Part shown: one piece after another, positions 1 to 64,000 of the stretch
Position numbering within the stretch: position 1 is the first letter of the stretch
Layout: the number at the start of each line of letters is the position of its first letter
Origin: Escherichia phage Ec_YwIITB1
Strand: one strand, 5' to 3'
Length of the DNA stretch: 64,000 nucleotides
Sequence record: PQ356294.1
Notes under the pieces: generated by a model
What the model saw: the letters and a program-made list of their open reading frames with translations, nothing else
Told to the model about the DNA's origin: nothing
Databases searched by the model: none
Translations under genes and position numbers: made by a program

Positions 1-14
1 TTTTGAAATAAAAA

Positions 15-34
15 GGGAGAGCCTCGGCTCTCCC
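15..34 (-). terminator. intrinsic terminator-like hairpin downstream of gene 52
   Basis: GGGAGAGC-CGAG-GCTCTCCC stem-loop followed by U-run on the minus-strand transcript. Confidence 0.6.
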
Positions 35-185
35 TAAAATTACTGCATGACTGTGATAACTATCATGATAACACGTTGAATTCCGAACGCAAGAAGACCT
101 CCTGCTACAGCAGGAACAACACCTAAACCAGCCAGTAAAATGCTACCAGATACTAACGCAGCGCTTGTAATACCTATGAATGGAC

Positions 186-1514
186 TCATTTGATTTCCTC
201 TAAATCTTTGGTGTATTCTGTAACTACATCAGTAGTTTTCCAATATTCGTTTTCTTCTTTTTTGGCTTTAGCTTCTTCAGCAAGTTTCTTTGCTTCGTCA
301 GAAGTCATATGAAAAATATTCATTCCAACTAGTTTATCAACATAAGAAGAATACATATCAATTTTAGAAAGTTCTTCTGTTAGCTCTTTACGAGTTTTAC
401 CTTGTACAACAATTTCACCTGAAATTACTTTCTTAATGAAATGCGCCTTGGCAAAAGCTAAACGAAATGCTGATTCAGTTTCTTTTATTTTGTTATCAAT
501 TCGTTTTTGGACATAAGTTTTACGAACTTCAACGAAGTCTTTGATTAAATCAACTACGTTATCGTAAACTTGCAGCTTTCCTTTCTCATTAATGACGGTA
601 ATATTCTGGGAACGACGCTCAATCAACCCGAAGTCTTTCATAATTTTTGCATGGCGTTCTTCTTCGTTATCGCTTAAGGAATATTCTTTACGGAATTTAA
701 CTTTGAAGCCAAAACCATGCTCACCACAAGCATCATCCCATGTAATGAAGCCTTTATCTTCAAGCGGGTCTAAGATTTTACTCACATAAGTTTCACGATC
801 ATACTTATACGGAATCTCGGTGATATTCATTTGAGTTCGCGAAGTAAACTTGTACGTTCCACGAATTTCATATTGACCGTCAATTTCAACGACTTCACCG
901 CGAAATTCTGGGAATTCTACCTTCGGTTTAGTTACTTTCTTTCCTTGAAGAGCCTGTAGTACAGCTTTCTTGACAGAAGAAACGCTATGAGGAAGAATGT
1001 AAGTTGCATAACCAGTTGCAATACCGGAAACACCATTAAGAAGAACAGTAGGAATAATAGGCAAATAGAAAGCAGGCGGAATGTGTTCTTTATCTTGATG
1101 TACCGGAGCATATTCAGTATCTTTATATACGTTATAGAAATTTTTACTTACACGAGCAAAAATATAACGACTTGCCGCTGCTTTTTGAACGGTACGAGAA
1201 CCAAAGTTTCCTTGACCATCTAACAGAGGAAAGTTATTATTCCAAGTATTAGCCATCAAAGCCCCAGCATCTTGTGCAGAGATTTCACCATGATGATATC
1301 CAAGGTCTGCTACACCACCTGCGATAGATGCGAGTTTGTGAAACTTATCTTTATTTCCTCGTGCCAAATCAAGAGCTCGAGCAATAACAAATCGTTGAAC
1401 TGGCTTAAATCCATCAATCATATTTGGGATAGCACGATTTTCAACCGTGTACATAGCATAAGCCAATGCTTCATTATCAATGATACTTTTTAAATCGCGA
1501 TTATTCAGTTGCAT
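186..1514 (-). CDS. 52: DNA topoisomerase II medium subunit (gp52)
   Basis: 442-aa ORF with GyrA-like type IIA topoisomerase character; length and N-terminus (MQLNNRDLKSIIDNEALAYAMYT) match T4 gp52 as recalled. Confidence 0.92.
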   Translation of the reverse strand: MQLNNRDLKSIIDNEALAYAMYTVENRAIPNMIDGFKPVQRFVIARALDLARGNKDKFHKLASIAGGVADLGYHHGEISAQDAGALMANTWNNNFPLLDGQGNFGSRTVQKAAASRYIFARVSKNFYNVYKDTEYAPVHQDKEHIPPAFYLPIIPTVLLNGVSGIATGYATYILPHSVSSVKKAVLQALQGKKVTKPKVEFPEFRGEVVEIDGQYEIRGTYKFTSRTQMNITEIPYKYDRETYVSKILDPLEDKGFITWDDACGEHGFGFKVKFRKEYSLSDNEEERHAKIMKDFGLIERRSQNITVINEKGKLQVYDNVVDLIKDFVEVRKTYVQKRIDNKIKETESAFRLAFAKAHFIKKVISGEIVVQGKTRKELTEELSKIDMYSSYVDKLVGMNIFHMTSDEAKKLAEEAKAKKEENEYWKTTDVVTEYTKDLEEIK

Positions 1515-1820
1515 AAATTTACCATACTAGTGAATGTAGTGCCATAATAACATCAGAAATGAAAAGCACGACTTGAATTAATCCGAACATTACTCCATAA
1601 TATAGTGCTACCAATAAAGTAGCAAGGGCTAATGAATAGCCCAAGATTTTCTTAATCATTAGTAGATAACAACACAAATGTTAAATATGCACACATACCC
1701 TGAGATAAAGCTTGTGAAAACACGCTGTTAGCATCGTGCAGATAGTTAAAACACATGCTACTATCCAACAAATAAATGAAATAACTCCTAATAATTTTGC
1801 GATATTCATAATATTCTCCT

Positions 1821-1976
1821 CAACTATTTTTAGAACCAATGTACGCGAATAATGATAAAATCGCTAATACACCCTGAGCTGATGCTTGCAAAAATACTGA
1901 AGTTTCTCCGGTTATTACTGTTCCGATGCATAAAAAGAACCAACAGAAAAAGGCTATACCGTGAACAAATTTCATA
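1821..1976 (-). CDS. ac: small hydrophobic membrane protein (51 aa), ac-like
   Basis: ATG at 1976 preceded by GAGGAAAA SD; 51-codon hydrophobic ORF (MKFVHGIAFFCWFFLCIGTV...), not in the track because under 60 aa; position between 52 and stp as in T4. Confidence 0.45.
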
Positions 1977-1982
1977 TTTTCC

Positions 1983-2063
1983 TCACTGGCGTCCGAAGAC
2001 GCCTTTGGTTTTAAGATTGTTACGATAGAACTGCATCACATGTTCGTTATGGAAATTACTCAT
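1983..2063 (-). CDS. stp: Stp peptide (26 aa) coding segment, in frame with the C-terminus of the ndd ORF
   Basis: Last 26 codons encode [26 protein letters not shown], which matches T4 Stp as recalled; internal ATG at 2063. Confidence 0.6.
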
Positions 2064-2534
2064 ACACACCACACATTTTGCATAATATACCTGCAAAACA
2101 AATTTAAAGTTATCAGCCAACATACGGTTCATTTCTTCAAGTGTTTGATACTCAGAATGATGATTACGAGTAAACGCTAAAGCTAACTGACCTTTTCCAA
2201 ATCCAGTCGTTAGAGGTTTCATCTTAGAAGCAGGCAAATAAAACACTGCGTATGGAACATTATTATTTGCAATAGTGCGCGCGAGCTGAGACCGACGTTG
2301 ACGAATATGACTTAGAACTGCACTGAACCCTTGTTTAGAACGCTGATTACCTACATAAAATCGTGCAGATACGCATGAACCATATGAACCATCGAATTCG
2401 CTTACTAAAAAGTAAAATCCAGGGTTAGATAAAATATCTTTGTGCGGAGTTCCCAAAAACCATTCACCGCCCTTGATTGTACCAATAACAGTTGCGCCTG
2501 CATTATTCAAATCAGTAACAGTCATATATTTCAT
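1983..2534 (-). CDS. ndd: Ndd-like nucleoid disruption protein ORF (183 aa as read, continuous with stp)
   Basis: ORF starting [26 protein letters not shown] in the ndd position between stp and denB; SD upstream. Confidence 0.6.
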
Positions 2535-2593
2535 GTTAATTTCCTCTAATTATTTTCTACTCCAAGGCCGCATGAATACACACGGCCGATAAA

Positions 2594-2809
2594 TTAATCG
2601 TCGCAGTCGACGCTCAATTCCCAAAACTCTTCTACGGTATAAGTTTCAGTATCATTTTCAATACAGAAACGTTCATTGCTGTTATTTGCTAAAGTAGCGT
2701 TAACTGTCATTTTCTCGCTAGTGCTCTTAAGAGGTGAAATACGAATTAACTGATCACCATTATCTAAACAAAAAATTTCACCAACTTTTACATCTTTAAA
2801 AATTTTCAT
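2594..2809 (-). CDS. hypothetical protein (71 aa, ndd.x-like)
   Basis: Minus-strand ORF in the T4 ndd-denB small-ORF cluster; GAGG SD upstream. Confidence 0.55.
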   Translation of the reverse strand: MKIFKDVKVGEIFCLDNGDQLIRISPLKSTSEKMTVNATLANNSNERFCIENDTETYTVEEFWELSVDCDD

Positions 2810-2924
2810 AATTCACCTCAAGGAGTATAAAATCCGAATGCAGTTGTTGACCATCCCATCCAATACGGAAAATTTGCACCGACGTAAAACACGAGAATAT
2901 AAAACCAACCACTCAACAAATTTA

Positions 2925-3143
2925 TCATTTTACACCATTCCAAATTGTTTCAACCACAGATTTTAAGCCATTTTGATGAATGTCCATTCCGACAACTGCC
3001 ATCAAATAAATTCCAACTACAACTGAACCTAAGGCGAAAATCAGCATGAAAATGAATAAAGCTGGAAAAATATTATCAAAAAACCATTCAACAAATGTAA
3101 AAGCACTACGTTTACGCTTCATATTTTCCTCACATAAATCCAA
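2925..3143 (-). CDS. hypothetical small membrane protein (72 aa)
   Basis: Hydrophobic ORF (FIFMLIFALGSVVVGIYLMAVVG) on the transcribed strand. Confidence 0.5.
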   Translation of the reverse strand: MDLCEENMKRKRSAFTFVEWFFDNIFPALFIFMLIFALGSVVVGIYLMAVVGMDIHQNGLKSVVETIWNGVK

Positions 3144-3240
3144 AGTAAGCGTTTAATACATCAATCATTAAAACGATTGGGAATATACTCAAAACTACTA
3201 GTATTATAACTACATTCCATATAGCTTTAACAATCTTTTT
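3130..3240 (-). CDS. hypothetical small membrane protein (36 aa); track ORF 3130..3378 is over-extended
   Basis: ATG (MKKIVKAIWNVVIILVVLSIFPIV...) sits just downstream of an early promoter module and GGAGG SD; the upstream part of the track ORF is translated promoter sequence. Confidence 0.4.
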   Translation of the reverse strand, partial: KKIVKAIWNVVIILVVLSIFPIVLMIDVLNAYFGFM

Positions 3241-3270
3241 CATTTTCTGTTCCTCCGTAGTTGATAGTTG

Positions 3271-3301
3271 TATAGTACCACAGAGGAACAGTCTTGTAAA
3301 C
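3271..3301 (-). promoter_or_regulatory. T4-type early promoter module (-35 GTTTAC, -10 TACTAT)
   Basis: Minus-strand GTTTACaagactgttcctctgtggTACTATAC followed by GGAGG SD; module repeated at 54857 and elsewhere. Confidence 0.6.
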
Positions 3302-3486
3302 AACTTTTTTAAAAATATTCGTAATAAATGTGAATACCAACTACTACCGCTGAAACTTGCGCAACCCACCATGCACAAGCAATAAGTACAGAATTCAAAA
3401 TTTTCATAATAACCTCATTACAAAAGTAAATGTTAAACAAATTAGTGGAATACTAATTAACCAAATAAAACACCACCATAATGAAC

Positions 3487-3750
3487 TCATAGTTCAATCT
3501 CAGCGATTTTCATTTCATTACTATTAATAGCCGCTTTAAGACTATCTGAAAGAATTACACTCCAGTGGTCATTCATATGGCCATTAACTAAGCGTGTAAT
3601 TTCTTCGGGAGTTGAAAAATAAGGCGTATCAGACTCCCAATGCGATAGTCCCAAGCGAGTATAAATCATGCCTTCATCATCGCTAGAATATTCAACCGAC
3701 ACAAACTCATCAGTTATTTTATGTTTAGCGTAATAAAATTTAAATTTCAT
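3487..3750 (-). CDS. hypothetical protein (87 aa); start re-set to ATG after SD
   Basis: ATG at 3750 (MKFKFYYAKHKITDEF...) preceded by GGAGGAG SD; track start at 3810 lies inside the promoter. Confidence 0.5.
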   Translation of the reverse strand: MKFKFYYAKHKITDEFVSVEYSSDDEGMIYTRLGLSHWESDTPYFSTPEEITRLVNGHMNDHWSVILSDSLKAAINSNEMKIAEIEL

Positions 3751-3777
3751 TTTTACTCCTCCGTAGCTGATAGTTGT

Positions 3778-3807
3778 ATAATACCACAGTCCTTGCGGTA
3801 TGTAAAC
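3778..3807 (-). promoter_or_regulatory. T4-type early promoter
   Basis: Minus-strand GTTTAC...(18 nt)...TATTAT then GGAGGAG SD. Confidence 0.6.
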
Positions 3808-3823
3808 CATTTTGTGAAATTTT

Positions 3824-4381
3824 TTAAATGGAAAGATACCATCCGTTGTAGTTGCTTTTTCTTACAACCTTACGAAGGTCTTCTCTATCACCGATGAACT
3901 TCGGAGTGTACTGGATGACACCTGGATGAATTTCTTTAGTGTTGAATATAATTATACAGTCAGCGACCTGATGATTCAGAATGGGCCCTAGATTTATTCC
4001 AGAACCGTATGGATACTCTCCGCTGCATCCTGTTGTTACAGAAATCCAACGTGAGTCAGTTTGATGTGTCTTAACTTCTACACGAAGCCCGCAGTATCTT
4101 GGATGCGCCAATACATCCCATGCGTATGTATACGGGTCATTAACATCCTCTTGGCCTTTGTTAACATACCCGCTTAGCCAATCTGCTACAAAAAACTCTG
4201 CGTACACCGCGATACGGCATCTTTCAATGACTTCTGCTTTATCCTGATTAGGATTTTGTTTTAAAGAGTATCTTGCTGTATCAGCAATTTTGACCTTCAT
4301 TTCACTAGTCAAGTCACTGTTCGATAGGGTAAATGTCGGAATCTGAAATAGTCTCTGTAAACCCGGATTCGTTTTCTGCAT
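3824..4381 (-). CDS. denB: endonuclease IV (DenB)-like protein
   Basis: 185-aa ORF in the denB position upstream of rIIB; length equals T4 DenB as recalled. Confidence 0.65.
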   Translation of the reverse strand: MQKTNPGLQRLFQIPTFTLSNSDLTSEMKVKIADTARYSLKQNPNQDKAEVIERCRIAVYAEFFVADWLSGYVNKGQEDVNDPYTYAWDVLAHPRYCGLRVEVKTHQTDSRWISVTTGCSGEYPYGSGINLGPILNHQVADCIIIFNTKEIHPGVIQYTPKFIGDREDLRKVVRKSNYNGWYLSI

Positions 4382-4643
4382 TTAGACTTTCCTTTTTACC
4401 GCTGAGATAAGCGTTATATACTTTAAGAGTGCCGTAATAAATTCGGTCATTTTCATCTAAAGACTCACGGTCAAGTTCATCGAGTTCCTTTTTATCCATG
4501 ACTATAACATCATTGCAGTAAAGAAACCCAAGTTTTTCGTGACCAAACTCAAATTTATTGCAGTACACAATATTAGCGTGATGATTTCCGTGTAGATTAA
4601 TCTCTTTTATGTCGGAATCACCGATATTCATACAATAAATCAT
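4314..4643 (-). CDS. hypothetical protein (109 aa, denB.1-like)
   Basis: ORF with AAGGGAAA SD downstream of a hairpin; overlaps denB 5' end. Confidence 0.5.
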   Translation of the reverse strand: MIYCMNIGDSDIKEINLHGNHHANIVYCNKFEFGHEKLGFLYCNDVIVMDKKELDELDRESLDENDRIYYGTLKVYNAYLSGKKESLNAENESGFTETISDSDIYPIEQ

Positions 4644-4662
4644 AATTTCCCTTAAAACAAAA

Positions 4663-4676
4663 AGGGCCGAAGCCCT
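4663..4676 (-). terminator. UUCG-loop hairpin with U-run
   Basis: Minus-strand GGGCUUCGGCCC followed by UUUUUGUUUU. Confidence 0.5.
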
Positions 4677-4870
4677 TATTTAAATTGTGCAATTCTTTTT
4701 TCTAAACAATCTGCATAAGATTTCATTGAGATGAGCTGCGAAAGCATCAGTTCTTGCTCAACTTCATTAACTGATAGAAACTTTGTGCTTTCTAAAAATT
4801 TGCTCAGTGCATTAATTTTGAGCATTAATTGATCGTATTCTTCTTTTACTCGTGCTTGATAACCTAACAT
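4676..4870 (-). CDS. hypothetical protein (64 aa)
   Basis: ORF with AAGGAAAA SD directly downstream of rIIB and a UUCG hairpin. Confidence 0.5.
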   Translation of the reverse strand: MLGYQARVKEEYDQLMLKINALSKFLESTKFLSVNEVEQELMLSQLISMKSYADCLEKRIAQFK

Positions 4871-4884
4871 AATTTTCCTTAGTT

Positions 4885-4900
4885 AAGGGCCGAAGCCCTT
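4885..4900 (-). terminator. UUCG-loop RNA hairpin immediately 3' of rIIB (structural; weak terminator)
   Basis: GGGCUUCGGCCC directly after the rIIB stop; no strong U-run. Confidence 0.4.
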
Positions 4901-5837
4901 ATTTAAATTGTTCAGTAACGTCTTCAACTACTTCGTATTGGCAGGTACGCATTTTAGCATCGTTGTAATCAATCGGAATTGATACTACATCACGCGGATG
5001 CACTTTAACTTTTACAACTCGACTGGTTGAACTGCCAAAGTGACGAATATAAGATTTAGAACACACATGCAGACCACGAGAACAAGTTTGTGTATCATCG
5101 TCATTCACGCGAGTACGTGGCATTTTAACTACTTTACCGGGACTGTTGTCAAAAGTATTTGAATGGCAGTCAAAGTAATTGCTGCGAACTACTTTCCAAG
5201 CATAGAAGTAGCCATCTTCTGTAATTTCAATATCGTTTGCTACCAAGAAATCAAAGAGTCGAGATACCGCTTTTTGGCTTGGGTTTTCCAACAGATTTTC
5301 CAAGAACGGAAAATAAAATTCAAAGTTTTCGCCTTTTTCCATCGAATCGAGAATACGATCAACTAAACCAGACCGCAATTCAATATTTTGATAGAACAAG
5401 CTTCCACCTTCAATTCGAACATCACCGGAAATATATTTTTCAACAGCACGACGAACGTTAATTTTTTGCGCCGCTTCTTCCAATTTATCTGCAACAAGCA
5501 GATTAAGAATTTCCTGGAAGTTTGAATGAGTATTAGGAGTTGCGTTATAAGTTACACCGTCAACAGTAATTGAAATGAATTTTTTAGATGCATTCCAAAT
5601 AATGTCAGATTTAGCAACTGGAGCAATAACTGCATCGCTATTAACTTTAACTGTAATATCACCGCTAATAGTAACTTTGGGACGTTTAGCTTCTTCAGCA
5701 TTTTTCAAAACACGACGGATTGTGTCAACCGATACACCTTGCCAATCAGCCAATTCCTGCTGGGTATAATTGCCGCTTGAATACAGTTTGACGATTTCAG
5801 CTTGTTCGTTTTTGGTCAGGCATTTAATATTGTACAT
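4899..5837 (-). CDS. rIIB: rIIB protein
   Basis: 312-aa ORF (T4 rIIB length) immediately downstream of rIIA; N-terminus MYNIKCLTKNEQAEIVKLYSSGNYTQQELA. Confidence 0.9.
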   Translation of the reverse strand: MYNIKCLTKNEQAEIVKLYSSGNYTQQELADWQGVSVDTIRRVLKNAEEAKRPKVTISGDITVKVNSDAVIAPVAKSDIIWNASKKFISITVDGVTYNATPNTHSNFQEILNLLVADKLEEAAQKINVRRAVEKYISGDVRIEGGSLFYQNIELRSGLVDRILDSMEKGENFEFYFPFLENLLENPSQKAVSRLFDFLVANDIEITEDGYFYAWKVVRSNYFDCHSNTFDNSPGKVVKMPRTRVNDDDTQTCSRGLHVCSKSYIRHFGSSTSRVVKVKVHPRDVVSIPIDYNDAKMRTCQYEVVEDVTEQFK

Positions 5838-5848
5838 AATTTTCCTTA

Positions 5849-8026
5849 TTAGGCCGCAAGGGCCTTCATAGTTTTAGCGATTTGGGAAACTTCATCATCA
5901 CTTAAAGAGTTGCGATAACCGATGAAGTCGGAAACAATACGGAATTTCTTGGTAAACTCAGCAACCATTTTATCACTGTTTTTTGAAGCATTATATGATA
6001 GTGTTTCAAAAAGATTAGTTACTGTCCAGATGTCATGACCGATGGTATCTTTTCCACCGTTGAAATATATCCCCCGCAATGAACTAACCATATTACCGAG
6101 TCGTGTATATTCTTCGGAAACTTCATCTGTACTGAAGTACTTCATCATAAAATCTAATTCAGGATACTTGATAATTTTATCAATATATCGTTGAGCTGAA
6201 CTTGAATAACCTACGTACTTATCATAATCTACATCATCAAAAGCATCTACATATAAATCACGCAGAGTTTCAAAAATACATTGGCACTGACCAAGTTCTT
6301 TTACCTTTTTCTGCAAAAGCGGACGAATAACATAAAATTCATTAATGCCAATAAGATTAGCCATACGAGTCAAAATACTTGTAGATGGATTACAAAGCGA
6401 TGTAGTACCATCCATAGAGAAAATATCAGAACGATGCATATATGCTACGTAACCAGTAATTTCATCTGCTTCTGATGTGAGTGTAAACAGTTCCTCTTTT
6501 TCCCAGCGTCCGTCTTTAATTTCAAACTTAAATGCAGTAGCAGCTTTAGGACGAGGAGCTTTACTTTTAACTACCTTTGGAATATAACTTTTAACTAAAG
6601 CTTCAATTTCTGACAAATAATGAATGTTAACTTCATCACTTTCAAACATTGCCATAATATCAGGGAGTAAATCAATCTGTGATTCTACTTCCGGATTAAT
6701 AAACAGAAGACGCTCATTATGATGAATATTCAAAGTGTTGTTAAATTCTTTATCATCTAATGCATGCGCTAATCCACGGACAATATTAACACGATTTTTA
6801 ATATTATCAATAACAATATTAATTTTTGTTGTATTAATACCAAACAGACGATAACTTGATGCAATGGCCGAAGTTTCATGACTTTGCTTAATGCGTTTCA
6901 GTCGAGGGTCAAGATTTACTTCATACACAACTCCTGCATTACATAACTTACTGTCAGGTTCAAACATGCTTTGCATCTTTTTATATGACAGATTTTTAGT
7001 CGTAAATTTGACTGAATTACTAATCATATAATCTCGAGCAGAATATCCCATCTTCATCAATTCACGGTATGTATGACGAGGAGATGTAGATTCTTTAAAT
7101 CGTTTTACATCTTCATTGAATGCCTTCTCACTAAGCTCTTTAACACGCTCAATAATATTTTTACGAGTACGATCATCCAATGAAAGAGCTTCGCGTGATG
7201 GAGCAATATCCAGTGAACCCATTGGAAACTTAATGTAATTCACTTCATTGCGGATGCTTAACCAGTTACGGTCTCTAATAACACCATCAATAGGATAAAC
7301 AATACCACCATAGATAGCATATAATCCACCGCGATCTAGCCAATATCTTTCTGGATTTACACCGTAATAGTCATCAAAATCCGGAAAATAATCAATTTCG
7401 CGGTCAAGACCATTAATGATAGCCAAATCTTTGAATGGTCGCATGATATAAGAAACTTCATAAGCAAAGTTTCTAAAGTCCTTTTCTTCAACTGGAACTA
7501 CGATTTCAATACCAGTTTTATCATTTGGACCCATTTCTTTTACGAATGTAGGTTTAATTTGCGGACCATCACCATCCATGTAAGCTACATAACCGCGAAT
7601 TTCACCTTTATGATACGAAGTAATACTAAATGTATCAGTATAGCTAAACGGAGATTTAGAACCTAAACCAAATCCGCCAATGAAATCGTTAGATTCAGCC
7701 TTAGATGAACTGAAGTATGAATTATACAGCCCAGGAGAATTATCATCACCCTGAATATCAAAATCGCTCATACCCGGACCAAAATCTCGGCAAACAAATC
7801 GCGGATCTAATCGTCCTGGAACTTGAATGATAAATTTTTCATGATTTCCATTGAGAGCATGGGCGTCAATCATGTTGGTAATCAATTCACGGACTACTGC
7901 GCGAATCTTGTTTGTATACAAATCAGATGATAGAATTTTAAATACTTTAGGATTTGCTGCGATGCTAAATGCTTTTGATTTAGAACCATTACCAAGAATT
8001 GTTTCTTTTTCAGTGGTGATAATCAT
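5849..8026 (-). CDS. rIIA: rIIA protein
   Basis: 725-aa ORF (T4 rIIA length) with GHKL-ATPase-like N-terminal region; classic rIIA-rIIB adjacency. Confidence 0.92.
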
Positions 8027-8036
8027 AATTTCCTCA

Positions 8037-8240
8037 TTAATTCATATTGCGTTTAATAACTTCAGCAACTTCTAGTAGTTCATCTTTAGTTGCAGTATCG
8101 GATTGAATTTTATCTCTAATATCCTTAAAGCGGTTTTTAAACTCTTCGGCTTCTCCAATATCGAAAAAGCGTTGAATGATTCTATATTCTCGATGAACTG
8201 CTTTATCAAAAAGTTCTAAATTTACTCTGTATGATTTCAT
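8037..8240 (-). CDS. rIIA.1: rIIA.1-like small protein
   Basis: 67-aa ORF directly upstream of rIIA, downstream of an early promoter with GAGG SD. Confidence 0.65.
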
Positions 8241-8265
8241 TTCAATATCCTCATTTGCCCAATTA

Positions 8266-8295
8266 ATTATACCACATCCTTGTGGTAAAGTAAAC
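8266..8295 (-). promoter_or_regulatory. early promoter upstream of rIIA.1/rIIA
   Basis: Minus-strand GTTTACtttaccacaaggatgtggTATAAT. Confidence 0.65.
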
Positions 8296-10115
8296 TACTG
8301 GCTCATCCATTCTTTACGAAGGTCAGCATTATCTCCCATGAGCATTTCAAAAAGCTCTTTCCAATTCTCAGGAAGTTTAACAACATCATATACTGGGTTT
8401 TGAATCATCTCACGATATTCAGATTTTTCCAAAGAGCCAAGTCCCTTAATATAACGGATGCTATGTTTAGGTAGAGCATCTTTGGCACTCTCATATTCAG
8501 CGACTGTATAAAACCATTCTTGTTTTTTACCGACCTGAGCGATGATTACAGGAGTTTTGACGAAACGAATTCTTCCTTGTTCAAACAGTTCTGGCCAATT
8601 GCTAAAAAATCCGAGCAGAGAAGGATAAATGCTTCCTAGACCATCATGGTCGGCATCGGTCATAATTGCAATATTGTGATAATTCAAGTTTTCAGCCTTT
8701 TCACCAAGAACTAATCCGGTGATTGCGCAAATATCAAACAGTTCTTTATTTTTAAGCATATCAGCATATGACATACCCCAACTGTTGAGAACTTTACCAC
8801 GTAATGGATAACCACCATGAAGTTCTTTATCACGAACATCAATGAGATATCCAATAGCCGAATCGCCTTCAGTCAAGAAAAGAGTAGTATCAGCATCTTT
8901 ACCACAAAGATTCGCTTTAATGTGTTTATGAACCTTAGCTTTAGAGGCCTTTTTAGCTGCTTTAGTTTCTGCTGCCTTTTCTGCCGCCAATTTACGAGCC
9001 AAAGCAGCTTCAATAATTGGCATTAAAATTGCTTCATTATTTAAAATAGCGCGTGAAATCTTTTTAGCATCAAGCTGAATATGACTACGAATTTCACCAA
9101 ATGGAGAAGTCAAACGCTCTTTAGTTTGAGAATCAAATCGCATGTTTTTCATATCACGAACAAACATGACGATAGTCAAACATTCTTTAACACGTGCTTT
9201 AGTTACATCAATTTTGAACTTACGTTTGATTTGTGGAATAAGGTCTTCACAAATATCATCCATAACGCAGTCAATATGATGGCCACCATTCTTAGTATGA
9301 ATGTTATTGACGTATGTTAATTGACGAAAACCATCTGGTGAACGACCGACCGCAATAGAACAATTTTCTTGTTCTTGAACAATAGCATGCTCATCATATT
9401 GGCGTGCATATTTCTTAAAATTGCCCTGAACCTTTTTACCGTTAAAGGTAAATTGAATATCAGGATAAACTACTGCAAGTGTCTGGAGGCGATCCAATGT
9501 AATGTCAAGATAAACCTGAGACAGCTCATTAGTTTCAAATGACATAAAATCAGGAATGAAAGTAACGCGTGTTCCTTTCCATTTTCCAGGAATATCTTCC
9601 CATGATTTATTTTCCATGCCATTTGAACAACGAACTACAATATTATTTTGACCGTCGCCAGTTTCACCGACAAACATCACAGAAAAAATGTTAGTTAAAC
9701 TAGAACCAACACCGTTCATACCGCCAGTGACGCGTTCTTTGTCATCACCAAAGTTACCACCTGCTTTTGGAATAGTCCAGGCAGCAACGGGACCAGGAAT
9801 TTCTTCACCGGTAGGTGTTTTAACCATCGCTTGTGGAATACCGCGACCATTATCTTCAACTGTTACTTGGTTGTTTTTAATAGTAACATTAATTTTATTC
9901 GCGAATTTAAACTTAGTACGAATACCTTCATCTACTGAGTTATCGATAATTTCATCAATAAGCTTAACAAGACCAGGTACATACTGAACACTTTCCCATT
10001 TACCAAACAGAAAACGCTCATGCATTTCATTAGCGGAAGAGCCAATATACATGCCACTACGCTTTTTGATATGTTCAATATCGCTCAGAATTTTAATTTC
10101 ATTCTTAATCATCAC
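8295..10115 (-). CDS. 39: DNA topoisomerase II large subunit (gp39, contiguous 39+60 type)
   Basis: 606-aa ORF with GyrB-like ATPase and TOPRIM regions; single uninterrupted frame. Confidence 0.93.
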   Translation of the reverse strand: MMIKNEIKILSDIEHIKKRSGMYIGSSANEMHERFLFGKWESVQYVPGLVKLIDEIIDNSVDEGIRTKFKFANKINVTIKNNQVTVEDNGRGIPQAMVKTPTGEEIPGPVAAWTIPKAGGNFGDDKERVTGGMNGVGSSLTNIFSVMFVGETGDGQNNIVVRCSNGMENKSWEDIPGKWKGTRVTFIPDFMSFETNELSQVYLDITLDRLQTLAVVYPDIQFTFNGKKVQGNFKKYARQYDEHAIVQEQENCSIAVGRSPDGFRQLTYVNNIHTKNGGHHIDCVMDDICEDLIPQIKRKFKIDVTKARVKECLTIVMFVRDMKNMRFDSQTKERLTSPFGEIRSHIQLDAKKISRAILNNEAILMPIIEAALARKLAAEKAAETKAAKKASKAKVHKHIKANLCGKDADTTLFLTEGDSAIGYLIDVRDKELHGGYPLRGKVLNSWGMSYADMLKNKELFDICAITGLVLGEKAENLNYHNIAIMTDADHDGLGSIYPSLLGFFSNWPELFEQGRIRFVKTPVIIAQVGKKQEWFYTVAEYESAKDALPKHSIRYIKGLGSLEKSEYREMIQNPVYDVVKLPENWKELFEMLMGDNADLRKEWMSQ

Positions 10116-10139
10116 TTATCCTCGTTTGGTTTCGGGAAT

Positions 10140-10176
10140 ATTATACTCCGGTAATCATAAAGCTAAAGGCCCGAAG
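10140..10176 (-). promoter_or_regulatory. candidate MotA-dependent middle promoter upstream of gene 39
   Basis: Minus-strand TTTAGCTTTA (MotA-box-like, about 12 nt upstream of -10) ...ccggag TATAAT. Confidence 0.45.
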
Positions 10177-10181
10177 GCCTT
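10166..10181 (-). terminator. hairpin 3' of the 39.1-like gene
   Basis: AAGGCCUUCGGGCCUU stem-loop adjacent to the stop codon. Confidence 0.45.
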
Positions 10182-10451
10182 TTATTTAAAACGGATAGTT
10201 GAATCCTTGAAGAATAGACCAGAACACACAGTTCCTTCTACTTTCTGCCCAGTAGGTCCAATAGCACGAAATCCAGTATGTTGAAAATCATTTTCAGAGC
10301 AACCGAACCAATTGTATCCAGTGATTTCAATATTAGTAAAACCGCTTGAAGATAAAACTTTGGTTGCATTATCAGCATCAGTACATCCTGCTAAAGACAC
10401 TGCTAATACTAATGCTGCGATAGAACGATTAACATATTTCATAGTTTTCAC
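10182..10451 (-). CDS. predicted lipoprotein (39.1-like)
   Basis: Signal peptide with lipobox (LAVSLAGC) at N-terminus. Confidence 0.6.
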   Translation of the reverse strand: MKTMKYVNRSIAALVLAVSLAGCTDADNATKVLSSSGFTNIEITGYNWFGCSENDFQHTGFRAIGPTGQKVEGTVCSGLFFKDSTIRFK

Positions 10452-10819
10452 TTAAATTTAATGGCTTGAAGGAGACTAATAATTCTCAAGCGACTTCTTT
10501 CATCTTTAACTGTAAAAGAAAGAGGGTCGCCAGATTTCATAGTGATGGTACATCCAAAATCAAAATCTTCAGGAACTTCTTCGAAGAAGTCAAATTCTTC
10601 ATCATAAATTAAAACATTACTCTGAAAACTGTGAAGAATTTTTCCGTCATTTCCAGATGCTGTACTAATCATTGTAACATTATGGCCTTTCATATCTTCA
10701 ACGATAAATTCGCTTGTAGATATTACGGCATTAATAGAACCATTCCTATAAATAGCAGAAAATAGATATTTCTTTTCTTCACCTTCGCGAATGCGATATT
10801 TCTTACCGATTTTAAACAT
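10448..10819 (-). CDS. hypothetical protein (39.2-like)
   Basis: ORF with ATG at 10819 (track start 10825 appears to be GTG). Confidence 0.55.
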   Translation of the reverse strand: MFKIGKKYRIREGEEKKYLFSAIYRNGSINAVISTSEFIVEDMKGHNVTMISTASGNDGKILHSFQSNVLIYDEEFDFFEEVPEDFDFGCTITMKSGDPLSFTVKDERSRLRIISLLQAIKFK

Positions 10820-10821
10820 AA

Positions 10822-10998
10822 TCACCCTTTAAGTAAGTCGTAAAATCCACCATTCACATGCTTAGGAGCGGAAACTAACCGAATAGCAACCCGATGACAA
10901 TCAGGACATACATCAGTATCCCTTTCAGAAATTTTCTTGATTTTTTCGTATTCTTTTTCGCAGTCTTTGGATTGACATTTATAATCATAAAGCGGCAT
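10822..10998 (-). CDS. small zinc-ribbon protein (58 aa)
   Basis: ORF MPLYDYKCQSKDCEKEYE...DVCPDCH with two CxxC pairs; under 60 aa so absent from the track. Confidence 0.45.
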   Translation of the reverse strand: MPLYDYKCQSKDCEKEYEKIKKISERDTDVCPDCHRVAIRLVSAPKHVNGGFYDLLKG

Positions 10999-11000
10999 AA

Positions 11001-11414
11001 TTATTCCTTAAAGTGAGCTTTCAACATCTGATACAATGACCATGCCTGTATATTATTTTCAATAGTAATGTTCATAACCGGGAATTCAGATGGATCAGTT
11101 ATTGTTGCAGATTCTTCCTGCTCTTCAGCTGCCTGGTATGGATTTTCAACTTCATTAAAGAATTCAGCTTCATTCGATGAAAGCCAAATAAAATCTTCAT
11201 CCAAAATATCTTTACCAGAAGATAGTACTAAATTTCCAGCAAATGACATAATTTTAATAGGACGCCCAAGAGCATCCACATCTAAAATTTTAAAAGGATG
11301 CATACCTAAACGGCGTGCATAGATTCCGTTATCAGTATGGTCTTTAATAAAAGCTTCTTGAGCTTGTTTATTTTTAAATTGATACCATTTATTAACTTCA
11401 AATTTAATAGCCAT
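11001..11414 (-). CDS. hypothetical protein (137 aa; goF-region)
   Basis: Minus-strand ORF, acidic C-terminal half; occupies the goF/cef region of the T4 order. Confidence 0.55.
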
Positions 11415-11629
11415 TAATAAATTTCCTTCCAGTAAGTTGTGCCATCTTCAGTAATTTCGCGAAATACACCGTAAATCGGTTGTTTATCCCCAACCTTTTC
11501 ATACACATAAACCGAAGTCAAGTGAGTAAACTTAACAGTATGTTCCTTTTGAACTACTACCAAATCTGGATCGAATAACACATCTTCAAATTCGTCATTA
11601 GTGCAGTTCTGAACAATTTTACGTTTCAT
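11414..11629 (-). CDS. hypothetical protein (71 aa; cef-region)
   Basis: Stop/start overlap with the downstream gene. Confidence 0.5.
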
Positions 11630-11642
11630 TACAATTTCCTCG

Positions 11643-11924
11643 TTAATTGAACAGTGGAGCGATGCGTTTCAGAAGAGTAGCAGCACCTTTGGCAAATTTT
11701 ACATCATGAAAAACAGTTTCTTCTTCCGTTACAACACGAACTTTAATGTTTTCACAATCCCAATTTTTGCGAACAATCTTCAAAAGCTGCAGTAAATCTT
11801 TACATTCAGCAATATCGATAACACATCCACGAGAATCTTCCATTATCGCACGATAACCATAAGCCATACCATAATCGTTGAAAGATTGTTCGATGATAAT
11901 TAAGTTTTCCATTTTATTCTCCAA
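11643..11924 (-). CDS. hypothetical protein (93 aa)
   Basis: Minus-strand ORF with SD upstream. Confidence 0.5.
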   Translation of the reverse strand: MENKMENLIIIEQSFNDYGMAYGYRAIMEDSRGCVIDIAECKDLLQLLKIVRKNWDCENIKVRVVTEEETVFHDVKFAKGAATLLKRIAPLFN

Positions 11925-12009
11925 GTTATTTTCTGTATCAGTAGTTGATATTGATATAGTACCATAATCAACTACTGATGTATATAGTTTTATGAAAAAA
12001 TTTTAAACT

Positions 12010-12507
12010 TTATGCATAGCGAGCTTTGCTATAGTGTTTAATCCAACTTTCAGGAATGACTTTGTATGTTCCTAAAAATACCGCGTTGTACAACTTAACG
12101 CCATCTTCTACCCACTGATCGGTAATGTATGCGCACATAGCACGAGTACGACGTTTTTGAACAACCACTTCTTCATCTTCAGTAAATTCGAATTCATAAG
12201 GAGCGACGAACTTAATAGCTTGACCGAGTTTCCACTTAAAGTCTACACCTACGTGCGAAGTGTCAATCGTTTCAATTCCTTTGGCAGGAACAGCTTTCAA
12301 AAACGCAGATTCAAGAAATTTCGCGCGAACATAGCCAAACTGGGGTTTAGACTTTCCATCTTTAGGAATGATACGCACTTTTACTTCAGAATCTTCATCT
12401 TTAACGCCGTGTTTAAGCTGAATGCTTACAACTTCAACCAATTTTCCTGCTGCTTTAGAACGGGATTTATCAGATACACGAGCAATTTCGCCAATATTAA
12501 TAATCAT
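12010..12507 (-). CDS. motB: MotB-family protein (165 aa)
   Basis: ORF in the motB position upstream of dexA; shares a C-terminal motif (ITDQWVEDGVKLYNAVF) with the neighbouring paralog. Confidence 0.55.
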   Translation of the reverse strand: MIINIGEIARVSDKSRSKAAGKLVEVVSIQLKHGVKDEDSEVKVRIIPKDGKSKPQFGYVRAKFLESAFLKAVPAKGIETIDTSHVGVDFKWKLGQAIKFVAPYEFEFTEDEEVVVQKRRTRAMCAYITDQWVEDGVKLYNAVFLGTYKVIPESWIKHYSKARYA

Positions 12508-12552
12508 AGTTATCTCTCACTTGTTAAAAAGATTTTATACTCCACAGGACCA

Positions 12553-12581
12553 TTATACTCTGGTCCCAAGAGTTTGTAAAC
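12553..12581 (-). promoter_or_regulatory. early promoter upstream of motB
   Basis: Minus-strand GTTTACaaactcttgggaccagagTATAAT. Confidence 0.6.
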
Positions 12582-12583
12582 TA

Positions 12584-13123
12584 TTAATTCAAAATAGCTA
12601 CCACTGCACTACGAGGTACTACACTAAAATCACCTGCATGAACAACGTTCAGGAGTTCAACACCATCTTCAATCCACTGGTCTGTTACCCAACCACAGAC
12701 CGAAATAAATGGAGTCTTGATAGCTACAGCACGAGTTAGAAGGTCAGTAGGATCGCATTCTTGGAAGAGGATAATCTCTGCTTCAAAGACTATAGTTTTA
12801 ATTACTTCATCATTATCTAAGCGTTGTGCTCGAATCACATAAGCTTTATTCTTATCATGCCAATTACTTTTTGAAAAACTTTTAACCACAAACTCGCCTT
12901 CACCAAAAACACTAGTCAATGCTTTATAACCCAAATCTAGTTCAGTAGTTTTAATTTCAGTTTCAACCAGTTTGTAGATTTTGCCGATTTCAATAGCGGT
13001 AGTCATAGTAGGTTCCTTAATTTCCAGTGGTTTAACAGGGCATACATAAGTGCTTACAACATCAAAATCAATCAGTTTAGCTACCGGATTTGGTGTGTAT
13101 TCAGGATTATAATTAAATTTCAT
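12584..13123 (-). CDS. MotB-family paralog (179 aa)
   Basis: C-terminal motif VTDQWIEDGVELLNVVH paralogous to 12010..12507. Confidence 0.55.
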   Translation of the reverse strand: MKFNYNPEYTPNPVAKLIDFDVVSTYVCPVKPLEIKEPTMTTAIEIGKIYKLVETEIKTTELDLGYKALTSVFGEGEFVVKSFSKSNWHDKNKAYVIRAQRLDNDEVIKTIVFEAEIILFQECDPTDLLTRAVAIKTPFISVCGWVTDQWIEDGVELLNVVHAGDFSVVPRSAVVAILN

Positions 13124-13125
13124 AA

Positions 13126-13626
13126 TTATCTCATTTCAATAAAATCTATAAGTTCAGCATGGGATTTACGGAACATTACTTGATGTCCGCCAATGATAAC
13201 TTGGTCATCTGGCACTTCGTATACAGCAAGATAAAATCCTTTAGAAGATAATTCTTCACGCTCTTCTCGTGTGAACCATCTCATCATATCATATTCACTA
13301 GCGAAAGCAAAATGATAAAGAGCTATAAACCATCCTGGAATATGATATTCTACTCCAACATAATCTTTCTTGAACTTAGTATTAATTACTATATTAGCGT
13401 TTTTAACTAATAGTTTATCTTCATGTGGTACAGGAATTCTTTTATTATCATCGCTATGATGCATAAAATTAGGTCTACTATAACCTACACGTAATAGCCA
13501 CTCTTCGCTCCATGAATCTATTATACTCCTGTACGGCGTTATTTGAACGCAAAGATTTCGACGTATTGTTATAGCATCTTCATGATCAAGAATACTAAAC
13601 GATGATTCAACACGATAAATTTTCAT
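13126..13626 (-). CDS. hypothetical protein (166 aa; track start over-extended)
   Basis: ATG at 13626 (MKIYRVESSF...) after GAGGA SD; track start at 13665 lies in the promoter. Confidence 0.5.
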   Translation of the reverse strand: MKIYRVESSFSILDHEDAITIRRNLCVQITPYRSIIDSWSEEWLLRVGYSRPNFMHHSDDNKRIPVPHEDKLLVKNANIVINTKFKKDYVGVEYHIPGWFIALYHFAFASEYDMMRWFTREEREELSSKGFYLAVYEVPDDQVIIGGHQVMFRKSHAELIDFIEMR

Positions 13627-13652
13627 TTTATTATCCTCAGTAGCTATGGTGT

Positions 13653-13683
13653 TATAATACCACAACTAACCGAGGAAGTAAAC
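13653..13683 (-). promoter_or_regulatory. early promoter
   Basis: Minus-strand GTTTAC...TATTAT followed by GAGGA SD. Confidence 0.55.
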
Positions 13684-13689
13684 AACTTT

Positions 13690-14373
13690 TTATCGTTTTG
13701 TTGGAAGAGATAGAGGATCGTACTCTTCCTCTGACGGAGCATCTTCAAGACCCATAGCATATCGCAAAGCATACTTCATCATTAGGATGTCTTTCGCACA
13801 GTCATGAATAGAATCATGTGCAACGAATCCGTCTAAAGTTCCCTTTGGAAGAGGACATGTGGTCATATCACGAACAAGCAGAAGTGCTTCAATTCTGGTA
13901 CGAATATCACGCTGATTCCAGAATTTACATGGTTCTAACTTAAATGTATCAAGCTCATTCTCAGAAACGCCGTTAAAACGCTGAATATCACGAATAAGAT
14001 CAACTAAAATTGGAAAATCAAACGACATTCCACGGCACCAGCCCTGAGATTTCCAAGGATCGATATTATGCGCATTGATGTAATCATTAAATTTTGCAAT
14101 ACCATCGATAGTGCTTACATCTTCATCTGATGGCGCAATATTTTTTCGAGCTTCAGGAGACTGATTTTTCCACCATTCGATAGTGCTTTTAGTAAAAAGA
14201 CGATGTCCTTTTTGGCTTTTTAAATCAAACTTGATTTTAATGCCGCGTGAAACTAATTCATCAAATGTTTCAACTACTTCTGGGTTAGGGTCAAAGGCAA
14301 TAACAGCCAAATCAATAACAGCTGCCTTTTCACCGCTTCCCATTGTTTCAAAATCTATAATAAAATCAAACAT
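13690..14373 (-). CDS. dexA: exonuclease A (DexA)
   Basis: 227-aa ORF, N-terminus MFDFIIDFETMGSGEKAAVIDLAVIAFD (DEDD exonuclease acidic motif); matches T4 DexA as recalled. Confidence 0.9.
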   Translation of the reverse strand: MFDFIIDFETMGSGEKAAVIDLAVIAFDPNPEVVETFDELVSRGIKIKFDLKSQKGHRLFTKSTIEWWKNQSPEARKNIAPSDEDVSTIDGIAKFNDYINAHNIDPWKSQGWCRGMSFDFPILVDLIRDIQRFNGVSENELDTFKLEPCKFWNQRDIRTRIEALLLVRDMTTCPLPKGTLDGFVAHDSIHDCAKDILMMKYALRYAMGLEDAPSEEEYDPLSLPTKR

Positions 14374-14648
14374 TAAATTTTCCTTGCTAAATCGCGAATT
14401 TGACCTATAGTATAATCTTGGATATAAACTTTATTAATGGGCTCATCAATAAATTTTGCCATAGATTCAATATCTTTTTGTATTTCTTCAAGACTGTATA
14501 CTATCTTTAAAGCTTTTTCACGAATAGTAACATTATCAGGTCCTGGATTTTCTTGAATGACAGCTTTAACATTTGCCATAAGAGATTTAAACTGATGCAA
14601 ACTTAATTCAATCATTAATAACCGCCTTATAAAGATGGCTAATTTCAC
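14373..14648 (-). CDS. hypothetical protein (dexA.1-like, 91 aa)
   Basis: Shares LEEIxxD...DYxxGxI motif with the adjacent ORF. Confidence 0.5.
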   Translation of the reverse strand: MKLAIFIRRLLMIELSLHQFKSLMANVKAVIQENPGPDNVTIREKALKIVYSLEEIQKDIESMAKFIDEPINKVYIQDYTIGQIRDLARKI

Positions 14649-14868
14649 CTAAAACATAATCACTGATTGTAACAGTTTTCACTTCACCGCAAAAGAATTC
14701 TAATGCAATCAAATCTCGTTCAATTTCTTCCAATTGAAACATTAACTTGCCTGATTCAATTTTTACATTTGTACGATTTTTACTATAAGCTATTTCATAA
14801 ATTTCGCTCACTTTATCTTGAAGCAGATAAAACTGGTCTTTAGTTATTTCCACGAATAGCTTCCTCAA
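14608..14868 (-). CDS. hypothetical protein (dexA.2-like, 86 aa)
   Basis: Paralog of 14373..14648. Confidence 0.5.
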   Translation of the reverse strand: MRKLFVEITKDQFYLLQDKVSEIYEIAYSKNRTNVKIESGKLMFQLEEIERDLIALEFFCGEVKTVTISDYVLGEISHLYKAVIND

Positions 14869-15100
14869 ATTTAATTAGTAATTTACAGACACTTTCATCT
14901 AGCGTAATTACCGTATCTATATTACTGTGATATGATTGTTTTTCAATTCGTTTAATTGCTAGTATAGTATCACTTATAAGATTAAGCTTATAAAGGAGCT
15001 CAGCTCCTGTTACCATAACACTGAGGTTATCTTGCTTATCAGTGTGCTTCTTTATACCATCTATTAGACGATTTAAATATTTTGAATTGATGTTAATCAT
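14840..15100 (-). CDS. hypothetical protein (86 aa)
   Basis: Minus-strand ORF between the dexA cluster and dda. Confidence 0.5.
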   Translation of the reverse strand: MININSKYLNRLIDGIKKHTDKQDNLSVMVTGAELLYKLNLISDTILAIKRIEKQSYHSNIDTVITLDESVCKLLIKFEEAIRGNN

Positions 15101-15106
15101 ATATCC

Positions 15107-16426
15107 TCACACATAAAACACATCATAACGACCACGAGTAACACCAACATAAAGAAGCTGCTGAGCTAGTTCAGCGTCTGCATAATGAATACAAGGCGTA
15201 TAAATGAAAGCACGGTCTACAGACATACCCTGCGCTTTGTGGAACGTTGATGCAGGAAGTGCTTTCACTTTACTAAACTGTGATTTAGCATCCCAAAAAT
15301 CACTCCACGGAGCTTTTCCACCTTTATTCCAATTTTTATACGTTTCTGCCGTTTTACCTAAAAATAGGTTAAACTTATACAGCTCTTCATCAGATGAAAT
15401 TATTTTAATCTTTTCACGATAATATTCATCATCGCCGTAAGTTTCTACTGTTAAATCCCAATGACGAATTAGATATTCTCCAGGAACACCACGAGCTTTA
15501 ACAAATGTTGATGTATACTCTGCTTCTATAATACGAACTAATTGTCCGTTATTAAAAATAATTTCTGACACAGGCTTTCCATCAATTTTATATGTTTTAA
15601 TTAATGGTTCCTGCATTACAATAATTTCACCGACGATAAAATCTTTATCAGTTTCAAAAATCTTTTTGCGAATAATACTATTTAACTTGTCGACGGATTT
15701 ATTCGTAAATGCCATGACGCGATTTTCAAACAAATCGTCTAGTGATTTTACGATTGAAAAATAATTTACCATAAAATCGCGTAAAGCGGTATCACCAGTA
15801 AATCCACGTACTCCATGGCCGTCAACAACTTTATCATAAATCCACTTACCGTTGCGAACATCAGTAGCTACATCAATAATAGGAGCATTACTGCGTTTAA
15901 CTTCAGTGAGTTCACACTGATAAAAGTCTTTGTGTGTAAAGAACGGACTAATATAAGCAGTGTTTTCTCCTGGGTCAACAGGTCTAATTTGCTTATTATC
16001 GCCTATTCCAATTATAGTACACCACGGCGGGATAGTTGAAAGCAGAATTTTGAATAGCTTTCTATCATACATTGACGCTTCGTCGCAGATTAATACCCTA
16101 CATTTAGCCAAATCCGGTACTTCTTTTTGCTCAAAAAGAACGTTTTCTTCGTATGTTACTGGGTTGATTTTAAGAATACTGTGAATAGTACTTGCTTCTT
16201 TCCCTGACAGTTTTGAAAGAATCTTTTTAGCTGCATGTGTAGGAGCTGCTAAAATAATGCCAGTTTCGCCTGTAGATATTAAGGCTTCAATGATGAACTT
16301 GGTAAGAGTAGTCTTACCAGTACCGGCAGGTCCATTAATAGTCACATGATGTTTCTTTTCTTTAATAGCCATCATAACGATGTTAAAGGCATTTTTCTGG
16401 CCTTCGGTCAAATCATCAAATGTCAT
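15107..16426 (-). CDS. dda: Dda DNA helicase (SF1B)
   Basis: 439-aa ORF with Walker A GPAGTGKT and helicase motifs; near-identical to T4 Dda as recalled. Confidence 0.95.
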   Translation of the reverse strand: MTFDDLTEGQKNAFNIVMMAIKEKKHHVTINGPAGTGKTTLTKFIIEALISTGETGIILAAPTHAAKKILSKLSGKEASTIHSILKINPVTYEENVLFEQKEVPDLAKCRVLICDEASMYDRKLFKILLSTIPPWCTIIGIGDNKQIRPVDPGENTAYISPFFTHKDFYQCELTEVKRSNAPIIDVATDVRNGKWIYDKVVDGHGVRGFTGDTALRDFMVNYFSIVKSLDDLFENRVMAFTNKSVDKLNSIIRKKIFETDKDFIVGEIIVMQEPLIKTYKIDGKPVSEIIFNNGQLVRIIEAEYTSTFVKARGVPGEYLIRHWDLTVETYGDDEYYREKIKIISSDEELYKFNLFLGKTAETYKNWNKGGKAPWSDFWDAKSQFSKVKALPASTFHKAQGMSVDRAFIYTPCIHYADAELAQQLLYVGVTRGRYDVFYV

Positions 16427-16734
16427 CGTAAATTCCCTGCAATTGGTATACTAACAATACGCCCAGTATCTAAAATTCGCCGATATAATCTTTGTGTGTC
16501 TACATCAGGCTTAACACGTTTAACTTCTATTTTATTAAACCAAAACTTGCGTGGAGTCTCAACTAATCTCGGAATTCCCATACCTAAAGCTAGCCGATAC
16601 TGCTCTTTAAGAGTAGTAAATACTTTATCAGCAATCTCCCTTTCAAAAAATACAGCAGGGCGATGTTCATCAAGAGGAACAGGCGCCGTAAATCCATCTT
16701 TATCTCTATAAACTATCGCATATACATAAAACAT
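16423..16734 (-). CDS. dda.1-like hypothetical protein
   Basis: 103-aa ORF with ATGA stop/start overlap onto dda. Confidence 0.6.
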   Translation of the reverse strand: MFYVYAIVYRDKDGFTAPVPLDEHRPAVFFEREIADKVFTTLKEQYRLALGMGIPRLVETPRKFWFNKIEVKRVKPDVDTQRLYRRILDTGRIVSIPIAGNLR

Positions 16735-16735
16735 A

Positions 16736-17482
16736 TTATCCTCGGATAAGTTTAAAAATTGAACAATTTAGCGGGTATCCTCTTTTCAGTTTAAGTTTAT
16801 CAATAAAAGACAAGTTTTGATACCGCTCTACACCTTGAATAATTTTATCACACATATCATATTGCATTTCTGCTTCTGACAACTTTTTCACAGTTTTCCA
16901 ATCCGAGCCTTTAAGAAGAACGTTCAATTTAACAACTTCAGCTCCTTCTGCTATACGAGAACCATCAATACGAGCTTTGAGTGCTACAATCGTTAGCTTA
17001 ATATCAGAGGTCTGTTTTGATTTAGAAAGCTGAGAAATGTGCTCAATTCGGTTTTCACGTTTTTTCTGTATAGCTTTAATTTGATTATAAGTCTTTTTGA
17101 TTTTAGCCCATTTCTTTTCATCTAAATTTAGTTTATGAACTTTTTTCGCAGATGAACGACCAATTCGCAAAGCAAATAAATCACGCTTTTCAATCAACTC
17201 TTCTAAAGTATAATCAGAACGAAATGTATTGTACTTTTTCTTTACTGCAATAACATTCCCTTTAATGTATCCAACGTTATTATCAAAACGTTCTAATGAT
17301 AATTTCTCTCCTTCAATACGATTATCAAAAGGTTCTCCCGAGTAAGCGCAAACTTTCTGATCTAAAATGTTCTTAATGTAATTGAAGTCTAAGTTAAAAT
17401 CTTTAGAACGTCTTTTAGCAGATGCCTGAGTGTGCTCTAGACGACGTGTAATTTTACGAATTTGATTTTTAGACAGTTTCAT
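16736..17482 (-). CDS. srd: Srd-like protein
   Basis: 248-aa basic ORF between dda and modA, as in T4. Confidence 0.7.
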   Translation of the reverse strand: MKLSKNQIRKITRRLEHTQASAKRRSKDFNLDFNYIKNILDQKVCAYSGEPFDNRIEGEKLSLERFDNNVGYIKGNVIAVKKKYNTFRSDYTLEELIEKRDLFALRIGRSSAKKVHKLNLDEKKWAKIKKTYNQIKAIQKKRENRIEHISQLSKSKQTSDIKLTIVALKARIDGSRIAEGAEVVKLNVLLKGSDWKTVKKLSEAEMQYDMCDKIIQGVERYQNLSFIDKLKLKRGYPLNCSIFKLIRG

Positions 17483-17511
17483 ATTTTTCTCACGGACGGG
17501 TTAACTACTTA

Positions 17512-17542
17512 TACTATAACATTTTTACTTCAGTTTGTAAAC
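17512..17542 (-). promoter_or_regulatory. early promoter upstream of srd
   Basis: Minus-strand GTTTAC with A/T-rich upstream element (aaagttgtttac). Confidence 0.5.
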
Positions 17543-17598
17543 AACTTTATGAAAAATGCTTTAAAACTTTCGTGGTATAATGAATCTAAGTCCTTCCA

Positions 17599-18201
17599 TT
17601 ATAGATTAAATCCTTCAAAATCAAGAGTATAGATAGTGTATGTTGAATACTTTTTATACTCGTATCTATCCGCAATTCTAAATACACTTCCAGCTGGTAT
17701 CATTACTTCTTGTTCATCTGAAACTAATTCCATATTACGATAACGATGGCTATCCGGAAATTTAAAACTCGGGCTATATTCTTTACAACGTAAAGCTTTT
17801 ATAGCATACTCCTGGAAATTAAACACCATAGGAGCTTTGAATTCAAAAATAACTTGTGTATTGTATTCTAATCCAGAAGCAAAATGTAGAGCTATATTTT
17901 TATCATATGAAGCTGATACTACTTTATCAAATGTAATAATATCAATTCCTTGATTTAACACCTGCTTAGTCTCAACTGGAACACCTCTCCAAAGAGGTTT
18001 ATCGTTTGGTTCCAAACGAGATTTGATTATTTCATTTAACCAAGAATGATCGTCTGGCTTATTAGTAATACAATGAATTAAAAGTTCAATTTCAGATAAA
18101 TTAAATCCTTCGGAAAGTAATTCTTCACGAATAGAAGCACGCACGGATGCATCCATTGATTTTATTTTAAAATCTTTTAATTGCATTGCTGAATATTTCA
18201 T
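17599..18201 (-). CDS. modA: ADP-ribosyltransferase ModA
   Basis: 200-aa ORF, adjacent paralog of the next gene; T4 order srd-modA-modB. Confidence 0.8.
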   Translation of the reverse strand: MKYSAMQLKDFKIKSMDASVRASIREELLSEGFNLSEIELLIHCITNKPDDHSWLNEIIKSRLEPNDKPLWRGVPVETKQVLNQGIDIITFDKVVSASYDKNIALHFASGLEYNTQVIFEFKAPMVFNFQEYAIKALRCKEYSPSFKFPDSHRYRNMELVSDEQEVMIPAGSVFRIADRYEYKKYSTYTIYTLDFEGFNL

Positions 18202-18821
18202 TCAACTACCTCAATATCATACACTTTAAATGTTCCAAATGAATCGTGTAATTTTTCTTTTGAAATAGAAGTTATTTTATACTTTCCAATTGGAATCATC
18301 CATTCTTGTTCACGTACAATCATCATTAAGTTATCAGTACGTTCTGAATCTAATCCATCAGTATCTTCATATGTATACTTAAACTCAGTATTAGGAGAAG
18401 AAAGTATAATATCACTGATATGGTCAGAATAATTAAAAGCTTTATCAGTTTTTAAGCGAAATATTATTTCAGTGGAATATTCAACATAAGAAAAACCACA
18501 TGCTGTGTGCAAACTAGTAGTAAATGAATCTACTCTGTTCGTTGAAAACACTTCTCCGATTTGTAAATCTTTAATGAGTTCTTTTGTCGATTTTGATATA
18601 CCACGATATAGCTGATAAGGCGATTTAGTTAAATGCTTTTTAACGATTTTATTCAACTGCTGATGAAGAGCTTCATTCTTTTTGGCTTCCATACATTGCC
18701 AAAGAATTGACTGTTCAAAGTCAGTAAATTTTTCACAGACCTTTTTATACATATCATATTGAAAATCGACACTTTCAGCTTTTATAGATAACTGTTCAAC
18801 ATCTGCAAGATTAATAATCAT
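18198..18821 (-). CDS. modB: ADP-ribosyltransferase ModB
   Basis: 207-aa paralog of ModA with ATGA overlap. Confidence 0.8.
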   Translation of the reverse strand: MIINLADVEQLSIKAESVDFQYDMYKKVCEKFTDFEQSILWQCMEAKKNEALHQQLNKIVKKHLTKSPYQLYRGISKSTKELIKDLQIGEVFSTNRVDSFTTSLHTACGFSYVEYSTEIIFRLKTDKAFNYSDHISDIILSSPNTEFKYTYEDTDGLDSERTDNLMMIVREQEWMIPIGKYKITSISKEKLHDSFGTFKVYDIEVVE

Positions 18822-18834
18822 GATAGCCTCCGTA

Positions 18835-18867
18835 TACTTCAGAAGCTATCATATCATTGTTAGGAAG
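18835..18867 (-). promoter_or_regulatory. early promoter upstream of modB
   Basis: Minus-strand aaaagttGTTTAC element. Confidence 0.45.
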
Positions 18868-18888
18868 GAAAGTAAACAACTTTTTGAA

Positions 18889-19071
18889 TTATTTTGCCCA
18901 GGGAGCCCAAGGCGGAGGGTCAAGATGGTATGAAGCTAGTTCTTCTAGAAGAGCATCTGGGGCTTCAATTCCATAATTCTGTAATACTATACGGTACTCT
19001 TTCTTATAATCACTAGAATCATTCTGGATATTCGTAGAATGATTATCTTCTAACATCTCAAATAAATCCAT
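18889..19071 (-). CDS. hypothetical protein (60 aa)
   Basis: Minus-strand small ORF. Confidence 0.45.
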   Translation of the reverse strand: MDLFEMLEDNHSTNIQNDSSDYKKEYRIVLQNYGIEAPDALLEELASYHLDPPPWAPWAK

Positions 19072-19097
19072 ATTAATTCCTAGCGATAAAAACCAAA

Positions 19098-19550
19098 TTA
19101 ACGATTAGCTTCAATAATCTTTCTTTCTTCTTCAGATATTCTCCAGCGTAGTCCAACATCAAAATGAGCCCAGACCATCTTAACAAATGCATTTATATCT
19201 TTAATATCTTCAATAATGAATGTTTTACTTTTAGAAGGTTGACTAACTAATTTAACTTTATCGTCTTCAAACAGGTCAAAAAGACCATATTCATGAGCTC
19301 TTTTATAGCCTTTAATAGTTAAAGCTTCAGAAGAAGAAAACGGTGAATCAGTATTCTGCAAAATATCTTCAGTATGCTTTATAATTAGAATAACATTTTC
19401 TGGATATTTTCTTTCTTTTATATCTTTAATTAAAATATCCGGATTTTCTGCTAAAGGAATAATTAATGAGCACTTTTTATCAAGTGTATTTACTGATTTA
19501 CCTTCTTTAGACATAAATTCTATTGAATAATGTTTTGCTACTTCAATCAT
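19098..19550 (-). CDS. hypothetical protein (150 aa)
   Basis: Minus-strand ORF; the upstream small ORF ends with an overlapping stop. Confidence 0.55.
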
Positions 19551-19707
19551 GTGATTTCCTCTTGCCTACTAATGGGCCGTCAGGAATTTTGTTTTCCTGG
19601 ATATATTTCTCATTTTCTTCCATCATTTTACTGCCAATTTTAAGAAGCAAATCCATTGCTTCATTTGCTTTAGCTTTAGCCTCTTCTAGCGTCATATCTC
19701 TGTTCAT
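19551..19707 (-). CDS. hypothetical small protein (52 aa)
   Basis: ATG with GGGGAT SD; stop overlaps the start of 19098..19550; under 60 aa so not in the track. Confidence 0.4.
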
Positions 19708-19907
19708 GATTTATCCCCATAGATGTCTCTCATCAATTTAAGCGCTGAGCGTTCTAATTTCTTTTCTTTCTCAGCACTAATCATTGATTTCATCCATTCT
19801 TCCGATTCGTTCTGCATTTCTTTATTTACCTGTTCAACCCAACCATCATCAATGTACATTGAGTTTGGTCTATTGAACCATTCAAGCATCTTCTTCAGAA
19901 CTTTCAC
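19704..19907 (-). CDS. hypothetical protein (67 aa)
   Basis: Minus-strand ORF with ATGA coupling to the next ORF. Confidence 0.5.
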
Positions 19908-20379
19908 TTGTTTTACCTAAAACAATAGTAGGAGCATCGTCAAATTCATGAATTTTTAGCAATTTTGGATTTAAATTATTCCATACACAATAAATGAAGT
20001 ATGATAACGCATCTTCACTCGCAATTATAAATTTATTTCCTTTATCTATTTTCCAGTCATATAGTGAATCATATGAATATAATGGCAAAGGGTTATTGTT
20101 ATAATATGATTCAGCAACATCAATATAGTTTGATTTAGTAAATGCTTGAATTGACATAAATGGAGAATTTCGTACAGTTTCAATAATTCCGATCTTTTTA
20201 AGTTTTATTTCAACATCTTCTGGAACTGGCATTGAAATGAAATCTTCTACTAGATACATGTTATTATCATATCTTTTATCAATTATTACTGCTACTGTAA
20301 TTGGAATATCTTTAGCAAACGCCATGCTATCACTGCTGATATACATTTCAAACAAAATTGCTTCCATAATTTTCCTCAA
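19882..20379 (-). CDS. hypothetical protein (165 aa; mrh-region)
   Basis: Minus-strand ORF in the modB-soc interval. Confidence 0.55.
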
Positions 20380-20714
20380 TCACAAGATGTAGATGAACAA
20401 CTAAAATCACAAGAACTTCCACACGAATCACCCGTCCACACATGAACAGGAACATTAGTATCATATGAATCAGAACTAGACTGTGTATTCTGCGTATTAG
20501 ATGATGTAGGTGTTGACCAACGCCAAGGATTTTTATAATATTCTTGGGCTTCTTCATAAGTCATAGTAACTGCTTCTACTGTTCCATCTCCCATATAAAC
20601 ATATTCAACTACAGTTAAAGAAAGGTAGTCATTTGAAATAGGAACTACACCTTCTCCGGGAGTCGTAGAGAAAAAATCCGTAAAGAAACTTTTAAACCAA
20701 TTAAAGATAAACAT
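20376..20714 (-). CDS. hypothetical protein with Cys/Ser-rich C-terminus (112 aa)
   Basis: ORF ending ...[18 protein letters not shown]. Confidence 0.5.
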
Positions 20715-20926
20715 TACAAAAAGCCTCTTTGAAATTCGACTCTTTGAAATCCACCCCAGTCAGTGTATCGCATTTCAGCATTGAACTCGACTGAACCATC
20801 TGCATGCATCATGAATGAATGCGTGACGATATCACAATCCCAGCTTTTCATACCCCATTTATCAGAGATAGCTTTATCAAGAACCTTCTGGAGGTCTTCA
20901 TTTGGTTTAATCCAGCGATTTAACAT
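20714..20926 (-). CDS. hypothetical protein (70 aa)
   Basis: First ORF downstream of the early promoter at about 20953..20983. Confidence 0.5.
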   Translation of the reverse strand: MLNRWIKPNEDLQKVLDKAISDKWGMKSWDCDIVTHSFMMHADGSVEFNAEMRYTDWGGFQRVEFQRGFL

Positions 20927-20952
20927 AGTGCTCTCCTCTATAAGATAATTTT

Positions 20953-20983
20953 ATTATACCATACTCATTTTGGAAAGTAAACC
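20953..20983 (-). promoter_or_regulatory. early promoter
   Basis: Minus-strand GTTTACtttccaaaatgagtatggTATAAT. Confidence 0.6.
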
Positions 20984-20998
20984 GGTAAAATGAAAAAA

Positions 20999-21016
20999 GG
21001 ACTCCCGAAGGAGTCC
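20999..21016 (-). terminator. intrinsic terminator downstream of soc
   Basis: GGACUCCUUCGGGAGUCC followed by UUUUUU. Confidence 0.7.
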
Positions 21017-21027
21017 TTGAATTATTA

Positions 21028-21264
21028 ACCACCTATTTCTGTAGGCGTAAACATTGCAGCATTCTTAGTTTTCCAATCAGCTGCATCAGAAACTACGGTA
21101 GAATATGCTGCCTTTTCAGAAGGAAAGATTTGATAATGAGAATCTGCGATACGATGCTCGTTAGAATAAATTTCAAACGGAACAGAAACTTCCATACCTT
21201 TAACTTCTTTGCCTTCACCTGCTGGATGAGTAAAGGTCTTGATGTTAACGAAACCACCATAATA
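21028..21264 (-). pseudogene. soc: soc (small outer capsid protein) with start codon out of frame
   Basis: Frame encodes Soc-like ...GGFVNIKTF...HYQIFPSEKAAYSTV...AAMFTPTEIGG but lacks an in-frame start; the SD-proximal ATG at 21260 is offset by one base after a G-run. Confidence 0.6.
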
Positions 21265-21302
21265 AACTCCTTTATTGTTTAATTACAGGTGTATTTATAT
21301 CA

Positions 21303-21821
21303 TCAATAACCTCGGTCTTGACGAGCGAAGTTTTCAGCATTTTTCAAATAATAAAGTTTAAAGATTTCTTCAGCCGTAAGACCGAGACCTTGGAACATGT
21401 TTAGAACGAAATGAAGAATATCAATCATTTCGAATTTAATTTCCAACTGGTCTTGTGGAGACAAATCAGTAATTAAAGTTTCACGTCGTTCACCATGCTG
21501 AGCTTTCCAAGGTTTCCATACAGCAGATGCATCTTTTTCACCATTGCTCATACCACCAAGAGAAGTCAATAGTTCGCGGAATTCATCATCAATATAATCT
21601 TTTTGATTACGCAGCCAATCAACAACTTCGCCTGCGGTAGCCAAATCATCAGGATGACGGTTATATTCAGGTTTATCTTTAGCTAAACGAACCTGCAAAG
21701 ATTTCTGCATATCAAGCATAACCTGCAGCGGGTCTTTTTCATCACCGAGAATATCCCAGTATTCATTTTGAGCTTTATCAGCGCCTTCGATCAGTTGTGA
21801 ACATTCATTAAAGTAAGCCAT
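21303..21821 (-). CDS. 56: dCTPase/dCTP pyrophosphatase (gp56)
   Basis: 172-aa ORF from ATG at 21821 (MAYFNECSQLIEG...), AAAGGAAA SD; matches T4 gp56 as recalled; track start 21914 is a GTG extension. Confidence 0.88.
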   Translation of the reverse strand: MAYFNECSQLIEGADKAQNEYWDILGDEKDPLQVMLDMQKSLQVRLAKDKPEYNRHPDDLATAGEVVDWLRNQKDYIDDEFRELLTSLGGMSNGEKDASAVWKPWKAQHGERRETLITDLSPQDQLEIKFEMIDILHFVLNMFQGLGLTAEEIFKLYYLKNAENFARQDRGY

Positions 21822-21892
21822 TATTTTTCCTTTCAATTCATGGGTTAGTAGATTAATTATACAATAAATATATAAAGCAATAAGGAGGATAT

Positions 21893-22093
21893 ATGGCACA
21901 AAAATTAATGGCACTTGTTAATGCCATAAAAGGTAATAAAAAACGTATAGCTTTTACTATTTCTGCTATGGTAGGAATTTTACTCTGGAACTTTATTTTA
22001 TCGCCAATTGCAATTGCGCATGGCGTTAATATTCCAGTAGTTACTCTTGATACATTCGTAGATCTAGCATTTGCTTTAGTTGGGTTAATTTAA
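21893..22093 (+). CDS. small hydrophobic protein (66 aa) on the opposite strand
   Basis: Plus-strand ORF with strong AAGGAGG SD 6 nt upstream of ATG; predicted transmembrane segments. Confidence 0.45.
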   Translation: MAQKLMALVNAIKGNKKRIAFTISAMVGILLWNFILSPIAIAHGVNIPVVTLDTFVDLAFALVGLI

Positions 22094-23118
22094 ATCTTGG
22101 AATATTTAGATAACCGCATTTTAGCCATCAACCCCTGGGCAATATTATTTTTCATATATTCCATAATTTGTTCAGGGGTTGCACCTTCCTTTCTAATCAT
22201 ATCATTGACATCTTTTGATTTCCAGGGAGATTTATCCCAAAACATAACCCTTTCTCCTGCATCAACTAATTTAGTCATTCGTTTAATAGTGTCAGGATGA
22301 CGAGGTTCATTATCTAAAACCCACACACGTCTATCTTTAAATGGAACAATTTCTAGGTCTAATTGACCACCCGTAATAGCTATACCATTTTCAATAAAAA
22401 GTGAATCTATAGGTCCTTCTAGAACATATACATCACCATCTTTGACTCGTTCGACTCCATATATTTTTGTTGCCTCAGGATAAGCTTTGATAGTGATATA
22501 TTTTTGAGGAGCATCTTTCTTTAATGCACGTCCTTGAAAGGACTCAGCTTTTCCGTTAGCATTATAAATTGGAATAACAAGACGAGGCTCGGGCGTTTCC
22601 TTTTTATATGTTCCTGGAGCTATACTATTAACTAATTTAGGCCATTCGGTTGTAAACCAAAGATATTTCCATTTATCCTTTGGAATACAACGAGCTTTTA
22701 CATATTTTATAATTGGATGGTCTTCCGCCAGTTTATCTAATCTAACACATGACGGAAGAGCTTTAATTATTTTCTTCTCAGGATGTTTAGGAAGTTCTTT
22801 AGGTTTTTCTACTGGACGACTTTTACCTTTTTCTTTTCTTATTTCAAAGATATACTCACGATATAAATCAGGTTCAAACTCCTTTAAATATATTCCAATT
22901 GGCGCATGATAGCTGCAGTTATAACAATGAATATTTCCTTCATTATTATCACCATAATACCATCCACGCGCTTTATTTTGGTCGGTTTTTGAATCTCCAC
23001 AAACTGGGCATCTAAACCGTAATTTAAAAGTTGAACTATTATTTACTTGTGTGAATTTAGGTAAATGAGCTAATGCACGATATGCAAACTCATTATCAAT
23101 CCAAGCTATTGATGACAT
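22090..23118 (-). CDS. 61: DNA primase (gp61)
   Basis: 342-aa ORF with zinc-ribbon (CPVCGD...CYNC) and TOPRIM-like region; T4 gp61 length. Confidence 0.9.
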   Translation of the reverse strand: MSSIAWIDNEFAYRALAHLPKFTQVNNSSTFKLRFRCPVCGDSKTDQNKARGWYYGDNNEGNIHCYNCSYHAPIGIYLKEFEPDLYREYIFEIRKEKGKSRPVEKPKELPKHPEKKIIKALPSCVRLDKLAEDHPIIKYVKARCIPKDKWKYLWFTTEWPKLVNSIAPGTYKKETPEPRLVIPIYNANGKAESFQGRALKKDAPQKYITIKAYPEATKIYGVERVKDGDVYVLEGPIDSLFIENGIAITGGQLDLEIVPFKDRRVWVLDNEPRHPDTIKRMTKLVDAGERVMFWDKSPWKSKDVNDMIRKEGATPEQIMEYMKNNIAQGLMAKMRLSKYSKI

Positions 23119-23121
23119 TCT

Positions 23122-23286
23122 TTACTCTTCTTTTTCTTTAGATTCCTCTTTTTTCTTTTTAGGAATCTGTTCAGGACCTTTATTTACTACAGCACCTGAT
23201 GTTGTTCCAGTAGAGATATTTTCAGGATTACCACCTGAATCTCCAGCAACCATATCTTCTTTAATAAATTCTTTATATGTTTTCAT
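23122..23286 (-). CDS. hypothetical small protein (54 aa, 61.1-like)
   Basis: ATG at 23286 (MKTYKEFIKEDMVAGD...); under 60 aa, not in track. Confidence 0.4.
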   Translation of the reverse strand: MKTYKEFIKEDMVAGDSGGNPENISTGTTSGAVVNKGPEQIPKKKKEESKEKEE

Positions 23287-23287
23287 A

Positions 23288-23644
23288 TTAACCTCTATTC
23301 ATAAAAGCATTAAAAATTTGGTCATCAATCGATGGAATAGCAACCTTTTCGGCATCATTTAGCAAATCATTAATTTCATCAGATAGCATAACACATGTGC
23401 CTTTATTTCCTGTAATTGTTACTGCACAATTACGAACGTTTTCTTTATTAAATTTTAGGTTAATATTTTCGTAATGAAAATCCTTTAATGCTGAATATAT
23501 TTTTAAAATAAAATTGTCTTTTACTACAATAAATCCAACCTCACTATTAAAACGCGGTTCATGGAAGCTGTAATAAATCTTTTCATCTATGAAATCATAT
23601 GAAATTTTTTCCATTTTTAAATATGAAAATTCAGAACTGTACAT
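23288..23644 (-). CDS. 61.2: hypothetical protein (118 aa), 61.2-position
   Basis: Minus-strand ORF immediately downstream of sp in the 61.x cluster. Confidence 0.5.
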   Translation of the reverse strand: MYSSEFSYLKMEKISYDFIDEKIYYSFHEPRFNSEVGFIVVKDNFILKIYSALKDFHYENINLKFNKENVRNCAVTITGNKGTCVMLSDEINDLLNDAEKVAIPSIDDQIFNAFMNRG

Positions 23645-23656
23645 ACTAACCTCTAA

Positions 23657-23950
23657 TTACTCACCTACCACTTCAGCGATGATATTTTTATTATTAAAGT
23701 TTTTATCGCAATACAGAACATAATTATATTGCATTACACCACCAGATTTAAGCTGTTTTTGCACTTCAGCTTTCATTTCAGGACGATCACGTTCAACGAT
23801 ATTCATAATATCCGCTTCAATTTGAATTTCAACTTCAGTCTGATCTGCAGTCATAGACCATTCGCACAAATCTTTGTCATAACCCGCCATAGCAGGCTGA
23901 GCAGTGCAAGAAGCCAAAGCAAAAATTGCAGCAAAGATAAATTTTTTCAT
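23657..23950 (-). CDS. sp: Spackle (Sp) periplasmic protein
   Basis: 97-aa ORF with signal peptide MKKFIFAAIFALASCTAQPAMA; matches T4 Sp as recalled. Confidence 0.8.
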   Translation of the reverse strand: MKKFIFAAIFALASCTAQPAMAGYDKDLCEWSMTADQTEVEIQIEADIMNIVERDRPEMKAEVQKQLKSGGVMQYNYVLYCDKNFNNKNIIAEVVGE

Positions 23951-23976
23951 GATAATCTCCTCAGTAGTTTATGTTT

Positions 23977-24008
23977 ATATAATATCTCAATTTCCAATAA
24001 AAGTAAAC
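23977..24008 (-). promoter_or_regulatory. early promoter upstream of sp
   Basis: Minus-strand GTTTAC...TATTATATAAAC. Confidence 0.55.
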
Positions 24009-24010
24009 AG

Positions 24011-24310
24011 TTATTTTAAAACTTCTGCATAATCACATGTTACAAACTGTTTCTCTAGTTTAGTAATTTTACGAAAGTATCTTTTGCATTGACGAATCTG
24101 CCGCTTTGTAGGGCGCACAGCAAACTTAATAAATTCCACTCGACCAAATGGAGGGCTTTCTTCTGCTGGAATATCTAACACCAATTCCCACGTATCTGCG
24201 ATAAGTGCTTTGAATTGAGTATTTTTCCTGACATTATACGGTGTAGGTTTAAATAAAACGATATGCATATTATCCTCGGCAATCCACTTCACATACCTTC
24301 TTATCATCAA
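24011..24310 (-). CDS. hypothetical protein (99 aa, 61.4-like)
   Basis: Basic ORF downstream of dmd. Confidence 0.5.
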   Translation of the reverse strand: MMIRRYVKWIAEDNMHIVLFKPTPYNVRKNTQFKALIADTWELVLDIPAEESPPFGRVEFIKFAVRPTKRQIRQCKRYFRKITKLEKQFVTCDYAEVLK

Positions 24311-24452
24311 TAAAAGCTTTAACTAGCGCTTTATTAACTTCAGCATATTGAGTAGTAGCCCATTGAACGTCATCTTTCATCATTGTGATCTCTTTAGTAA
24401 ACATGCTTTCGTTCTTAAACCACCCCATAAAAACTACCTTTACCAATTCCAT
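24270..24452 (-). CDS. dmd: Dmd (discriminator of mRNA degradation; antitoxin-like)
   Basis: 60-aa ORF MELVKVVFMGWFKNE... at the position and length of T4 Dmd. Confidence 0.75.
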   Translation of the reverse strand: MELVKVVFMGWFKNESMFTKEITMMKDDVQWATTQYAEVNKALVKAFIDDKKVCEVDCRG

Positions 24453-24483
24453 AACAATCTCCTCATTTAACCAACAAGACTAC

Positions 24484-24512
24484 TATACCATAGTCTTGTC
24501 GGCTTGTAAACT
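24484..24512 (-). promoter_or_regulatory. early promoter upstream of dmd
   Basis: Minus-strand GTTTACaagccgacaagactatggTATAGT. Confidence 0.55.
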
Positions 24513-25938
24513 AAAATTTTAATTCATTCGCCAAAGCATCTAACTGGGCTCGGGCAGATTCGTTTCTTTGATAGCGATTCTGTTCAGCCTGAATTTGCTG
24601 TGAACCTGCTACTTCGTTCACTTCAGTTGGAGTAGAATCTTGTTCAATTTCTACCCATTTCTGATTTCCTTTTTGAACACCCATCAAAAACTTATTCCAT
24701 TTATTCTTATCACCGTATCGTGATTTGATTTGCTTAATGAGTTGTTGTTCAGCAGCTGCTAGCTCCTCGGTTTCAATGACCGCAAGCATAAAATCAGCTG
24801 TTGCTGGAAGACCGGCAGATTCTGCAATATCGCTCATGTTAACATCAGAAGAATCCCAAGCTTGCTTACCAACCTGTGCTGCGGTCCAAAGAACAGTTTC
24901 AGTTTCAACAGCAAGAGCACGCAATTCTTCTGCAATGGCTTTAACAGTTGTGTAACTATTTTCTGAATAAACTCTGATGCGGCAAGATTTACAAATACCT
25001 AGATAGTCAACAATAATGATTGTTGGAACAAAATTCTTCTTGAGCTTTAATTCATTTAAAAGCGACCGAAATGTGTTAGCGTCTGCTCCACCAGTAGGAT
25101 ACTGTTTAACGATTAAACGACCGAGAGTAGATTTCTCACGCCATTTTTCCATTTTTCCTTTATACTCAGCGTAAGAAATATGCCCATCATCAATGTCATC
25201 AAGAGAAACATCAAGCATATTAGCATCAATACGTTTAGCACAGACTTCTTCTGCCATTTCCATGGAAATGTAAAGAACATTATGTCCGAGCTGCAAATAA
25301 TCTGCTGCTAATGAACACAGACCTAATGACTTACCGACGTTAACACCAGCCATTAAAACATTCAGTGTTCCAGTTTCAGCTCCGCCTTTAGTAATTTTAT
25401 TTAGAATTTTGAGTTTAAATGGAACCTTACGAGCTTTATTCATATAAGATAGCCAACGTGCTTCGTAGTCATCCATCCAATCATGACCAACATAACTATC
25501 AAATGAAATTGATAATGCTTGGCGCATGATGTCAGGAATAGCACCTACATCTGGCATTTTCTTATTTCGTTTTTCTGGAGGAAGCTCAGCATTGGTTTGA
25601 ATTTCAATTATTTTAGACGTAGCATTAAACATCGCCCTTTGCTGAACATATTTTTCTGTTTCTTTTACTAACCAGCTATGGTCTTCTGGAGAATCGGCTA
25701 GTTTCGAAATAAGTGTTTTTACACCAGAATATTCTGTTTCAGTAAATGAACTATTTTCTAATGCAACATTTAACGCATTAATAGATGGAACGCTATGGTA
25801 CTCATTAACATGAGATTTAATTAATTTGAATGTATTTTTAGCTGGACCACTTTCAAAATATTCTGAATCCATATATGGCCAAACTTTTGAAAAATAAGCT
25901 TGATCAAATATGAGATGAGAAAGAATAATTTCTACCAC
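24511..25938 (-). CDS. 41: replicative DNA helicase (gp41)
   Basis: 475-aa DnaB-family ORF with Walker A (GVNVGKS); T4 gp41 length. Confidence 0.93.
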   Translation of the reverse strand: MVEIILSHLIFDQAYFSKVWPYMDSEYFESGPAKNTFKLIKSHVNEYHSVPSINALNVALENSSFTETEYSGVKTLISKLADSPEDHSWLVKETEKYVQQRAMFNATSKIIEIQTNAELPPEKRNKKMPDVGAIPDIMRQALSISFDSYVGHDWMDDYEARWLSYMNKARKVPFKLKILNKITKGGAETGTLNVLMAGVNVGKSLGLCSLAADYLQLGHNVLYISMEMAEEVCAKRIDANMLDVSLDDIDDGHISYAEYKGKMEKWREKSTLGRLIVKQYPTGGADANTFRSLLNELKLKKNFVPTIIIVDYLGICKSCRIRVYSENSYTTVKAIAEELRALAVETETVLWTAAQVGKQAWDSSDVNMSDIAESAGLPATADFMLAVIETEELAAAEQQLIKQIKSRYGDKNKWNKFLMGVQKGNQKWVEIEQDSTPTEVNEVAGSQQIQAEQNRYQRNESARAQLDALANELKF

Positions 25939-25947
25939 ACTTACTCC

Positions 25948-26304
25948 TTAAAAGAATTTAAATTTTTTCTTTGACCTTTTATTAAATGCATCTTGTAGTT
26001 GCATTGTAATACATTTTTCTACATGAGGAGCTAACTCAGCTTTTCTTTCTTGGTCAAGAACAGCAAAGTCCATTACGACTTTTCCATCAACCCAATCTAA
26101 TTTTGTCACATACACAATGTGTGTAGAACCATCTTCTAGTTTAATGACAATCTCCTGGATAACATTTTCCATGGCAGATTTAATTATCTTAAGAGATTCA
26201 TTAAAAAGACGTTCTTTTCTTTCTTCTTCCCCCTCCGAAGAGGGGGATTCATCGATAATTTCTAAATCTAAATCATCTTTATTCATTAAATTCTTCCATA
26301 TCAC
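25948..26304 (-). CDS. 40: gp40-like protein
   Basis: 118-aa ORF between uvsX and 41, as in T4. Confidence 0.6.
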   Translation of the reverse strand: MIWKNLMNKDDLDLEIIDESPSSEGEEERKERLFNESLKIIKSAMENVIQEIVIKLEDGSTHIVYVTKLDWVDGKVVMDFAVLDQERKAELAPHVEKCITMQLQDAFNKRSKKKFKFF

Positions 26305-27460
26305 TTAACTGATCTAGGTCAGTTTCTAAATCAGCTGCTGATTTACTTTTACTTTCTGGAGATTTAAATTTTTCAACCTTTGAGTTAATCAATTCATCAA
26401 CTTCAGCTTCAACAATTTCATTACTATCAATAGCACCTAACTGATAAGCACGTTTAATAGCATCTCGGAATGGCTGATGCTTGAATAAAGGACCCCAGAA
26501 TGTAGTGCAATTGGTATCTTTTGCACGCCAAGATTTTTCTTCGCGAATCATCTCACCAGTTTCTTCGTCAAGAAATTCACGAGCATACCAGCCATTTTTA
26601 GGTTTTACCACAAATCCTAATTCAAGAGCCATATCTAACAATCCAGAATAAGGATCGATGCCACCGTCAAATTTAACATCAATAAAGAATTTACTTTTTT
26701 CTTTAACGGTACGAGATTTTTCTACATTTAGAACAAATTGATACCCCTGAAGATCAGAACCATCTTTAATCTGGCGCTTACCGATAATGAATACAGTATC
26801 AGCCGAATACATTACGCCTGTACCACCTGTCATCACGGTTTTACTAAACATTTCAATTGTTTCAATTGTATGGTTAACCGCAACACATGGAATGTTTTTA
26901 ATACTAAAATAAGGAGTAACAATACGGAATAATGACTTCAGTGATTTAGCACGAGTCATATCTGCCACAGATTTTTCATTCAAGGCATCTTCCGTTTCTT
27001 TCTTAGAAGCCATATTACCAATTGAGTCAATGAATACAATAACTTTTTCACCACGCTCAATAGCTTCAAGTTGATTCACCATATCAATTTTCAGCTGTTC
27101 AACTGACTGGATTGGTGTGTGAATTACTCGTTCCGGGTCAACTCCCATGGATCGCAAATAAGCAGGAGTAATACCAAATTCGCTATCATAGAATAGACAT
27201 ACCGCGTCAGGATATTTGTTCAAATACGCCGCAACCATAGTCAAAGACATATTTGATTTAAAGTGTTTAGAAGGACCTGCAAAAATGGTTAAACCAGACT
27301 GCATACCACCATCAATTGCACCTGAAATAGCGATATTAAGCATTGGGATTTTTGTACGAATTACATCCTTTTCATTAAAGAATTTAGATGTAGTCAGTTC
27401 AGCAGTCATTTTAGAAGTGGAAGCTTTAATCAAACGGGATTTTAAATCTGCAATAGACAT
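26279..27460 (-). CDS. uvsX: UvsX recombinase (RecA-like)
   Basis: 393-aa ORF with RecA fold motifs (GPSKHFKS Walker A); close to T4 UvsX as recalled. Confidence 0.93.
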   Translation of the reverse strand: MSIADLKSRLIKASTSKMTAELTTSKFFNEKDVIRTKIPMLNIAISGAIDGGMQSGLTIFAGPSKHFKSNMSLTMVAAYLNKYPDAVCLFYDSEFGITPAYLRSMGVDPERVIHTPIQSVEQLKIDMVNQLEAIERGEKVIVFIDSIGNMASKKETEDALNEKSVADMTRAKSLKSLFRIVTPYFSIKNIPCVAVNHTIETIEMFSKTVMTGGTGVMYSADTVFIIGKRQIKDGSDLQGYQFVLNVEKSRTVKEKSKFFIDVKFDGGIDPYSGLLDMALELGFVVKPKNGWYAREFLDEETGEMIREEKSWRAKDTNCTTFWGPLFKHQPFRDAIKRAYQLGAIDSNEIVEAEVDELINSKVEKFKSPESKSKSAADLETDLDQLSDMEEFNE

Positions 27461-27537
27461 TCATTTTTTCCATAGGCATCATTATATTTTCCTCACTGGT
27501 TAAAGATAAAGTAATTATAACACAATAAATTTAGGCA

Positions 27538-28386
27538 TTAATCAACTGCTATTGGATGAATAGCATTAAACTTATGAAACGCTTCTGATTTTTCTTTGCG
27601 CGAAACACACATGCGAAGAACCTTTAATGGCTCGTCTTCTTCACCTAATGATTTTCGTTTTTCAATATTAGAAGTTTTCCAACGAGCTTGCTCTGGAAAC
27701 TCTCTATTGATTTGCTCAAGCGCTCTATTATGTTTAGAATTACTACGAATTGAGCTACATCCGCCAGGAGCTTGCGCTTTTCCAGATACAACCAGATATT
27801 TGAACAAGGCCAAATGCGGATAACCTTGATTAATTAAATTGAGAAATGCATACATATCTTCGCATAAATCAATTTTTCCATACCCAATTTGTTCTGTTGT
27901 AAGTTTCCCGAGGTCATACCAAGTATTCGTGAATCCATATGAATTTTCACGATAATTACCCCAAGATGAAGTAATTTTAAAAATTGGTAAACGAGCATGA
28001 CCATGATAATACCCGCAATCCATTGCATCTTCAACGTATTGAATCAATTCATAGAACTGTTCACGAGTTAATTGATTAATTTTATCTACGCAGCGACGAT
28101 CATCTTTCTTTCGCATTGAACTCATACGAATAGTAGTATCATCATCAATCATCCAAATTCGTTGACCTGCATACATATCAGTAATCGCTTTACGAGTACC
28201 AGCAATTCCATTAACATCATCAGGAATAGTTATAATTTTAGCTCTAGACCCGTAAGCGTCATAATAAGCTTTTTCTTCATGTTCACGTACTACAATATGT
28301 GGTTCATAATCAGTCGGAAACATATCAAGGGCAGAAACTGCCCCTACACGTTGATAGCTTGGAATTACGAATTGAATCATTTCCAC
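27538..28386 (-). CDS. putative DNA glycosyltransferase (GT-A-like, DDD motif) in the beta-gt locus
   Basis: 282-aa ORF between uvsX and gene 42 with IWMIDDDTTI (DxD-type) motif; not the 351-aa T4 beta-gt as recalled. Confidence 0.6.
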   Translation of the reverse strand: MEMIQFVIPSYQRVGAVSALDMFPTDYEPHIVVREHEEKAYYDAYGSRAKIITIPDDVNGIAGTRKAITDMYAGQRIWMIDDDTTIRMSSMRKKDDRRCVDKINQLTREQFYELIQYVEDAMDCGYYHGHARLPIFKITSSWGNYRENSYGFTNTWYDLGKLTTEQIGYGKIDLCEDMYAFLNLINQGYPHLALFKYLVVSGKAQAPGGCSSIRSNSKHNRALEQINREFPEQARWKTSNIEKRKSLGEEDEPLKVLRMCVSRKEKSEAFHKFNAIHPIAVD

Positions 28387-29117
28387 TCACCATTATAATC
28401 TTTTTTCGCAATATGAGTTTCACCAGTTTTCCACCAATGGTCAACCAAATAAAAATGACGGGAATACACATGAAGGCTCCCGACATTCCATATAATGGAA
28501 CCTGCTTTATACTGGCGAGTTGAATCGCCTGCATTCAAGTCAGATACTAATTTATCTAATACATATTTTTGCCATGCATAATCATTACGGAATCCGAAGA
28601 CAACGTCATTTGAACGCATGCTCACTACTGCATTGACTTTCTTATCACGAATCAGGTATTGTACTGTATTCGTACACATGAAATCTGACATACCATCTTT
28701 ATTGTAGTCAAATTGCATGGATGGACGAGTATAAATCATGATACCGCGTCGAGAATCAGGATTTTGACCAAGTTCAGCTAAACACATATCATACTGGGCA
28801 TAGTTATCTTCTGACCAGATGGCCCAACCATAATTCGAGTTAATTTCGCCTTTAGAAGATGCTACCTGTTGCCAAATCTTCGGCGTTTCACCCGGAATAT
28901 CTTTAACAAACAAACTTTTAGATTTATACCATTCAAGTTCACGCTGAATGTATTCATCATTAAGAGCGCCAAAAATAAAAGGTTCATCTGCTACAAATGA
29001 TGCACCAATAATTTCAATAGTTTTAACGCCAGTTTTATCAATTACGAAATCTTTTTCCTTTAACGCAATTCCCAAATCAAGACGAGTTTCTTCAACTGTC
29101 AAATAATCGTTAATCAT
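28377..29117 (-). CDS. 42: dCMP hydroxymethylase (gp42)
   Basis: 246-aa ORF with thymidylate-synthase-like fold; T4 gp42 length. Confidence 0.9.
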   Translation of the reverse strand: MINDYLTVEETRLDLGIALKEKDFVIDKTGVKTIEIIGASFVADEPFIFGALNDEYIQRELEWYKSKSLFVKDIPGETPKIWQQVASSKGEINSNYGWAIWSEDNYAQYDMCLAELGQNPDSRRGIMIYTRPSMQFDYNKDGMSDFMCTNTVQYLIRDKKVNAVVSMRSNDVVFGFRNDYAWQKYVLDKLVSDLNAGDSTRQYKAGSIIWNVGSLHVYSRHFYLVDHWWKTGETHIAKKDYNGEWK

Positions 29118-29270
29118 TTAAACCTCAATTGATGCATTCATATTTAACTTGTAACAGTAATAAACTCCACCCTATAATAAGCGTTGGAATCATACAAGGA
29201 ACCGTTACGCTATAGTATATACTTATTATAATCATCAAGATTAAAAGCAATACTGTTAAAATTTTGCTTT

Positions 29271-29522
29271 TCATTCCTTCTCTCTGATGATAATTACTTG
29301 ATTTGGTTGTGCGGATTTTTTAGTTTCACCTGCAATTGACCAAATAAATGTAATAAACCAACCAATAATTGACCAGTTAAACAGTAAAGATGTGAAAAAG
29401 ATTCCTACTGTCGATTTTGACCCACGCATCAAGGCGATGAACCACGGAAGCATGTATATAATAATAGCCAACACGCCTGAAACTAAAACCATAAAAATTG
29501 AACCCGCTACTAAAGTTTCCAT
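29271..29522 (-). CDS. imm: Imm immunity (superinfection exclusion) membrane protein
   Basis: 83-aa two-TM ORF METLVAGSIFMVLVSGVLAIIIYMLPWF; T4 Imm length. Confidence 0.85.
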   Translation of the reverse strand: METLVAGSIFMVLVSGVLAIIIYMLPWFIALMRGSKSTVGIFFTSLLFNWSIIGWFITFIWSIAGETKKSAQPNQVIIIREKE

Positions 29523-29529
29523 GTTTTCC

Positions 29530-29910
29530 TCACTTAGTCAAATTTTTTACGCATGAATTATAAGAATTCACTACATACTCCATTGGAGCATTTTTACCCG
29601 TACGCCATTGGTAATTATTAGCCCAATTTGCCCAAAGTTCAGCGCAATAGTTTTCAATTTTTTCTTCGCGTGTAATTACATCCGAATTACGATATGCTTG
29701 GGCAGATTCATCTGGACGAATAGCTTCATCAAAATTCGCCTGCATTTGTTCTACTGTCTGTTTTGGAGCTTCTTTATAACACTTGACGTTAGGATTATAA
29801 AATTTGCTTGAACAGTTTACAATTTTTCCTACATCAGACTGATTTACTACCGGTCCTTGAGCTACACATCCAGTAAGACCCAATGCAATAACCAAAATAG
29901 CGATTTTCAT
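29530..29910 (-). CDS. predicted lipoprotein (imm.1-like, 126 aa); track ORF over-extended
   Basis: ATG at 29910 with GGAGAA SD gives MKIAILVIALGLTGC lipobox; upstream track extension is translated promoter repeat. Confidence 0.6.
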   Translation of the reverse strand: MKIAILVIALGLTGCVAQGPVVNQSDVGKIVNCSSKFYNPNVKCYKEAPKQTVEQMQANFDEAIRPDESAQAYRNSDVITREEKIENYCAELWANWANNYQWRTGKNAPMEYVVNSYNSCVKNLTK

Positions 29911-29943
29911 TTCATTCTCCAAATCCGTATCAGTTGATAGTTG

Positions 29944-29973
29944 TATAGTACCACGGAAGAACAGGGATGTAAA
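29944..29973 (-). promoter_or_regulatory. early promoter module upstream of the imm.1 lipoprotein
   Basis: Minus-strand ATTTAC...TACTATAC; same module as 3271..3301. Confidence 0.55.
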
Positions 29974-30062
29974 TAGTTTTGTGAAAAAATTTTTAATGAA
30001 TTTACAGGACCTAGAATCATCTATTTTTCTTAAGTATAGATTTATATTACTTGTATGAAAAA

Positions 30063-30078
30063 GGGACCCGGAGGTCCC
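30063..30078 (-). terminator. intrinsic terminator downstream of gene 43
   Basis: GGGACCUCCGGGUCCC followed by UUUUU. Confidence 0.7.
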
Positions 30079-30091
30079 TAGATTTATTCTA

Positions 30092-32788
30092 TCAGCCAAA
30101 CAGGAAGTCTAACGAAGCTTTTTCTTCATAGTCCATACCCGCCGATTCACACATGCCCGCAAGCGGTTTAACAAACGATTTTTGGAACAAAGTTGAGTAG
30201 TCAATCCAAGACAGTACGTCAGAACGAATTTCTTTTGGAAGTTCTGTGCCTGATGGCCAAGCAATGCACTTGTCACCAAATGGATTTCCTTCACGTAATG
30301 GAAGAACCATTACCTTATTTCCATCCAAAATTGGAGCTACACCTAAACCACTAACAGCTCGACGATAAGTTAGTACGCCACGAATATGGAACGGGCATTT
30401 AAATCCTGGCCAACCTTTATCATCATATTTCGCTATATCGTTCGCAGTTTTTACTTCAGCAATAACTTTATAGTCAAGTTGACGATATTCTTTCTCAAAG
30501 TTCTTGTAGTATTCTTGGACAGACTCTTCACCTTCCTGAAGAATACGACGAATACTTTCTTCGAGAGCTTCTTGCACTGCTTTTGGTGTTGAGCTCTGTT
30601 GAGTTTCCATACCCATAATTTTTAGATGCGGTTCAGCAAATCGCTTATCTTCCATATCATAAACGTTCAGAGCATAACGTTTTTTCGCTTTCCAAAATCC
30701 ACCAACACCCTTTGAACCAAGCGGAGGGCAAGAAATAGCTTCACGGTCCATATGCATCAGATGCTCGCGATTATTCATATAGTCACATAACTCACGATAT
30801 GCAACATCAATCATAGGTTCCATCTTTTTCTTACCAAACTGATTCATGAATTCAACTAAATCATTTTGTTCTTTAAAGCGATCAAGACCTACTTTTTCAA
30901 TAACTTTATCTACACAAACATATACCGAATCAGTATCACCTGCTGCGATGAAATCTTCACCATTAGTTCCACATACTTTATTCAGATATTCATTAATTTT
31001 GCGAGCAATCCATTGAATACCGACTTGACCGAAAATTGTGATAGCAGTAGCATTTCGCAAATCATAGTAGCGGAAATGAATATTACCAAGAGCACCATAA
31101 AGACTGTTAATAAGAATTTTACGGTTCAGCTGATTTGTGTTAGCAAGTGTAGCAGCTTTTTCACATTCTTCAATCAGACTGTTAAGAACAGATTCGGTGT
31201 AATTCGATAATTCGTTTAAGAAATCATCATTGAACTTAACATATCGTTCAACTTCCGGTTTAGTTGAACAAGACCCTACACCTTTCATAATAATCTTTTT
31301 AATAGCTTCGGCATTCATTTCTTCAGCGAACATTTTCTTTTTCCAATCTTTACGCTGGAAAAATACTTTAGCGATTTCCTTTGGAATGATACCTTCTTGA
31401 TGCTTATCATACATCCATCCATTCGGAGAACAAGAATATTCATCACTTGGCTTAGGAGCTGTTCCTGCGATATATTCATGAATTGGATAAACTTTAAATT
31501 GCCCGCGAATAGTCTCAGGACTAATGTTAACCTGACGAATAATGCTAGGATACAGAGACGTCAAGTCAAAACTCATAATGTATCGACGAGCAATTGGTTT
31601 AGGTTCAAATACAAATGCACCCGGAAAACTCTGTTTAACGTGCGAACCTTGTTGAGGAATAACCTTATGTTCACCTTTCAGTGAGTTAAAAATAATAGCA
31701 TCCCAAGTTTTAATAGGACTCATTACACCAGAAAAAGGCATTTTAGCGTAATAAGACATACTTAAAACTAGATCGATAAACCCACGAATTTTATCAATTG
31801 CTTGAACTGATTCTACGTCAATGATGTTATAACTAATGTATCGCTGATGATTAGTCTCACGAAGTTTATTAATAGGACCATCGTACGGCAATTTACCTTT
31901 TTTGGTTTCATGTTGAGCAACTGATTCCAACGAGAACGATGGCAAATTAGTAAATGCGAACTTCTTGTATAAATCTAAATAATCAAGAATAGATACGCCA
32001 TCAATAGAATAAATTTCTTTACTACCGTACATATTTTGAATTAGTTTAGATTTTACTCGACCGATTGGAGAGAAACGTTTCATACTACGTTCACCGAGAA
32101 CCATTTTAACGCGATTCATGATATACGGAACGTCAAATCCCTCAATATTCCAACCAGTAAAAATAGCAGGTCGTTTCTGTTCCCAAAGATTAATATATTC
32201 CATGAGCATATCACGCTCATTATCAAATGGCATATAAATTACTCGGTCAAGAATTTCTTGAGGAACTTCATCACCACCTTCACAGTCAAGCTTAGCAGCT
32301 AACTTTGCGTCCCATTTTGATACTGAACCGTACATTGAATTCAACAAATCAAAGACGTAAAAACGATCGTCAATTGAATCATAATGAGTGATAGCATCAA
32401 TTTCATATTCTGCTTTCATTGGGTCAGGAAATTTATCACCAGTAACCTCAATGTCACAGTTAGCTACACGAACAAATTTTCGGTCATAAACAATTTCTGA
32501 ACCATATGTATCACTGATATAAGCGAGTTTAAAATCGTTCATACCGAGAGCTTCGAGACCAATGTCTTCCATTCGTTTCATCCAGTCTCGTGCATCTTTC
32601 ATTGATGGAAATTTTTGAGGAGCACAATTTTTACCATAAATGTCTTTGTATTTTGACTCTTCCTTACAATGCCTAAACATAGTCGGAAGATATTCTACTT
32701 CGCGAGTACGTTCCTTTCCACTTTCATCAATATAACGCTCAACAATATTATTTCCGACTGTTTCGATAGAGATATAAAATTCTTTCAT
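30092..32788 (-). CDS. 43: DNA polymerase (gp43), family B
   Basis: 898-aa ORF with exonuclease and polymerase motifs (YGDTDS); T4 gp43 length. Confidence 0.95.
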   Translation of the reverse strand: MKEFYISIETVGNNIVERYIDESGKERTREVEYLPTMFRHCKEESKYKDIYGKNCAPQKFPSMKDARDWMKRMEDIGLEALGMNDFKLAYISDTYGSEIVYDRKFVRVANCDIEVTGDKFPDPMKAEYEIDAITHYDSIDDRFYVFDLLNSMYGSVSKWDAKLAAKLDCEGGDEVPQEILDRVIYMPFDNERDMLMEYINLWEQKRPAIFTGWNIEGFDVPYIMNRVKMVLGERSMKRFSPIGRVKSKLIQNMYGSKEIYSIDGVSILDYLDLYKKFAFTNLPSFSLESVAQHETKKGKLPYDGPINKLRETNHQRYISYNIIDVESVQAIDKIRGFIDLVLSMSYYAKMPFSGVMSPIKTWDAIIFNSLKGEHKVIPQQGSHVKQSFPGAFVFEPKPIARRYIMSFDLTSLYPSIIRQVNISPETIRGQFKVYPIHEYIAGTAPKPSDEYSCSPNGWMYDKHQEGIIPKEIAKVFFQRKDWKKKMFAEEMNAEAIKKIIMKGVGSCSTKPEVERYVKFNDDFLNELSNYTESVLNSLIEECEKAATLANTNQLNRKILINSLYGALGNIHFRYYDLRNATAITIFGQVGIQWIARKINEYLNKVCGTNGEDFIAAGDTDSVYVCVDKVIEKVGLDRFKEQNDLVEFMNQFGKKKMEPMIDVAYRELCDYMNNREHLMHMDREAISCPPLGSKGVGGFWKAKKRYALNVYDMEDKRFAEPHLKIMGMETQQSSTPKAVQEALEESIRRILQEGEESVQEYYKNFEKEYRQLDYKVIAEVKTANDIAKYDDKGWPGFKCPFHIRGVLTYRRAVSGLGVAPILDGNKVMVLPLREGNPFGDKCIAWPSGTELPKEIRSDVLSWIDYSTLFQKSFVKPLAGMCESAGMDYEEKASLDFLFG

Positions 32789-32795
32789 AGATATT

Positions 32796-32825
32796 CCTTA
32801 GTTTATAGCCCGAGTTATTAGGCTC
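32796..32825 (-). promoter_or_regulatory. gp43 autogenous translational operator (RNA hairpin plus SD)
   Basis: mRNA-sense GAGCCUAAUAACUCGGGCUAUAAACUAAGGAAUAUCUAUG: 5-bp stem with 8-nt loop just upstream of the gene 43 SD, matching the known T4 operator architecture. Confidence 0.65.
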
Positions 32826-32846
32826 TTGATATATTATACTCCAAAT

Positions 32847-32864
32847 AAGGGGCCGAAGCCCCTT
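32847..32864 (-). terminator. hairpin downstream of regA
   Basis: GGGGCUUCGGCCCC followed by UUAUUU. Confidence 0.55.
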
Positions 32865-32866
32865 GC

Positions 32867-33235
32867 TTAATTGCCAATCGTATATTTTGGAACGAGTTTC
32901 CATTCGTGTTTTTGTTTAAAAGAAATAACTCGGAAGTTATTAGTTAAATCTTTCATAAAAGTTCTTTGACCAGGAACGATTTCAATCAGTCCCCAATCTT
33001 CTAACAGCCATGCAATCGAATCACGACGAACTTCATCTTCTTCTGTCATTTCAACCTGACGGCCATCCATACGAAGCATTTCTTTAAAATGGACGATATA
33101 GTATAGTCCTTTTTTCTGAAGAATGTGGCAGGACTGATACAGAACTTTATCTTTATTATTAGCAATTCCCATACGAGTCAAGGTTTCTTTTACTTTCAGA
33201 AAATCTTCAGGTTTTTTAAGAGTAATTTCAATCAT
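32867..33235 (-). CDS. regA: RegA translational repressor
   Basis: 122-aa ORF immediately upstream of gene 62, T4 RegA length and position. Confidence 0.88.
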   Translation of the reverse strand: MIEITLKKPEDFLKVKETLTRMGIANNKDKVLYQSCHILQKKGLYYIVHFKEMLRMDGRQVEMTEEDEVRRDSIAWLLEDWGLIEIVPGQRTFMKDLTNNFRVISFKQKHEWKLVPKYTIGN

Positions 33236-33236
33236 T

Positions 33237-33800
33237 TTACCATTCCAATGCTAGTTTTTTGAGTTGTTTCTGTTCTTTTACATTCTTAGTCACTTCTTTT
33301 AAAAAATCATCCGTGACTAAACCTTTTAGTTCTTTTAATACTAAAGGAAGTTTTCCATTTTTAGCAAGAATTGATTTATAGTTAATTGCATCATTTGTAT
33401 TAACTTGATACCGCTTAGCAAGTAACTTAATAATCAATACTTCGGTAGAATCTTCGACAAGTTTTGCCCATTTACCGTATCTTTTGCCCCGAGGAACAGC
33501 AGCCATCAGATAATTAAAATGGGCTTCATCGCTTAAACCTGATCCAATTAAATTCATAGCATACACAGCTGGCATGCATTCAGGAAATTGTGATAATGCA
33601 TTCTCAACCATGTATTTTGAATAATCTTTTTGAGCAATAGAGCATTTAGTTTTATTATTAATAGCTCCAATTATTTCAAAAAATTCATTTTCAGCTTTTT
33701 CCTTAAAAGAATCAGCAGCAGATTGGACAGCTGTCCAATCTTTTGAATACCAAGCAACTTGATGCTCGTTTAATTGAATATCATCTTCAAATAAGCTCAT
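33237..33800 (-). CDS. 62: clamp loader small subunit (gp62)
   Basis: 187-aa ORF between regA and 44. Confidence 0.88.
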
Positions 33801-33801
33801 A

Positions 33802-34761
33802 TCACTTCCACTGCATTTCGCATGCTAATTGAATGAAAAGATATGCTAAATGTAATTCAGTATTAGCCGCAATTCCATGATACTGGTTATTTTCACCAAC
33901 AATTTCATACATACGAATAATACTTTGCGGAGTTACACGTGTATAGATTTCTTCGGCAAGTTTACCTACGAACCACGAATAATCAGCTGCATATTTTGGC
34001 GCTAAAGCTCTGAGCTGTTTAACATCTTTATTTTTGAGAGACTCAAGAACATCATCAATAGCACCACGATCGTTAGTAACCAGTGATAAAATACCAGCAT
34101 CCAAAACACCTTTAGATGAATAACTATCGAGCTCACCAATAGTTTTACGAAAATCCGGAAAATTCTTTTTAACCAAAGCTGCTACAACTTTCATATCAGC
34201 TATAGCAATTCCTTCATGCTTGCAGATTTCAGTCAATCGACGAATCATCTGCTTCATCATTTCAATTTTATCTTCATCAGTCGGTTGACCGAACGTAATA
34301 ACTCGGCAGCGTGACTGAAGCGGTTTAATAATACCATCAATATTGTTAGCAGTAATAATAATACTGCAGTTTGAACTATAAGCTTCCATAAAGGAACGAA
34401 GATGTCGTTGAGACTCTGCTAGCCCTGAACGGTCAAATTCATCAATAACGATTACTTTTTGACGACCATCAAATGAAGCTGCACTAGCAAAATTAGTCAA
34501 AGGACCACGAACGAAATCAATTTTACAGTCTGATCCATTCACAAACATCATATCAGCATTTACATCATGACACAATGCTTTTGCTACAGTTGTTTTACCT
34601 GTTCCTGGAGAAGGAGAATGAAGAATAATATGTGGAATCTTACCTTTACTTGTAATAGATTTAAAGGTTTCTTTATCAAAGGCGGGAAGAATACATTCAT
34701 CGATAGTAGATGGACGATATTTCTGTTCAAGAATGTGTTCTTTTTCATTTACAGTAATCAT
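33802..34761 (-). CDS. 44: clamp loader large subunit (gp44, AAA+)
   Basis: 319-aa ORF from MITVNEKEH with Walker A SPGTGKT; track start 34776 is a short extension. Confidence 0.9.
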
Positions 34762-34792
34762 AATTTCCTCATTCAAGTTTTAGTGTAAATTT

Positions 34793-34808
34793 AAGGGCCG
34801 AAGCCCTT
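34793..34808 (-). terminator. UUCG hairpin between genes 45 and 44
   Basis: AAGGGCUUCGGCCCUU directly after the gene 45 stop. Confidence 0.45.
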
Positions 34809-34810
34809 TA

Positions 34811-35497
34811 TTAAAAGTCGTGGGTAGAATCAGCTTCAAGAGCTACTACATAATTCGCGTGTTCACCTTCAAATTTAGCAGCGCCTTGTTTGCCTTTTGC
34901 CCAAAGCAGAAGTTTATAATTTCCTGGTTGCATTTTCATATTTGCCATATTGATAATGAAATTAAATGTATTTTCACCGTCATAATCACCAAGAGTCAAA
35001 GAATATTTAACACGGGTCAAAGCAGAATCTTCTACTTTATTAAAACCGTTAATTACGATTTTACCTTCTTTTACTGTGATAGCAATTGTATCAATCTGCA
35101 GACCACGAGATACACGCAACAGTTGTTGAAGGTCTTCAGCTTTAATTTCAGTAACAACAGATGCTACCGGGAATGGAATTGGTTTATTAGGAGCCACTAC
35201 TGTGCTCGGATCAGCTGCTGGCCAAAAAATTGTTGAACGAGCATCAGCGATTTTAATATTTCCATCTTCTGACTGGGAAATTTCTGCATCGTCATTAACT
35301 AAGGACAGAATACCGAGAAAACCGTTCAAATCGTAAATTGCTACATCAAAATCAATAGTGTCAGAAATATTTGCTTCCGCATAAGTTGTACCATTAACTG
35401 CGCGAGTCATAATAAATTGACCAGATTTAAGCATAATGCCAGAGTTAATAGTAGCGAAATTTTTAAGCAGAGCAGTAGTATCTTTAGACAGTTTCAT
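34811..35497 (-). CDS. 45: sliding clamp (gp45)
   Basis: 228-aa ORF; T4 gp45 length and position. Confidence 0.9.
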   Translation of the reverse strand: MKLSKDTTALLKNFATINSGIMLKSGQFIMTRAVNGTTYAEANISDTIDFDVAIYDLNGFLGILSLVNDDAEISQSEDGNIKIADARSTIFWPAADPSTVVAPNKPIPFPVASVVTEIKAEDLQQLLRVSRGLQIDTIAITVKEGKIVINGFNKVEDSALTRVKYSLTLGDYDGENTFNFIINMANMKMQPGNYKLLLWAKGKQGAAKFEGEHANYVVALEADSTHDF

Positions 35498-35552
35498 GTA
35501 ATTTCCTTCAATTCAAGTGAGATTTAATTTTATAACTAATTTAATAAAGCAA

Positions 35553-35942
35553 TTAACGATTAAAATCGGCAGCAATTGTTTCCGCAACAAGTTGAGCAGC
35601 GACAATTAGGCGTTCATCTGCATTACCGCAATAATCGTCTTCAAGGCGCTCACCGCATGAAGTCATAATAAATTTAGCACCAGCATTTAAAGATTCTGTC
35701 GTATGTTTGCGCATTAGTTCAATCCATTTATTGCTTACTTCGCGATCGATAGCTTCATAATACGCATGACGAGCAGGTGCAGATTTAATTTTATTCTGAA
35801 TAACTTCCATTGCGTTATCAGAAAGAGACAAAACCCATGCTCGACGAATTTTATTTTGGTTTTGTGGATTTGAATCAGAACGCACATGTTTTGGCTGAAT
35901 ATCTTTTACATCAACAGTATAATTCACAGTAATTTTAGTCAT
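35553..35942 (-). CDS. rpbA: RNA polymerase binding protein RpbA
   Basis: 129-aa ORF upstream of 45. Confidence 0.75.
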
Positions 35943-35951
35943 AATACACCT

Positions 35952-36140
35952 TTAGTCATAATAATCAGTAACAGTCCAAGCTTCATTTCTGTTGGACATT
36001 ATTTTCGTATATTCTGCTTTAAATGCATTCTTAAGCATAGATTCAGTAACTATATGCTCTTCATTAGAAAAATTATTTCTCAGAATATATCGTTTTATTT
36101 CAGGAATAGTTAATAGATGCTGTCCAGTTGAATATTCCAT
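35952..36140 (-). CDS. hypothetical protein (45.2-like, 62 aa)
   Basis: Small ORF between 46 and rpbA. Confidence 0.5.
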   Translation of the reverse strand: MEYSTGQHLLTIPEIKRYILRNNFSNEEHIVTESMLKNAFKAEYTKIMSNRNEAWTVTDYYD

Positions 36141-36195
36141 GTTTTTCCTCCATAGAGATTATACTCTAATAAATTAAAGCATAATCTCTTATAAA

Positions 36196-37878
36196 TTAAA
36201 CCATTACAGTAAATCGACCAACTTTCTTCATTTGAAGATGCTGACCATATTCTTGTGGGTCATGATCTTTATGTGAAATTATAAAAACATTAGTATTTTT
36301 TAAACTATCTAAAATAGTTGAAATAGCTTTTACACCTTCAACATCAGTTGCTGAATCAAAAACTTCATCGAGAATTAGTGTGTTTATTTTAACACCTGAA
36401 ACTTTTTCAGCAATATCACGCCAAGTAAATAAAAGAGCAATATCAATTCGTGCTTTTTCACCTTCACTAAATGAAGCATAACTAAAATCTTCACGACCAC
36501 GGGATTTAATTGTCTCATTAAATTCTTCATCTAATGTAAACACATAATCCGCTTCCATTATTTTAAGATAATGGTTAATCTGCTTATTAAATAATGGAAT
36601 GTACTTTTTAATAATAGCACCTTTAATACCAGAATCTTTGAGCATATCAGTCAAAATTCCTCTGTGGTATTTTTCCATTACCAAATTAGTTTTTGTCTTA
36701 ACAATTTTATCAAGTTCTTCTTGAAGCAGTGCTATTTCATCAGCATGGTCAATAAACTCAGATGATGCTTTTTCTATAGCTGCTTTAACTTTTTTAGCTT
36801 TATCTACAGTCGTGATTAGAGATTGCTTTTTATTGCGAATATCATTTGCCAACGTCTGCTGGGTTTTAATATTATCTCGGTATTCATCAACAAGAACTTT
36901 TAAATTATCACGATGTGTTGAAAGCTGTTCAAACGAATGTGTGCATTCAGAAACTTTATCTTTAATTTTAGAAACAACTTTATCACCGGAACTTAATTGT
37001 GACAAACAGGTTGGACATAATCCACCTTCGTGATACATATTAATGACTTTATTATACGAGTCAATTTTTGATTTAATTAAAAATGCTTCTTGACCGATTT
37101 TATTAAATGCATCAGTCGGGTCTTCATCCAAAACAATATTAACTAATCTTTCATTAGCTTCTTCTATTTCCGATTTTAGCGTTCTGGCTTCTTTTGCCAA
37201 ATCATCATACATATTCTGTAGACGAGTGAGGTTATCACCAGTTAATTTTTTCTGGCGTTCAACGTTATCATTATATATTTTAATTTGCTGGATAATACTA
37301 TCTTTTTTAACATCAAGCACTTGGTTTTGTGAATTTAATTCACGTATTAGTGCTTTATTGAGCTTATCCATTTCAGCTAATGTTCCTACTTCGAGCAGGT
37401 CTTCGACAAGCTTTCTTCTTGCAGGAGTGGATAGGCCCATAAAAGGGGTATATCCAGCCGTGCCGAGTACGACGATCTGTTTGAAACTGGCGTATGACAT
37501 TCCGATAAGCTGTTCAAATTCTGCTTGGAAATCTTTACTGCTGGCAGATTCATTAAGACGTGTACCGTTAACGGTGATTTCGAAAACATTCGGTTTTTGT
37601 CCTCTTTTGATGTAGTACTTTTTTTCATCATATTCCATCCACAGTTCAACTAAAAGTTCTTTCTTATTTGTGCTGTTTATTAATTGACCTTTCTTTACAT
37701 CACGAAATGGCTTGCCAAAAAGCCCAAATGTGATGGCTTCTAACATAGTAGACTTACCACCGCCATTTCGCCCGGTAATAAGAGTTTTTTGAACCTTATC
37801 TAGTTGAATGTCAATAGGATTTCCACCTACTGACATTATATTTTGATACCTAACTCGGTTTAATTTAAAATTCTTCAC
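36196..37878 (-). CDS. 46: recombination nuclease subunit gp46 (Rad50/SbcC-like ATPase)
   Basis: 560-aa ORF with N-terminal Walker A (GRNGGGKST), coiled coil and CxxC zinc hook. Confidence 0.92.
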   Translation of the reverse strand: MKNFKLNRVRYQNIMSVGGNPIDIQLDKVQKTLITGRNGGGKSTMLEAITFGLFGKPFRDVKKGQLINSTNKKELLVELWMEYDEKKYYIKRGQKPNVFEITVNGTRLNESASSKDFQAEFEQLIGMSYASFKQIVVLGTAGYTPFMGLSTPARRKLVEDLLEVGTLAEMDKLNKALIRELNSQNQVLDVKKDSIIQQIKIYNDNVERQKKLTGDNLTRLQNMYDDLAKEARTLKSEIEEANERLVNIVLDEDPTDAFNKIGQEAFLIKSKIDSYNKVINMYHEGGLCPTCLSQLSSGDKVVSKIKDKVSECTHSFEQLSTHRDNLKVLVDEYRDNIKTQQTLANDIRNKKQSLITTVDKAKKVKAAIEKASSEFIDHADEIALLQEELDKIVKTKTNLVMEKYHRGILTDMLKDSGIKGAIIKKYIPLFNKQINHYLKIMEADYVFTLDEEFNETIKSRGREDFSYASFSEGEKARIDIALLFTWRDIAEKVSGVKINTLILDEVFDSATDVEGVKAISTILDSLKNTNVFIISHKDHDPQEYGQHLQMKKVGRFTVMV

Positions 37879-38138
37879 AAAAGATTCCTTTTAATGTATC
37901 TTTTAGACCATTCTATCATATCATCATAATCTAAAAAGTATTCATCAAATTCAGCCATGCAAACAACACCTTTCGCTGCTTTTGATGTGATATAAATTAT
38001 TCCAACATATCTAGAATCTTCTTCGGTGTAATCAATATTTGCTATGAATTCATCGTTAATGTCAAATGTCGAAAACTTCACAGTATGCATCCTTAATACA
38101 AGATACAGCCATATCTTGTAATGATTTAGGTGTGTCAT
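37875..38138 (-). CDS. hypothetical protein (46.1-like)
   Basis: 87-aa ORF with ATGA overlap onto gene 46. Confidence 0.5.
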   Translation of the reverse strand: MTHLNHYKIWLYLVLRMHTVKFSTFDINDEFIANIDYTEEDSRYVGIIYITSKAAKGVVCMAEFDEYFLDYDDMIEWSKRYIKRNLL

Positions 38139-38325
38139 TATCTAAAATGTTGAAGTTAAAAGATACAGCCCAATCAGTGCAGACCGTAACCTTTTTAATA
38201 CAATTATCTTCAATCTCTAGCGGTTCAAACCAATATTCAATAATTTCTTTATGCCCAATATCATCTTTTACTTCGCATTCAAAATGCTGACTCATCATAA
38301 CATTTTTAAATTCATCAAAAGTCAT
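38062..38325 (-). CDS. hypothetical protein (46.2-like)
   Basis: 87-aa ORF between 47 and 46. Confidence 0.5.
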   Translation of the reverse strand: MTFDEFKNVMMSQHFECEVKDDIGHKEIIEYWFEPLEIEDNCIKKVTVCTDWAVSFNFNILDNDTPKSLQDMAVSCIKDAYCEVFDI

Positions 38326-39341
38326 TGTGTTGCCTCTACATATAACTGATTTGCATATTGAATAAGTGCTTCGCGGTCAGAATCAGTGATGTCTGGAATT
38401 GCATTAATGTATTCTTCCATTAACGTCTGAAGAGATTGAACTTCAACTTCTTCGCTATCATCTGACTCGACAGAGTTATCAATCTTTGACACAACTCGTA
38501 ATGAATGCACAACTTTTTCTAGTTCAGATTCGAACTTCGTCAGATTTTTGTCTACTTCAGTTACTATAACACGTACTGATAGATTTGTAAAATCTTTATA
38601 GTCAATTTTTCCCTTAAATGGATATTGAATTCGACGATGCCAGGTAGTGCTGTTTGGAATAAATTCCATTCGTTCTGTTTCTGTATCAAACATCCAGAAC
38701 CCGCGAGGGTCATTCTCGTCACCTGCAGTTAGTGTCCATGGTGTCCCAATATATCTGACGTTAGCAGCCTCAGAGATAGTATGGAAGTGACCAGACCACA
38801 CCTCTTTATAAGTCTTAAGGAAATCAGGTTCAAGACCGTGAGATTTCATTCCTTTATAAAAATAAAATCCATTCAGCTCCCAGTGACCAACACAAAAAGA
38901 AGCAGATGAAGTTTTGATGTGCTCAAGAATTTCACCAGTATTTTCTTCACACATCCAAGGAATTAAATCAATCAAACATCCGTCAAAATCTACTGTAGTA
39001 GGCTTATCATATACTTTAACATTAGGATATTTAGCCAAAAGCTCAGTAGAAGCATTTGGATGCATTACATTTTTGTAGTGGAGATCGTGATTTCCTACAA
39101 TAGTATGTAATGTGATTCCAGCATCATCAAGCATTTGAACTATTTCACGAGCGAACTCCATAGTTTTATGTGTGATTGCTTTTCGCACATCAAAAATATC
39201 GCCGTATTGAATCCATACAGTAATTCCGTTTTTCTTAGAATATTCTATTGCTTGTTTAATTCCATCAATTTGAATACCGCGAATCCACTCATCATCAGCT
39301 TTAACGCCTAAATGCCAATCACCCAAGTTTAGTATTTTCAT
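38322..39341 (-). CDS. 47: recombination nuclease subunit gp47 (Mre11/SbcD-like)
   Basis: 339-aa ORF with metallophosphoesterase motifs (GDWH, GNHD). Confidence 0.92.
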   Translation of the reverse strand: MKILNLGDWHLGVKADDEWIRGIQIDGIKQAIEYSKKNGITVWIQYGDIFDVRKAITHKTMEFAREIVQMLDDAGITLHTIVGNHDLHYKNVMHPNASTELLAKYPNVKVYDKPTTVDFDGCLIDLIPWMCEENTGEILEHIKTSSASFCVGHWELNGFYFYKGMKSHGLEPDFLKTYKEVWSGHFHTISEAANVRYIGTPWTLTAGDENDPRGFWMFDTETERMEFIPNSTTWHRRIQYPFKGKIDYKDFTNLSVRVIVTEVDKNLTKFESELEKVVHSLRVVSKIDNSVESDDSEEVEVQSLQTLMEEYINAIPDITDSDREALIQYANQLYVEATQ

Positions 39342-39478
39342 ATATCAAGAACCGTCATTGAAATGCAAAATAAAATTATTGAAATAAATCCATCTGGAGT
39401 GCTAAAGAACCCAATCCAGCATGCTCTAGTGAATAGATAAAACGCGAGAAAAAGTACCACATATCCAAGAAATATCAT
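39338..39478 (-). CDS. small membrane protein (46 aa, 47.1-like)
   Basis: Hydrophobic ORF whose TGA overlaps the ATG of gene 47 (ATGA); under 60 aa. Confidence 0.4.
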   Translation of the reverse strand: MIFLGYVVLFLAFYLFTRACWIGFFSTPDGFISIILFCISMTVLDI

Positions 39479-39502
39479 TATATCAAACTCCGTATAAAGC
39501 TA

Positions 39503-39518
39503 AAGGGCCGAAGCCCTT
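39503..39518 (-). terminator. UUCG hairpin 3' of alpha-gt
   Basis: AAGGGCUUCGGCCCUU adjacent to the stop codon. Confidence 0.45.
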
Positions 39519-40720
39519 TATTTTGTAATAATGTCAAACTGTTCTTTAAAGCAGAAGCTTGAATCTTGATGCTGATACAAAAATTCATAAGCTTTTTCGC
39601 GTTCACGGTCATAAAGATTTCGGTCAGATGACAGTTCTTTAATACGCTCAAATGTTGATTCCATGTCATTTTCATCAAACCAAACGATACCGCTATCATG
39701 AGAAATTAACGGAGTATTATCAACACGGAATTTTAAATTTTCACCAGTAGATTTCCAAAATACTGGAATTGTTCCGCATGCACCAAGCTCGAGATGAGTA
39801 TATTCTAAAGAACGCTGTAGATATTTTTTATCCAACTTACTCAGCTGATAACCAAATCCGGATTTACTCATGCGTTCAAGCATTTCGCTATTTACATAAC
39901 GGTCAAGAATTTGCGTTGGCAAATTAGGAGCAATTTTAATTTGGTCTACTTGATGAAGACGATAATACTCGTATGGAATTCCTTTTTCTTTAATAGGAAT
40001 GAACGCTGGAGAACGTTCCAGACCTTCCATAATAGTACTTAATCCCGCAGGTTTAAGATGTTTTTCGTGAAAATCAAACATCTGATAAAAACCTTTCCAT
40101 GTAGTCGTACGACCGATCCAACGGTTGACATTCACATTAATTTCAGAAACATCTTTCCAGTAGGTTGATCGAACCTTCGCAATATCCATAGGAGGCTGAA
40201 AGTTGTATACGGTCGGTGCTTCTTCAATATCATCAAATAGAGAAACTGTTTCTGGATACCATTCTTTCATCAGAACTTTATTAAAATCACCATTATCAGA
40301 ATGACTAAAAATAACATCAGCTCGACGAACAGTTTCTTCTAATCCCAAATTTCGGCGCAAAGAAAGAGAAGAATGGTCATGTTGATAAACTACAACACGA
40401 ACCGAAGGTTTAATGTTATCAATAATTTTTTTATAGTTATTAATAGTGTCTTCTTCTACTGAAGTAGCAGGAACTGAATTGATAATTAGAATATCACAAT
40501 CATTTACCAGCTTAAGTGTTTTATCGTATTCTTTTGCCAATAAAACCGGAATTGAAAATGATTTATAATCATGCGCGCAATTACGGGTAAATGATTTATC
40601 TTTAGCATAAACCAAAGTTACTTCATGACCATTTTTAATAAACCAATCACGCTGCTCGAGAGAAAATTTAGTTACGCCGCAACCTTCAAGACCTCGAGCC
40701 ATAAAAATGCATACTTTCAT
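39518..40720 (-). CDS. agt: DNA alpha-glucosyltransferase (alpha-gt)
   Basis: 400-aa ORF at the alpha-gt position downstream of gene 55; T4 alpha-gt length. Confidence 0.85.
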   Translation of the reverse strand: MKVCIFMARGLEGCGVTKFSLEQRDWFIKNGHEVTLVYAKDKSFTRNCAHDYKSFSIPVLLAKEYDKTLKLVNDCDILIINSVPATSVEEDTINNYKKIIDNIKPSVRVVVYQHDHSSLSLRRNLGLEETVRRADVIFSHSDNGDFNKVLMKEWYPETVSLFDDIEEAPTVYNFQPPMDIAKVRSTYWKDVSEINVNVNRWIGRTTTWKGFYQMFDFHEKHLKPAGLSTIMEGLERSPAFIPIKEKGIPYEYYRLHQVDQIKIAPNLPTQILDRYVNSEMLERMSKSGFGYQLSKLDKKYLQRSLEYTHLELGACGTIPVFWKSTGENLKFRVDNTPLISHDSGIVWFDENDMESTFERIKELSSDRNLYDREREKAYEFLYQHQDSSFCFKEQFDIITK

Positions 40721-40786
40721 TTAATATCCTCATTGTTTTGGTTTATTTTACCAAAAATTTATAAAGCAATATAGGGGCCGAAGCTC

Positions 40787-40978
40787 CTATCCGCATAATA
40801 CACCATACAGAGGCTCATTAGAGCTTCTAAATTTTATACGCTTATATGTTATAGTTCCTTCTGCTTTAGCTTTATCATGAGACTCTTTAAAGAGTCTCAT
40901 CATTTCTGCTTTAGAGGAACGAATTTTATTATAATCTATTTCAGAAGTCTGGTGTTCATCTTTCACAGTTGCCACCAT
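40787..40978 (-). CDS. hypothetical protein (63 aa)
   Basis: Small ORF in the 55 to alpha-gt interval. Confidence 0.45.
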   Translation of the reverse strand: MVATVKDEHQTSEIDYNKIRSSKAEMMRLFKESHDKAKAEGTITYKRIKFRSSNEPLYGVLCG

Positions 40979-41169
40979 TTTTTGACTTGATAGGAATCAA
41001 CCCACACTTTCATATTAGGGTCTGCTCTTACAATAGGAGGATTAACTTCTTTAATTGAACTATCATGGTATTCTTTTTCAGAAATTTTCACACAAAGATG
41101 ACCGTTCAAAGATTCAGTAAATCCTGCATTAATTTTAAGACGCTTGAATTTTACGTTTGTAAGCATCAA
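40963..41169 (-). CDS. hypothetical protein (68 aa)
   Basis: Small ORF in the 55 to alpha-gt interval. Confidence 0.45.
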   Translation of the reverse strand: MMLTNVKFKRLKINAGFTESLNGHLCVKISEKEYHDSSIKEVNPPIVRADPNMKVWVDSYQVKKWWQL

Positions 41170-41452
41170 TCATATCCTCAATCTGCGATCTAGTAGTCTT
41201 CCAAAGAATACTAATGAGTTCATCGTTATATGGCTGTTTTAGAATATCCCGACTTTTCTTGATAGCATATTCGTATTGAGCAAAATTATTGTTTTCAGCT
41301 GCAATCTGAGCGTGCTTATAAAGACGGTTCAGTTCGCGTTTATTTTTAGACAATAACTTATTTGCTTTTCTTTCTGCTTCAAGACGGTTCTTTTCTTCAA
41401 TAGAAGAAATAAGCTTTTCCACTTCATCATTAATTTCGGGTTTATCAGTCAT
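41135..41452 (-). CDS. hypothetical protein (105 aa)
   Basis: Minus-strand ORF. Confidence 0.5.
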   Translation of the reverse strand: MTDKPEINDEVEKLISSIEEKNRLEAERKANKLLSKNKRELNRLYKHAQIAAENNNFAQYEYAIKKSRDILKQPYNDELISILWKTTRSQIEDMIDAYKRKIQAS

Positions 41453-41453
41453 A

Positions 41454-41672
41454 TTATTTCTCTAATATAAAATAAAAATCATCATCTGTTAAATGATACC
41501 GATAGTTTAATTCTACACCATTAGATTTAAAAGCGGTATCGTACGGATTTTCTGGATCAATATCAATGTCAAGAGCTAAAACTTCCCTGAGATACATTTT
41601 AAGTAAATAGGGAATAGCTTCAACTTCAGGTATTTCTTCCAAGAATCCGGAGAGGTTAATCGTTAGCCTCAT
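41454..41672 (-). CDS. hypothetical protein (72 aa)
   Basis: Minus-strand ORF immediately downstream of gene 55. Confidence 0.5.
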
Positions 41673-42213
41673 ATAAAAAATCCAAACTAGGAGAATCGTC
41701 TACAACACTTTTCTTTTCAGCCCCCGGTGTTCTATAGGTTGATTCTTCGTAATGCGTCATTTTATCGTAGATGTCTTGAATAAAAGTTTCATCCACTAAC
41801 GCAACCATATCGTCGTCACGACTGTCATAGACATTGTGAACGAAGTAACTGTATTTCTTTGCAACTTCCTTACGTTCTTTTTTAATACGTTGGACGAATG
41901 CATTAAAACAAGCTTGAGTTATATATGCATGCGGGTTTTTATATTTCGTTTCATCAAAATTATGAAGCCCCTTAATAGAAGCTTCTATACCATCTGCAAT
42001 CATTTCTTGTTTCCAGGATTGGGTGTATCCTGAAAAGTTGAAACGTTTAGATAAGCCTTCTGCAATAAGCATAATGGCTAATCCGATAGTATCATTCTGA
42101 CGAACTACTTTATTTGGGTCTTTATTATTTGCTAATTCTGTTTTCCAATCAATAATAGCTTGTAAAAGCTCTTTATTGTTTACGTAATTATATTTAGGCT
42201 TAGTTTCTGACAT
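41656..42213 (-). CDS. 55: late sigma factor gp55
   Basis: 185-aa ORF from [24 protein letters not shown]; matches T4 gp55 as recalled. Confidence 0.92.
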
Positions 42214-42291
42214 TTTCACCTCTTAGCTCAATTCATAGATCTATTATATCATAATATTTGAAGATCTATCTTAAAGCATAGAGGATATCAA

Positions 42292-42561
42292 TTATCTAAG
42301 TAAGCAGTATGCCTGGAATACTTTTTCCATCATCTTTTTAAATTCATGAATATCTATATAATGACTAGTTAAATCAGCATGATATAAAAAGTCTAAAAAC
42401 TTTTCATGCGTGCTAGCATATTCGCTTTCATTTAATTCAGAAACATGACTTTCCCAATATCCAACACCAGTCTTATTTGGGAAAAATGAAATTTTCATGT
42501 ATTGATCAACATAGAAAATGCCATAATTTTCAATAGTAATAGAAATATTAATAAATTTCAT
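42292..42561 (-). CDS. hypothetical protein (89 aa, 55.x-like)
   Basis: Minus-strand ORF. Confidence 0.5.
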   Translation of the reverse strand: MKFINISITIENYGIFYVDQYMKISFFPNKTGVGYWESHVSELNESEYASTHEKFLDFLYHADLTSHYIDIHEFKKMMEKVFQAYCLLR

Positions 42562-42779
42562 GCATTCATCAACTTAGCCGCTTCAAGAGCTGCATCTAGT
42601 GAATCAAACTGGTCAACGTATTCAATCAATTCGCCATAATTAGCGTATAACCACCATTGGCTAAATTCATACTCAAGGATAAATCCATTTCCTTCAATTT
42701 GAGTTAAACCAATGCCATTTGTATTTACTTCATATCCGGCAAGACGTAAATCGTTAATAAGAGCTTCGTTCATATTCAT
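42558..42779 (-). CDS. hypothetical protein (73 aa)
   Basis: ATGA-coupled ORF. Confidence 0.5.
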   Translation of the reverse strand: MNMNEALINDLRLAGYEVNTNGIGLTQIEGNGFILEYEFSQWWLYANYGELIEYVDQFDSLDAALEAAKLMNA

Positions 42780-43102
42780 ACCTTAGCAATTTTCAGGTCA
42801 GCAAATTTTTTCTTGCGTTGATTTTTCATACGACGAATAGTTTTATCGGAAATTTCATGCTTTTGATAAGCTTTAGATTCTACACCAAAAGCTTTAACAT
42901 CAAATTCTGACAAGATATATTGAACCAACAATTCGCGGACAGTATTGCGTCCAATCTTCTGATCGTTTTGTTTCATCGTCTGATGAAGCTCTTTTTCCCA
43001 TTTATCCAAAATTTGAGGAGTTACAATATCTCCTTTTTCTAGCAAAGAAACCACTTTATCATATGCATAAGAATTGATGGCGTTTTTAATTTGAATAGTC
43101 AT
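42776..43102 (-). CDS. hypothetical protein (108 aa)
   Basis: ATGA-coupled ORF. Confidence 0.5.
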   Translation of the reverse strand: MTIQIKNAINSYAYDKVVSLLEKGDIVTPQILDKWEKELHQTMKQNDQKIGRNTVRELLVQYILSEFDVKAFGVESKAYQKHEISDKTIRRMKNQRKKKFADLKIAKV

Positions 43103-43140
43103 ACATTATCCTCAATTGCGTTAAAATTTTATTATCCAAA

Positions 43141-43156
43141 AAGGGCCGAAGCCCTT
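43141..43156 (-). terminator. UUCG hairpin with U-run
   Basis: GGGCUUCGGCCC followed by UUUUUGG. Confidence 0.5.
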
Positions 43157-43355
43157 AGCTAAACTGTTTGGCGCCCTTCCAGCCTTCGTACATCATTGCG
43201 GCTGATATTAATATTGCTCCTGCGCATTTTGAATATTTGTGATTCCAAAACCAGTTTAGAAAAACTTCGTCATCAATACCTTGAGCTATCATATTTTCAA
43301 AGAACTGACGACGAGCTTCAGCAATTCGTTGCGATAATTTAGATTCGGGATTCAT
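43155..43355 (-). CDS. hypothetical protein (66 aa)
   Basis: Minus-strand ORF followed by a hairpin. Confidence 0.5.
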   Translation of the reverse strand: MNPESKLSQRIAEARRQFFENMIAQGIDDEVFLNWFWNHKYSKCAGAILISAAMMYEGWKGAKQFS

Positions 43356-43487
43356 TTAAATTTTCCAGTTACCATTTTCATCAATAAATTTAATCCAGTC
43401 ATTTACTGACCACTTGGTCGTATCGCCTTTTGGAGTAACATTTAAAGTGTATAATCCTTGTTTAAAAAGCGTGCGTTTGATATTCAT
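43356..43487 (-). CDS. hypothetical small protein (43 aa; track ORF over-extended)
   Basis: Internal ATG (MNIKRTLFKQG...) is the likely start; the track N-terminus overlaps the upstream gene. Confidence 0.35.
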   Translation of the reverse strand: MNIKRTLFKQGLYTLNVTPKGDTTKWSVNDWIKFIDENGNWKI

Positions 43488-43494
43488 ATTTTCC

Positions 43495-43809
43495 TCAGCT
43501 GTAACGATAACACTCGTTTGATTTGCGCTTAGCAACTCGTTGAGAAGTATTATAATCAAAATCATCATCAATGTAAACTGATTTTTTCAACTTTCTTACT
43601 TCACCGCGTAATTGACGATTTAGCTCATCTTTAACTTCTGAATCGATGCCTTTCATTCTACGCCATTTATCAGAGCGAAAAATGTTTTCGACCATATCTT
43701 TATGACTTACACCATCAGGAGCTTTACGCTTTCCAAAATAGTCATAATCACGCACTTTTAAATCTTTACGACGATACGTTTTACCCATGGAGTTTAATTT
43801 CCTTAGCAA
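43495..43809 (-). CDS. hypothetical basic protein (104 aa)
   Basis: Lys/Arg-rich ORF downstream of an early promoter. Confidence 0.5.
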   Translation of the reverse strand: MLRKLNSMGKTYRRKDLKVRDYDYFGKRKAPDGVSHKDMVENIFRSDKWRRMKGIDSEVKDELNRQLRGEVRKLKKSVYIDDDFDYNTSQRVAKRKSNECYRYS

Positions 43810-43981
43810 CTAAACTAAATACGGCACGATCGCAAATCAAGCGTTTATTCCATTTAAGTAAGGATAGTGAACCTCTAGATCATCTACTGCTGTAACAATA
43901 ACAATATGTCCGTTCAATAATACTGATCTCTTTTAATCTCTTTATCAACCATATCAAATCCTCAAAGGCAATTCATATGTT

Positions 43982-44012
43982 AATAATACCACAGTTTGAA
44001 CTTGTTGTAAAC
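43982..44012 (-). promoter_or_regulatory. early promoter
   Basis: Minus-strand GTTTACaacaagttcaaactgtggTATTAT. Confidence 0.5.
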
Positions 44013-44093
44013 AACTTTGTGAAAATTATTTTAGGGAACGATAAGAAGGGAACGATAGCTTAGAATGGTAATATACAGAATGTGAGAAAGAAA

Positions 44094-44106
44094 GGCCCAG
44101 AGGGCC
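44094..44106 (-). terminator. terminator-like hairpin downstream of nrdH
   Basis: GGGCCCUCUGGGCC followed by UUUCUUUCU. Confidence 0.5.
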
Positions 44107-44110
44107 CGTC

Positions 44111-44419
44111 TTAATCTTCTATGATATCTCTATCATATCCAAGTGAAATGAGAGTTTCTTTGAAGTGTTTAATGTTCTTTTGTCTAGAATCATTGATGAA
44201 AATGACTGGATAACGAATGTTAAGAGATGTGAATCCAGCGCGTTTAGCAAGAGATACAATCAGTGGACGATCATACTCAATCTTACCATTATTTGTAAGA
44301 ACTTTATAGAAAGTAAAAGGAGCATTAAGCTCCTTTAGAAGTTTTGTAACTGATTGACATCCAGGACAACGACCAACTTCATCTGGAATTCCATAGACTT
44401 CAATCTTGTTCTGTTTCAC
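44111..44419 (-). CDS. nrdH: glutaredoxin-like protein NrdH
   Basis: 102-aa ORF with CPGC redox motif. Confidence 0.85.
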   Translation of the reverse strand: MKQNKIEVYGIPDEVGRCPGCQSVTKLLKELNAPFTFYKVLTNNGKIEYDRPLIVSLAKRAGFTSLNIRYPVIFINDSRQKNIKHFKETLISLGYDRDIIED

Positions 44420-44421
44420 AA

Positions 44422-44658
44422 CTATTCCTTACTAAGAGCAGCATTCAGCTTATTAGTAATTTTATCCAGACGCTCATTGAACTCACTAGAAGATAGTCCT
44501 TTTTCTGGAGAAATTAAGCTAATCACGAAAAATATAACAATAAAAGGAATAAGGAAAATAGCACCAACTGCCATAAACAGAAAGAACGTTACGGTTGTAA
44601 GAAAATCAGCTAAACCTTTGCGAAATTTATACATATTTACCCTTAATTGATTAACCAA
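44422..44658 (-). CDS. hypothetical membrane protein (78 aa)
   Basis: Hydrophobic ORF between nrdG and nrdH. Confidence 0.5.
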   Translation of the reverse strand: MVNQLRVNMYKFRKGLADFLTTVTFFLFMAVGAIFLIPFIVIFFVISLISPEKGLSSSEFNERLDKITNKLNAALSKE

Positions 44659-44748
44659 GCATTGATAAGCACTAAACTATATTGTGAATAAAATTCTGGA
44701 CCAAAATGAAAAATCATATCATTTATAGTATCCATAATGTAATTCAAT

Positions 44749-45219
44749 TTAATCATGTTTCCACACCCCATCGGTATTTGACCAAAGTCGCTGATTATCT
44801 GATCCTCGCCACAGCTTTTTGGTCGGAAGATTTTTCTCATACTTCCCATCAATAATAACATCAACATATTTAAGCATTTCTAGTTGTTTAATATCCTCAA
44901 ATTTATATCCTGTCCACAACCAAATGCTTTTATTTGGATAAAGATTTTTTACTGTTTGAACAATGCAATGAATAACATCTCTATTATCAGGATAGAGGGG
45001 GTCTCCCCCAGTTATAGTCAATCCTTCTGTATAATCATTATTCAAACATTCAATTAATTGTTCTAGTGTTTCACCGGTGAATGGAACACCATTTCTAGCG
45101 TTCCATGTTGATTTATTATAACACCCTTCGCATTTATGCAAACAACCTGTAACGAAAAGAACGACCCTGCATCCAGGGCCATTCACAAAATCGCAAGGAT
45201 AAAATCTATCATAATTCAT
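44749..45219 (-). CDS. nrdG: anaerobic ribonucleotide reductase activase NrdG (radical SAM)
   Basis: 156-aa ORF with CxxxCxxC cluster motif (CLHKCEGC). Confidence 0.9.
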   Translation of the reverse strand: MNYDRFYPCDFVNGPGCRVVLFVTGCLHKCEGCYNKSTWNARNGVPFTGETLEQLIECLNNDYTEGLTITGGDPLYPDNRDVIHCIVQTVKNLYPNKSIWLWTGYKFEDIKQLEMLKYVDVIIDGKYEKNLPTKKLWRGSDNQRLWSNTDGVWKHD

Positions 45220-47033
45220 TGGTGTTTAACCCTATGCATGATTTCTTTATTTTTGCCAAGATTAAATCCACGTTCATTCGGATTTCCCAAATAGCCACAA
45301 GTTCTTCTTATTGTGTTCATCTTTTTAGGATCAGTTTCTTCACAAATAGAACAAACAAACCCGTTTTCAGTAGGAGTCATTTCATGGGTACTTCCGCATG
45401 TAAAACATTTATCTACTGGCATGTTAACGCCAAAATAATCTAAATGTTGTGCAGCATAATCCCATACAGCCTCAAGACCTTTTAAGTTATTTTTCATATC
45501 AGGAAGTTCAACATAAGAAATGTGACCACCTGTCGCAATGAAATGATATGGTGCTTCTCGAGAAATCTTTTCAAACGGAGTGATATTTTCTTCTACTGAA
45601 ACATGGAAACTATTAGTGTACCAGCCTTTATCAGTAACATCTTTTACACTTCCATATTTCTCAGTATCAAGTTTACAGAAGCGATAGCACAGGTTTTCAG
45701 CAGGAGTAGAATATAAGCTAAAAGCAAAACCGGTTCTTTCAGTCCACTGCTTAAGACGAGCATTCATTTTAGTTAAAATTTCCTGTCCAATATCACGACC
45801 GACAAGAATATTCAATTCGTGAATACCAATGTATCCTAAGGACACTGAACTTCTACCGTTTTTAAATAACTCAATTATGTCATCATCAGGTTTAAGACGA
45901 ACCCCGAATGCACCTTCTTGATAAAGAATAGGAGCAACGGTCGCTTTAATTCCTTTTAAGGAACTAATTCTACACATCAAAGCTTCAAAACACAAATCCA
46001 TTCGTTCATTGAACAATTCGGCAAATTTCTGTTCATTGAATTGTGTTCCAATATAAGAATCTAACGCAATGCGAGGAAGATTCAGTGTTACAACGCCAAG
46101 ATTATTACGTCCATCAAGAATTTCATTACCAGTCGAATCTTTCCATACACTCAAGAAACTACGACAACCCATTGGAGAAACAGGAATAGATGAACCGGTG
46201 ATAACTTTATTGTTCTTAACTGAAATAATATCAGGATACATTCTTTTGCTTGCACATTCTAACGCAAGCTGCTTAATATCATAGTTTGGGTCGTCTTTAT
46301 AAAGATTAACGCCTTCTTCAACGAACATAACAAGCTTAGGGAAAATAGGAGTTATCCCATCGCGACCAAGACCTTTAATACGATTTTTCAGAATTGCCTT
46401 CTGAATCATTCGTTCAGTCCAGTCAGTTCCCGTACCGAATGTAATTGTTACAAAAGGTGTTTGTCCGTTTGAACTAAAGAGAGTATTTACTTCATATTCA
46501 TAAGCTTGGAATGCATCGTATACGTCTTTTTCTGTTTTAGATTGGGCATAATTCAACGCATCAGCGATTTGCCATTTTTCTGCATCTTCAATATGTTTTG
46601 CATAGGTGCGTTTAACATAAGGAGAAAGTATTTTATCTACATTAGCAAAAGTCGTTCCGCCATACTGATGTGAAGCGACTTGTGCAGTAATTTGTGCCAT
46701 AATTGCAGTAGCAACACCGATTGATTTAGGAGTTTCAATCTGTGCATTTCCAAGCTTAAATCCGTTCTCAAGCATTCCTTTTAAATCTACTAAACAGCAA
46801 TTAGTAAATGGAAGAGCAGGGGAATAATCAATATCATGGAAATGAATAATTCCGCTTTCATGTGCTTTCATAATAAAAGACGGGACCATATTTTTGGCAA
46901 TGTGTTTAGACACAATACCAGCCATAAGGTCCCGTTGAGTTGGAAAAACACGAGAATCTTTATTAGCATTCTCGTTTAAAAGGTCTTTATTAGTTTTATG
47001 AATCAATCCTTCAATTTCTTTTTCAATTGTCAT
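45216..47033 (-). CDS. nrdD: anaerobic ribonucleotide reductase NrdD (intron-less)
   Basis: 605-aa contiguous ORF with C-terminal glycyl-radical motif (RTCGYLG) and Zn-binding cysteines. Confidence 0.93.
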   Translation of the reverse strand: MTIEKEIEGLIHKTNKDLLNENANKDSRVFPTQRDLMAGIVSKHIAKNMVPSFIMKAHESGIIHFHDIDYSPALPFTNCCLVDLKGMLENGFKLGNAQIETPKSIGVATAIMAQITAQVASHQYGGTTFANVDKILSPYVKRTYAKHIEDAEKWQIADALNYAQSKTEKDVYDAFQAYEYEVNTLFSSNGQTPFVTITFGTGTDWTERMIQKAILKNRIKGLGRDGITPIFPKLVMFVEEGVNLYKDDPNYDIKQLALECASKRMYPDIISVKNNKVITGSSIPVSPMGCRSFLSVWKDSTGNEILDGRNNLGVVTLNLPRIALDSYIGTQFNEQKFAELFNERMDLCFEALMCRISSLKGIKATVAPILYQEGAFGVRLKPDDDIIELFKNGRSSVSLGYIGIHELNILVGRDIGQEILTKMNARLKQWTERTGFAFSLYSTPAENLCYRFCKLDTEKYGSVKDVTDKGWYTNSFHVSVEENITPFEKISREAPYHFIATGGHISYVELPDMKNNLKGLEAVWDYAAQHLDYFGVNMPVDKCFTCGSTHEMTPTENGFVCSICEETDPKKMNTIRRTCGYLGNPNERGFNLGKNKEIMHRVKHQ

Positions 47034-47503
47034 TTTAAACTCTTTCTAAGCTGCTTCTTAAATGAAGCTATTAATTGTGTTTTAGTGCCAGATTCATTAT
47101 ATTCAAATCCTCTTTGAAGCATCTCAGCCATCATTTCCTCTTTTCCCAAACGAGAAAATTCCTTTGATTTATCTCCAACGAAGTTAGGGTGAATATTATT
47201 TTGGGTGTAATCGGATTTTAAATAAGTAAGTAAATTTTCTAACCATTCAAGATAATCAACGCCTTGCCCCTTTAAGCCAGAACGATTAAATTTGTGCTTC
47301 ATTTGACCTTCCGCTGCATTGCAGAGATTACAGAGCAATCCACGCACCTTTCCTGCTTTTGGTCCATTTAATTCATGGTCATGGTCAAGGTGATTAGCTT
47401 GAACATCAGGATTTAGTTCTCGTTGGCAAATTAAGCATTTACCATTTTGTGCGTCATAAAATTTCTGTTTTTCTTCTTTATATAATTTGCCAGTCAATAA
47501 CAT
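47030..47503 (-). CDS. 49: endonuclease VII (gp49), Holliday junction resolvase
   Basis: 157-aa ORF with N-terminal Zn-binding cysteines and H-N-H-like core; T4 gp49 length. Confidence 0.88.
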   Translation of the reverse strand: MLLTGKLYKEEKQKFYDAQNGKCLICQRELNPDVQANHLDHDHELNGPKAGKVRGLLCNLCNAAEGQMKHKFNRSGLKGQGVDYLEWLENLLTYLKSDYTQNNIHPNFVGDKSKEFSRLGKEEMMAEMLQRGFEYNESGTKTQLIASFKKQLRKSLK

Positions 47504-47738
47504 AATAAACCCTTACCTTAAATAGATAAGGGTATTTATTATTTTCAAGTATTGTAAAACATTTGATGCAATCGCTTATATTGCCGAATCGTTTGGTCAG
47601 AAAAAGAATCTTTTTAGTAGGACGAGAATAAGTTCCTACACAAGTGGTCATATTAGAGTCGGTAGGACTTCCTTTAATAAAAAGTTTCCAAACCTTACCA
47701 CCATTTAACTTTTCAGTATAAATTAATTCGGTTTTCAT
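47478..47738 (-). CDS. hypothetical protein (86 aa, 49.1-like)
   Basis: Minus-strand ORF overlapping the gene 49 start. Confidence 0.45.
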   Translation of the reverse strand: MKTELIYTEKLNGGKVWKLFIKGSPTDSNMTTCVGTYSRPTKKILFLTKRFGNISDCIKCFTILENNKYPYLFKVRVYYVIDWQII

Positions 47739-48202
47739 TAAAACGCTCGGTCAGAAAAAGAATTTTGAGTTTCAAGCCATTCAATATATTCTGCTGCAGC
47801 TTGCATTAAATTACCTTCATAGCCATCATTATTTTCTTGTGCAGCTAATTTAGCTAATGCATATGAAATACGTTCACCTTGAAAATCAGCTTTAGGCTTA
47901 TGAAGAGCTTGATCAACTCTCTCTACAACTTCTTCAATTTCGCCATTTTCCACTGATTCAATATTCCACAAGCACCAATACGTAATTGGCTTATCATAGA
48001 TGTTAATAATCTTTCCATCAGAAAGTTCAATTTCAATAATTCCAGTATCAGGTTCTATATCATCTTCGCATTCTTTTGCAAGTTCACGAACTTTAAAGAC
48101 AGTACCTGCACTAAGTTCCGGCCAATAATTACACAGCCCTTTATCAGCACGATTAATTCTAAACCACTTATCTACTGTAATCATGTCCCATCTCCATATC
48201 AA
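47738..48202 (-). CDS. hypothetical protein (154 aa; pin-region)
   Basis: Minus-strand acidic ORF between nrdC and 49. Confidence 0.5.
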   Translation of the reverse strand: MIWRWDMITVDKWFRINRADKGLCNYWPELSAGTVFKVRELAKECEDDIEPDTGIIEIELSDGKIINIYDKPITYWCLWNIESVENGEIEEVVERVDQALHKPKADFQGERISYALAKLAAQENNDGYEGNLMQAAAEYIEWLETQNSFSDRAF

Positions 48203-48307
48203 TTAAGTCATTTATCGTTGGTTCATTATATACTGTTTCTTCATCAGTGTAAACCGGTTCTTCCGGCTCTGGCTCTACTGTTTCCCATCTAGCCGCCCAC
48301 CAAGGTT

Positions 48308-48628
48308 TTATAGCGTAATCCATTCTCGTATTGTCTGAGTTACTACACGTTCACGAGGCTCGACTAGTTCAACAGTCGGAACTGCATAATACCAGTCAGA
48401 ATGATAAGAACCTGAGCGAGTTTCATTTACAGACACATGAACGTTATGTTTTGGACTAAAATAAACACACTGACGATATTGGCATTTACCATCTTGCACC
48501 CAGTCTTCTATTTCGATAGGTTTAAGATAATCCGAAAAATCGAAATCATAATTTTCTGAAAATGCATCATGGTCTTCGATGATTTCGCTCAGAACTGCAT
48601 CAACATCTAATTTATTTTCAATAGTCAT
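48308..48628 (-). CDS. hypothetical protein (106 aa)
   Basis: Minus-strand ORF. Confidence 0.5.
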   Translation of the reverse strand: MTIENKLDVDAVLSEIIEDHDAFSENYDFDFSDYLKPIEIEDWVQDGKCQYRQCVYFSPKHNVHVSVNETRSGSYHSDWYYAVPTVELVEPRERVVTQTIREWITL

Positions 48629-48638
48629 TTTTCACCAA

Positions 48639-49028
48639 TTAATTTCGCAATTTATTAAGTTCTTCGTAATCAATCCAGGATTCTAGTCCTGATGGCAAAT
48701 CAGATTCAATTTCCCAAAGAAGCTCTTCAATTTTCTGAAGACGATCTAATTCTTCAGCAGGAATAGTAACCATTGACGGAGTTCTTGATACGCTAATATC
48801 GTAAATCATATTTACCCCCAGTTTGACCATACAATCGCCGTATTTCCATTTAGAAATAGACTTTTCACCATTAGAATAATAAACTTCGAGTTTAGCACGG
48901 TTATTTTTAATTTGAATAACCTTTGCTGTCATCAAAGTTCCATACCCATAGTAAACTGCGACTTCATCACCTACATATACCGCGCTTCCGCGGTAGTCAT
49001 GGATATAATCAGTTCCTTCGAGCATCAT
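48639..49028 (-). CDS. hypothetical protein (129 aa)
   Basis: ATGA-coupled to nrdC. Confidence 0.5.
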   Translation of the reverse strand: MMLEGTDYIHDYRGSAVYVGDEVAVYYGYGTLMTAKVIQIKNNRAKLEVYYSNGEKSISKWKYGDCMVKLGVNMIYDISVSRTPSMVTIPAEELDRLQKIEELLWEIESDLPSGLESWIDYEELNKLRN

Positions 49029-49288
49029 TTAAAGTATTCCCGCAATTGGTCAAATCCACCAATATGACTTCCATCAGGAGCAAATACTTGCGGCATTGTC
49101 AGACCAATTTGAGTATCACGACCTAGTTTCGTCAGAAGCTCAGCGATTTTCTCATCATCAAAAACACCTTTTTCTGGCATAATGTTGATAAATTCAAACG
49201 GATGTTTCTTTACGGTCAAAAGACGTTTTGCATTATCACAATACACGCATTTATGGATACTGCTATCATAACCATATACTTTAAACAT
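49025..49288 (-). CDS. nrdC: glutaredoxin/thioredoxin NrdC
   Basis: 87-aa ORF with CVYC active site; matches T4 NrdC as recalled. Confidence 0.9.
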   Translation of the reverse strand: MFKVYGYDSSIHKCVYCDNAKRLLTVKKHPFEFINIMPEKGVFDDEKIAELLTKLGRDTQIGLTMPQVFAPDGSHIGGFDQLREYFK

Positions 49289-49289
49289 A

Positions 49290-49589
49290 TTATTCCTTAA
49301 TTCCTAGTACTTGTTTAAAAGTCTCGTCGTAATCAAGACTTTGGCCAGTTTGTTCTTTATGTTTGTATATAATATCACTTACTTCTGATAGCATATTTTT
49401 ATATGAACGAGTTAAAGCAGATTTAAGCACGCTGTATCTATCAGGAAATTTACCATGTTCATTATAATACGCTATTGCTAATTCACGGACTGCCTTTTCA
49501 GCAGTCTCCATATATTCTTTACGCTTGGTCATTTTAATCCAAAATATTATTAGGCATTGGTTGAACACTCGCAAGTTCTTCTCGGTCAA
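49290..49589 (-). CDS. hypothetical protein (nrdC.1-like)
   Basis: Minus-strand ORF; true start may be an internal ATG. Confidence 0.45.
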
Positions 49590-49875
49590 ATCTGTGTTTA
49601 CAATGGCGACATTTATAACGAAGATTATTAGTCTGCCAATGGACTAATTGCACCTGTTCAGTTCCACACTCAGGGCAATTAGGAACGTTTTTAGAAGCCC
49701 TTTCGCGACGTTCAACCATGACCATTACGGAATCCCAATTAATAGGGCTGCTATAATCATCACAACCGTGAATCTTTCCACGCATTTCCAGATCGTCTTC
49801 TTCACCAGCCATAATAATTTTAATTAGACTAGAATTACTTGAAGTTGCAATGTCTTCTAATAGACGCTTTTTCAT
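49534..49875 (-). CDS. zinc-ribbon protein (113 aa)
   Basis: CPECG...CRHCKH four-cysteine motif. Confidence 0.5.
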
Positions 49876-50801
49876 TTCAATACCTCAATAGCATTACGTA
49901 AACCATTTGCTTTTGCATTAAGAGCTTTTAACAATTTGGTGTGTTCTGCAATTTGGGCTTCAACTTCAATTAAACGAGCATTGAGATATTCGCGTTCTTC
50001 GCTCAGGTTATCAACCTTTTCTACTTTAGGTTCTTTTACAGCTGTCTTATATGTATTAGGGTTCTTCAGTTTAATTAGAATGCGTGAACTGTATAACATT
50101 GAACCATTATCTTCGGTTTCATCATACATTTCTACTACGTCCATGATTTTTAACATCATGCGAAGTTTATAAGACAACGAACGAATAGTTTTGTTGTGCT
50201 TATTAATTTCTTTAGCGTTCATGGTGCCAAGATTACGTGAGTAATAATAAGGAACCTGGATATTAATTAGTACTGATGAACCACCTGGCTTATGTGTTAC
50301 TTCATCAGCAATAACCCAGTCCTTAACATGAACTGTATTTGTACGGTCATCGCCCATGGTAAACAGTTTGCGAGCATGCTTAAAAAGCATATTCACTTGG
50401 TCATTGAATTGACAAGCGAATTTATCAGCAAATTTAGTTTCAGGAATGGTAGATAACCAATCAGCCAAGTGGGTCTTTTTAACATCGTTAACAATAGTAA
50501 ATTCAACCAAATCGGTTATAGATGTTGCAGATTTAATGAAGCTTGGCTTCATAAAGTTTTTAATGTTCTCGTGAGCTACAGTAGAAGATAACATACGAGA
50601 ACGTTTAAACCATTCAAGCAAATTGCCCAACGAATGAGAATAAGCGTTCTGAGTATCTTTACAGATATGATTTTCCTGGCCAACATATTGAAGGAAATCA
50701 CGAAGAATATTATTGATTACTGCTCTGTGTCCGATATTATAATTACGATGTTTAGTAATAAGGCTGTCAAAATAATCAATATAATGTTTACGAGTTTTCA
50801 T
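49872..50801 (-). CDS. hypothetical protein (309 aa) with C-terminal coiled coil
   Basis: Long ORF in the nrdC.x region. Confidence 0.6.
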   Translation of the reverse strand: MKTRKHYIDYFDSLITKHRNYNIGHRAVINNILRDFLQYVGQENHICKDTQNAYSHSLGNLLEWFKRSRMLSSTVAHENIKNFMKPSFIKSATSITDLVEFTIVNDVKKTHLADWLSTIPETKFADKFACQFNDQVNMLFKHARKLFTMGDDRTNTVHVKDWVIADEVTHKPGGSSVLINIQVPYYYSRNLGTMNAKEINKHNKTIRSLSYKLRMMLKIMDVVEMYDETEDNGSMLYSSRILIKLKNPNTYKTAVKEPKVEKVDNLSEEREYLNARLIEVEAQIAEHTKLLKALNAKANGLRNAIEVLK

Positions 50802-50853
50802 GTTCTTCTCACTTGGTTAATGATTTATACTCCGAGCCATCCTTGGCTTTAAA

Positions 50854-51855
50854 TTACTTAATTAACTGTAAAGCTTGTTCTAGACGATCCAGATGATTAA
50901 CAGATTCTTCCCAAATCCTTTTAGCTTGCTCATATTCTTTCTGCGCTTTATTAGAAATTTCTAGAGCTTCTTTATAAGCTTTTTCTAGTGCAATAACTTC
51001 TGGACGAATTTCTACAGGTTCAGGCGAATCGTCAAGACATTCCATTAGTTCCTCAAGTGTAATTTCTTCTTTAGGAGTATTCACAATTTCATCACATTTT
51101 TGTTGATAAATTTCTTTATCAGTCGGTGAGTACGCACATTTCACTTCACGGAGACTAACTACAATTTTATATCCTTCCCAACCGCATATATTCTTAAAAG
51201 GATACGTATGAATATTTTCTACTGTTTCCATACAAAGTAATGCGGTTTCTAATTGACGAGTTATAGTGCTAGCAATTGAGAAAAATTTATTAATGTTCTT
51301 TTGGTTAGTTTCTGGTGTAAAAAATCCATAATTCACAAAAATAGATACTTTATTTTTATCAAGTTCATATTCTTTTATGATAATCATATCAGAAGCCAAA
51401 GGATGAATTTGACGATAATCGCCATAGCATAATTTAGAAGCTGATTTTAGAATTTGCTTTTTGAAAAGTCTGAAATTACTAATCCAACGACGAGTAAAAA
51501 TATTCTCAGGGTCTTCTTTATTATTAAGATGATATGAATTAACATCACCGAACCAATTATATCCTACTACATCTTTAGTTCGTTTAATTTCTTTCCCAAA
51601 TTTACCGAGAATATCTTGGTTAACTAAATATGAAAGAAGACGAGAACCTTTGAAGGTTTCCTTAATATCATCTTTATATTCGCGACTAGAAATTTTATGA
51701 ACTTCATGAATAAATTTGTTGGAAGAGACAATACTTGCATCAGTATTATTGAGCCATTGATTGATAATGGAAATAACACTATTCTGACTAGACACAGGTT
51801 TAACTTTATCATCAATAACGCTATTGAATGATTTGATATATTCGTTACGAGTCAT
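50854..51855 (-). CDS. hypothetical protein (333 aa); start re-set
   Basis: ATG at 51855 (MTRNEYIKSF...) after GAGGAGA SD; track start 51906 lies in the promoter. Confidence 0.55.
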   Translation of the reverse strand: MTRNEYIKSFNSVIDDKVKPVSSQNSVISIINQWLNNTDASIVSSNKFIHEVHKISSREYKDDIKETFKGSRLLSYLVNQDILGKFGKEIKRTKDVVGYNWFGDVNSYHLNNKEDPENIFTRRWISNFRLFKKQILKSASKLCYGDYRQIHPLASDMIIIKEYELDKNKVSIFVNYGFFTPETNQKNINKFFSIASTITRQLETALLCMETVENIHTYPFKNICGWEGYKIVVSLREVKCAYSPTDKEIYQQKCDEIVNTPKEEITLEELMECLDDSPEPVEIRPEVIALEKAYKEALEISNKAQKEYEQAKRIWEESVNHLDRLEQALQLIK

Positions 51856-51883
51856 ATTAATCTCCTCAGTAGAAAGTAAGAAC

Positions 51884-51913
51884 ATTATACCACATCCTTG
51901 TGGCAAAGTAAAC
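51884..51913 (-). promoter_or_regulatory. early promoter
   Basis: Minus-strand GTTTACtttgccacaaggatgtggTATAAT; near-duplicate of the rIIA.1 promoter. Confidence 0.6.
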
Positions 51914-52173
51914 TAGTTTAGTGCATTTAGTGCATTGTTCAGTTTAGAACGTTGCTTCGTAAGATTTTTGACTTTTTCTTGAGCTTTTTCTAGCATCTTT
52001 TCAGCTTCTAACACTTCATTAGTTGCTTTAACGAGTTCATCATCTACTGCCTTGATGGACTTCTCAATCGCATCCGCATGCCATTTTTCAACAGGTTTAA
52101 GACTCGGATTTTCAACAGGAAGAAAATTCGCTTTATTGAATTTCCATGCATCTTCATTACCTGAACTATACAT
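51913..52173 (-). CDS. hypothetical coiled-coil protein (86 aa)
   Basis: Minus-strand ORF; weak SD. Confidence 0.45.
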   Translation of the reverse strand: MYSSGNEDAWKFNKANFLPVENPSLKPVEKWHADAIEKSIKAVDDELVKATNEVLEAEKMLEKAQEKVKNLTKQRSKLNNALNALN

Positions 52174-52211
52174 CCAAAATTTAGGATCGTTTGATGAGTA
52201 ATTGGATAAAT

Positions 52212-52877
52212 TTAAGTTATCTTGTACTTCATGCTTTTTCTCTTGAACGGAACTTCATCCTTTCTCAAAAAATCGTATTTAAATGAAACGATCATATCAA
52301 GTTCATACGTTGTTGTATGTTCCCAATTTCGCTCAAAATGAGGTAAAATCTTAGACTGAACTGCGGCAACAACATCCATATACTTAAATGCTTCTGTCAA
52401 CTGTGATTTAAGGCATTCGCAAATTGAAAGAGAATTTTTTGTATTAGGTTTAAAGCTAATTCGCGCAGTTCTGCTATTTTCTTTTAATGGTCTTACTTCC
52501 ATCTGAAGAGTATAACCATCAAATTTCAGATTCTTTAAGTTAATATCAGAACCTTTTAATCGACTCGCAATTGATAAAATTTGTTTTAATTGTTTACGGA
52601 ATAGAGCAATAAATCTCCATTCAATACGATAATGATTTGGATTGAAAAATCCAGATGATAAATCGACCTTACTTTGGCCGACACCTTGAACAAATAGAGG
52701 ATTTTTATAATTAATGGTTTTACAGAAATCAGTGAGCTGCTCACGAGCAGTCATTTGTGTAATATATCCTGCTTGGTTAAAATTGCGCACCCATTCACTG
52801 CTGTTCAGATGTTTAAAGGCATGAATGGAACAATTAACTTTACCAAGGTCTAAATTATTTTGACACAAAAACGTCAT
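52212..52877 (-). CDS. hypothetical protein (221 aa)
   Basis: Minus-strand ORF; ATG overlaps the stop of a 21-codon upstream ORF (ATGA). Confidence 0.5.
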   Translation of the reverse strand: MTFLCQNNLDLGKVNCSIHAFKHLNSSEWVRNFNQAGYITQMTAREQLTDFCKTINYKNPLFVQGVGQSKVDLSSGFFNPNHYRIEWRFIALFRKQLKQILSIASRLKGSDINLKNLKFDGYTLQMEVRPLKENSRTARISFKPNTKNSLSICECLKSQLTEAFKYMDVVAAVQSKILPHFERNWEHTTTYELDMIVSFKYDFLRKDEVPFKRKSMKYKIT

Positions 52878-52947
52878 AGCATCACGAGTATAGCTGGCAT
52901 TACGAGAACCATATCTTCAATTTGAGAACGAGTTTTCATGGTATTCC

Positions 52948-53853
52948 TTAAGATTTAAGTAAATCGACAATTTTAATTAACTTTTCACGCTCAGATTTAG
53001 CTTTACTACTCAGTCCAGATAGTCTGAAAATTTCATCATCATATTGTTGAATAGAAATATTCAGCTCTTCAATCTGTTTATTAAAATAATCAATTTGTTC
53101 AGAATGTTTTTCGTTACTACGAACCGGTACAGGTTTTGTAGGCAATGTAGTTGAACTGGATTCATTCGGGCGATAAATTAAAATACAACTTGAACCAATA
53201 GGACATTTTGCCCCAGATGAATATTCTAATGTTCCAGCTTCTTTTAAAACTTCAAAAGCTAAACATAGATGATGGCCCATATTGACATAATCTGTAGAGT
53301 GAGCTCTGATGTAATAATCATCTCCACGAATACTAAATTTAAAGCATTTAAGGTCTTCTGTATTATTGGTCTTAAAAATCATTTGTTTATCTAGACCTTT
53401 AGCTAATCGAGCGCCTAATGCTAATAATCGGCGTTGATTTTCCCACAAATCCGTAATCATTTGATCGAATGATAATTTTGGCATTAGTCGACCATAAAGG
53501 TCATATCCTTTATTATAATTACGAAGGATTTCACTCGCGTTAATACGAGATAATGCTCCAATTTTATTAAGGGCTTTCATAATGCGATTAGATAAACTCA
53601 TTCCAGATCCGTTTGTTCGCTGCAAATGTTTTTCTAATCCAAATCCAATATCAACTTTAAACTTATCTAAAATTTCGGCATGAACATCTTTATCAATAAC
53701 ATCCAAATCCAGAGCTGAGTTAAATCTATGAAAAAATTTATCTGGCTCTGCACTGCGAAATACAGTCCATTCATTCATCATTTTTTTATTAACTAAAGAT
53801 TTAATTACTGCATTGACATTATTAATTACTACTGACATACTTTCCTCACTCAA
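52948..53853 (-). CDS. hypothetical protein (301 aa)
   Basis: Long ORF with C-terminal coiled coil. Confidence 0.6.
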   Translation of the reverse strand: MSEESMSVVINNVNAVIKSLVNKKMMNEWTVFRSAEPDKFFHRFNSALDLDVIDKDVHAEILDKFKVDIGFGLEKHLQRTNGSGMSLSNRIMKALNKIGALSRINASEILRNYNKGYDLYGRLMPKLSFDQMITDLWENQRRLLALGARLAKGLDKQMIFKTNNTEDLKCFKFSIRGDDYYIRAHSTDYVNMGHHLCLAFEVLKEAGTLEYSSGAKCPIGSSCILIYRPNESSSTTLPTKPVPVRSNEKHSEQIDYFNKQIEELNISIQQYDDEIFRLSGLSSKAKSEREKLIKIVDLLKS

Positions 53854-54277
53854 TTTTACTAAATATACAGAATAAGATGGAACAGACTATATAAGCACCA
53901 CACACAGATTGAACTAATACCATTCCAAAGAACCAAACAATATTATCAAACAATGTCTGTTTTACGTCGAAAGGACGTAAACTTACAGTAATATTATCAC
54001 CTTTTTCTATTGAAGAATACATCTCTGGGGAAATATATTCACTAAATCTATAACCGTCTTTGAGTTCATATACGGCAATAAACGATAAATTAGACCCTTT
54101 TCCTTGTGTTCCTGTAATGGTATTAACTACAGTAACACCATAATCTTTATAATGCATATAATCATTAATTGCGTAATAACCATATGCAATTACTACACAT
54201 AAACAACATATCAATAAATTCAATCTTTTAATTATCAACCGTTTCATAATAATCTCAATTAAAGGGCTTAGAACCAT
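53846..54277 (-). CDS. hypothetical membrane protein (143 aa)
   Basis: N- and C-terminal hydrophobic segments. Confidence 0.5.
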   Translation of the reverse strand: MVLSPLIEIIMKRLIIKRLNLLICCLCVVIAYGYYAINDYMHYKDYGVTVVNTITGTQGKGSNLSFIAVYELKDGYRFSEYISPEMYSSIEKGDNITVSLRPFDVKQTLFDNIVWFFGMVLVQSVCGAYIVCSILFCIFSKIE

Positions 54278-54301
54278 TATACCATCCTTGGTATAAAGCG
54301 G

Positions 54302-54829
54302 TTATGCGAGTACCGTCTTTAACCGTTCTTCAAACTTCCGAAGAGTATTTTGGCGTTCAGCTCTTTGCTTTTTGTAAGTTTCAATACGCTCTGAAATGAG
54401 AGTGTATCGTTCATTTACCGATTCTTTCATAAAATCAGGAATTTCACGAGAAGCTTTAATCTCGTCAAATTTATCAATAACAGCTTGCTCTTCAGCAATT
54501 AAATTATCATACATTAAAATATCTTTCTTGATGAACTCAATATCTTCTTGAGTTACACGAGATAATTTAGATGCTTTATCCTTTTTGTACTGTTTATTAG
54601 TATCACGAGACCAGTGCAATGTACGATTTTTATTCGTATTTTTGTAAATTTCTACAATACCGATCTCATCAATAATAACGATCCAATTCCAACGGGATTT
54701 GTAAATTTGTCCTCCATCAACAGTGATTTCACCTCCGATTGAGATGTCGTTAAAGAACTTGCTTTGTGCTTCAGATTTAAATTTACCATCGTTGTAATTT
54801 ACCAAGTTGAAAATATCTTTAGCGTTCAT
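54302..54829 (-). CDS. hypothetical protein (175 aa)
   Basis: First gene downstream of the early promoter at about 54857..54887. Confidence 0.55.
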   Translation of the reverse strand: MNAKDIFNLVNYNDGKFKSEAQSKFFNDISIGGEITVDGGQIYKSRWNWIVIIDEIGIVEIYKNTNKNRTLHWSRDTNKQYKKDKASKLSRVTQEDIEFIKKDILMYDNLIAEEQAVIDKFDEIKASREIPDFMKESVNERYTLISERIETYKKQRAERQNTLRKFEERLKTVLA

Positions 54830-54856
54830 TTTGTGTTCCTCCGTAGTTGATAGTTG

Positions 54857-54887
54857 TATAGTACCACAGAGGAACAGTCTTGTAAAC
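54857..54887 (-). promoter_or_regulatory. early promoter module
   Basis: Near-identical copy of the 3271..3301 module. Confidence 0.6.
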
Positions 54888-54889
54888 CA

Positions 54890-55204
54890 CTAAAAGAAAC
54901 TTCTTTCACAATTTTTTCCACTGAACCATGCACTTACCGCTTTCTTGGTCTCAGGAGCAGTGTTATCCATAAACCATTCAAAGGCAGCCTTTTTATGATT
55001 CTGGAGGGCTTCTCGGGCTTTAATCTGCTCACGGTCTATTAACACTAGCATGTGAGCCTTTCTTGTCACCATGGGCTTCTTATGATTTTTTGAATACTCC
55101 CAGTCATTTGTCCATCGCATTGTTGTTGCGAACTGAAATACTGCTTCTTTAATTTTAGTTTCGTAAATTTCACGAGCCTTTGAGTATAACATCATTACCT
55201 CCAT
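54890..55204 (-). CDS. hypothetical protein (104 aa)
   Basis: Minus-strand ORF. Confidence 0.5.
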   Translation of the reverse strand: MEVMMLYSKAREIYETKIKEAVFQFATTMRWTNDWEYSKNHKKPMVTRKAHMLVLIDREQIKAREALQNHKKAAFEWFMDNTAPETKKAVSAWFSGKNCERSFF

Positions 55205-55293
55205 TCACCGGTTTAATTCTAGTCATCTTTTTAATGGCAGTCCATATAATCTATTTCTGAACTGCCTTTTTGTCATAGAAGTCCTCTTATGAA

Positions 55294-56274
55294 TTATTTC
55301 AGAAGAGTAACCTCAGCGATTTCTTCCCAACCGTTTTTGTCGGTCATAATAAAGTCAGCAAGATAAAGAGCAGTACGCAGTGAAACATTGCGCAAACGGT
55401 TAACATTAACTTTCATCCATGATAATGCTTTATAAGTTTCTTCATCAGAAAGACCGCGCTTTTGCATCATGTCAGTTGAAAGAATAACATCTTCAACCCT
55501 GACCATAATTTCTTCATTAGTGTGAACACCCAAATCCAAATAAACCGAGCGGGACACTAATGCTTGTAAGTGTGGAGCAAGTTTAGTACCACGGTCTAAT
55601 TCGCGGTCAATGTCAACGTTTGTGATAAAAACAATCGTTCCTTTAAATTCAAACTCACGCTCAATGCCTTTTTCTTCTAAGAAAGAAGATGCAGTGCTCC
55701 AGCAGACTTTACGGGTCTCTCCAGTGTCCAGAGCGGCTTTTAGAAGATTAAGAATATCCATATCAGAGAAAACATCCACATCATCAATCAAAAGGACAGA
55801 ATTCTCTTCACGATTATTCCAAAGCTGCTCATAAAGACCAATACCAGAGATTTTACCATTAATACTTTTATATTCAATGTATCCAATATCATTTGCTTTA
55901 TTCAAAGCTTTATCTAAAGAATACGTTTTACCAATACCTGCTGCGCCAGAGATAATCAATGAACGAATATTTCCATTAATAATACCATTCGTCATCATTC
56001 CCATAACATTAAATCTTTTATTAATGCGGGTTTTCATATCTTCATATGATTCTTTAACTTCTTCAACTTTTACACCATCATATGAAATATCTGATTTGTA
56101 AACCCAAACACCGCGGCGCTTACCGTCAATTTCAACAAAAACTTTACCATCTCCTTGTGCATCTACCGGAGCATTATCTGGGAACCATTCGCCTAAAAGC
56201 TCAAAAGTTCCAGAGATTTCTTTACCGAAGTAGATACCCTTATTGATAGTTACAGTTTTCATTTTATTCCCCAA
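55294..56274 (-). CDS. P-loop ATPase (nrdC.10-like)
   Basis: 326-aa ORF with Walker A GAAGIGKT and Walker B LLIDDVD. Confidence 0.65.
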   Translation of the reverse strand: MGNKMKTVTINKGIYFGKEISGTFELLGEWFPDNAPVDAQGDGKVFVEIDGKRRGVWVYKSDISYDGVKVEEVKESYEDMKTRINKRFNVMGMMTNGIINGNIRSLIISGAAGIGKTYSLDKALNKANDIGYIEYKSINGKISGIGLYEQLWNNREENSVLLIDDVDVFSDMDILNLLKAALDTGETRKVCWSTASSFLEEKGIEREFEFKGTIVFITNVDIDRELDRGTKLAPHLQALVSRSVYLDLGVHTNEEIMVRVEDVILSTDMMQKRGLSDEETYKALSWMKVNVNRLRNVSLRTALYLADFIMTDKNGWEEIAEVTLLK

Positions 56275-56295
56275 ATCCGTATCAGTTGATAGTTG

Positions 56296-56326
56296 TATAG
56301 TACAATAAAGCTTTATGCTTGTAAAC
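56296..56326 (-). promoter_or_regulatory. early promoter module upstream of the P-loop ATPase gene
   Basis: Minus-strand GTTTAC...TACTATAC and GGGGA SD. Confidence 0.55.
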
Positions 56327-56356
56327 CGTTTTGCGAAAAATTTTTAAAATAAAAAA

Positions 56357-56374
56357 GGGAGCCCGAAGGCTCCC
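56357..56374 (-). terminator. intrinsic terminator downstream of the nucleotidyltransferase-like gene
   Basis: GGGAGCCUUCGGGCUCCC followed by UUUUUUAUUUU. Confidence 0.7.
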
Positions 56375-56376
56375 TA

Positions 56377-57390
56377 TCATTTATAATAACTTCGGTGGTT
56401 TTCAAGATAAACCCTCTCAAGGAAGTCATCCCAGAAACCCATGTCTACTTTTTGCTGCATACCGTTCTTAGAAGCTTCAATGGATGCTGCTTCTACTTGA
56501 TCGACCACATCTTCCAAAAACTCTTGAACAGTTTTAAATGGATGTTTACCCAACTTCACGTCGAGAATAAATGGAGCGTCTTGAAGTGGATAGACTAGGT
56601 CACCAGTTTTGTAAATTTCCAATAGTTGGAGTCCACCACGACAAGCATGACTCAGAGCTTTCCAGTCAATGCCCTCATTAGCTTCGGCCTTACGAGCGCG
56701 TTCGCCATATTCAGCATCTAATTTATTCAGTGACTGCTTAAGCTCAATAAGAGAAAGTGTTGTTTGATATTTACGACCCAACACGGTGTAGAACGTTTGT
56801 GGACCTGTTTTCTCATGATTATGGAATACCCATTCACAGAATTCGTTCTCTGGAAGACGATGCTTAATATCTTCAACTTTAGTTCGACGTTGCTTAATGG
56901 AACCGTCTTCTTGGTAATCAACCCATTGCTCAGGGATTTGATTAACTACTTTCAATACATCACGTAATGCGGCCAAACGAGAACCCTTAACACCATATTT
57001 AGAAGCTTGCTTGCGAACATATCCTAAATAGGATTTCATGTTAGTCGTATAAAAACGAGAACGATTGTCTTGAATAAACTTCCATACATCAGGCAAATCA
57101 GATTTAACTACCAGTTCAGGTGGAGTGTGGAGCATATCCAATGCTACAGTTTCACCATCTGCTGCTAATTTAAAGAAATACTTAAGACTGTATAGTTCAT
57201 GGTCAATATCATCTTTAGTGTTTTTAGATGATGTGCTGTTAGTGTTTTTACTCATATGCTCTTTAACATTTCCGATAAGAATATCACGAGCAGGAGGAAC
57301 AAAGATTTCTTTAAAATCTACATCAGATTCTGGAGTAGAAGTTCCATAAAGATGACTACCAAAATAGCTTTTCATTACTGTTTTCATCAT
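56377..57390 (-). CDS. nucleotidyltransferase-fold protein (nrdC.11-like)
   Basis: 337-aa ORF with N-terminal GS...DVD motif typical of pol-beta-superfamily nucleotidyltransferases. Confidence 0.55.
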   Translation of the reverse strand: MMKTVMKSYFGSHLYGTSTPESDVDFKEIFVPPARDILIGNVKEHMSKNTNSTSSKNTKDDIDHELYSLKYFFKLAADGETVALDMLHTPPELVVKSDLPDVWKFIQDNRSRFYTTNMKSYLGYVRKQASKYGVKGSRLAALRDVLKVVNQIPEQWVDYQEDGSIKQRRTKVEDIKHRLPENEFCEWVFHNHEKTGPQTFYTVLGRKYQTTLSLIELKQSLNKLDAEYGERARKAEANEGIDWKALSHACRGGLQLLEIYKTGDLVYPLQDAPFILDVKLGKHPFKTVQEFLEDVVDQVEAASIEASKNGMQQKVDMGFWDDFLERVYLENHRSYYK

Positions 57391-57848
57391 TCAGCCTTAT
57401 ATTCAATAACAGGACATACTTTAGCTTTACGCGCTTTTAAAAATTCGACGATAATAGATTTCTTGGGTTGAATAGGAGGTAAACCTTTATACGCTCTATC
57501 AATATTTTCTACATGTAAAGCATAATCCTTTTTCCATTTATAATCTTTATATTTTTCATGCAGTTGTGCAGGAATAACAAATGAACCAATAATAAGTAAA
57601 ACAAGCAAAATGGCAAGTATAAATGCTGATGGAATAAGAGTCCATAAACTACCAAAAATAAGCCATTTCTGTATGATTTCTGCGCAGATGATAGTTAGAC
57701 CTGCGAGCATAGTACATCCGAATAAAGAAACGAAAAATGTAGGGATAACAATAGACCAAAAATACGCGCACAGTGTCTTAGGTCGTTTCCATTCGTCGTT
57801 AAACATTTTGAATAATTTATAATGCCAAGAGTTTTCATTAATAACCAT
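57387..57848 (-). CDS. hypothetical multi-pass membrane protein (153 aa)
   Basis: Several hydrophobic segments; ATGA-coupled. Confidence 0.5.
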   Translation of the reverse strand: MVINENSWHYKLFKMFNDEWKRPKTLCAYFWSIVIPTFFVSLFGCTMLAGLTIICAEIIQKWLIFGSLWTLIPSAFILAILLVLLIIGSFVIPAQLHEKYKDYKWKKDYALHVENIDRAYKGLPPIQPKKSIIVEFLKARKAKVCPVIEYKAE

Positions 57849-57850
57849 AA

Positions 57851-58372
57851 TTATCCTTTCATTGAAGGTGTAACAGTTGTTAAATACTTAATCATAGCTT
57901 CAGCTTCTGATTTTGATAATGAAATTTCTCCATTGTTTTGACGAATAGAAATAAAATCCGGATGACGGTCACCACCAGCTTTTAAAATACACATATAAGT
58001 ATCAGTTTCATCTTCAATATCTGAAATAATTGAAGCAGTTCCACATGAATGTGGTTTTTGATAAATCAATGCAGCTTTTCTTCCACCGTTTGACTGTTCA
58101 TAAACTTTTAACACATCAAACAAATCGCTTCTTTTATCAATAGCTAAGATGTTGTTTTCATCTTCAATATTAAATCCTTCGGATACTTCATAAAGTGTCA
58201 CCCATAAATCACCTATATCGATAGTAGCATTTCCTTTTCCACGACTTTCAAGAATATGACAAATTTTCTTGATTTCGTCATAACTCATTTTAATAATATC
58301 ATCTCCTTGAATAAGGAAGATGTCATTTTTAAATTCAACACGAATTAAACCACTTCCACTTGAAATAAACAT
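57851..58372 (-). CDS. hypothetical protein (173 aa), paralog A
   Basis: C-terminal motif EAEAMIKYLTTVTPSM shared with the next ORF. Confidence 0.5.
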   Translation of the reverse strand: MFISSGSGLIRVEFKNDIFLIQGDDIIKMSYDEIKKICHILESRGKGNATIDIGDLWVTLYEVSEGFNIEDENNILAIDKRSDLFDVLKVYEQSNGGRKAALIYQKPHSCGTASIISDIEDETDTYMCILKAGGDRHPDFISIRQNNGEISLSKSEAEAMIKYLTTVTPSMKG

Positions 58373-58378
58373 ATTTCC

Positions 58379-58933
58379 TCACTTTGAAATCATAGTTGGA
58401 ATGACAGAATCGAGATAAGTCTTTAGCGCAATAGCTTCGTCTTTGGTAAATGTGACAATATGCGATCGAAAATCATCAATTTGACGAATAGTTAAGACAT
58501 CACCATCTTCATAGCATTTTGATATGTTTAAAACAGTTTCATCATTCTGATTGCAAGCGTTAGTAATAATAGCATTGCAATTTTTGAGCCATTTTAAACT
58601 ATGTTTTCTTTCATTAGAATAATAAAAATATTTAATCTTATCTATAAAACTATCCCAATGAATAACTGATAGGCATATTGACTCACTTTTAATATTAAAT
58701 CCTGGGCATGAAGAATAAAAATGAATTTTGTGCTCATCATTGATGCTTACTATTTTATCAGTATAAGGATATTCAATTTGGGTTAAATGAATGATTTCAC
58801 TAGGCGTAAAATATAGCATATCGTCTTCTTGCGTCAAACGATACATATTATTTACTTTTTCTATAGCTAATTCACCAAAAAGCGGACTAACTTCTAATAC
58901 TAATCGTTTCATATTAATCCTTTTTATTGGCAT
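58379..58933 (-). CDS. hypothetical protein (184 aa), paralog B
   Basis: C-terminal motif EAIALKTYLDSVIPTM. Confidence 0.5.
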   Translation of the reverse strand: MPIKRINMKRLVLEVSPLFGELAIEKVNNMYRLTQEDDMLYFTPSEIIHLTQIEYPYTDKIVSINDEHKIHFYSSCPGFNIKSESICLSVIHWDSFIDKIKYFYYSNERKHSLKWLKNCNAIITNACNQNDETVLNISKCYEDGDVLTIRQIDDFRSHIVTFTKDEAIALKTYLDSVIPTMISK

Positions 58934-59192
58934 GAATTTGTTTTAAAATTTTAGAGTATTCCTTTGTATCAGATTTACGTACAATCGATACACTATAAGG
59001 CATACTATCTGTGTCTTTTATAAAACGTTCCAAATGACACTCTAACAAAATTTCTGGATTATAAATCGTGTACATCAAATTACCTGTTGCTCCACGATAT
59101 TGGCAGATTTCTACTGATTGAGCATCATTCCACAATTTTGTTAAGACTAAATCACCTACTTCTAATTTCGGAAAGCTCACATTATTCACCAA
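58914..59192 (-). CDS. hypothetical protein (92 aa)
   Basis: Minus-strand ORF. Confidence 0.45.
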   Translation of the reverse strand: MVNNVSFPKLEVGDLVLTKLWNDAQSVEICQYRGATGNLMYTIYNPEILLECHLERFIKDTDSMPYSVSIVRKSDTKEYSKILKQIHANKKD

Positions 59193-59367
59193 TTAAAGTT
59201 TCAATATAAGAATCAAGATTTACTTTAGCTTCTTCCATAAGAGTTTTGTATTTAATCTTGTTAGCATATCCAGAGAAAGCTGATTCATCAATAACTGTTG
59301 ATGTATGAACAGCTTTACTATACATCTCAATTAATTCTCTTAATTTAAAAGCCTGCTCACTTGTCAT
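59182..59367 (-). CDS. small helical protein (61 aa), member of a approx. 60-aa paralog family
   Basis: N-terminal SxEQ...L and C-terminal ...YIETL motifs. Confidence 0.5.
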   Translation of the reverse strand: MTSEQAFKLRELIEMYSKAVHTSTVIDESAFSGYANKIKYKTLMEEAKVNLDSYIETLIGE

Positions 59368-59499
59368 TACATACTCCTTTGAATAATATCAATAATGTTG
59401 TTCACCAGATTATAAGTAAACATTGGATAATTATATTGAATCATCACATACACAACAAACAAAACTTTCATTCTCTTCTCCTTGACAGTTGACAAGATT

Positions 59500-59529
59500 A
59501 CTATACCATAACCTTGCCAACTTGTAAAC
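59500..59529 (-). promoter_or_regulatory. early promoter
   Basis: Minus-strand GTTTACaagttggcaaggttatggTATAGT. Confidence 0.5.
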
Positions 59530-59694
59530 CATTAAATGACGTTTTCAATAAAATTCTGAAGCTTTGTGTGAGCATCAACCATGATTTTCATTTCTTCCTT
59601 TGCGAAAGCTGTACCTCTTTCCCGAGCAGAATACTCATAATCAGAAACTGCATTAGCATATTCTTCAATTAGCTTCATTAAAAACATCTGCTTT

Positions 59695-59889
59695 TCAGTT
59701 TTCATTATTCCACCTAATCATTTCAAGATATTGAACTAACTTAGCTTTGGATTTATCCAAATCCTTTTTAGCTGCTTCTATACCATCGTATGAATATCCT
59801 TCACAATGCTCAACTGCCAATTGGTATGAATCTATTTCAATATCACGTGCTAATTTAATGATTTTTTCAAACTGTTCACGTGTTAGCAT
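59695..59889 (-). CDS. small helical protein (64 aa), paralog family member
   Basis: MLTREQFEKIIKLA...LVQYLEMI. Confidence 0.5.
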   Translation of the reverse strand: MLTREQFEKIIKLARDIEIDSYQLAVEHCEGYSYDGIEAAKKDLDKSKAKLVQYLEMIRWNNEN

Positions 59890-59891
59890 AC

Positions 59892-60131
59892 TTAAACTCT
59901 CGTATTATGATCGATAATTTCATCAAGAAACATATCTAAAGCTTCTACAGCATTATCAACTTTAGCTTCAAGTTCTTCAGCACCTTTATTTGCAATGCCC
60001 GACGAAAACCAAGCAAAGTCACTAAGTTCCTCATCTGCTTTGCGAATTAAAGCTACCAATTCTTTAATTTTATCTGCTTGTTCAATGCTAATCATTATTC
60101 CACCACATATGAAAGAGAGAATATTGCACAC
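59892..60131 (-). CDS. small helical protein (79 aa), paralog family member
   Basis: ...[14 protein letters not shown]...[11 protein letters not shown]. Confidence 0.5.
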
Positions 60132-60280
60132 GCCATATGAGTTGCAGCTTCATCACACATATCATAACGTTTCTTAAGAAGTTCTACAAGTTCTTCACTA
60201 GTAACTTCATCCATGTCGACGAAAAAATCACCATTAATGATGACGTAGATATTTCCTTCTTGATTGAGTGCTTCAATTTT
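60095..60280 (-). CDS. hypothetical small protein (61 aa); start re-set
   Basis: ATG at 60280 ([10 protein letters not shown]...) after GAGGAGA SD; track start lies in the promoter. Confidence 0.45.
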
Positions 60281-60310
60281 CATGATGTTCTCCTCTTTAT
60301 CCGATGGTTG

Positions 60311-60341
60311 TATAGTATCACAGCTCAAATTGAAAGTAAAC
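60311..60341 (-). promoter_or_regulatory. early promoter
   Basis: Minus-strand GTTTAC...TACTATAC then GAGGAGA SD. Confidence 0.55.
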
Positions 60342-60356
60342 CGGTAAAATGAAAAA

Positions 60357-60374
60357 AGTCTCCCGAAGGAGACT
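60357..60374 (-). terminator. intrinsic terminator downstream of the rI operon
   Basis: AGUCUCCUUCGGGAGACU followed by UUUUUU. Confidence 0.7.
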
Positions 60375-60378
60375 AATG

Positions 60379-60765
60379 TTATTCGAGTGAAAGAAGATAT
60401 TTGCTCTGGTAAAACATCCCAGTGATATCATCTATCGTGCTTTGAATGGCTGGAGGCATTTCTTTATAAATGCTGTTAGATTGATCTAGTATGTGATCAA
60501 TCATTTTAATTGTATCGGTAGGAAGTTTACTGGCGTCTGGAATAGAAGGCGTGTATTTTCTACCAGAATACCCTAAATATTGCTCACCAAATTTATCAAT
60601 CAAATCTGGCAATTCAGAGAAAATAAAATCGTATGCTTTGTGTCTAGCATAACTTTTAGTTTCAAAATGTGCAGAATGAAAATAAGCTTGTGCAGCCATT
60701 AATAAACCTAAGTATTCATCTGCCTTTGAAGGTTTTCCACTTTGTGAAAAGTCGCTGAATTTCAT
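60379..60765 (-). CDS. rI.-1: rI.-1-like protein
   Basis: 128-aa ORF immediately downstream of rI. Confidence 0.55.
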
Positions 60766-61055
60766 TCAGTCTCCAATTTAATGTTCATAATTCTAGCGTA
60801 TGATTGTGCCATCTCCGCGCCTCGCTCTATACATTCAAAATCGGAAGAGCACGGGTCATTTTTATAAGTCGTTCGCATAAAACTATAGAACTGTTCAGAT
60901 GATTCTACGCTTTTATTTTCAAAAAGCATATAAACGTGTCTAATACCAGATTCCATAAATTTATCAAAATGAAGATCGACATTCGCTTCAATTGGTGGAG
61001 ATAAAGCAAATGCTAATCCTAGCATGGCAAATAGTGCCGTTGCTTTTAAGGCCAT
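60762..61055 (-). CDS. rI: lysis inhibition regulator rI
   Basis: 97-aa ORF MALKATALFAMLGLAFALSPPIEA... with signal-anchor; matches T4 RI as recalled. Confidence 0.88.
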   Translation of the reverse strand: MALKATALFAMLGLAFALSPPIEANVDLHFDKFMESGIRHVYMLFENKSVESSEQFYSFMRTTYKNDPCSSDFECIERGAEMAQSYARIMNIKLETE

Positions 61056-61067
61056 AAAGGCCTCCTA

Positions 61068-61280
61068 TCATTTTTGTCCTGTATTTACTTTATGCCGATG
61101 CACGGCCTTAACTTTATCAAGGTATTTTTCAAAATTTCGCAATCTAGTATAGTCTGCCGGAGATTGGTTGAGTGATACTTCTCGACGCAAAGCTGAAATG
61201 ATATTTCCAACTTCCCTACGAATTTCATCTAATTGAAGAACAGTAAGATTGCGAAGTTGCTTTTCAGTTAATTGTAGCAT
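61068..61280 (-). CDS. rI.1: rI.1-like protein
   Basis: 70-aa ORF between tk and rI. Confidence 0.55.
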
Positions 61281-61322
61281 ATATACCCCTTTAGTTAGAT
61301 AAACCTATTTATAACTTTTGCA

Positions 61323-61904
61323 CTAACCAAGCTTTTTAGTTAATTCATTCCAATGTTTTCTACACAAAGAAACATAAATTTCATCACCAATACAGATTTG
61401 ATTACCTTCTTTAACTGGCGTTCCATCTTCCATTAATCGAGCTGTCATAATAGCTTTTTTACCACAATGACAAACTGCTTTTAGTTCAATAAGTTTATCT
61501 GCAATCGCCAAAAGTTCTTTAGAACCTTCAAATAATTTTCCAGCGAAATCAGTCCTTAGTCCATAAGCCATAACAGGAACATTATATGTATCGACAATTC
61601 GGCTTAATTGATGCACCTGTTCAGTTTTTAAAAACTGGGCTTCATCTACAAATACACAATGAATATCTTTTTGTGCTTCAGCCCATTTATAGAACTCAAA
61701 AATATCCATATCATCCGTAATAATATTCGCTTCCTGCTTAATTCCAATGCGAGAAACGACTTCACAGACAGAATCACGAGTATCAATAGCAGGCTTAAGA
61801 ACTAATACACCCATTCCGCGTTCTTTATAATTATGCGCAGCAGTCAAAAGAGAAGCAGATTTTCCAGCATTCATTGCTGCGTAAGTAAAAATTAAACTCG
61901 CCAT
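61323..61904 (-). CDS. tk: thymidine kinase
   Basis: 193-aa ORF with P-loop (AAMNAGKS) and C-terminal Zn-binding CxxC pairs; T4 Tk length. Confidence 0.92.
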   Translation of the reverse strand: MASLIFTYAAMNAGKSASLLTAAHNYKERGMGVLVLKPAIDTRDSVCEVVSRIGIKQEANIITDDMDIFEFYKWAEAQKDIHCVFVDEAQFLKTEQVHQLSRIVDTYNVPVMAYGLRTDFAGKLFEGSKELLAIADKLIELKAVCHCGKKAIMTARLMEDGTPVKEGNQICIGDEIYVSLCRKHWNELTKKLG

Positions 61905-61905
61905 C

Positions 61906-62094
61906 TTAGTCCTTAGTTAAATTTTCTAAATATGTTTCTAAATCATTTTCAGCTTTATCGATAGATTTTACTAATTCGTAATATGTTTCGGCATCTCCGT
62001 ATTCAGAAGATATTTCAAAAGACAAATCCTTTTCTAAACTAATAATTTCACCAACTAAAAATAATATTTCGTTCTTTTGTTCGCGAGTAATCAT
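61906..62094 (-). CDS. small helical protein (62 aa), paralog family member
   Basis: MITREQKNEILFLV...LETYLENL. Confidence 0.5.
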   Translation of the reverse strand: MITREQKNEILFLVGEIISLEKDLSFEISSEYGDAETYYELVKSIDKAENDLETYLENLTKD

Positions 62095-62276
62095 AAGGAA
62101 TTTATATAATTAATAAGTTCTTGTTCTTTATCGTCGAAATCTTTACACAGTTCTTCGTATTCGTCGGTATTAAAAGGACCGCATTCATCACAAACTTTTT
62201 CCAATTCGCTATTTTTATCCATAACTTCGTGAATAAGAGAAAATAGTCTGTCTTTTTGTTCTTTGCTTAGGCTCAC
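62091..62276 (-). CDS. small helical protein (61 aa), paralog family member
   Basis: MSLSKEQKDRLFSLI...LINYINSL. Confidence 0.5.
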   Translation of the reverse strand: MSLSKEQKDRLFSLIHEVMDKNSELEKVCDECGPFNTDEYEELCKDFDDKEQELINYINSL

Positions 62277-62445
62277 AGTATGTCAATCCCCAAAAGTTTT
62301 AAAATGACTCGTTTCTGATTCATAACCGCTACGATTGAATGACCGTTGGGGTCTTTTTGACCTGATCCAATTATAAATCCTTTTTGTGCGGAAAGTTCAA
62401 TCAAAACATCAAGTTCACGTAATAATTGATATTTTAAATCATCGT

Positions 62446-62673
62446 TCATTTTGGTTTACCTTCTTTAACGAAATCGGGATAAGGATAAAATCCTGAATAA
62501 AATCCTTCACCTTTATGATTGATACATCCTTTATTAGAACAATAGCACCAATAATCGAAATCACAAGCCATTTCATCATTACATAAAGCAAAAACAACTG
62601 GCCATTTACACTTTTCGCAGTGGGCATTTTTAAGAATACTAGTTTGGCTCATAACCATGTAACCTTTAAACAA
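62446..62673 (-). CDS. small Cys-rich (zinc-binding) protein (75 aa)
   Basis: CEKC...C...C.C...C cysteine pattern. Confidence 0.5.
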   Translation of the reverse strand: MFKGYMVMSQTSILKNAHCEKCKWPVVFALCNDEMACDFDYWCYCSNKGCINHKGEGFYSGFYPYPDFVKEGKPK

Positions 62674-62861
62674 TATTCTTCTACGTGCTGTTTACGACCT
62701 TTCTTATCAATAAAGGTATATTCAACGAATGTTCCAATATAGTCTTTATCTACACCATGCGGACTATTAATTGGACATTTAGTACGGCAAATGCGTTCCC
62801 ATTGACGAATAATTTCCACTTTGTTTTTAGGATCAAACGGATGCGGGTAATGTACTTTCAT
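62649..62861 (-). CDS. hypothetical protein (70 aa)
   Basis: Minus-strand ORF. Confidence 0.45.
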   Translation of the reverse strand: MKVHYPHPFDPKNKVEIIRQWERICRTKCPINSPHGVDKDYIGTFVEYTFIDKKGRKQHVEEYCLKVTWL

Positions 62862-63312
62862 AATCCACCACTATTAAATCAATATCAGGAGTAAACATGT
62901 CGATTAATTTAGAAACCTTATCCCAATCGCCGCCTGCAATACCACAACCGATACGTGGAATGTAAATTACTGGTTTAAACAAAAGGGTTTCTGCCTGTAG
63001 ATTTAATTCTATCATGCAGTTTACTAAAGCACCATAATCAAGATTAGGACCCGGTTCGTATTGTGTATACAAATTATAGCACATACTAAATCCTGTAGGA
63101 TTATGTTTAAAAACAATAGACATATCACCTAATTTATCACGAGAACCGTACTCGGTAGTGGTTTTATCTATTTCTAAAATTTTGGGATAGGCTCTTGCTA
63201 ATTGACCTGCTACGCCAGAGCCCATTGTGTGGAAGCAATTACACCCGTGCGCAATAATATTACCTTGAAGAAATAGGGCGACAATATCGCCCTTGATATA
63301 TTTTACAATCAT
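62833..63312 (-). CDS. macrodomain-like protein (TARG1/DarG-type signature)
   Basis: 159-aa ORF with KGDIV near the N-terminus and IAHGCNCFHTMGSGVAGQLA, resembling the TARG1/DarG macrodomain signature (GDLF...LAHCIS.D..MGAGIA). Confidence 0.55.
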   Translation of the reverse strand: MIVKYIKGDIVALFLQGNIIAHGCNCFHTMGSGVAGQLARAYPKILEIDKTTTEYGSRDKLGDMSIVFKHNPTGFSMCYNLYTQYEPGPNLDYGALVNCMIELNLQAETLLFKPVIYIPRIGCGIAGGDWDKVSKLIDMFTPDIDLIVVDYESTLPASV

Positions 63313-63650
63313 CTAGTACTCAATCCTCGATTATAAGAATCTACTAAACGGTCAACCATTGAATGACAAGCGGCTTTATCTTTCTCCTCCGCAACTGAAC
63401 ATTCTAAGGTATTCCACTTTTTAGCATATCGTTTTAACAATGTATCATTTTTGTATCTGCTTGATTTATCTCTTTCTCCGTCTTTATATGCATATATTAA
63501 TTTCTGCGCAAATTCAGCTTGGCATGCTTTATTTTTCCCACAATAATCCGCGGCAGTACGGTTTACATACTCTCTAATTTCAGTATATGATGTATCTGCT
63601 AACGCAGAAAATGAAATTAATCCTATACATAAAACCAAAATTTTAGTCAT
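63309..63650 (-). CDS. secreted Cys-containing protein (113 aa)
   Basis: N-terminal signal peptide MTKILVLCIGLISFSALA and four cysteines. Confidence 0.5.
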   Translation of the reverse strand: MTKILVLCIGLISFSALADTSYTEIREYVNRTAADYCGKNKACQAEFAQKLIYAYKDGERDKSSRYKNDTLLKRYAKKWNTLECSVAEEKDKAACHSMVDRLVDSYNRGLSTR

Positions 63651-64000
63651 TTACTATTTCCAAAAGTTTATTGTTTTTAAGGTAATTAGCCTTTTCTAGG
63701 ACTTCAGAAGCATATTTAGAACCTGCTTTAACATTCCATCCCGAATTATAAGAGGATATCGCCTTTCTTATATCACCCTTATGTATATTTAACCAATAAG
63801 AAAGTTCAATGTACGCCCAGGAAGCTGAATTGGACCGTTTATTCAACATTCTTTTTATTTCAGCATCGGTCATATTATAACCAAGTTCCTTGACTCTCGC
63901 TCGCATAGTAGGCAAATAATTTTGGAACATTCCATAGGCATGATGCTTTGGTTTAGATTTTAAATTAACTCCGGCAGAGCTTTCTTGCCACAAAATAGCA
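63643..64000 (-). CDS. lytic transglycosylase (SLT-domain)-like protein, 5' end beyond window
   Basis: Contains ESSAGV...AYGMFQ, resembling the SLT catalytic E-S...GLMQ motif; ORF runs off the window edge. Confidence 0.5.
   Translation of the reverse strand, partial: AILWQESSAGVNLKSKPKHHAYGMFQNYLPTMRARVKELGYNMTDAEIKRMLNKRSNSASWAYIELSYWLNIHKGDIRKAISSYNSGWNVKAGSKYASEVLEKANYLKNNKLLEIVND

Follow-up and report, generated by a model that had tools for sequence, protein, structure and literature searches.

A probable natural allele of the ndd-stp locus, formed by deletion and recombination, in a T4-like (Tequatrovirus) phage

Stp is the classic case of a phage peptide with two effects, the blocking of a restriction enzyme and the triggering of an abortive-infection nuclease, and its form and mode of expression affect defence triggering. 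It is a delayed-early product of 26 residues, which is necessary and sufficient to activate PrrC, being its sole trigger, and which inhibits type IC restriction (EcoprrI, EcoR124I) (Uzan and Miller, PMC3014915). Residues 1-18 are almost invariant, and loss-of-function and laboratory stp suppressor mutations cluster at residues 4-14 (PMC3014915). In the 64,000 nucleotides of Escherichia phage Ec_YwIITB1 (PQ356294.1) that were analysed, which we refer to as the window, an earlier note had reported Stp to be encoded in frame at the C-terminus of the ndd ORF with no stop codon between them, and had suggested that a stop separating the two genes may be missing. The question is whether a stop has been lost here, by what kind of event, and what this would mean for the expression of Stp.

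The fused frame and the alleles of the ndd-stp spot

The ORF list places the fused ndd-stp ORF at 1983..2534 on the minus strand of the window, the strand of all window features given below. It has an ATG start and 183 codons followed by a TGA stop, and there is no in-frame stop from the ATG (2534) of ndd, the nucleoid-disruption gene, to the stp stop (1983). Both parts are matched by full-length Pfam domains, Phage_T4_Ndd (PF06591) at residues 1-150 (profile positions 1-154 of 154, E 1.8e-87) and the Stp family Nuclease_act (PF08133) at residues 158-183 (positions 1-26 of 26, E 2e-19), and the PHROGs matches of the ORF, to phrog_1102 (PHROG 1102, E 1e-63) and phrog_6763 (PHROG 6763), agree with Pfam. 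The ORF is made up of the Ndd domain (2085..2534, ending in ...NFKFVLQVY; Pfam and alignment A3), a linker of 7 residues, YAKCVVC (codons 151-157 in the ndd/stp frame, 2064-2084), and the stp segment of 26 codons plus stop (1983..2063), the product of which is identical at 26 of 26 residues to that encoded by stp as annotated in T4. The in-frame position of Stp as the last 26 codons, and that of the internal ATG (2063-2061), are thus as the earlier note gave them.

In T4 (NC_000866) ndd (165585-166040) and stp (165505-165585) share one base in the sequence TAATG, in which the TAA of ndd overlaps the ATG of stp, and the two genes are in different frames. T4 ndd has 456 nt and 151 codons, in line with the length of about 151 residues given in the note, and the stop that separates the genes in T4 is, as had been suspected, missing from the window. 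The arrangement ndd-TAATG-stp, which we call allele a, is present in T4, SsoM_113 and Sfk20 (alignment A1, of the window, T4 and three relatives). In allele b an ORF of 57 codons lies between ndd and stp; it is found in Shigella phage Shfl2 and Escherichia phages 101117BS1 and ime09, and also in JS98 and dhaeg of Dhakavirus and in UPEC01 of Gaprivervirus. The ATG of this ORF overlaps the ndd stop (TAATG), and its TAA is 5 nt past the stp ATG (ATGAGTAA). The window has allele c, in which the 57-codon ORF is reduced to its last 19 nt, TGCAAAATGTGTGGTGTGT (2082-2064). Its ndd frame has neither TAATG, the stop-start overlap of T4, SsoM_113 and Sfk20, nor ATGAGTAA, which 101117BS1 has together with TAATG. 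An in-frame stop between ndd and stp is present in T4, Sfk20, 101117BS1 and JS98, and in the contigs of P0001, the closest Ndd protein (96% identity), which carry the T4-type junction. That junction was found in 569 phage records with at least 80% coverage of an 86-nt probe, of which up to a few dozen may be two-piece matches from allele b, so that a fair range is about 530-570.

The locus is like that of T4 in gene order (ndd.1, ndd, stp, ac, 52.1, 52) and in having an identical Stp protein, and T4 ndd is about 92% identical to the window ndd at the DNA level; but T4 makes two separate products via TAATG, whereas the window has one ORF, with the stop lost and 19 nt added. It is closer to the allele-b phages downstream, as its identity to 101117BS1 is 99.6-100% over the 19 nt 5' of stp, over stp and over the first ac-like gene, and the stp Shine-Dalgarno (SD) element and predicted hairpin are the same, but in those phages the ndd stop is present and the 174-nt small gene is complete, a gene of which the window has lost 147 nt including its start codon. 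On this comparison the ndd-stp spot is a three-allele indel hotspot. At a larger scale, the window starts at the point where the records of Shigella phages sb1-sb4 and pSs-1 also start, with about 96% identity over 25 kb (window 1-25000).

The 57-codon ORF is a real gene and is conserved. It has a match to phrog_5941 along its entire length (E 2e-27), and tblastn located it in 220 phage records from several Tevenvirinae genera. It adjoins ndd in every listed row with annotation, including those of Klebsiella, Serratia, Kosakonia and Erwinia phages. The product is a hydrophobic membrane protein with a Cys-rich C-terminal motif, ...CFERLCKMCG. The gene is at 1023-1196 in L001, 576-749 in JS98 (L005) and about 558-730 in L007, and in the window only 2064-2082 are left of it. 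It is absent from T4 and most Tequatrovirus records, and T4 itself is thus without a widely conserved small membrane-protein gene. It is polymorphic within Dhakavirus, as within Tequatrovirus: JS98 has it, and JS10 (H162) gives a one-piece match with 99% coverage to the T4-type junction probe, a difference that suggests either that alleles have been exchanged or that precise deletions between ATGA repeats have recurred.

Origin of the fused allele

Measured against allele b, exactly 147 nt are gone from the window, beginning with the final A of the ndd TAA and extending through ...GAACGTTTA. Deletion mapping puts the joint between 2083 and 2082, with a microhomology of TA, or of TTA on the window's own flank (2083-2085). 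On one side of it is the TA that made up bases 1-2 of the former ndd TAA (2083..2084, alignment A1), and on the other the 19-nt remnant TGCAAAATGTGTGGTGTGT (2064..2082), which is the 3' end of the 57-codon gene and equals the sequence upstream of stp in 101117BS1. The 19 remnant nt and the orphaned TA add up to 21 nt, or 7 codons, and it is for this reason that stp is in the ndd frame with the linker YAKCVVC. The loss of the stop is thus best attributed not to a point mutation in that codon but to a deletion, of 147 bp when compared with the allele that has the 57-codon gene.

The two sides of the joint also differ in their affinities. Sliding identity to 101117BS1 is 99.6% over window 2082-1820, and 99.6-100% from the joint through stp and the next gene, but only about 93% in the body of ndd, which is closest to that of SsoM_113 (allele a) at 96.9%. 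The joint is therefore a mosaic boundary as well, between a 101117BS1-like 3' side and a SsoM_113-like ndd. The event could have been a deletion in an ancestor with allele b, or else an illegitimate crossover at two 3' ends that resemble each other, ...ATTTGTTTTGCAGG... in ndd and ...ATCTGTTTTGAACG... in the small gene, a similarity seen with the 71-nt junction query.

We think it quite probable that the ndd-stp locus of this T4-like (Tequatrovirus) phage has a natural allele formed by deletion and recombination. In the ancestor, ndd, the 57-codon membrane-protein gene (phrog_5941) and stp would have formed an overlapping and translationally coupled chain, with TAATG at the first boundary and ATGAGTAA at the second. 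A deletion of 147 bp between TA/TTA microhomologies would then have taken the final base of the ndd stop together with codons 1-49 of the small gene, and the 19 nt left over would have placed stp in the ndd frame. The in-frame outcome is not statistically remarkable, since about one third of deletions preserve the frame and the 19-nt remnant is open in each of its three frames. The fusion can thus be taken as real at the level of the sequence, and gives no evidence of selection.

Allele c is unique in the databases searched, a singleton. The 71-nt junction query had no full-length match in 50,697 phage records, and an exact 22-mer junction pattern had no match in IMG/VR viral contigs or in GTDB genome contigs; the junction had no match in complete E. 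coli genomes either. Three metagenome matches to the 22-mer were put down to chance, as all three are in an unrelated gene. At the protein level the exact 183-residue sequence is not among about 15 billion proteins, and in a search of 5.8 billion protein clusters none of the matches listed was an Ndd homologue with a Stp tail; coverage of the ORF was at most 82% in all 120 Ndd homologues listed. Ndd homologues of 163-175 residues were considered as possible fusions and rejected, being cases of N-terminal extensions or mis-called starts. For the ndd-stp segment no record in the phage collection is more than 95% identical, and the present genome is therefore outside that collection. A literature search found nothing published on Stp with an N-terminal extension or on Ndd with a C-terminal one. 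Allele c could be a very recent or laboratory-passage variant.

Many records name Ndd 'naphthalene 1,2-dioxygenase' (P0001, P0025, P0044, P0055 and P0093; H7, H60, H139 and H141), which looks like an annotation error spread via the gene symbol ndd. Several of the records so labelled are 165-170-kb contigs of 'E. coli' or 'Klebsiella' assemblies that are really T4-like phage genomes.

There are two tandem ac-like small membrane-protein genes 3' of stp, MKFVHG... at 1820-1975 and MNIAK... at 1681-1809, a pair that is also present in 101117BS1, T4 having the MNIAK copy only. The latter (MNIAKLLG...) is the orthologue of T4 ac, for acridine resistance. Relative to T4, sb2 and 101117BS1 it has a 1-nt deletion between 1737 and 1736 that changes TCTGTATCGATG to TCTGCA-CGATG (alignment A2), and it is frameshifted after about codon 24, ending at 1681 with 42 residues; in relatives ac has about 51-52 residues and overlaps gene 52.1. 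The frameshift fits either relaxed constraint on the accessory block or some sequence imperfection.

Expected products of the fused frame

Ribosomes that initiate at 2534 meet no stop before 1985-1983, and the default product should therefore be Ndd-YAKCVVC-Stp, of 183 residues and about 21 kDa. The ndd start has a GAGG SD (2543..2546, -6.0 kcal/mol for the duplex with the 16S 3' end). This product runs 33 residues past the conserved Ndd end ...NFKF.LQxY. In alignment A3 all 36 homologues (44-96% identity) end within 0-2 residues of LQxY, and a further sample of 9 homologues ends there as well. As the Ndd C-terminus is fixed at LQxY in every homologue aligned, the 33-residue extension might impair Ndd. 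In an AF2 model made with a 37-sequence alignment, most blocks of the Ndd part have pLDDT 70-86 (moderate confidence). Residues 150-183 have values under 50 and no more than a short helix, at 165-176, and on account of that low pLDDT no packing of the tail on Ndd is predicted. The fusion point is directly N-terminal to the critical Stp segment 4-14.

Neither single-protein nor profile searches of the PDB found a sequence relative of Ndd, and Foldseek with the AF2 Ndd model (ma91369d5af57, window 2085-2534) gave nothing significant, its top matches being the GIY-YIG nucleases Hpy188I and T4 EndoII (E 0.17-0.9, TM 0.30-0.46). The GFYF...RFYVG motifs of Ndd are reminiscent of GIY...YIG, but assignment of Ndd to the GIY-YIG group was dropped, as hhalign of the Ndd profile with the catalytic domain of I-TevI gave 0.2% probability.

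It is known in T4 biology that two products can be made from one phage ORF by in-frame internal initiation. The window is like such systems in that a long product from the upstream start and a short one from an internal AUG with an SD element are expected. It is unlike them in that the arrangement looks like the accidental by-product of a deletion in one genome and not a conserved design. The internal start at AUG 2063 has a GGTG SD-like element 3 nt 5' of the ATG (2067..2070, positions -7 to -4, -5.4 kcal/mol). The note had recognised this start, but its description of the SD as weak is correct only in part, since T4 stp has only -2.5 kcal/mol, against -6.0 for ndd. The same element, with the same energy, is present in relatives with the 57-codon gene. 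Those relatives have the very same 19 nt 5' of the stp ATG as their stp initiation region, and as these are retained here, including GGTG, some free 26-residue Stp is probably still made by internal initiation. Free Stp from AUG 2063 thus remains plausible.

The yield is another matter. Alleles a and b have a stop codon, located at the stp AUG or shortly after it, that permits termination-reinitiation; the window does not have one, and with this coupling lost the yield of free Stp is probably lower. The fused allele thus appears to lack stop-start coupling while retaining the ribosome-binding site of stp. The stp start region has the same predicted hairpin in the window and in allele b, with a mean unpaired probability of 0.33-0.35, which fits with a start that would normally depend on upstream translation. 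Free Stp would then come from direct internal initiation on mRNA opened by ribosomes translating ndd, at a reduced level. It is conceivable that some coupling could be restored by a mini-ORF of 7 codons in the +1 frame, MQNVWCV* (2060..2083, seen in three-frame translation), which has its own ATG at the old TAATG site, an upstream AGGT (-3.9 kcal/mol) and a TGA that overlaps the stp ATG (ATGA), but this is speculative. A promoter/terminator scan gave no convincing promoter on the minus strand between ndd and stp, and nothing appears to point to a separate stp transcript. The terminator scan also picked up an inverted repeat, GGCGTC-TTCG-GACGCC (1988..2003), a hairpin of the C(UUCG)G tetraloop type within the last stp codons, which is followed directly by the stop codon of stp and by the SD of the gene after it and is kept in 5 of the 5 aligned phages.

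Alternative readings and significance

That there is nothing unusual here, with T4 and its relatives also reading ndd and stp as one continuous frame, can practically be dismissed, given that T4 has stp in a different frame after TAATG, that some 530-570 records have the T4-type junction, and that the listed Ndd homologues do not cover the tail, those sampled ending at LQxY. It is also unlikely, though less decidedly so, that the window carries an assembly or sequencing artefact or a minority variant, with a T4-type or 57-codon-gene allele being the real one and the 147-bp gap arising from assembly or consensus calling. Among the phage, viral contig, genome and metagenome records searched no other has the junction, the fused protein is absent from the 15 billion sequences, and the 1-nt frameshift in nearby ac could hint at an imperfect sequence. 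However a clean loss of 147 bp with 2-3 nt of microhomology and perfect flanks is typical of real illegitimate recombination and is unlike homopolymer or consensus errors, and the ac frameshift is outside a homopolymer and amid substitutions. Moreover mosaicism is a known feature of the accessory regions of T4-like phages, and at this very spot two other alleles coexist in nature.

It could also be argued that the allele is adaptive, in that the buried N-terminus of Stp and the lost coupling would lower or abolish PrrC-type triggering, or that the type IC restriction inhibitor would be tethered to Ndd bound to DNA. Stp is the sole trigger of PrrC and its suppressor mutations are at residues 4-14 (PMC3014915), directly after the fusion point, and Ndd is annotated as DNA/HU-binding in T4. 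We nevertheless regard this as quite unlikely: there is no sign of selection, the allele is a singleton, a third of random deletions would be in frame, and the stp codons and SD are untouched. In addition Pnk and Rnl1, the genes for which are outside the window, repair PrrC damage in wild-type T4-like phages (PMC3014915), so that the pressure to lose Stp is weak. That the Ndd-Stp fusion is a selected functional allele, be it a 'stp escape' masking the Stp N-terminus or a bifunctional restriction-inhibitor protein, we consider about as unlikely. If the former were true, PrrC-type anticodon nucleases would no longer be triggered, and if the latter, the DNA/HU-binding Ndd domain would bring the type IC inhibitor to nucleoid-bound restriction complexes.

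We prefer to see the allele as an ordinary accessory-gene deletion in a mosaic phage genome. As ndd and stp are both dispensable, non-essential accessory genes, it is most likely neutral or mildly deleterious and not a new function, and is probably of minor consequence. It is nonetheless a natural test case, in which identical Stp codons are present as the tail of a 150-residue protein and the coupling is lost, and comparison with T4-type relatives would tell if Stp can do without a free N-terminus and if its dose depends on coupling.

Follow-up and report, generated by a model that had tools for sequence, protein, structure and literature searches.

An unsplit gene 39 for the topoisomerase II large subunit in the T2/T6-like phage Ec_YwIITB1

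Gene 39, its product and its partner subunit

The stretch of DNA analysed here, hereafter the window, comprises 64,000 nucleotides of Escherichia phage Ec_YwIITB1 (sequence record PQ356294.1). On its minus strand, positions 8295-10115 form a single open frame that amounts to 606 aa if it is counted, as in the ORF listing, from a GTG at 10115. The codon right after this GTG is an ATG (10112), with a GAGGA ribosome-binding site (10119-10123) located 6 nt upstream, and translation from it begins with MIKNEIK, which is the annotated gp39 start in T4, T2 and T6. Because of this spacing and of the match to the annotated starts, ATG 10112 is almost certainly the initiation codon, and the gene (8295-10112) likely measures 1818 nt including the stop and encodes 605 aa. 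The original prediction had described one uninterrupted ORF of 606 aa; its continuity is borne out, as a single frame is colinear with both gp39 and gp60 of T4, and its length has to be reduced by one residue. The product corresponds to the PHROGs family phrog_543, “DNA topoisomerase II large subunit” (E 2.4e-295), and the gene is referred to here as gene 39.

The surrounding gene order is that of the T-even phages: gene 39 is flanked on one side by rIIA (5849-8026) and rIIA.1 (8037-8240; Pfam T4_RIIA1, E 1.7e-33), and on the other by 39.1 (10182-10451). The interval upstream of gene 39 (10121-10180, minus strand), read directly off the sequence, may act as its control region. Besides the GAGGA at its edge, it contains a TATAAT (10140-10145) and, immediately past the 39.1 stop, a GGCC-UUCG-GGCC hairpin (10167-10180); no promoter or terminator was called in this interval by a consensus scanner. 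The UUCG hairpin was also considered as a bypass element and rejected, being terminator-like, intergenic and unrelated to bypassing.

Three Pfam families are matched by the gene 39 product, all of them above their gathering thresholds, and motif searches complete the picture of its organization. Its first part is a GHKL ATPase domain (HATPase_c, PF02518; 9666-9974, aa 48-150; E 2e-9), which carries the ATPase motifs EIIDNSVDE (9927-9953), DNGRGIP (9834-9854) and GGMNGVGSS (9699-9725). It is followed by the transducer domain (DNA_gyraseB, PF00204; 8961-9365, aa 251-385; E 1.5e-13), with the QTK loop in the form QTKERL (9111-9128, aa 329-334), and by the core of the Toprim domain (8640-8873), delimited by its motifs and by its colinearity with the corresponding part of the ParE, GyrB and Top2 structures. 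This core holds TEGDSA, with the conserved catalytic glutamate (8856-8873, aa 414-419), PLRGK (8793-8807), and DADHDG, the metal-binding acidic cluster (8640-8657, aa 486-491). The remaining part is the Toprim-associated C-terminal domain (TOPRIM_C, PF16898; 8301-8558, aa 520-605; E 4.2e-7), equivalent to the body of T4 gp60. All the hallmark motifs of the ATPase, transducer and Toprim regions are present in one frame, and the Toprim, inside whose core stretch the T4 insert site lies, is uninterrupted.

This composition is that of the B-module of type IIA topoisomerases (GyrB, ParE and the N-terminal half of Top2), i.e., GHKL, transducer and Toprim domains together with an A-module partner. 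Indeed, the product can be aligned colinearly and without gaps, over residues ~5-605, with ParE, yeast Top2 and human Top2 alpha and beta, the E values being 1e-59 for human Top2 beta, 6e-56 for yeast Top2 and 2e-47 for ParE. Phage gp39 shares its ATPase-transducer-Toprim architecture with ParE, GyrB and the N-terminal half of Top2, but their sequences are distant. T6 gp39, available in cryo-EM structures (PDB 8ylu chain C, 8yo1 and others), is identical to the window protein at 603 of 605 residues.

The A-module partner is encoded by gene 52 (186-1514, minus strand), the topoisomerase II medium subunit of the GyrA/ParC-like cleavage-religation type, which was recognized by tblastn and Pfam. 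T4 gp52 matches it with 99.3% identity across 442/442 aa, and the window product in turn matches DNA_topoisoIV (E 4.4e-76). With 442 aa, phage gp52 is short when compared with the bacterial and eukaryotic type IIA enzymes. The topoisomerase II of T2 and T6 is a two-subunit enzyme, and both the relaxation activity and structures of the T6 enzyme have been published (Nat Commun 2024, PMC11461880). The gp39 of the window is a complete GyrB/ParE-like large subunit of an ATP-dependent type IIA topoisomerase and, by analogy, two copies of it would associate with two copies of gp52 in a T6-like A2B2 enzyme. In such an assembly, gp39 would be in charge of ATP binding and hydrolysis and would supply the Toprim metal site, while gp52 would contribute the catalytic tyrosine for double-strand passage. 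The near identity of gp39 to the characterized T6 protein suggests that it is enzymatically active.

The topoisomerase II of T4 relaxes DNA and does not supercoil it. It consists of three subunits and needs ribosome hopping for its synthesis, whereas two subunits and ordinary translation would suffice in the phage studied here. No second topoisomerase fragment is needed in the latter, because the gene 39 ORF is full length.

Comparison with the T2/T6 and T4 loci

In the genomes used for comparison (AP018813 for T2 and MH550421 for T6), gene 39 also measures 1818 nt, encodes 605 aa and occupies the same place in the order rIIA, rIIA.1, 39, 39.1. Its nucleotide identity to the window gene is 95.0-95.5%. 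At the protein level, one residue differs in T2 (F70L) and two in T6 (D172T and Q525H in the 605-aa numbering, 173 and 526 in the 606-aa count), the window protein carrying D172 and Q525 where T6 has T and H; the other changes are synonymous. The order of the domains and their motifs are the same in the three proteins, and no functional difference from T2 or T6 gp39 is expected.

The T4 reference (NC_000866, positions 1-7000) is annotated with rIIA, rIIA.1, 60, 60.1, a mobA pseudogene fragment and 39, gene 60 being joined across a 50-nt “non-coding translational bypass region” (2803-2852). The starting statement of the original prediction, that T4 divides this protein between genes 39 and 60 with mobA and a 50-nt bypass, agrees with this annotation; Edgell et al. 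(2010, PMC2988022) likewise list the mobA insertion as what divides the gene in T4 when it is compared with its relatives. T4 and the window have the flanking rIIA.1 and 39.1 in common. By blastp, and in the 606-aa count, T4 gp39 aa 1-473 correspond to ORF aa 2-474 (98.5% identity) and T4 gp60 aa 27-160 to ORF aa 473-606 (95.5% identity), the two matches adjoining in one continuous frame of the window ORF. Both alignments that had been proposed as a check, against T4 39/60 and against gene 39 of T2 and T6, are colinear.

At the nucleotide level, blastn aligns T4 5600-3911 with window 10383-8695 and T4 2793-2190 with window 8630-8027. The 1117 nt lying between these blocks in T4 (2794-3910) have no counterpart in the window, where 64 nt are found instead (8631-8694). 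This T4 insert comprises a 43-aa gp39 tail, the mobA pseudogene, 60.1, a gp60 head of ~30 aa, a recoded homR and the GGA-UAG...GGA bypass cassette. The codons of T4 read GAT CAC GAT GGA, then UAG CCUUCGGGCUAUC ... UUAUUGGA, then UUA GGU UCU; those of the window read GAC CAT GAT GGT CTA GGA AGC. In the window, Gly491 is a GGT directly followed by CTA (Leu-Gly-Ser), and there is neither a stop, nor a GGA take-off codon, nor a 50-nt gap at this point.

The search for the other components of bypassing gave the same outcome. The sequence of the T4 take-off hairpin has no match in the whole 64-kb window with up to three mismatches allowed, and RNA folding of the 100 nt at the site (window 8601-8700) is no better than that of shuffled sequences (z = -0.09), in view of which a cryptic structure at the Gly491 codon was rejected. 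The control folding of T4 recovers the GGAUAGCCUUCGGGCUAUC take-off stem-loop (z = -2.07). Altogether, the blastn breakpoints, the GGT-CTA codons, the hairpin search and the folding confirm what the original prediction had read from the ORF, namely that both the bypass and the mobile insertion are absent; the take-off/landing GGA pair that it proposed to look for does not occur at Gly491.

The possibility that the insert had moved to another place in the window was also considered. T4 2794-3920 and its products were used as queries against the window by blastn (word size 7) and tblastn. The insert DNA gave chance-level matches only, with E values of at least 0.059, and gp60.1, the mobA fragment and the gp39 tail gave no tblastn match below E 0.7 in the window, the best one for the gp39 tail having E 0.86. 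The only part of the gp60 head with a match is homR (residues 27-46), and this match falls inside the gene 39 ORF (E 3.9e-7); for the element-specific residues 1-26 the window offers none. Relocation within the window was rejected in view of these chance-level matches. Furthermore, full-length gp60 and gp39 were sought elsewhere in the window and tblastn finds the gene 39 ORF only; neither a truncated ORF nor a gene-60-like segment at another place, which the original prediction had named as evidence that would speak against it, appears within the window.

Of the T4-type split organization, i.e., two ORFs with their extensions, the HNH endonuclease gene mobA or its pseudogene between them and a 50-nt gap with a stem-loop, no component was found in the window. 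What is present between rIIA.1 and 39.1 is an ORF of ~605 aa that spans the gp39 and gp60 parts and includes the parental 64-nt segment. We consider it very close to certain that this ORF is the ordinary unsplit gene 39 of a T2/T6-like Tequatrovirus, without the MobA element and without bypass. The appropriate annotation would be gene 39, topoisomerase II large subunit, 605 aa, starting at ATG 10112, with no recoding event.

The 64-nt segment and the MobA element

The segment that stands in place of the T4 insert (8631-8694, minus strand) covers codons E474-S494 in the 605-aa numbering, and was delimited by the blastn breakpoints, the codon alignment and the comparison with T2 and T6. The literature already contains a description of this “parental” unsplit form and of the 64 nt that are replaced in it. 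According to Manning and Atkins (2022, bioRxiv 10.1101/2022.08.31.505936), the MobA element, of ~1.1 kb, enters the “parental Topo2L” between AA 466-473 on the 5′ side and D490/G491 on the 3′ side. In the HY01/T4 clade, the 64-nt region is deleted, a diverged homR and then the bypass cassette are found in its place, and the element reaches 9 nt past the landing codon (Manning and Atkins, 2022). The breakpoints in the window, A473 on the 5′ side and G491 plus 9 nt on the 3′ side, with 64 nt replaced, are in exact agreement with this description. The “parental Topo2L” genomes (RB14, HY01 partners) are unsplit like the window and show no difference in kind from it.

The three-subunit form of T4 originated through the insertion of a MobA homing-endonuclease element into the Toprim-coding region, 64 nt giving way to ~1.1 kb and a 50-nt bypass cassette. 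The lineage of the window, in turn, would either never have received the element or have lost it cleanly, its homing site being left unoccupied. The original prediction had spoken of an “ancestral-type” locus, a view that fits the “parental Topo2L” of the preprint as well as the gap-free alignment with ParE and with the yeast and human enzymes.

The window segment is identical to that of T2 at 60 of its 64 positions, and the four differences are all synonymous; the homR of T4 differs from it at most codons. As summarized by Manning and Atkins (2022), Bonocora et al. (2011) reported that MobA nicks T2 gene 39 inside the 64-nt region/homR, and that protection from nicking is conferred by the bypass insert and not by the homR polymorphisms. 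As only four synonymous differences separate it from the T2 target, window 8631-8694 is probably an unoccupied homing site that MobA could cleave. A different reading would be that these four differences by themselves give resistance to MobA nicking without the bypass cassette; if true, such a resistance allele would represent a second, cheaper route of immunity against the MobA element. The data give no hint of it, and we regard it as very improbable; in the cited work as summarized there, even the far more diverged polymorphisms of homR failed to prevent nicking.

The absence of the element is not restricted to this site: mobA, segF, segA, mobB, mobC, the nrdD intron with I-TevII and mobD have no tblastn match in the window. 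T2-like phages are known to be poor in homing-endonuclease elements, and the genome studied here, judged in the 64-kb window, is likewise generally poor in them, the empty mobA site being a single example. With an empty MobA site and seven absent endonuclease genes, the phage would be a plausible naive recipient for homing or marker-exclusion crosses, a matter of practical convenience and not of discovery.

Whether the gene is ancestral or restored deserves separate discussion, as the cassette could have been present once and then precisely reverted, e.g., through recombination in a co-infected cell with a relative that carries the unsplit gene. Recombination is free among T-even phages and, compared with T4, the window is mosaic, its blocks ranging from 77% to 97% in identity. 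Many independent insertions of the MobA element are described beside closely related uninserted genomes, as well as “hit and run” clades that lost the endonuclease and the bypass (Manning and Atkins, 2022). Nevertheless, these hit-and-run cases keep tail and head extensions derived from the element, neither of which could be traced in the window. The 64 nt are of the parental kind, as in T2 and T6, and do not correspond to the diverged homR of the element. The absence of seven out of seven T4 homing-endonuclease genes of the interval also fits an element-poor lineage. A precise reversion is, in our opinion, very improbable and, even if it had occurred, it would have left a gene that could not be told apart from the parental allele. 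The reading retained here remains that of an ordinary unsplit gene 39 at an empty MobA site.

Identity of the phage and frequency of the unsplit form

The window is colinear with T4 from position 163690, through the origin, to ~62083. In the blocks that align as far as T4 56449, which add up to 53.4 kb, mean nucleotide identity to T4 is 93.3%; the remaining 6.6 kb are also colinear, with blocks at 84-95% identity. The nearest genomes in the database are Shigella and Escherichia Tequatroviruses, ~96% identical. A 282-aa beta-glucosyl-HMC-alpha-glucosyltransferase (phrog_842, E 1.9e-89) replaces segA and beta-gt of T4 and is the glucosylation gene of the T2/T6 type. On sequence grounds, the phage is a Tequatrovirus outside the T4 species, because of its identity to T4 and of this glucosyltransferase, and not because of the missing cassette. 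The original prediction had placed it “outside T4 proper”; that conclusion stands, and the argument from the cassette does not, since HY01, HY03, RB55, vB_EcoM_112 and Salmonella phages carry it. Its type is accordingly that of a T2/T6-like Tequatrovirus and not of T4, the value of the result residing mostly in a correct annotation.

The frequency of the unsplit form was estimated with a junction query of 164 nt (window 8581-8744), a record being counted as uninterrupted if at least 80% of the query was covered. This query replaced an earlier count of 495 records, which may mix in T4-type ones whose separated pieces had been joined. The uninterrupted junction was found in 423 phage records, including Escherichia, Shigella, Yersinia, Salmonella, Citrobacter and other T4-like phages, and the T4 insert in 43 (T4 isolates, RB55, RB59, HY01, HY03, vB_EcoM_112, some Salmonella phages and others). 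The unsplit form is the majority one, with ~90% of the sequenced relatives.

These counts also bear on whether a collapsed or chimeric assembly, or an annotation artefact, might hide a gene that is truly split. Against this stands the recurrence of the same uninterrupted 164-nt junction in all 423 independent records, those of the reference phages T2 and T6 included. Moreover, the junction corresponds to the parental allele and not to fused T4-type flanks, and the frame and the 1818-nt length are exactly those of T2 and T6. The probability of such an artefact is practically negligible, and the unsplit gene 39 can be taken as a real feature of the phage. Several records already label the unsplit gene; in that of phage ime09, it appears under the name “gp60plus39”.

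T4 homing-endonuclease sites and neighbouring divergence

None of the seven homing-endonuclease genes that T4 carries in the syntenic interval is present; tblastn across the whole window returned no match to any of them. The corresponding sites are found at 8631-8694 (mobA), 21305-21339 (segF), 27449-28394 (segA), 40712-40735 (mobB), about 45199-45219 (mobC), 46496-46497 (the group I intron of nrdD, with I-TevII) and 57392-58353 (mobD), and nrdD itself is one 605-aa ORF (45216-47033). At the T4 mobD position there are instead two unrelated minus-strand ORFs. One, of 153 aa (57387-57848), matches phrog_944 "membrane protein" at E 5e-49; the other, of 173 aa (57851-58372), matches phrog_1502, function unknown, at E 6e-66.

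Gene 56, encoding the dCTPase (21303-21914, minus strand), shows 74% amino acid and 77% nucleotide identity to T4, whereas the blocks that flank it reach 92-96%. The goF gene (11001-11414) is likewise divergent, with 77% amino acid identity to T4. Gene 56 and goF are local hot spots of mosaic divergence, adjoining sites of segF in T4.

DNA modification and candidate anti-defence genes

T4 Dam (DNA adenine methyltransferase) found no tblastn match within the window. T4 dam (T4 16846-17625) lacks a counterpart here, about 900 nt of T4 corresponding to about 20 nt (window 21862-21881) between gene 56 and gene 61 (22090-23118). In place of T4 segA and the beta-glucosyltransferase gene, the window encodes on its minus strand a 282-aa beta-glucosyl-HMC-alpha-glucosyltransferase (27538-28386; phrog_842, E 1.9e-89; Pfam TAGT, E 1.2e-9); DNA glucosylation is of the T2/T6 type. 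The alpha-gt gene (39518-40720) is 90% identical to that of T4.

Two small window-specific ORFs, both on the minus strand, stand in for T4 61.2 and 49.3. The first, of 118 aa (23288-23644), matches Pfam AdfA (anti-DarT factor A, E 2.1e-8); the second, of 129 aa (48639-49028), matches DUF7205 (E 1e-10) and also the T7 gp5.9 RecBCD-inhibitor family, the latter at an E of 0.0026 that is sub-threshold, below the cut-off. Both are possible anti-defence genes.

Gene 39.1 and its surroundings

In the window as well as in T6, the N-terminus of gp39.1 (gene 10182-10451, minus strand) carries a lipoprotein-like signal with the lipobox MKYVNRSIAALVLAVSLAGC. In the T4 reference, by contrast, the same N-terminal part is out of frame and interrupted by stops, and the annotated product has only 65 aa, so that T4 39.1 looks truncated relative to the 39.1 of its relatives.

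Directly 3′ of the 39.1 stop codon lies a GGCC-UUCG-GGCC tetraloop hairpin (10167-10180, minus strand), followed, upstream of gene 39, by a TATAAT (10140-10145). These elements look like a terminator/promoter pair, which the consensus scanner did not call.

Between 39.1 and 39.2 there is an extra 125-aa ORF (10448-10825, minus strand; phrog_622, E 7.6e-30), RB32ORF005c/RB69ORF005c-like and weakly similar to a GoF family (phrog_13003, E 2.6e-6), which is missing from T4 but has an equivalent in T6.

Follow-up and report, generated by a model that had tools for sequence, protein, structure and literature searches.

Organization of the two junctions

The stretch of DNA analysed here, referred to as the window, comprises 64,000 nt of Escherichia phage Ec_YwIITB1 (PQ356294.1), and all coordinates are positions within it. 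The segments around the two sites described below, A and B, were 90-99% identical to several hundred Tequatrovirus (T4-like) genomes, and the window is assigned by this similarity to a Tequatrovirus, a T4-like phage. Gene identities at both sites were taken from T4, from ime09 and from protein searches. Site A corresponds to the soc/mrh.2 junction and site B, 39 kb apart from it, to the rI.-1/mobD.5 junction, with essential genes on the flanks; Mrh.2 and MobD.5 were identified by protein homology, and the gene names at site B come from ime09 and T4. A literature search for mobD.5 and mrh.2 returned no relevant papers. All the genes in the neighbourhood of both sites are on the minus strand, so the reverse complement of the repeat is the relevant reading.

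On the transcribed strand the same order of elements was found at both sites: stop codon, C(UUCG)G hairpin, T6, CATTTTACCG, GTTTACT, 17 nt, an extended -10 element (TGnTATAAT or TGnTACTAT at the two sites), Shine-Dalgarno sequence and ATG. The hairpin starts 6-8 nt past the stop codon (6-nt spacer at site A, 4-nt at site B), and the cassettes as a whole directly follow the stop codon and precede the Shine-Dalgarno/ATG by 27-29 nt.

At site A (minus strand), the TAA stop codon of soc (21027-21025, end of the ORF 21025..21195) and the 6-nt spacer occupy 21019..21027. The predicted terminator hairpin, AAGGACUCC-UUCG-GGAGUCCUU, spans 20997..21018 with its loop at 21009-21006, and was recognised by folding, by a terminator scan, by its identity with T4 and by orthologue covariation. 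It is followed at 20983..20998 by T6 (20998-20993) and CATTTTACCG (20992-20983), which would form the terminator U-tract and also correspond to about -52 to -37 of the promoter. The putative early promoter core found by the promoter scans (20953..20982) consists of GTTTACT (20982-20976), the 17-nt spacer and TGgTATAAT (20961-20953). The Shine-Dalgarno sequence GGAG (from 20936) and the ATG of mrh.2 (20926-20924) lie within 20914..20936, as assigned from the mrh.2 ORF (20714..20926, minus strand) and from Mrh.2 homology.

At site B, also on the minus strand, the rI.-1 stop codon TAA (60381-60379, end of the ORF 60379..60765) and its 4-nt spacer occupy 60375..60381. The predicted terminator hairpin AGUCUCC-UUCG-GGAGACU (60357..60374, 7 bp, loop 60367-60364) was supported by folding, by a terminator scan and by the annotation of the DalCa record. 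T6 (60357-60352, the first T being the last base of the stem) and CATTTTACCG (60351-60342) cover 60342..60357, and the candidate early promoter core at 60312..60341 is made up of GTTTACT (60341-60335), the 17-nt spacer and TGaTACTAT (60320-60312), with a score of 13 in the T4-style scan and the TG present. The Shine-Dalgarno sequence GAGGAG and the mobD.5 ATG (60283-60281) are found at 60271..60295. The promoter core of this site is conserved in T4, ime09 and the IMG/VR relatives.

When folded as RNA, both hairpins were stable, with -15.1 kcal/mol (z -4.9) for the 9-bp stem of site A, in which ggactcc/ggagtcc is extended by AA/TT, and -10.8 kcal/mol (z -3.6) for the 7-bp stem of site B (agtctcc/ggagact). 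The stems quoted in an earlier note made from the sequence alone were present as written, with pairing preserved in both. Directly 3' of the stem, both sites carry a U-rich tract, T6 followed by C-A-T4. In the generic scans, the minus strand gave a terminator at both sites and, at site A, also a promoter; the T4-style promoter scan (GTTTAC-N17-TAnnnT) gave 13/13 for each of the two sites. The weaker features are those of site B, with its modest 7-bp stem and its non-consensus -10 sequence, TACTAT. A scan of the whole window against Rfam at gathering thresholds returned no family, which places the hairpins outside every curated RNA family.

A bidirectional terminator was also considered. On the plus strand the stem is followed by GAATTATT at site A or AATGTTAT at site B, and the match of the plus-strand scan had no real T tract. 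This possibility was rejected because a plus-strand T tract is lacking and the minus strand carries all the genes here.

The T4 late-promoter motif TATAAATA was found just upstream of soc (21292-21299, minus strand), and the SA20RB record gives this motif as a late promoter. Therefore, soc would be a late unit located inside an early region and bounded by the site A terminator. At the start of soc (21251-21260, minus strand) the window has ATGGTGGTTTC compared to ATGGGTGGTT(T/A) in nine relatives with the same soc allele. As one G of the run is missing, the frame is shifted at codon 2, and a 56-aa C-terminal ORF (21025-21195, minus strand) is all that remains in frame; this corresponds either to a homopolymer sequencing error or to a natural soc-null phage.

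The repeat shared by the two sites

An exact 27-mer, CTTTTTTCATTTTACCGGTTTACTTTC (minus strand), is present at 20973-20999 and 60332-60358. No third match was found in the window with up to 3 mismatches allowed, and 0 matches were expected from 100 shuffles. When the hairpin core was included, the two copies aligned over 41 nt with 95% identity. The duplication of the segment plus hairpin reported in the earlier note at 20971..21016 and 60331..60376 was found at those places; these 46-nt ranges include 4 extra bases to the left of copy A and 2 to the right of copy B, as copy B is 1 nt shorter. Alignment on the loops leaves two pairs that differ between the stems, each with both sides changed (A-U to U-A and G-C to A-U), and the stem of site A has two additional A-U pairs compared to that of site B.

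The loop had been described as CGAA, which holds for the plus strand only; in the transcript it reads UUCG closed by a C-G pair. The claim that a terminator is placed back-to-back with the -35 region of an early promoter agrees with the arrangement found, in which the hairpin and T6 are followed by GTTTACT, the 17-nt spacer and a TGn-extended -10, as predicted at both sites.

Spacing between hairpin and promoter

The distance from the end of the GC stem to the G at -36 is 16 nt at both sites, which places the T tract at about -52 to -47. The same 16-nt spacing was found in RB69, in Bp7, in an IMG/VR relative and in two out of three site B sequences from Gaprivervirus, the exceptions being PSD2001 (15 nt), JS09 (19 nt) and site A of DK-13, which is devoid of GTTTAC. 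In two other T4 cassettes the stem-to-(-36) spacing is 28-29 nt.

The region upstream of the promoter core also sets both sites apart. The other 19 promoter-like sites of the window share an A-rich stretch at -54 to -50, a T-rich one at -49 to -46, a C at -45 and a second A-rich stretch at -44 to -40. Instead, TTTTTTCA is found at sites A and B; it is one position off the T-rich/CA motif of the other 19, and the A tracts are missing. The A-rich UP-like region (about -40 to -44, and further upstream) was absent from A and B, where TTTTA is found at -44 to -40; positions -59 to -47 are occupied by T tract or stem, although the region is still A/T-rich. As the typical A-rich stretches are missing, the strength of these two promoters may differ from that of the canonical T4 early promoters.

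This arrangement suggests a dual use of the T tract, which is probably the U-tract of the terminator and at the same time a part of the A/T-rich region upstream of the promoter, the dual use being a weaker inference than the terminator and the promoter themselves. The consensus of the E. coli UP element includes TWTTTT at -52 to -47. One might go further and regard A and B as a distinct, compact subclass of the PeSL elements discussed below, in which the U-tract is part of the T-rich upstream element and the cassettes are built from separately exchangeable sub-modules, a proposal that we put forward as tentative.

An exact repeat of this kind could also be produced without common descent, if a standard terminator and a standard early promoter had been placed together independently at each junction, and the 27-nt identity reflected functional constraint only. 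Both the U-tract and GGTTTACTTTC are indeed constrained, and the middle part shared by the two copies can vary, as T4 has CATTTAAATGG at site A, not CATTTTACCGG, and Gaprivervirus has CATTTAGGGGG at site B. Nevertheless, A and B are identical at -46 to -37, unlike the consensus of the other 19 sites (TTTT versus AAAA at -44 to -41), chance does not predict an exact 27-mer, and the 16-nt spacing is found at both sites and in most of the orthologues from other genera, compared to the 28-29 nt of the two other T4 cassettes. Independent origin is consequently an improbable explanation, and the two copies are better considered as paralogues.

Hairpins at orthologous junctions

The same two hairpins were found in T4 at the same two junctions, which are carried by about 500-870 related phage genomes. 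Searches of IMG/VR seeded with the proteins yielded 7 loci for Mrh.2 and 5 for MobD.5, mostly near-identical, and the junctions of other genera were retrieved by Mrh.2 and MobD.5 homology. No covariation was detected within Tequatrovirus, where the hairpins are invariant at each site in nine IMG/VR loci, T4 and ime09. Therefore, the evidence of covariation comes from the paralogues and from the other genera alone.

At the soc/mrh.2 junction, the arms of the hairpin are AAGGACUCC and GGAGUCCUU in Tequatrovirus, AAGGAAUCC and GGAUUCCUU in Mosigvirus (RB69, JS09), AAGGAACC and GGUUCCUU in Dhakavirus (Bp7), and AGGGAACC and GGUUCCCU in Gaprivervirus (DK-13), whereas at rI.-1/mobD.5 those of Gaprivervirus are AAAAGGUCUGCC and GGUGGACCUUUU. 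The C(UUCG)G loop and the T tract that follows are kept in these junctions from four genera, and the stems differ. In the covariation set, which consists of six distinct hairpins only, from the four genera, and has its register fixed by the invariant loop, 6 of the 9 pairs were changed on both sides and 92.6% of the cells were paired. The covariation score was 0.74 compared to 0.22 +/- 0.07 in shuffled sets, none of which (0/500) reached 0.74, and pairing in the same six hairpins was 30-63% when the register was slid. This covariation among orthologues supports selection on the RNA helix. The earlier note had drawn the same conclusion from the two copies of the window, which as paralogues are thin evidence for it, and the claim holds with the orthologous junctions of the other genera.

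In the whole genome of T4, 21 CUUCGG hairpins with a stem of at least 5 bp were found, 19 of them on the minus strand. The remaining two directly follow genes 23 and 37, whose transcription is on the plus strand, so in 21/21 cases the hairpin is on the strand of the adjacent annotated genes. As a DNA palindrome has no reason to keep UUCG over CGAA in the sense strand, this orientation argues for a role at the RNA level.

Two of the junctions retrieved from other phages depart from this arrangement. In Shigella phage JK45, the soc/mrh.2 junction has the stem of RB69 with an inverted loop, CGAA in the sense strand. It was not retained as a trait of the clade, as the related Mosigvirus APCEc01 and AV115 have the normal UUCG, and from this comparison the JK45 loop appears as an isolated variant or an assembly quirk. 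At the soc/mrh.2 junction of DK-13 (Gaprivervirus), the T tract of the hairpin runs into TTTTGCTTTT-N11-TATAAT, which looks like a middle promoter with a MotA box and not like a GTTTAC early promoter; it resembles the 'PmSL' variant of Comeau et al. 2014 (PMC4122927).

Hairpins and promoters in the rest of the window

Both components of the cassettes are abundant in the window. The minus strand has 21 early-promoter-like sites (GTTTAC-N17-TAnnnT), compared to 2 for the plus strand, and many of these sites fall into families according to the repeat finder. The sequence CTTCGG was found 36 times compared to 12.8 expected, and CUUCGG hairpins of at least 6 bp were present 12 times on the minus strand and once on the plus strand. 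The pair formed by sites A and B is one instance of these two abundant classes.

The search for further copies that the earlier note had proposed had a double outcome: there is no other copy of the 27-mer in the window, but a third cassette of the same kind was found by the hairpin and promoter scans at 56290..56375 on the minus strand. It consists of a hairpin, AGGGAGCC-UUCG-GGCUCCCU (-16.2 kcal/mol), followed by T5, a 29-nt A/T-rich gap and GTTTACA, so that the predicted terminator and the upstream region of the promoter do not overlap. Its counterpart in T4 is located at 55433-55414, just after nrdC.11.

Other repeats and hairpins of these classes were also observed. The early-promoter regions at 3239-3305 and 54825-54891 are 97% identical over 67 nt, from the -35 through the -10, Shine-Dalgarno sequence and start codon, which makes a longer and closer repeat than that of sites A and B, and the same output shows further promoter families. 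A hairpin AAGGGC-UUCG-GCCCUU (AAGGGCTTCGGCCCTT) is reused between genes at 4662-4677, 34793-34808 and 43141-43156, with relatives at 4884-4901 (the same core with one pair more) and 32847-32864 (AAGGGGCTTCGGCCCCTT). The presence of this hairpin at several intergenic sites indicates that terminator hairpins make up repeat families in their own right. A hairpin without UUCG, GGCCCUGGAUGCAGGGUC followed by GTTCTTTTCG, was found at about 45150-45185 (minus strand). The 50-nt upstream stretch folded with -19.2 kcal/mol, and the promoter-like site downstream of the hairpin has GTTTGCA and a spacer of 16 nt; this may be another terminator/promoter junction.

Stable CUUCGG hairpins without a T tract were found on the minus strand at 26247-26228, 4901-4884 and 2003-1988, an example being UCCCCCUC-UUCG-GAGGGGGA followed by AGAAGAAAG. 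Such hairpins presumably do not act as terminators and may be mRNA-stability or translational elements. These hairpins indicate that CUUCGG hairpins have other uses in this genome, and the bypass hairpin of T4 gene 60 is a further use of CUUCGG. It could then be asked if those of sites A and B act mainly as mRNA stabilisers or processing barriers against exonucleases, not as terminators. In contrast to the T-tract-free hairpins, those of A and B are directly followed by T6-C-A-T4, a T tract is present in every orthologue examined from the four genera, and annotations based on TransTerm, WebGeSTer and MFOLD call terminators. A mainly stabilising role is therefore quite unlikely, even more so than an independent origin of the two copies, and intrinsic termination is the preferred reading of the hairpins.

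Divergence around the cassettes

Identity with T4 was 88-97% over the cassette of site A (about 21028-20890), an island of roughly 95%, compared to about 60% in soc and 35-60% in most of mrh.2. No such contrast between island and flanks was seen at site B; each comparison involved one genome pair. The Mrh.2 protein of the window is 57% identical to that of T4, compared to 97-100% to those of RB51, HP3, EC121 and others. Therefore, two sharply distinct mrh.2 alleles circulate in Tequatrovirus behind a near-identical cassette.

T4 contains four hairpin-plus-early-promoter cassettes. The hairpin and T tract of site A recur there as an exact 25-nt match at the 30.9/30.8 junction (NC_000866, 130335-130360), where the early promoter of gene 30.8 follows at a different spacing, and Tequatrovirus records mostly have 3 matching places. 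The hairpin of site A is then that of T4 30.9/30.8, and the promoter-proximal half of site A is that of site B. This separate sharing of the hairpin half and the promoter half hints at exchange inside cassettes, beyond exchange between cassettes. Gene conversion from B to A, considered as the source of TTTTACCGG at site A (where T4 has TTAAATGG), was rejected as unnecessary because distant orthologues of site A have TTTTACTGG and TTTTAAGGG; the state of site A in the window is probably close to the ancestral one.

The conserved island between diverged genes, the low identity of the Mrh.2 proteins of the window and T4, and the exact recurrence of the hairpin in a different promoter arrangement would all be expected if the main function were at the DNA level, with the element acting as a recombination site (through PeSL module shuffling, or as a cruciform or protein target) and transcription control being secondary. 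The recombination and mini-circles documented for the PeSLs of RB49/phi1 point in the same direction. Against such a main role, the strand that carries UUCG would not matter to a DNA element, and yet it is in the mRNA sense in 21/21 hairpins of T4 and 12/13 of the window, and the T tract is on the sense 3' side only. We consider a primarily DNA-level function doubtful, with a better chance than the two alternatives weighed above. The DNA-level and transcriptional roles are compatible, and recombination is better seen as an added consequence of a transcriptional cassette than as a rival to it.

Relation to described elements

Cassettes of this composition have been described in T4-like phages as PeSLs (promoter-early stem-loops), composite terminator/early-promoter elements for which both promoter and terminator activities were detected by reporter assays in RB49/phi1, and whose modular recombination was proposed and partly shown in the same phages (Arbiol et al. 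2010, PMC2839356; Comeau et al. 2014, PMC4122927). The promoter consensus published for the PST/T4 pair reads TTTACW-N17-TAYWAT, and both A and B fit it. As in the PeSLs, a stem-loop is located directly upstream of a sigma-70-type early promoter, Shine-Dalgarno sequence and ATG within one short intergenic gap, and copies are repeated, here as two near-identical ones plus the third cassette of the window. The site A island between diverged alleles would fit the conserved-linker pattern expected of PeSLs, for the one genome pair compared, in which site B shows no such contrast. In contrast, the T tract of A and B overlaps the upstream region of the promoter at the 16-nt spacing, compared to 28-29 nt in other T4 cassettes. 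Excision of a mini-circle between A and B is not expected, given the 39 kb that separate them and the essential genes on their flanks.

Annotations equivalent to ours already exist. In RB69, TransTerm predicted the terminator 'mrh.2<--soc' at 14953-14970 with a confidence of 100, directly abutted by the early promoter Pe:14950 (14900-14950) (Nolan et al. 2006, PMC1524935). A rho-independent terminator and a T4 early promoter are annotated at site A in the GenBank record of SA20RB, terminators in that of Kha5h, and a rho-independent terminator at site B in the DalCa record.

The individual parts are also known. The hairpins share the GC-rich stem, the short loop and a U tract that begins at the stem base with the intrinsic terminators of E. 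coli, from which they show no material difference. The original paper on the C(UUCG)G tetraloop hairpins of T4 mRNA is reportedly that of Tuerk et al. in 1988. CUUCGG hairpins were first recognised in T4 mRNA (PMC4371310), and those of A and B do not differ materially from them, with the same UUCG loop closed by C-G, in intercistronic position and in the mRNA sense. The early promoters of T4 are of the UP/-35/TGn/-10 type with GTTTAC at -36 to -31 (Hinton 2010, PMC2988021), and A and B share with them GTTTAC, the 17-bp spacer, the TGn, the -10 and the location upstream of early genes (PMC2988021; PMC1524935). They differ upstream of the core: where these promoters usually have A-rich sequence, at -54 to -50 and at -44 to -40, the two sites carry hairpin arm, T tract and TTTTA instead.

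The element is thus an ordinary, previously described and already annotated terminator/early-promoter cassette of the PeSL type of T4-like phages. The interpretation given in the earlier note is supported, but it is not new.

Proposed function

The data are best explained if each copy is a composite cassette on the minus strand, in which an intrinsic terminator is followed by an early promoter within a short intergenic gap, and if both copies are paralogues of the PeSL family; we assign to this reading a probability of about 0.87. The steps of termination and initiation outlined below follow the established knowledge of intrinsic termination and of sigma-70 promoters. The literature search returned no map of T4 transcript 3' ends.

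RNA polymerase coming from soc (site A) or rI.-1 (site B) would transcribe the GC-rich hairpin with its very stable C(UUCG)G tetraloop. As the hairpin followed by the U6 tract has the anatomy of an intrinsic, Rho-independent terminator, most transcripts would be expected to end in the T tract, and the hairpin may also protect the new 3' end. The T4 early promoter would begin 16 nt past the GC stem, with the G at -36, TTTACT as the -35, a 17-bp spacer, TGn, and TATAAT or TACTAT, and it would be used by the host sigma-70 RNA polymerase immediately after infection. Initiation about 7 nt after the -10 hexamer would produce a new early transcript containing mrh.2 or mobD.5 and the genes after it. 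In this way, the cassette would insulate neighbouring transcription units, and site A in particular would keep soc, a late gene, apart from the early cluster mrh.2/mrh/srh/mod. The two copies, as paralogous members of a repeated PeSL family, may also provide patches of homology at which the genomes of T4-like phages recombine.

Significance

The finding marks two boundaries between transcription units in a T4-like genome, one of which would isolate the late gene soc from an early cluster. It also provides a clean example of covariation in an RNA hairpin. Beyond annotation, the finding as a whole is of little import. The fixed architecture of the 16-nt overlap and the hints of exchange of cassette parts are mildly useful additions, which could be taken up in a study, at population scale, of where Tequatrovirus genomes have recombination breakpoints.

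Follow-up and report, generated by a model that had tools for sequence, protein, structure and literature searches.

A soc gene whose start codon is one base out of frame in a T4-like Escherichia phage: a null allele as written, with recent mutation and record error as its two main explanations

Does the soc gene of Escherichia phage Ec_YwIITB1 still encode the capsid decoration protein Soc and, if it does not, has the gene been broken in the phage or only in its sequence record? The question arises because, in the 64,000-nucleotide stretch analysed here (the window), the start codon of soc is one base out of frame with an otherwise complete gene body. A first-pass annotation of the window had left the cause of this arrangement between a null allele, a laboratory mutation and a homopolymer sequencing error; the analysis below narrows that choice without closing it.

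The window covers the first 64 kb, at the left end, of a Tequatrovirus genome (T4-like, Straboviridae). Over a 24-kb stretch it is 95–98% identical to the Shigella and Escherichia phages sb1–sb4, pSs-1, ESh16, EPIMAM01 and UGKSEcP2, and it is collinear with sb3 and pSs-1 from coordinate 1 of each. Only one phage record among the 50,697 in the collection reached at least 99% identity in the 24-kb search, and none of the 50,697 matched the window exactly at the junctions tested. The soc gene is encoded on the minus strand, with gene 56 (dCTPase) on one side and the mrh-region ORFs on the other, in synteny with ESh16, KNP5, sb2, sb3, HY01 and ECO07P2, in which a 237-nt soc CDS is annotated at this place.

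We also note that the soc locus (window 21261..21302) is mosaic across the Tequatroviruses. An RB69-type soc lies directly 3′ of gene 56 in the window, sb2/sb3, pSs-1, KNP5 and ESh16; in HY01 and ECO07P2 the two genes are separated by about 370 bp of soc.1/soc.2-like ORFs that are absent from the window. UGKSEcP2 and EPIMAM01 are the closest relatives of the window in the flanks, yet they carry a T4-type soc of 81 aa. This mosaic distribution of soc types suggests that alleles have been exchanged here.

The identity of the gene body is clear when one G is added behind the ATG. The product restored in this way (MGGFVNIKTF...EIGG, 78 aa) scores 68.7 bits against the Pfam Soc family PF16855 (cutoff 27), and it aligns with RB69 Soc (PDB 3IG9) from end to end (residues 1–78 to 1–78, E = 2e-45, 69 of 78 residues identical). 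T4 Soc, as present in the capsid cryo-EM structure 5VF3, is more distant (E = 5e-17). The restored protein is 100% identical over its 78 aa to the soc product of phage ECO95 1-6-1. Thus the Soc-like minus-strand frame reported by the first-pass annotation is borne out, and the comparison with RB69 and T4 Soc that it had called for gave matches to both. A single-sequence AlphaFold2 model of the Soc body was poor, with a mean pLDDT of 51. GFVNIK and EVKGMEVSVPFEIYSNEHR are example peptides of the protein, which has a mass of about 9 kDa. By family profile, homology and synteny taken together, the gene is assigned to the RB69 type of soc. It has no intact ORF, however; it is soc by descent and, as written, a pseudogene or null allele.

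The signals around the gene are all intact, that is, promoter motif, Shine-Dalgarno sequence, ATG and terminator (all coordinates of the locus are on the minus strand). Just 3′ of the gene 56 stop codon (TGA, 21305..21303) lies the motif TATAAATA (21299..21292), which is invariant in all six aligned sequences. We take it to match the −10 consensus of T4 late promoters and to be the putative late promoter of soc, which is a late gene in T4. The Shine-Dalgarno sequence AAGGAG (21272..21267) is located 6 nt 5′ of the initiator ATG (21260..21258), and its predicted duplex with the 3′ end of 16S rRNA has an energy of −8.2 kcal/mol at a spacing of 5, which beats the 10th-percentile value (−5.4) over all ATGs on the same strand. 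Downstream, just 3′ of the soc stop, the hairpin of an intrinsic terminator, AAGGACTCCTTCGGGAGTCCTT, lies at 21018..20997 with a T run behind it; every aligned relative has this hairpin, differing in one or two stem bases.

Between these signals two reading frames have come apart. The frame that opens at the soc ATG reads MVVSLTSRPLL... (MVVSLTSRPLLIQQVKAKKLKVW...) for 55 codons to a stop codon ending at 21093 (21260..21093), and this 55-aa out-of-frame product matches no Pfam family. The first-pass annotation had placed the Shine-Dalgarno-proximal ATG at 21260, in another frame and followed by about 55 codons of nonsense; both coordinate and length were correct. The Soc body (21025..21258) lies in the −1 frame relative to that ATG and comprises 77 sense codons (GGFVNIKTF...TEIGG) and a TAA; it starts GGT GGT TTC at 21258, reads GGFVNIKTFTHPAGEGKEVKGMEVSV...TEIGG and ends at the TAA at 21027..21025. 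Upstream the Soc frame is closed by a TAA at 21285..21283, followed by TTA AAC AAT AAA GGA GTT TAT TAT, and it has no ATG, GTG, TTG or near-cognate start 5′ of its internal ATG at 21195. That ATG (Met22, 21195..21193) is the first in-frame start codon of the Soc frame and is a poor initiation site (see below).

Comparison with relatives shows what separates the two frames. In a six-way alignment of about 320 bases (the window with ESh16, ECO07P2, HY01, KNP5 and sb2), the sole window-specific difference is ATGGTGGT, where the five relatives have ATGGGTGGT. It is a one-base gap, ATG-GTGG against ATGGGTGG, so that the window has a run of GG in place of the relatives' GGG (ATG-GGT to ATG-GT, deletion site at 21257..21258). 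It is because this G is missing relative to the relatives that the ATG opens a 55-codon nonsense ORF and the Soc body is left in the −1 frame. The earlier proposal that one extra G after the ATG would give MGGFVNIKTF... is upheld, since the relatives' GGG restores the 78-aa Soc.

The same is seen in the wider collection. The 144 phage records with the same allele have ATGGGTGGTTTC without exception, against ATGGTGGTTTC in the window. When the 71-nt deleted junction was used as the query, no exact match was found in the 50,697 phage records; the 144 records that matched it all carry the extra G, none of the 144 matches reaches 99% identity, and every match listed spans 72 nt. Two records of phage T2 are among the 50,697, and as neither matches the junction exactly, the window is not one of these two. 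An exact search with a 32-mer of the deleted allele gave no matches in IMG/VR, the GTDB genome set or the JGI metagenomes, and the wild-type 33-mer, used as positive control, gave three matches in IMG/VR. Neither aberrant soc product, of 55 or 56 aa, is on record in any assembly searched. The soc lesion is a single-base difference from every relative and not a chance pattern of ORFs.

Could Soc still be made from such a gene? One way would be recoding, in which the deletion is real and Soc arises either by a −1 ribosomal slip in the first codons or by addition of a G by RNA polymerase. The single point in its favour is that promoter motif, Shine-Dalgarno sequence, Soc body and terminator are perfectly kept. 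The 55-codon zero frame (21260..21093) contains no X_XXY_YYZ heptamer, however, the first codons (AUG GUG GUU UCG) offer poor −1 re-pairing, and a G run of 2 nt is far too short for transcriptional slippage. The two-frame arrangement occurs in none of the 144 related records, all of which have one continuous soc ORF, so nothing points to selection for it. Neither of the features by which we judged a programmed −1 ribosomal frameshift, a slippery heptamer and a conserved two-frame arrangement, was found here, and we regard recoding as highly improbable.

A second way would be internal initiation at Met22 (ATG 21195), giving a truncated Soc of 56 aa that still decorates the capsid. This ORF is open, and its product, the tail from Met22, retains a score of 49.2 bits against Pfam Soc (cutoff 27). 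Against this, the anti-Shine-Dalgarno duplex at Met22 is weak (−3.9 kcal/mol, compared with −8.2 at the true start) and abuts the ATG at a spacing of 0, and ribosomes translating the overlapping nonsense ORF would run straight across the site. The product would span only positions 22–67 of the Pfam Soc profile and lack positions 1–21, which include the conserved GFVNIKTF. In the β-tadpole fold of Soc the hairpin of strands 1 and 2 is the trimerising tail (PMC7602432); from that description of the fold, GFVNIKTF is probably strand 1 of the sheet and of the trimerising hairpin tail. A functional protein from Met22 seems to us every bit as improbable as one from recoding.

Recoding, near-cognate initiation and internal initiation were all rejected, since there is no heptamer, no near-cognate start and only a weak anti-Shine-Dalgarno duplex at Met22. 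Translational rescue of any kind, even when all routes are added together, is very unlikely. As far as can be read from the gene as written, it has no route to functional Soc and is null.

A real deletion also has bolder variants. In one, a reduced amount of Soc would be made by non-canonical −1 slippage on AUG GUG GUU UCG, which, if true, would be a spontaneous case in which frameshifting sets the dosage of a capsid decoration protein; in a milder one, a wild lineage would have abandoned Soc along with several accessory genes, and a lineage truly without Soc would be a natural test of the importance of the Soc clamp outside the laboratory. We give such variants very little credence.

Whether the missing G is missing from the phage DNA or from the consensus alone is a question about the whole window, whose genes were screened for integrity against sb3 and UGKSEcP2 and later against sb2 and EPIMAM01 as well. 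About 96 of about 125 CDS are full-length relative to two relatives. The replication and nucleotide-metabolism genes that are essential in T4 are every one intact in the window, and gp43, 41, 61, 44, 62, 45, 46, 47, 39, 52, 56, 42 and 55 are all full-length.

Other genes are broken. The acridine-resistance gene ac (1652..1809, minus strand) has a private −1 deletion (CC to C) at about 1736, where the window reads ctgca-cgatgc and UGKSEcP2 reads ctgcaccgatgc; a frameshifted product of 42 aa replaces the 52-aa protein, and none of 446 matching phage records shares the deletion. An nrdC.5-like gene of 340 aa (51913..52939, minus strand) is interrupted twice by private insertions of 2 nt. One duplicates TC at about 52904, near codon 11, and the other lies at about 52246–52251; ORFs of 221 and 86 aa remain, and neither insertion was found in any phage record. 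The exact 42-aa ac product and 221-aa nrdC.5 fragment are not on record in the assemblies searched. A 60-aa ORF (about 43781..43951, minus strand) is broken by private −4 and −1 deletions (about 43861–43917); it is intact in sb3, UGKSEcP2 and EPIMAM01 and is 177 nt long in sb2, and UGKSEcP1, its best match in the database (94.9%), has 5 nt more. In the mrh region, a TAT-to-TAA (or CGG-to-TAA) stop at 19098..19100 (minus strand) lies at codon 151 of a 156-aa ORF (19080..19550), so that the last six residues are lost relative to sb3 and UGKSEcP2. Finally, the loss of the ndd stop codon has produced an in-frame fusion of ndd and stp (1983..2534); a 19-nt remnant lies at 2064..2082. At this point the sequences of relatives such as KFS-EC3 and ECp13 are longer by about 147 nt, and sb3, sb2 and UGKSEcP2 have a TAATG stop/start overlap; stp has kept its own ATG.

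The records of two sister phages have broken frames of their own. In that of sb2 (locus L015, 29880..32576 and 21155..21607), the DNA polymerase occupies two separate CDS and gene 56 is cut short; in that of sb3 (L009/L010, at about 4381, 48815 and 56701), denB is fused to its upstream ORF, a C run interrupts a 129-aa ORF, and a 336-aa ORF is shortened.

Several features of the window, the full-length replication genes among them, suggest that the record can in general be trusted, and thereby argue for a real deletion in soc. Of its window-specific codon changes, 17% are non-synonymous, compared with 17% for UGKSEcP2 and 21% for sb3; the substitution spectrum looks natural, and we see no load of random error in it. 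The genes screened contain 437 homopolymer runs of at least 5 nt and no frame break at any of them, and the breaks that do occur are located at GGG, CC, a TC duplication and complex sites. Since the breaks lie outside long homopolymers, their profile is unlike that of run-length-dependent sequencing error. The +2, +2 and −4 changes, the nonsense codon and the ndd-stp fusion are not typical of error either, being of kinds that sequencers rarely invent, and two genes with two hits each fit pseudogene decay better than uniformly scattered error. All lesions fall in genes known or presumed to be dispensable. By our own estimate, however, only about 23% of the window is taken up by essential genes, and for that reason the absence of lesions from them is uninformative.

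If the cause is a sequencing or assembly artefact, the soc of the phage itself would be normal, reading ATGGGTGGT, and would yield Soc, and only the consensus would lack the G. Loss of one base from a 3-nt G run is a classic signature of consensus error, and a second private −1, in the short C run of ac, is present in the same window. The deletion is also unique against the 144 records of the same allele and absent from IMG/VR, the GTDB genome set and the JGI metagenomes, and an intact soc is the rule: in 961 of the 986 phage records with a tblastn match to Soc, a single match covers at least 80% of the protein. The rest of soc is pristine, with a protein identical to a natural allele and no secondary decay, which means that the event is either very recent or not real. 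Over the same region no gene is broken in UGKSEcP2 (by construction, since it served as reference) or in EPIMAM01 (apart from one gene cut by the end of the locus), and next to these two cleaner relatives the four broken genes of the window are unusual. The frame breaks in the sister records sb2 and sb3 are probably errors of the records and indicate roughly how often such errors occur; as one of those in sb2 splits the essential DNA polymerase, frameshift errors appear to be common in records of this clade.

Other features of the window speak against an artefact. No frame break was found in the essential genes or in the genes holding the 437 homopolymers, where run-length errors would be expected to strike first, the substitutions show no random-error component, and the other lesions (+2, +2, −4 and nonsense) are untypical of basecalling and come two to a gene. 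The ratio of private indels to substitutions cannot date the lesion, because the clade is mosaic and thinly sampled; against four relatives, 507 "private" substitutions remain. Overall, we lean towards a real null allele over an artefact. From the sequence comparisons we consider it somewhat more probable than not that the deletion is present in the phage DNA, as a recent loss-of-function allele and one of several lesions in accessory genes; the artefact is a serious possibility, though a somewhat less probable one.

If the deletion is real, a private −1 in the G run of the start codon and codon 2 would disable an RB69-type soc. Ribosomes would load at the strong Shine-Dalgarno sequence and ATG and make a 55-residue out-of-frame peptide, and Soc would not be produced. 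Soc binds between the gp23 hexamers of the mature capsid. By analogy with the T4 literature the phage should be fully viable, and its capsid, lacking the 870-copy Soc clamp, should withstand high temperature and a pH of about 10.6 far less well. The statement of the first-pass annotation that Soc is dispensable agrees with that literature, in which viable soc-null phages go back to 1977 (PMC3012670, PMC7602432). Soc protects against heat and alkaline stress (PMC10580926, PMC7602432), and Soc-minus T4 loses viability at pH 10.6, where added Soc restores survival about 10^4-fold (PMC3012670). On the strength of these studies we predict normal growth and an undecorated, less robust capsid.

A real deletion would give a natural Soc-less T4-like isolate that is less robust to alkaline pH and heat, which would be relevant if it were meant for phage therapy or storage. 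The empty Soc sites could take Soc-fusion proteins for display, and the allele would be one data point on the ease with which a decoration gene is lost. If the G is missing only from the record, the result is an annotation or quality flag, and the record would have to be corrected at soc; ac, the nrdC.5-like gene and the 60-aa ORF would probably need the same. For biology in general the case carries little weight; its practical value is as a flag for re-checking the record and as a caution on the stability of the isolate.

Three known systems are informative for comparison. RB69 Soc (3IG9/3IGE) belongs to the same Pfam family, PF16855, and the restored product shares its 78-aa length and its MGG(F/Y)VNIKTF N-terminus; unlike RB69, the window has its ATG one base out of frame and encodes no Soc protein as written. 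The Tequatrovirus (T4-like) backbone of the window belongs to a different genus from RB69. The intact RB69-type soc genes of Tequatroviruses (ECO95 1-6-1, ESh16, KNP5, sb2, HY01 and RB14, among others) share with the window the locus, promoter motif, Shine-Dalgarno sequence and terminator, at 97–99% DNA identity, and differ in that 144 of 144 read ATGGGTGGT.

The third parallel is with the laboratory soc-null T4 phages (amber or deletion mutants and the hoc− soc− display phages), which likewise have a null mutation in a dispensable decoration gene. Amber and deletion soc mutants of T4 were reportedly obtained by Ishii and Yanagida in 1977. Since Soc-null phages have been known for that long and are routine display platforms, the window holds no new kind of feature: it is an ordinary knockout or a sequencing slip, and not a new mechanism. 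As in the laboratory mutants, normal growth and infectivity together with sensitivity to pH 10.6 would be expected (PMC3012670, PMC10580926). Those mutants were selected or engineered in T4 itself and affect a T4-type soc, whereas the window comes from an environmental-type isolate, and its lesion, a −1 frameshift at codon 2 that looks spontaneous, is seen in the record sequence only.

Follow-up and report, generated by a model that had tools for sequence, protein, structure and literature searches.

The interval between gene 56 and the primase gene 61 of this T4-like phage contains a copy of dam.1, a protein-coding gene under purifying selection. Our explanation, which on balance we hold to be probable, is that this dam.1 family copy is transcribed late from a promoter box, AATAAATA, and that its product sits in the inner membrane and acts there by helix-helix contacts. 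The gene is already known as a catalogued hypothetical protein, and in that respect the finding is largely ordinary.

Layout of the junction

The window, by which we mean the whole 64-kb stretch of DNA analysed here, is Tequatrovirus (T4-like) sequence; its nearest records are those of Shigella phages sb1–sb4 and pSs-1, at ~97% identity over 24 kb. Features of the junction are listed in Table 1. The initial annotation of this DNA had estimated the distance between genes 56 and 61 at about 270 bp, and it measures 268 bp (21822..22089). The 66-codon opposite-strand ORF that it placed behind an AAGGAGG was likewise found, with the residues as quoted. The stop codons of dam.1 (22091–22093) and gene 61 (22090–22092) overlap in the tetranucleotide TTAA, and the same 4-bp overlap of the two stops occurs in T4, T6, RB51, RB69, JK42, phiC120, CkP1 and KLB31. 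The compact order 56/dam.1/61 is shared with T6, RB51, pSs-1, Mosigvirus RB69, JK42 and phiC120, and is the majority state in Tequatrovirus.

Table 1. Genes and signals at the gene 56/gene 61 junction, in window coordinates
Feature	Position	Strand	Remarks
Gene 56 (dCTPase/dUTPase)	21303..21821	-	Left flank; Pfam dUTPase_2; homologue of T4 gp56
MotA-type middle promoter of gene 56 (predicted)	21856..21879	-	MotA box TGCTTTA 21879..21873; extended -10 TGTATAAT 21863..21856
Putative gp55-type late promoter box AATAAATA, A(-13) variant	21863..21870	+	Predicted start near 21876; cross-genus conservation
Shine-Dalgarno (SD) AAGGAGG	21882..21888	+	4 nt 5' of the dam.1 ATG; read off the sequence
dam.1-family gene, 66-aa small membrane protein (predicted)	21893..22093	+	ORF, phrog_2024 match, dN/dS
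Terminator-like 8-bp hairpin and T-run	21908..21927	-	Gene 61 transcript; inside dam.1 codons 6-12
Gene 61 (DNA primase)	22090..23118	-	Convergent with dam.1

dam as an optional insert

T4 had initially been described as holding the dam methyltransferase gene and the oriA region between genes 56 and 61, and the T4 record agrees: dam lies at 16846..17625, and oriA is at the 5' end of gene 56. Between T4 dam and gene 61 a gap of 309 bp is left, and in that gap (17738..17938, plus strand) is a dam.1 ORF, 95% identical to that of the window and unannotated in NC_000866 and AF158101. The small ORF had been tied to the compact junction; since T4 carries it beside dam, the presence of the ORF and the absence of dam are independent. 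T2-type genomes have a further insertion of ~540 bp; in the IMG/VR locus L004 it takes the form of an ORF of 186 aa separating dam from dam.1. Comparison with T4 and T2 sustains the difference in dam, which both have at the junction and which the window lacks upstream of dam.1 (as it lacks the 186-aa ORF of the T2 type), and not a difference in the small ORF, which T4 also has.

The initial observation that dam is missing from the junction extends to the rest of the DNA surveyed. No Dam homologue was found by tblastn in the window (best E=0.76), nor was there a homologue or an annotated methyltransferase at 62–165 kb of pSs-1, which served as proxy for the remainder of the genome. At ≥90% identity, 182 records have a T4-type Dam, and T4-type sequence directly upstream of dam.1 occurs in 177; the near agreement of these counts indicates that dam, when present, sits at the 56–61 junction. 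Relocation of dam to some other part of the genome was rejected on the strength of the two counts together with the searches of the window and pSs-1. It had been anticipated that T4-family references might show the same short junction with dam elsewhere; T6, RB51, pSs-1 and RB69 do share the short junction, but dam is missing altogether rather than moved. As an insert of 0.9 kb, dam is optional at this junction and is carried by about one third of Tequatrovirus records. T6 has classically been reported not to induce Dam methylase.

Other genes were noted at the same place. The L004 186-aa ORF (1841..2401, minus strand) has sub-threshold Pfam matches to the DpnII and BanI restriction endonucleases, and a motif of D...E-x-K type can be made out by eye; a GATC restriction enzyme paired with dam may survive here, as a remnant or in variant form. 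In Klebsiella phage PKO111 (Jiaodavirus; L015 1..1909), a 495-aa hypothetical gene and a DNA methyltransferase gene lie upstream of dam.1, so that a methyltransferase recurs near the 56–61 junction in a distant genus.

The lack of dam had been thought to bear on the modification state of the DNA. This is so for adenine methylation at GATC, which the T4 record attributes to Dam, but cytosine modification is another matter: the window keeps genes of the hmC pathway, namely the dCTPase, a thymidylate-synthase-family protein (dCMP-hydroxymethylase-type, in the gene 42 position) and a glycosyltransferase, so that loss of dam touches only GATC adenine methylation. With dam an accessory insert and the cytosine-modification genes in place, its absence matters little. 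Mutants of T4 in dam are viable. A 282-aa protein encoded at 27538..28386 (minus strand), presumably the position where T4 has its beta-glucosyltransferase, judging by gene order, matches Pfam TAGT (TET-associated glycosyltransferase; E=1.2e-9) and not the T4 beta-gt-type family; given this match, the sugar modification of hmC may differ from that of T4.

Conservation of dam.1

Selection on dam.1 is evident at the codon level. Within genera its dN/dS is 0.08–0.20, most differences being synonymous. Between Tequatrovirus, Mosigvirus and Gaprivervirus the synonymous sites are saturated (pS 0.64–0.78), while the frame, the 65/66-codon length and the motifs are kept. There are 15 invariant columns in a 16-sequence alignment of closer relatives, and almost no indels among the closer genera. 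The initial view of the small ORF as a genuine membrane-protein gene is supported.

The ORF was found by tblastn in 692 phage records, ~500 of them Tequatrovirus at ≥89% identity, and hundreds of phage genomes list it as a hypothetical protein. Annotated proteins in three phage records are 100% identical to that of the window; identity to annotated members of the family is 92–100% in Tequatrovirus and 52–56% in Mosigvirus. The family matches phrog_2024 (E=1.6e-31 over residues 3–66), which PHROG labels 'unknown function'. Among its names are 'dam.1 hypothetical protein' in T4T and, in RB51, RB32ORF030w, 'similar to RB69ORF029w'; several newer T4 records have it as hypothetical protein. T4T dam.1, RB32ORF030w and RB69ORF029w are the same gene as that of the window, alike in length, position, orientation and the 4-bp stop overlap.

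More distant members were sought by several routes. An IMG/VR scan with the single dam.1 protein gave 5 close loci, and an exhaustive profile search of 1.84 billion representative proteins gave only nine proteins, of 41–72 residues, at E≤0.001. The remote ones among them retain a basic cluster and a hydrophobic helix bearing W-[ND]-[FY] and P, after which come G...P-P and an acidic residue. Remote members used as tblastn queries picked out further homologues in Karamvirus CkP1, Jiaodavirus PKO111 and Kanagawavirus KLB31; all three have the ORF on the plus strand, converging on the primase gene. A homologue is also found in an unannotated Gaprivervirus record. We can describe the family as proteins of 60–69 residues with a basic N-terminus and one hydrophobic helix bearing W-[ND]-[FY] and P, followed by G...P and an acidic residue, and the window copy has all of these. 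At least seven Tevenvirinae genera have a recognisable homologue placed in this way, converging on primase; the position is shared by T4, T6, RB51, RB69, JK42, phiC120, CkP1, PKO111 and KLB31. The recurrence of plus-strand, primase-convergent homologues across genera marks dam.1 as a position-locked gene family of the T-even-type subfamily. Outside Tevenvirinae, in Krischvirus RB49 (L021 3009..3024), genes 56 and 61 are 14 bp apart with neither dam.1 nor dam; dam.1 is thus specific to Tevenvirinae and not to all T4-like phages. An antisense small gene in this region had been called unusual, a view that its recurrence at the same place in so many genera does not support; T4 late transcripts, moreover, occur in either polarity (PMC2988020).

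A start-codon change was noted in T6 (L002 2995-2997), where ATT replaces the dam.1 ATG behind an intact SD and annotators began the protein at Met6. This suggests reduced or alternative initiation of dam.1 in T6, as far as the sequence can be read.

A candidate late promoter

The putative late box AATAAATA lies 22 nt before the dam.1 ATG. It matches the late consensus TATAAATA, found at -13 to -6 of T4 late promoters (PMC2988020), at 7/8 positions. The A at -13 is the commonest T4 variant, replacing T at 9/50 listed T4 sites (PMC2988020), and relatives often have A or T there (PMC1524935). The box is followed by AT-rich tataaagc, in keeping with the definition of late promoters, which have a TATAAATA-type box about one helical turn from the start site, AT-rich sequence next to it and no -35 element (PMC2988020, PMC1524935).

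The core of the box is conserved where its surroundings are not. ATAAATA lies 15–22 nt upstream of the ATG in 8/9 sequences examined, flanks being otherwise unalignable between lineages; the ninth sequence, Karamvirus CkP1, has TTAAATA in its place. The full box is AATAAATA in the window type, Mosigvirus and Jiaodavirus, GATAAATA in the T4 type and the T2-type locus L004, and CATAAATA in Gaprivervirus and Kanagawavirus. At the -13 position there is G in T4 and C in two genera, both rarer deviations from the consensus. A strong SD precedes the dam.1 start in all lineages examined.

ATAAATA is eight-fold depleted in the window, with 5 sites on both strands taken together against 40.7 ± 6.9 in shuffles. 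They lie at 10748-10754(+), 21292-21298(-), 21864-21870(+), 47533-47539(-) and 61306-61312(-), and four of the five are just upstream of an SD and ATG, those of soc, dam.1, gene 49 and a 70-aa ORF (61068..61280, minus strand). The soc box (21292-21299, minus strand) is TATAAATA; that of gene 49, which encodes endonuclease VII (47533-47540, minus strand), is AATAAATA, the same variant as at dam.1. Like dam.1, soc and gene 49 have a late TATA-type box 20–35 nt before the SD and ATG in a region purged of the motif. They are on the early-gene strand, whereas dam.1 is on the other strand, running towards gene 61; for dam.1 we infer lateness from sequence.

Two further observations concern these boxes. 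The remaining copy, at 10747-10754(+), is an orphan: no ORF follows it, and an antisense late transcript may start from it. The soc gene of the window (21025..21299, minus strand) has an apparent frameshift, reading ATGGTGG where pSs-1 and RB69 have ATGGGTGG. The lesion is a 1-nt deletion in the G-run at codon 2, and the Soc frame resumes only at MEVSVPF... (21025..21195), the late promoter TATAAATA and SD remaining intact; it reflects either a pseudogene or a homopolymer sequencing error.

Early and middle transcripts of T4 are all of the polarity opposite to dam.1 (PMC2988020), and a sigma-70 promoter scan gave no convincing plus-strand early-type promoter upstream of the gene. From the box and its conservation, dam.1 is probably expressed late. 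A late promoter had been proposed initially, and a late-type box does give the best reading of the region; the element then named, TATATAAA (21869-21876), overlaps the one adopted here, but it is AATAAATA that is conserved across genera. A published 2006 HMM scan of RB69 late promoters called no site upstream of RB69ORF029w. Literature searches (RB69ORF029w, dam.1, T4 ribosome profiling, T4 transcription-start mapping) returned nothing on dam.1, and neither transcripts nor ribosome profiles nor proteomic data came to light for any family member.

Minus-strand signals and possible convergent transcription

Gene 56 upstream regions of the window, T6, RB51, T4 and Mosigvirus were compared and read against the mot-box/-10 annotation of T4. 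In the window, the extended -10 element TGTATAAT follows 11 bp downstream of a MotA box, and the gene 56 ATG lies ~35 bp beyond it. The MotA/-10 element is the same in T6 and RB51, and T4 has TTGCTTA-13-TATAAT just downstream of dam. By this comparison the window promoter appears to be the counterpart of T4 P(M)16.53, whose transcript the T4 record ties to oriA, as primer.

The compact junction of dam-less genomes places the plus-strand late box inside the spacer of this divergent middle promoter. Such an arrangement invites the thought that transcription of dam.1 matters more than its protein, with antisense RNA or promoter occlusion silencing genes 61 and 41 and, in dam-less genomes, late transcription also shutting down the adjacent MotA/oriA promoter of gene 56. 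We regard this as a secondary possibility and an improbable one, for the gene 56 promoter as for 61 and 41. It would fit the convergence of dam.1 on gene 61 with the 4-bp stop overlap, kept in most lineages, the lack of any plus-strand terminator within 600 bp past the dam.1 stop in the window, and the precedent of T4, which transcribes both strands at different times at several sites (PMC2988020). Yet the late box of T4 is ~900 bp from its gene 56 promoter, so that the overlap is not a conserved functional feature. Read-through would be blocked in PKO111 by a G+C-rich hairpin between dam.1 and the primase gene, and in Gaprivervirus by strong hairpins past the stop. An antisense role has no need of purifying selection on amino acids, nor of the kept SD and start codon.

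Two other structures were noted at the convergent ends. The minus-strand hairpin within dam.1 coincides with a terminator annotated by TransTermHP in phage SA21RB; it is present in T4 and absent in other genera, and being confined to Tequatrovirus it was rejected as the cause of the conservation of the ORF. On the plus strand, a long stem is predicted 40–90 nt past the dam.1 stop, formed by AACCCCTGGGCAAT ... GTTCAGGGGTT (22130-22143 / 22168-22181), and it recurs with some base changes in T4, Mosigvirus and Kanagawavirus. This could be a 3'-end structure of the dam.1 late RNA or of the gene 61 mRNA, a reading confounded by the coding constraint on gene 61.

A predicted inner-membrane protein

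The best 19-residue hydrophobic window of the dam.1 product is at residues 23–41, with 5 Lys/Arg on its N side and none on its C side. The skew holds across lineages: the N-terminal 18–22 residues carry 4–6 Lys/Arg, and 0–1 follow the hydrophobic core, which predicts a cytoplasmic N-terminus. Nolan et al. 2006 predicted one transmembrane segment (residues 21–41) and no signal peptide for RB69ORF029w. An AlphaFold2 model built on the family alignment has helices at residues 2–14, 16–42 and 52–63, with mean pLDDT 76.7. The C-terminal 25 residues are hydrophobic and include one or two conserved acidic residues; they carry 0 Lys/Arg and 2 Asp in the window protein and 0–1 Lys/Arg in other lineages. 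This stretch may rest at the periplasmic face, or it may be a second, short membrane segment, and with that possible second helix the predicted topology is provisional. On these models, dam.1 probably encodes a small inner-membrane protein with its N-terminus inside.

Residues W32, P38 and G44 are invariant family-wide, N33 and P48 nearly so, all in or just after the membrane helix. Judged from the alignment, this W/P/G pattern suggests specific intramembrane packing or partner binding and not a generic anchor. Searches with Pfam, NCBIfam and PDB sequence profiles and against BFVD folds returned nothing beyond family members. Two stray single-entry database labels, 'Holin' and 'putative head morphogenesis protein', come without stated basis.

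A small, hydrophobic, probably late protein could be a holin, pinholin or other membrane-permeabilising toxin that directly lyses or kills the host, and a toxin- or holin-like peptide had been suggested initially. The predicted transmembrane domain agrees with the expectation of at least one in a small holin, the 'Holin' label is on a UniProt entry 92% identical to the window protein, and Met1 and Met6 of the Tequatrovirus proteins, split by a Lys, resemble a dual-start motif. That second Met, however, is missing in Mosigvirus and other genera. The hydrophobic C-terminus, with its 0–1 basic residues, differs from the charged tail typical of holins, and no Pfam or NCBIfam holin family is matched even at E≤10. 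There are no lysis genes near dam.1, and in pSs-1 a normal T-type holin, spanins and a lysis-inhibition accessory protein are encoded elsewhere. Direct lysis or killing by dam.1 seems to us quite unlikely, and the initial suggestion finds no charged C-terminal tail, holin-family match or lysis neighbours to stand on.

It is harder still to believe that dam.1 goes unexpressed and is conserved through DNA or RNA signals (terminator, processing site, origin region) of the 61-to-56 unit, for although the ORF contains a terminator-like hairpin in Tequatrovirus and went uncalled in the curated T4 reference genome, that hairpin is not seen beyond the genus, within-genus differences are mostly synonymous at dN/dS of 0.08–0.2, and protein motifs, length, SD and ATG are kept between genera whose nucleotides are saturated.

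Proposed role

Under the explanation that we favour, a late-transcribed dam.1 with a membrane product, RNA polymerase with gp55, gp33 and gp45 would use AATAAATA late, giving a leader of ~17 nt with a strong SD. The product would span the inner membrane by a single helix (about residues 19–42), leaving its basic N-terminus cytoplasmic and the hydrophobic, acid-containing C-terminal segment on or in the periplasmic face, and would contact another membrane protein through helix-helix packing. The contact is proposed because the invariant W32, P38 and G44 fall where they do relative to the helix. As to its role, we lean weakly, and as a guess, towards an accessory protein that modulates late events at the envelope, such as the timing or inhibition of lysis or exclusion, and not towards a holin.

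Several known proteins offer comparison. T4 T and RI, lambda S and phage 21 S68 are small inner-membrane proteins of lytic phages, as dam.1 probably is, and probably late like them; unlike holins and antiholins, dam.1 has no sequence or profile similarity to them, no charged C-terminal domain and no lysis cassette, and its dual start is not conserved. T4 Imm and Sp are small envelope accessory proteins of superinfection exclusion, which dam.1 resembles by analogy alone. Imm and Sp are early genes; in the T4 record, sp is ~1.5 kb from dam.1, in the same block and on the early strand.

Implications for T-even-type phages

The T4 reference records NC_000866 and AF158101 omit a gene that T-even-type phages keep under purifying selection, and studies using that annotation would not include dam.1. 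Most of the gene can be mutated without touching other coding sequence, since only its last codon and stop abut gene 61.

A broader reading, which we put forward tentatively and think rather unlikely, is that dam.1 is an overlooked Tevenvirinae-wide late inner-membrane protein with a specific role in a classic T-even phenotype (lysis timing, lysis-inhibition signalling or late superinfection exclusion), or in the anchoring of an assembly or replication complex to the membrane. If that were true, its origin-proximal late promoter, which in dam-less phages is interdigitated with the gene 56/oriA middle promoter, would place dam.1 among the first late genes to fire. With or without such a role, dam.1 adds one more uncharacterised small membrane protein to the best-studied lytic phage, and with it a testable prediction of late expression.
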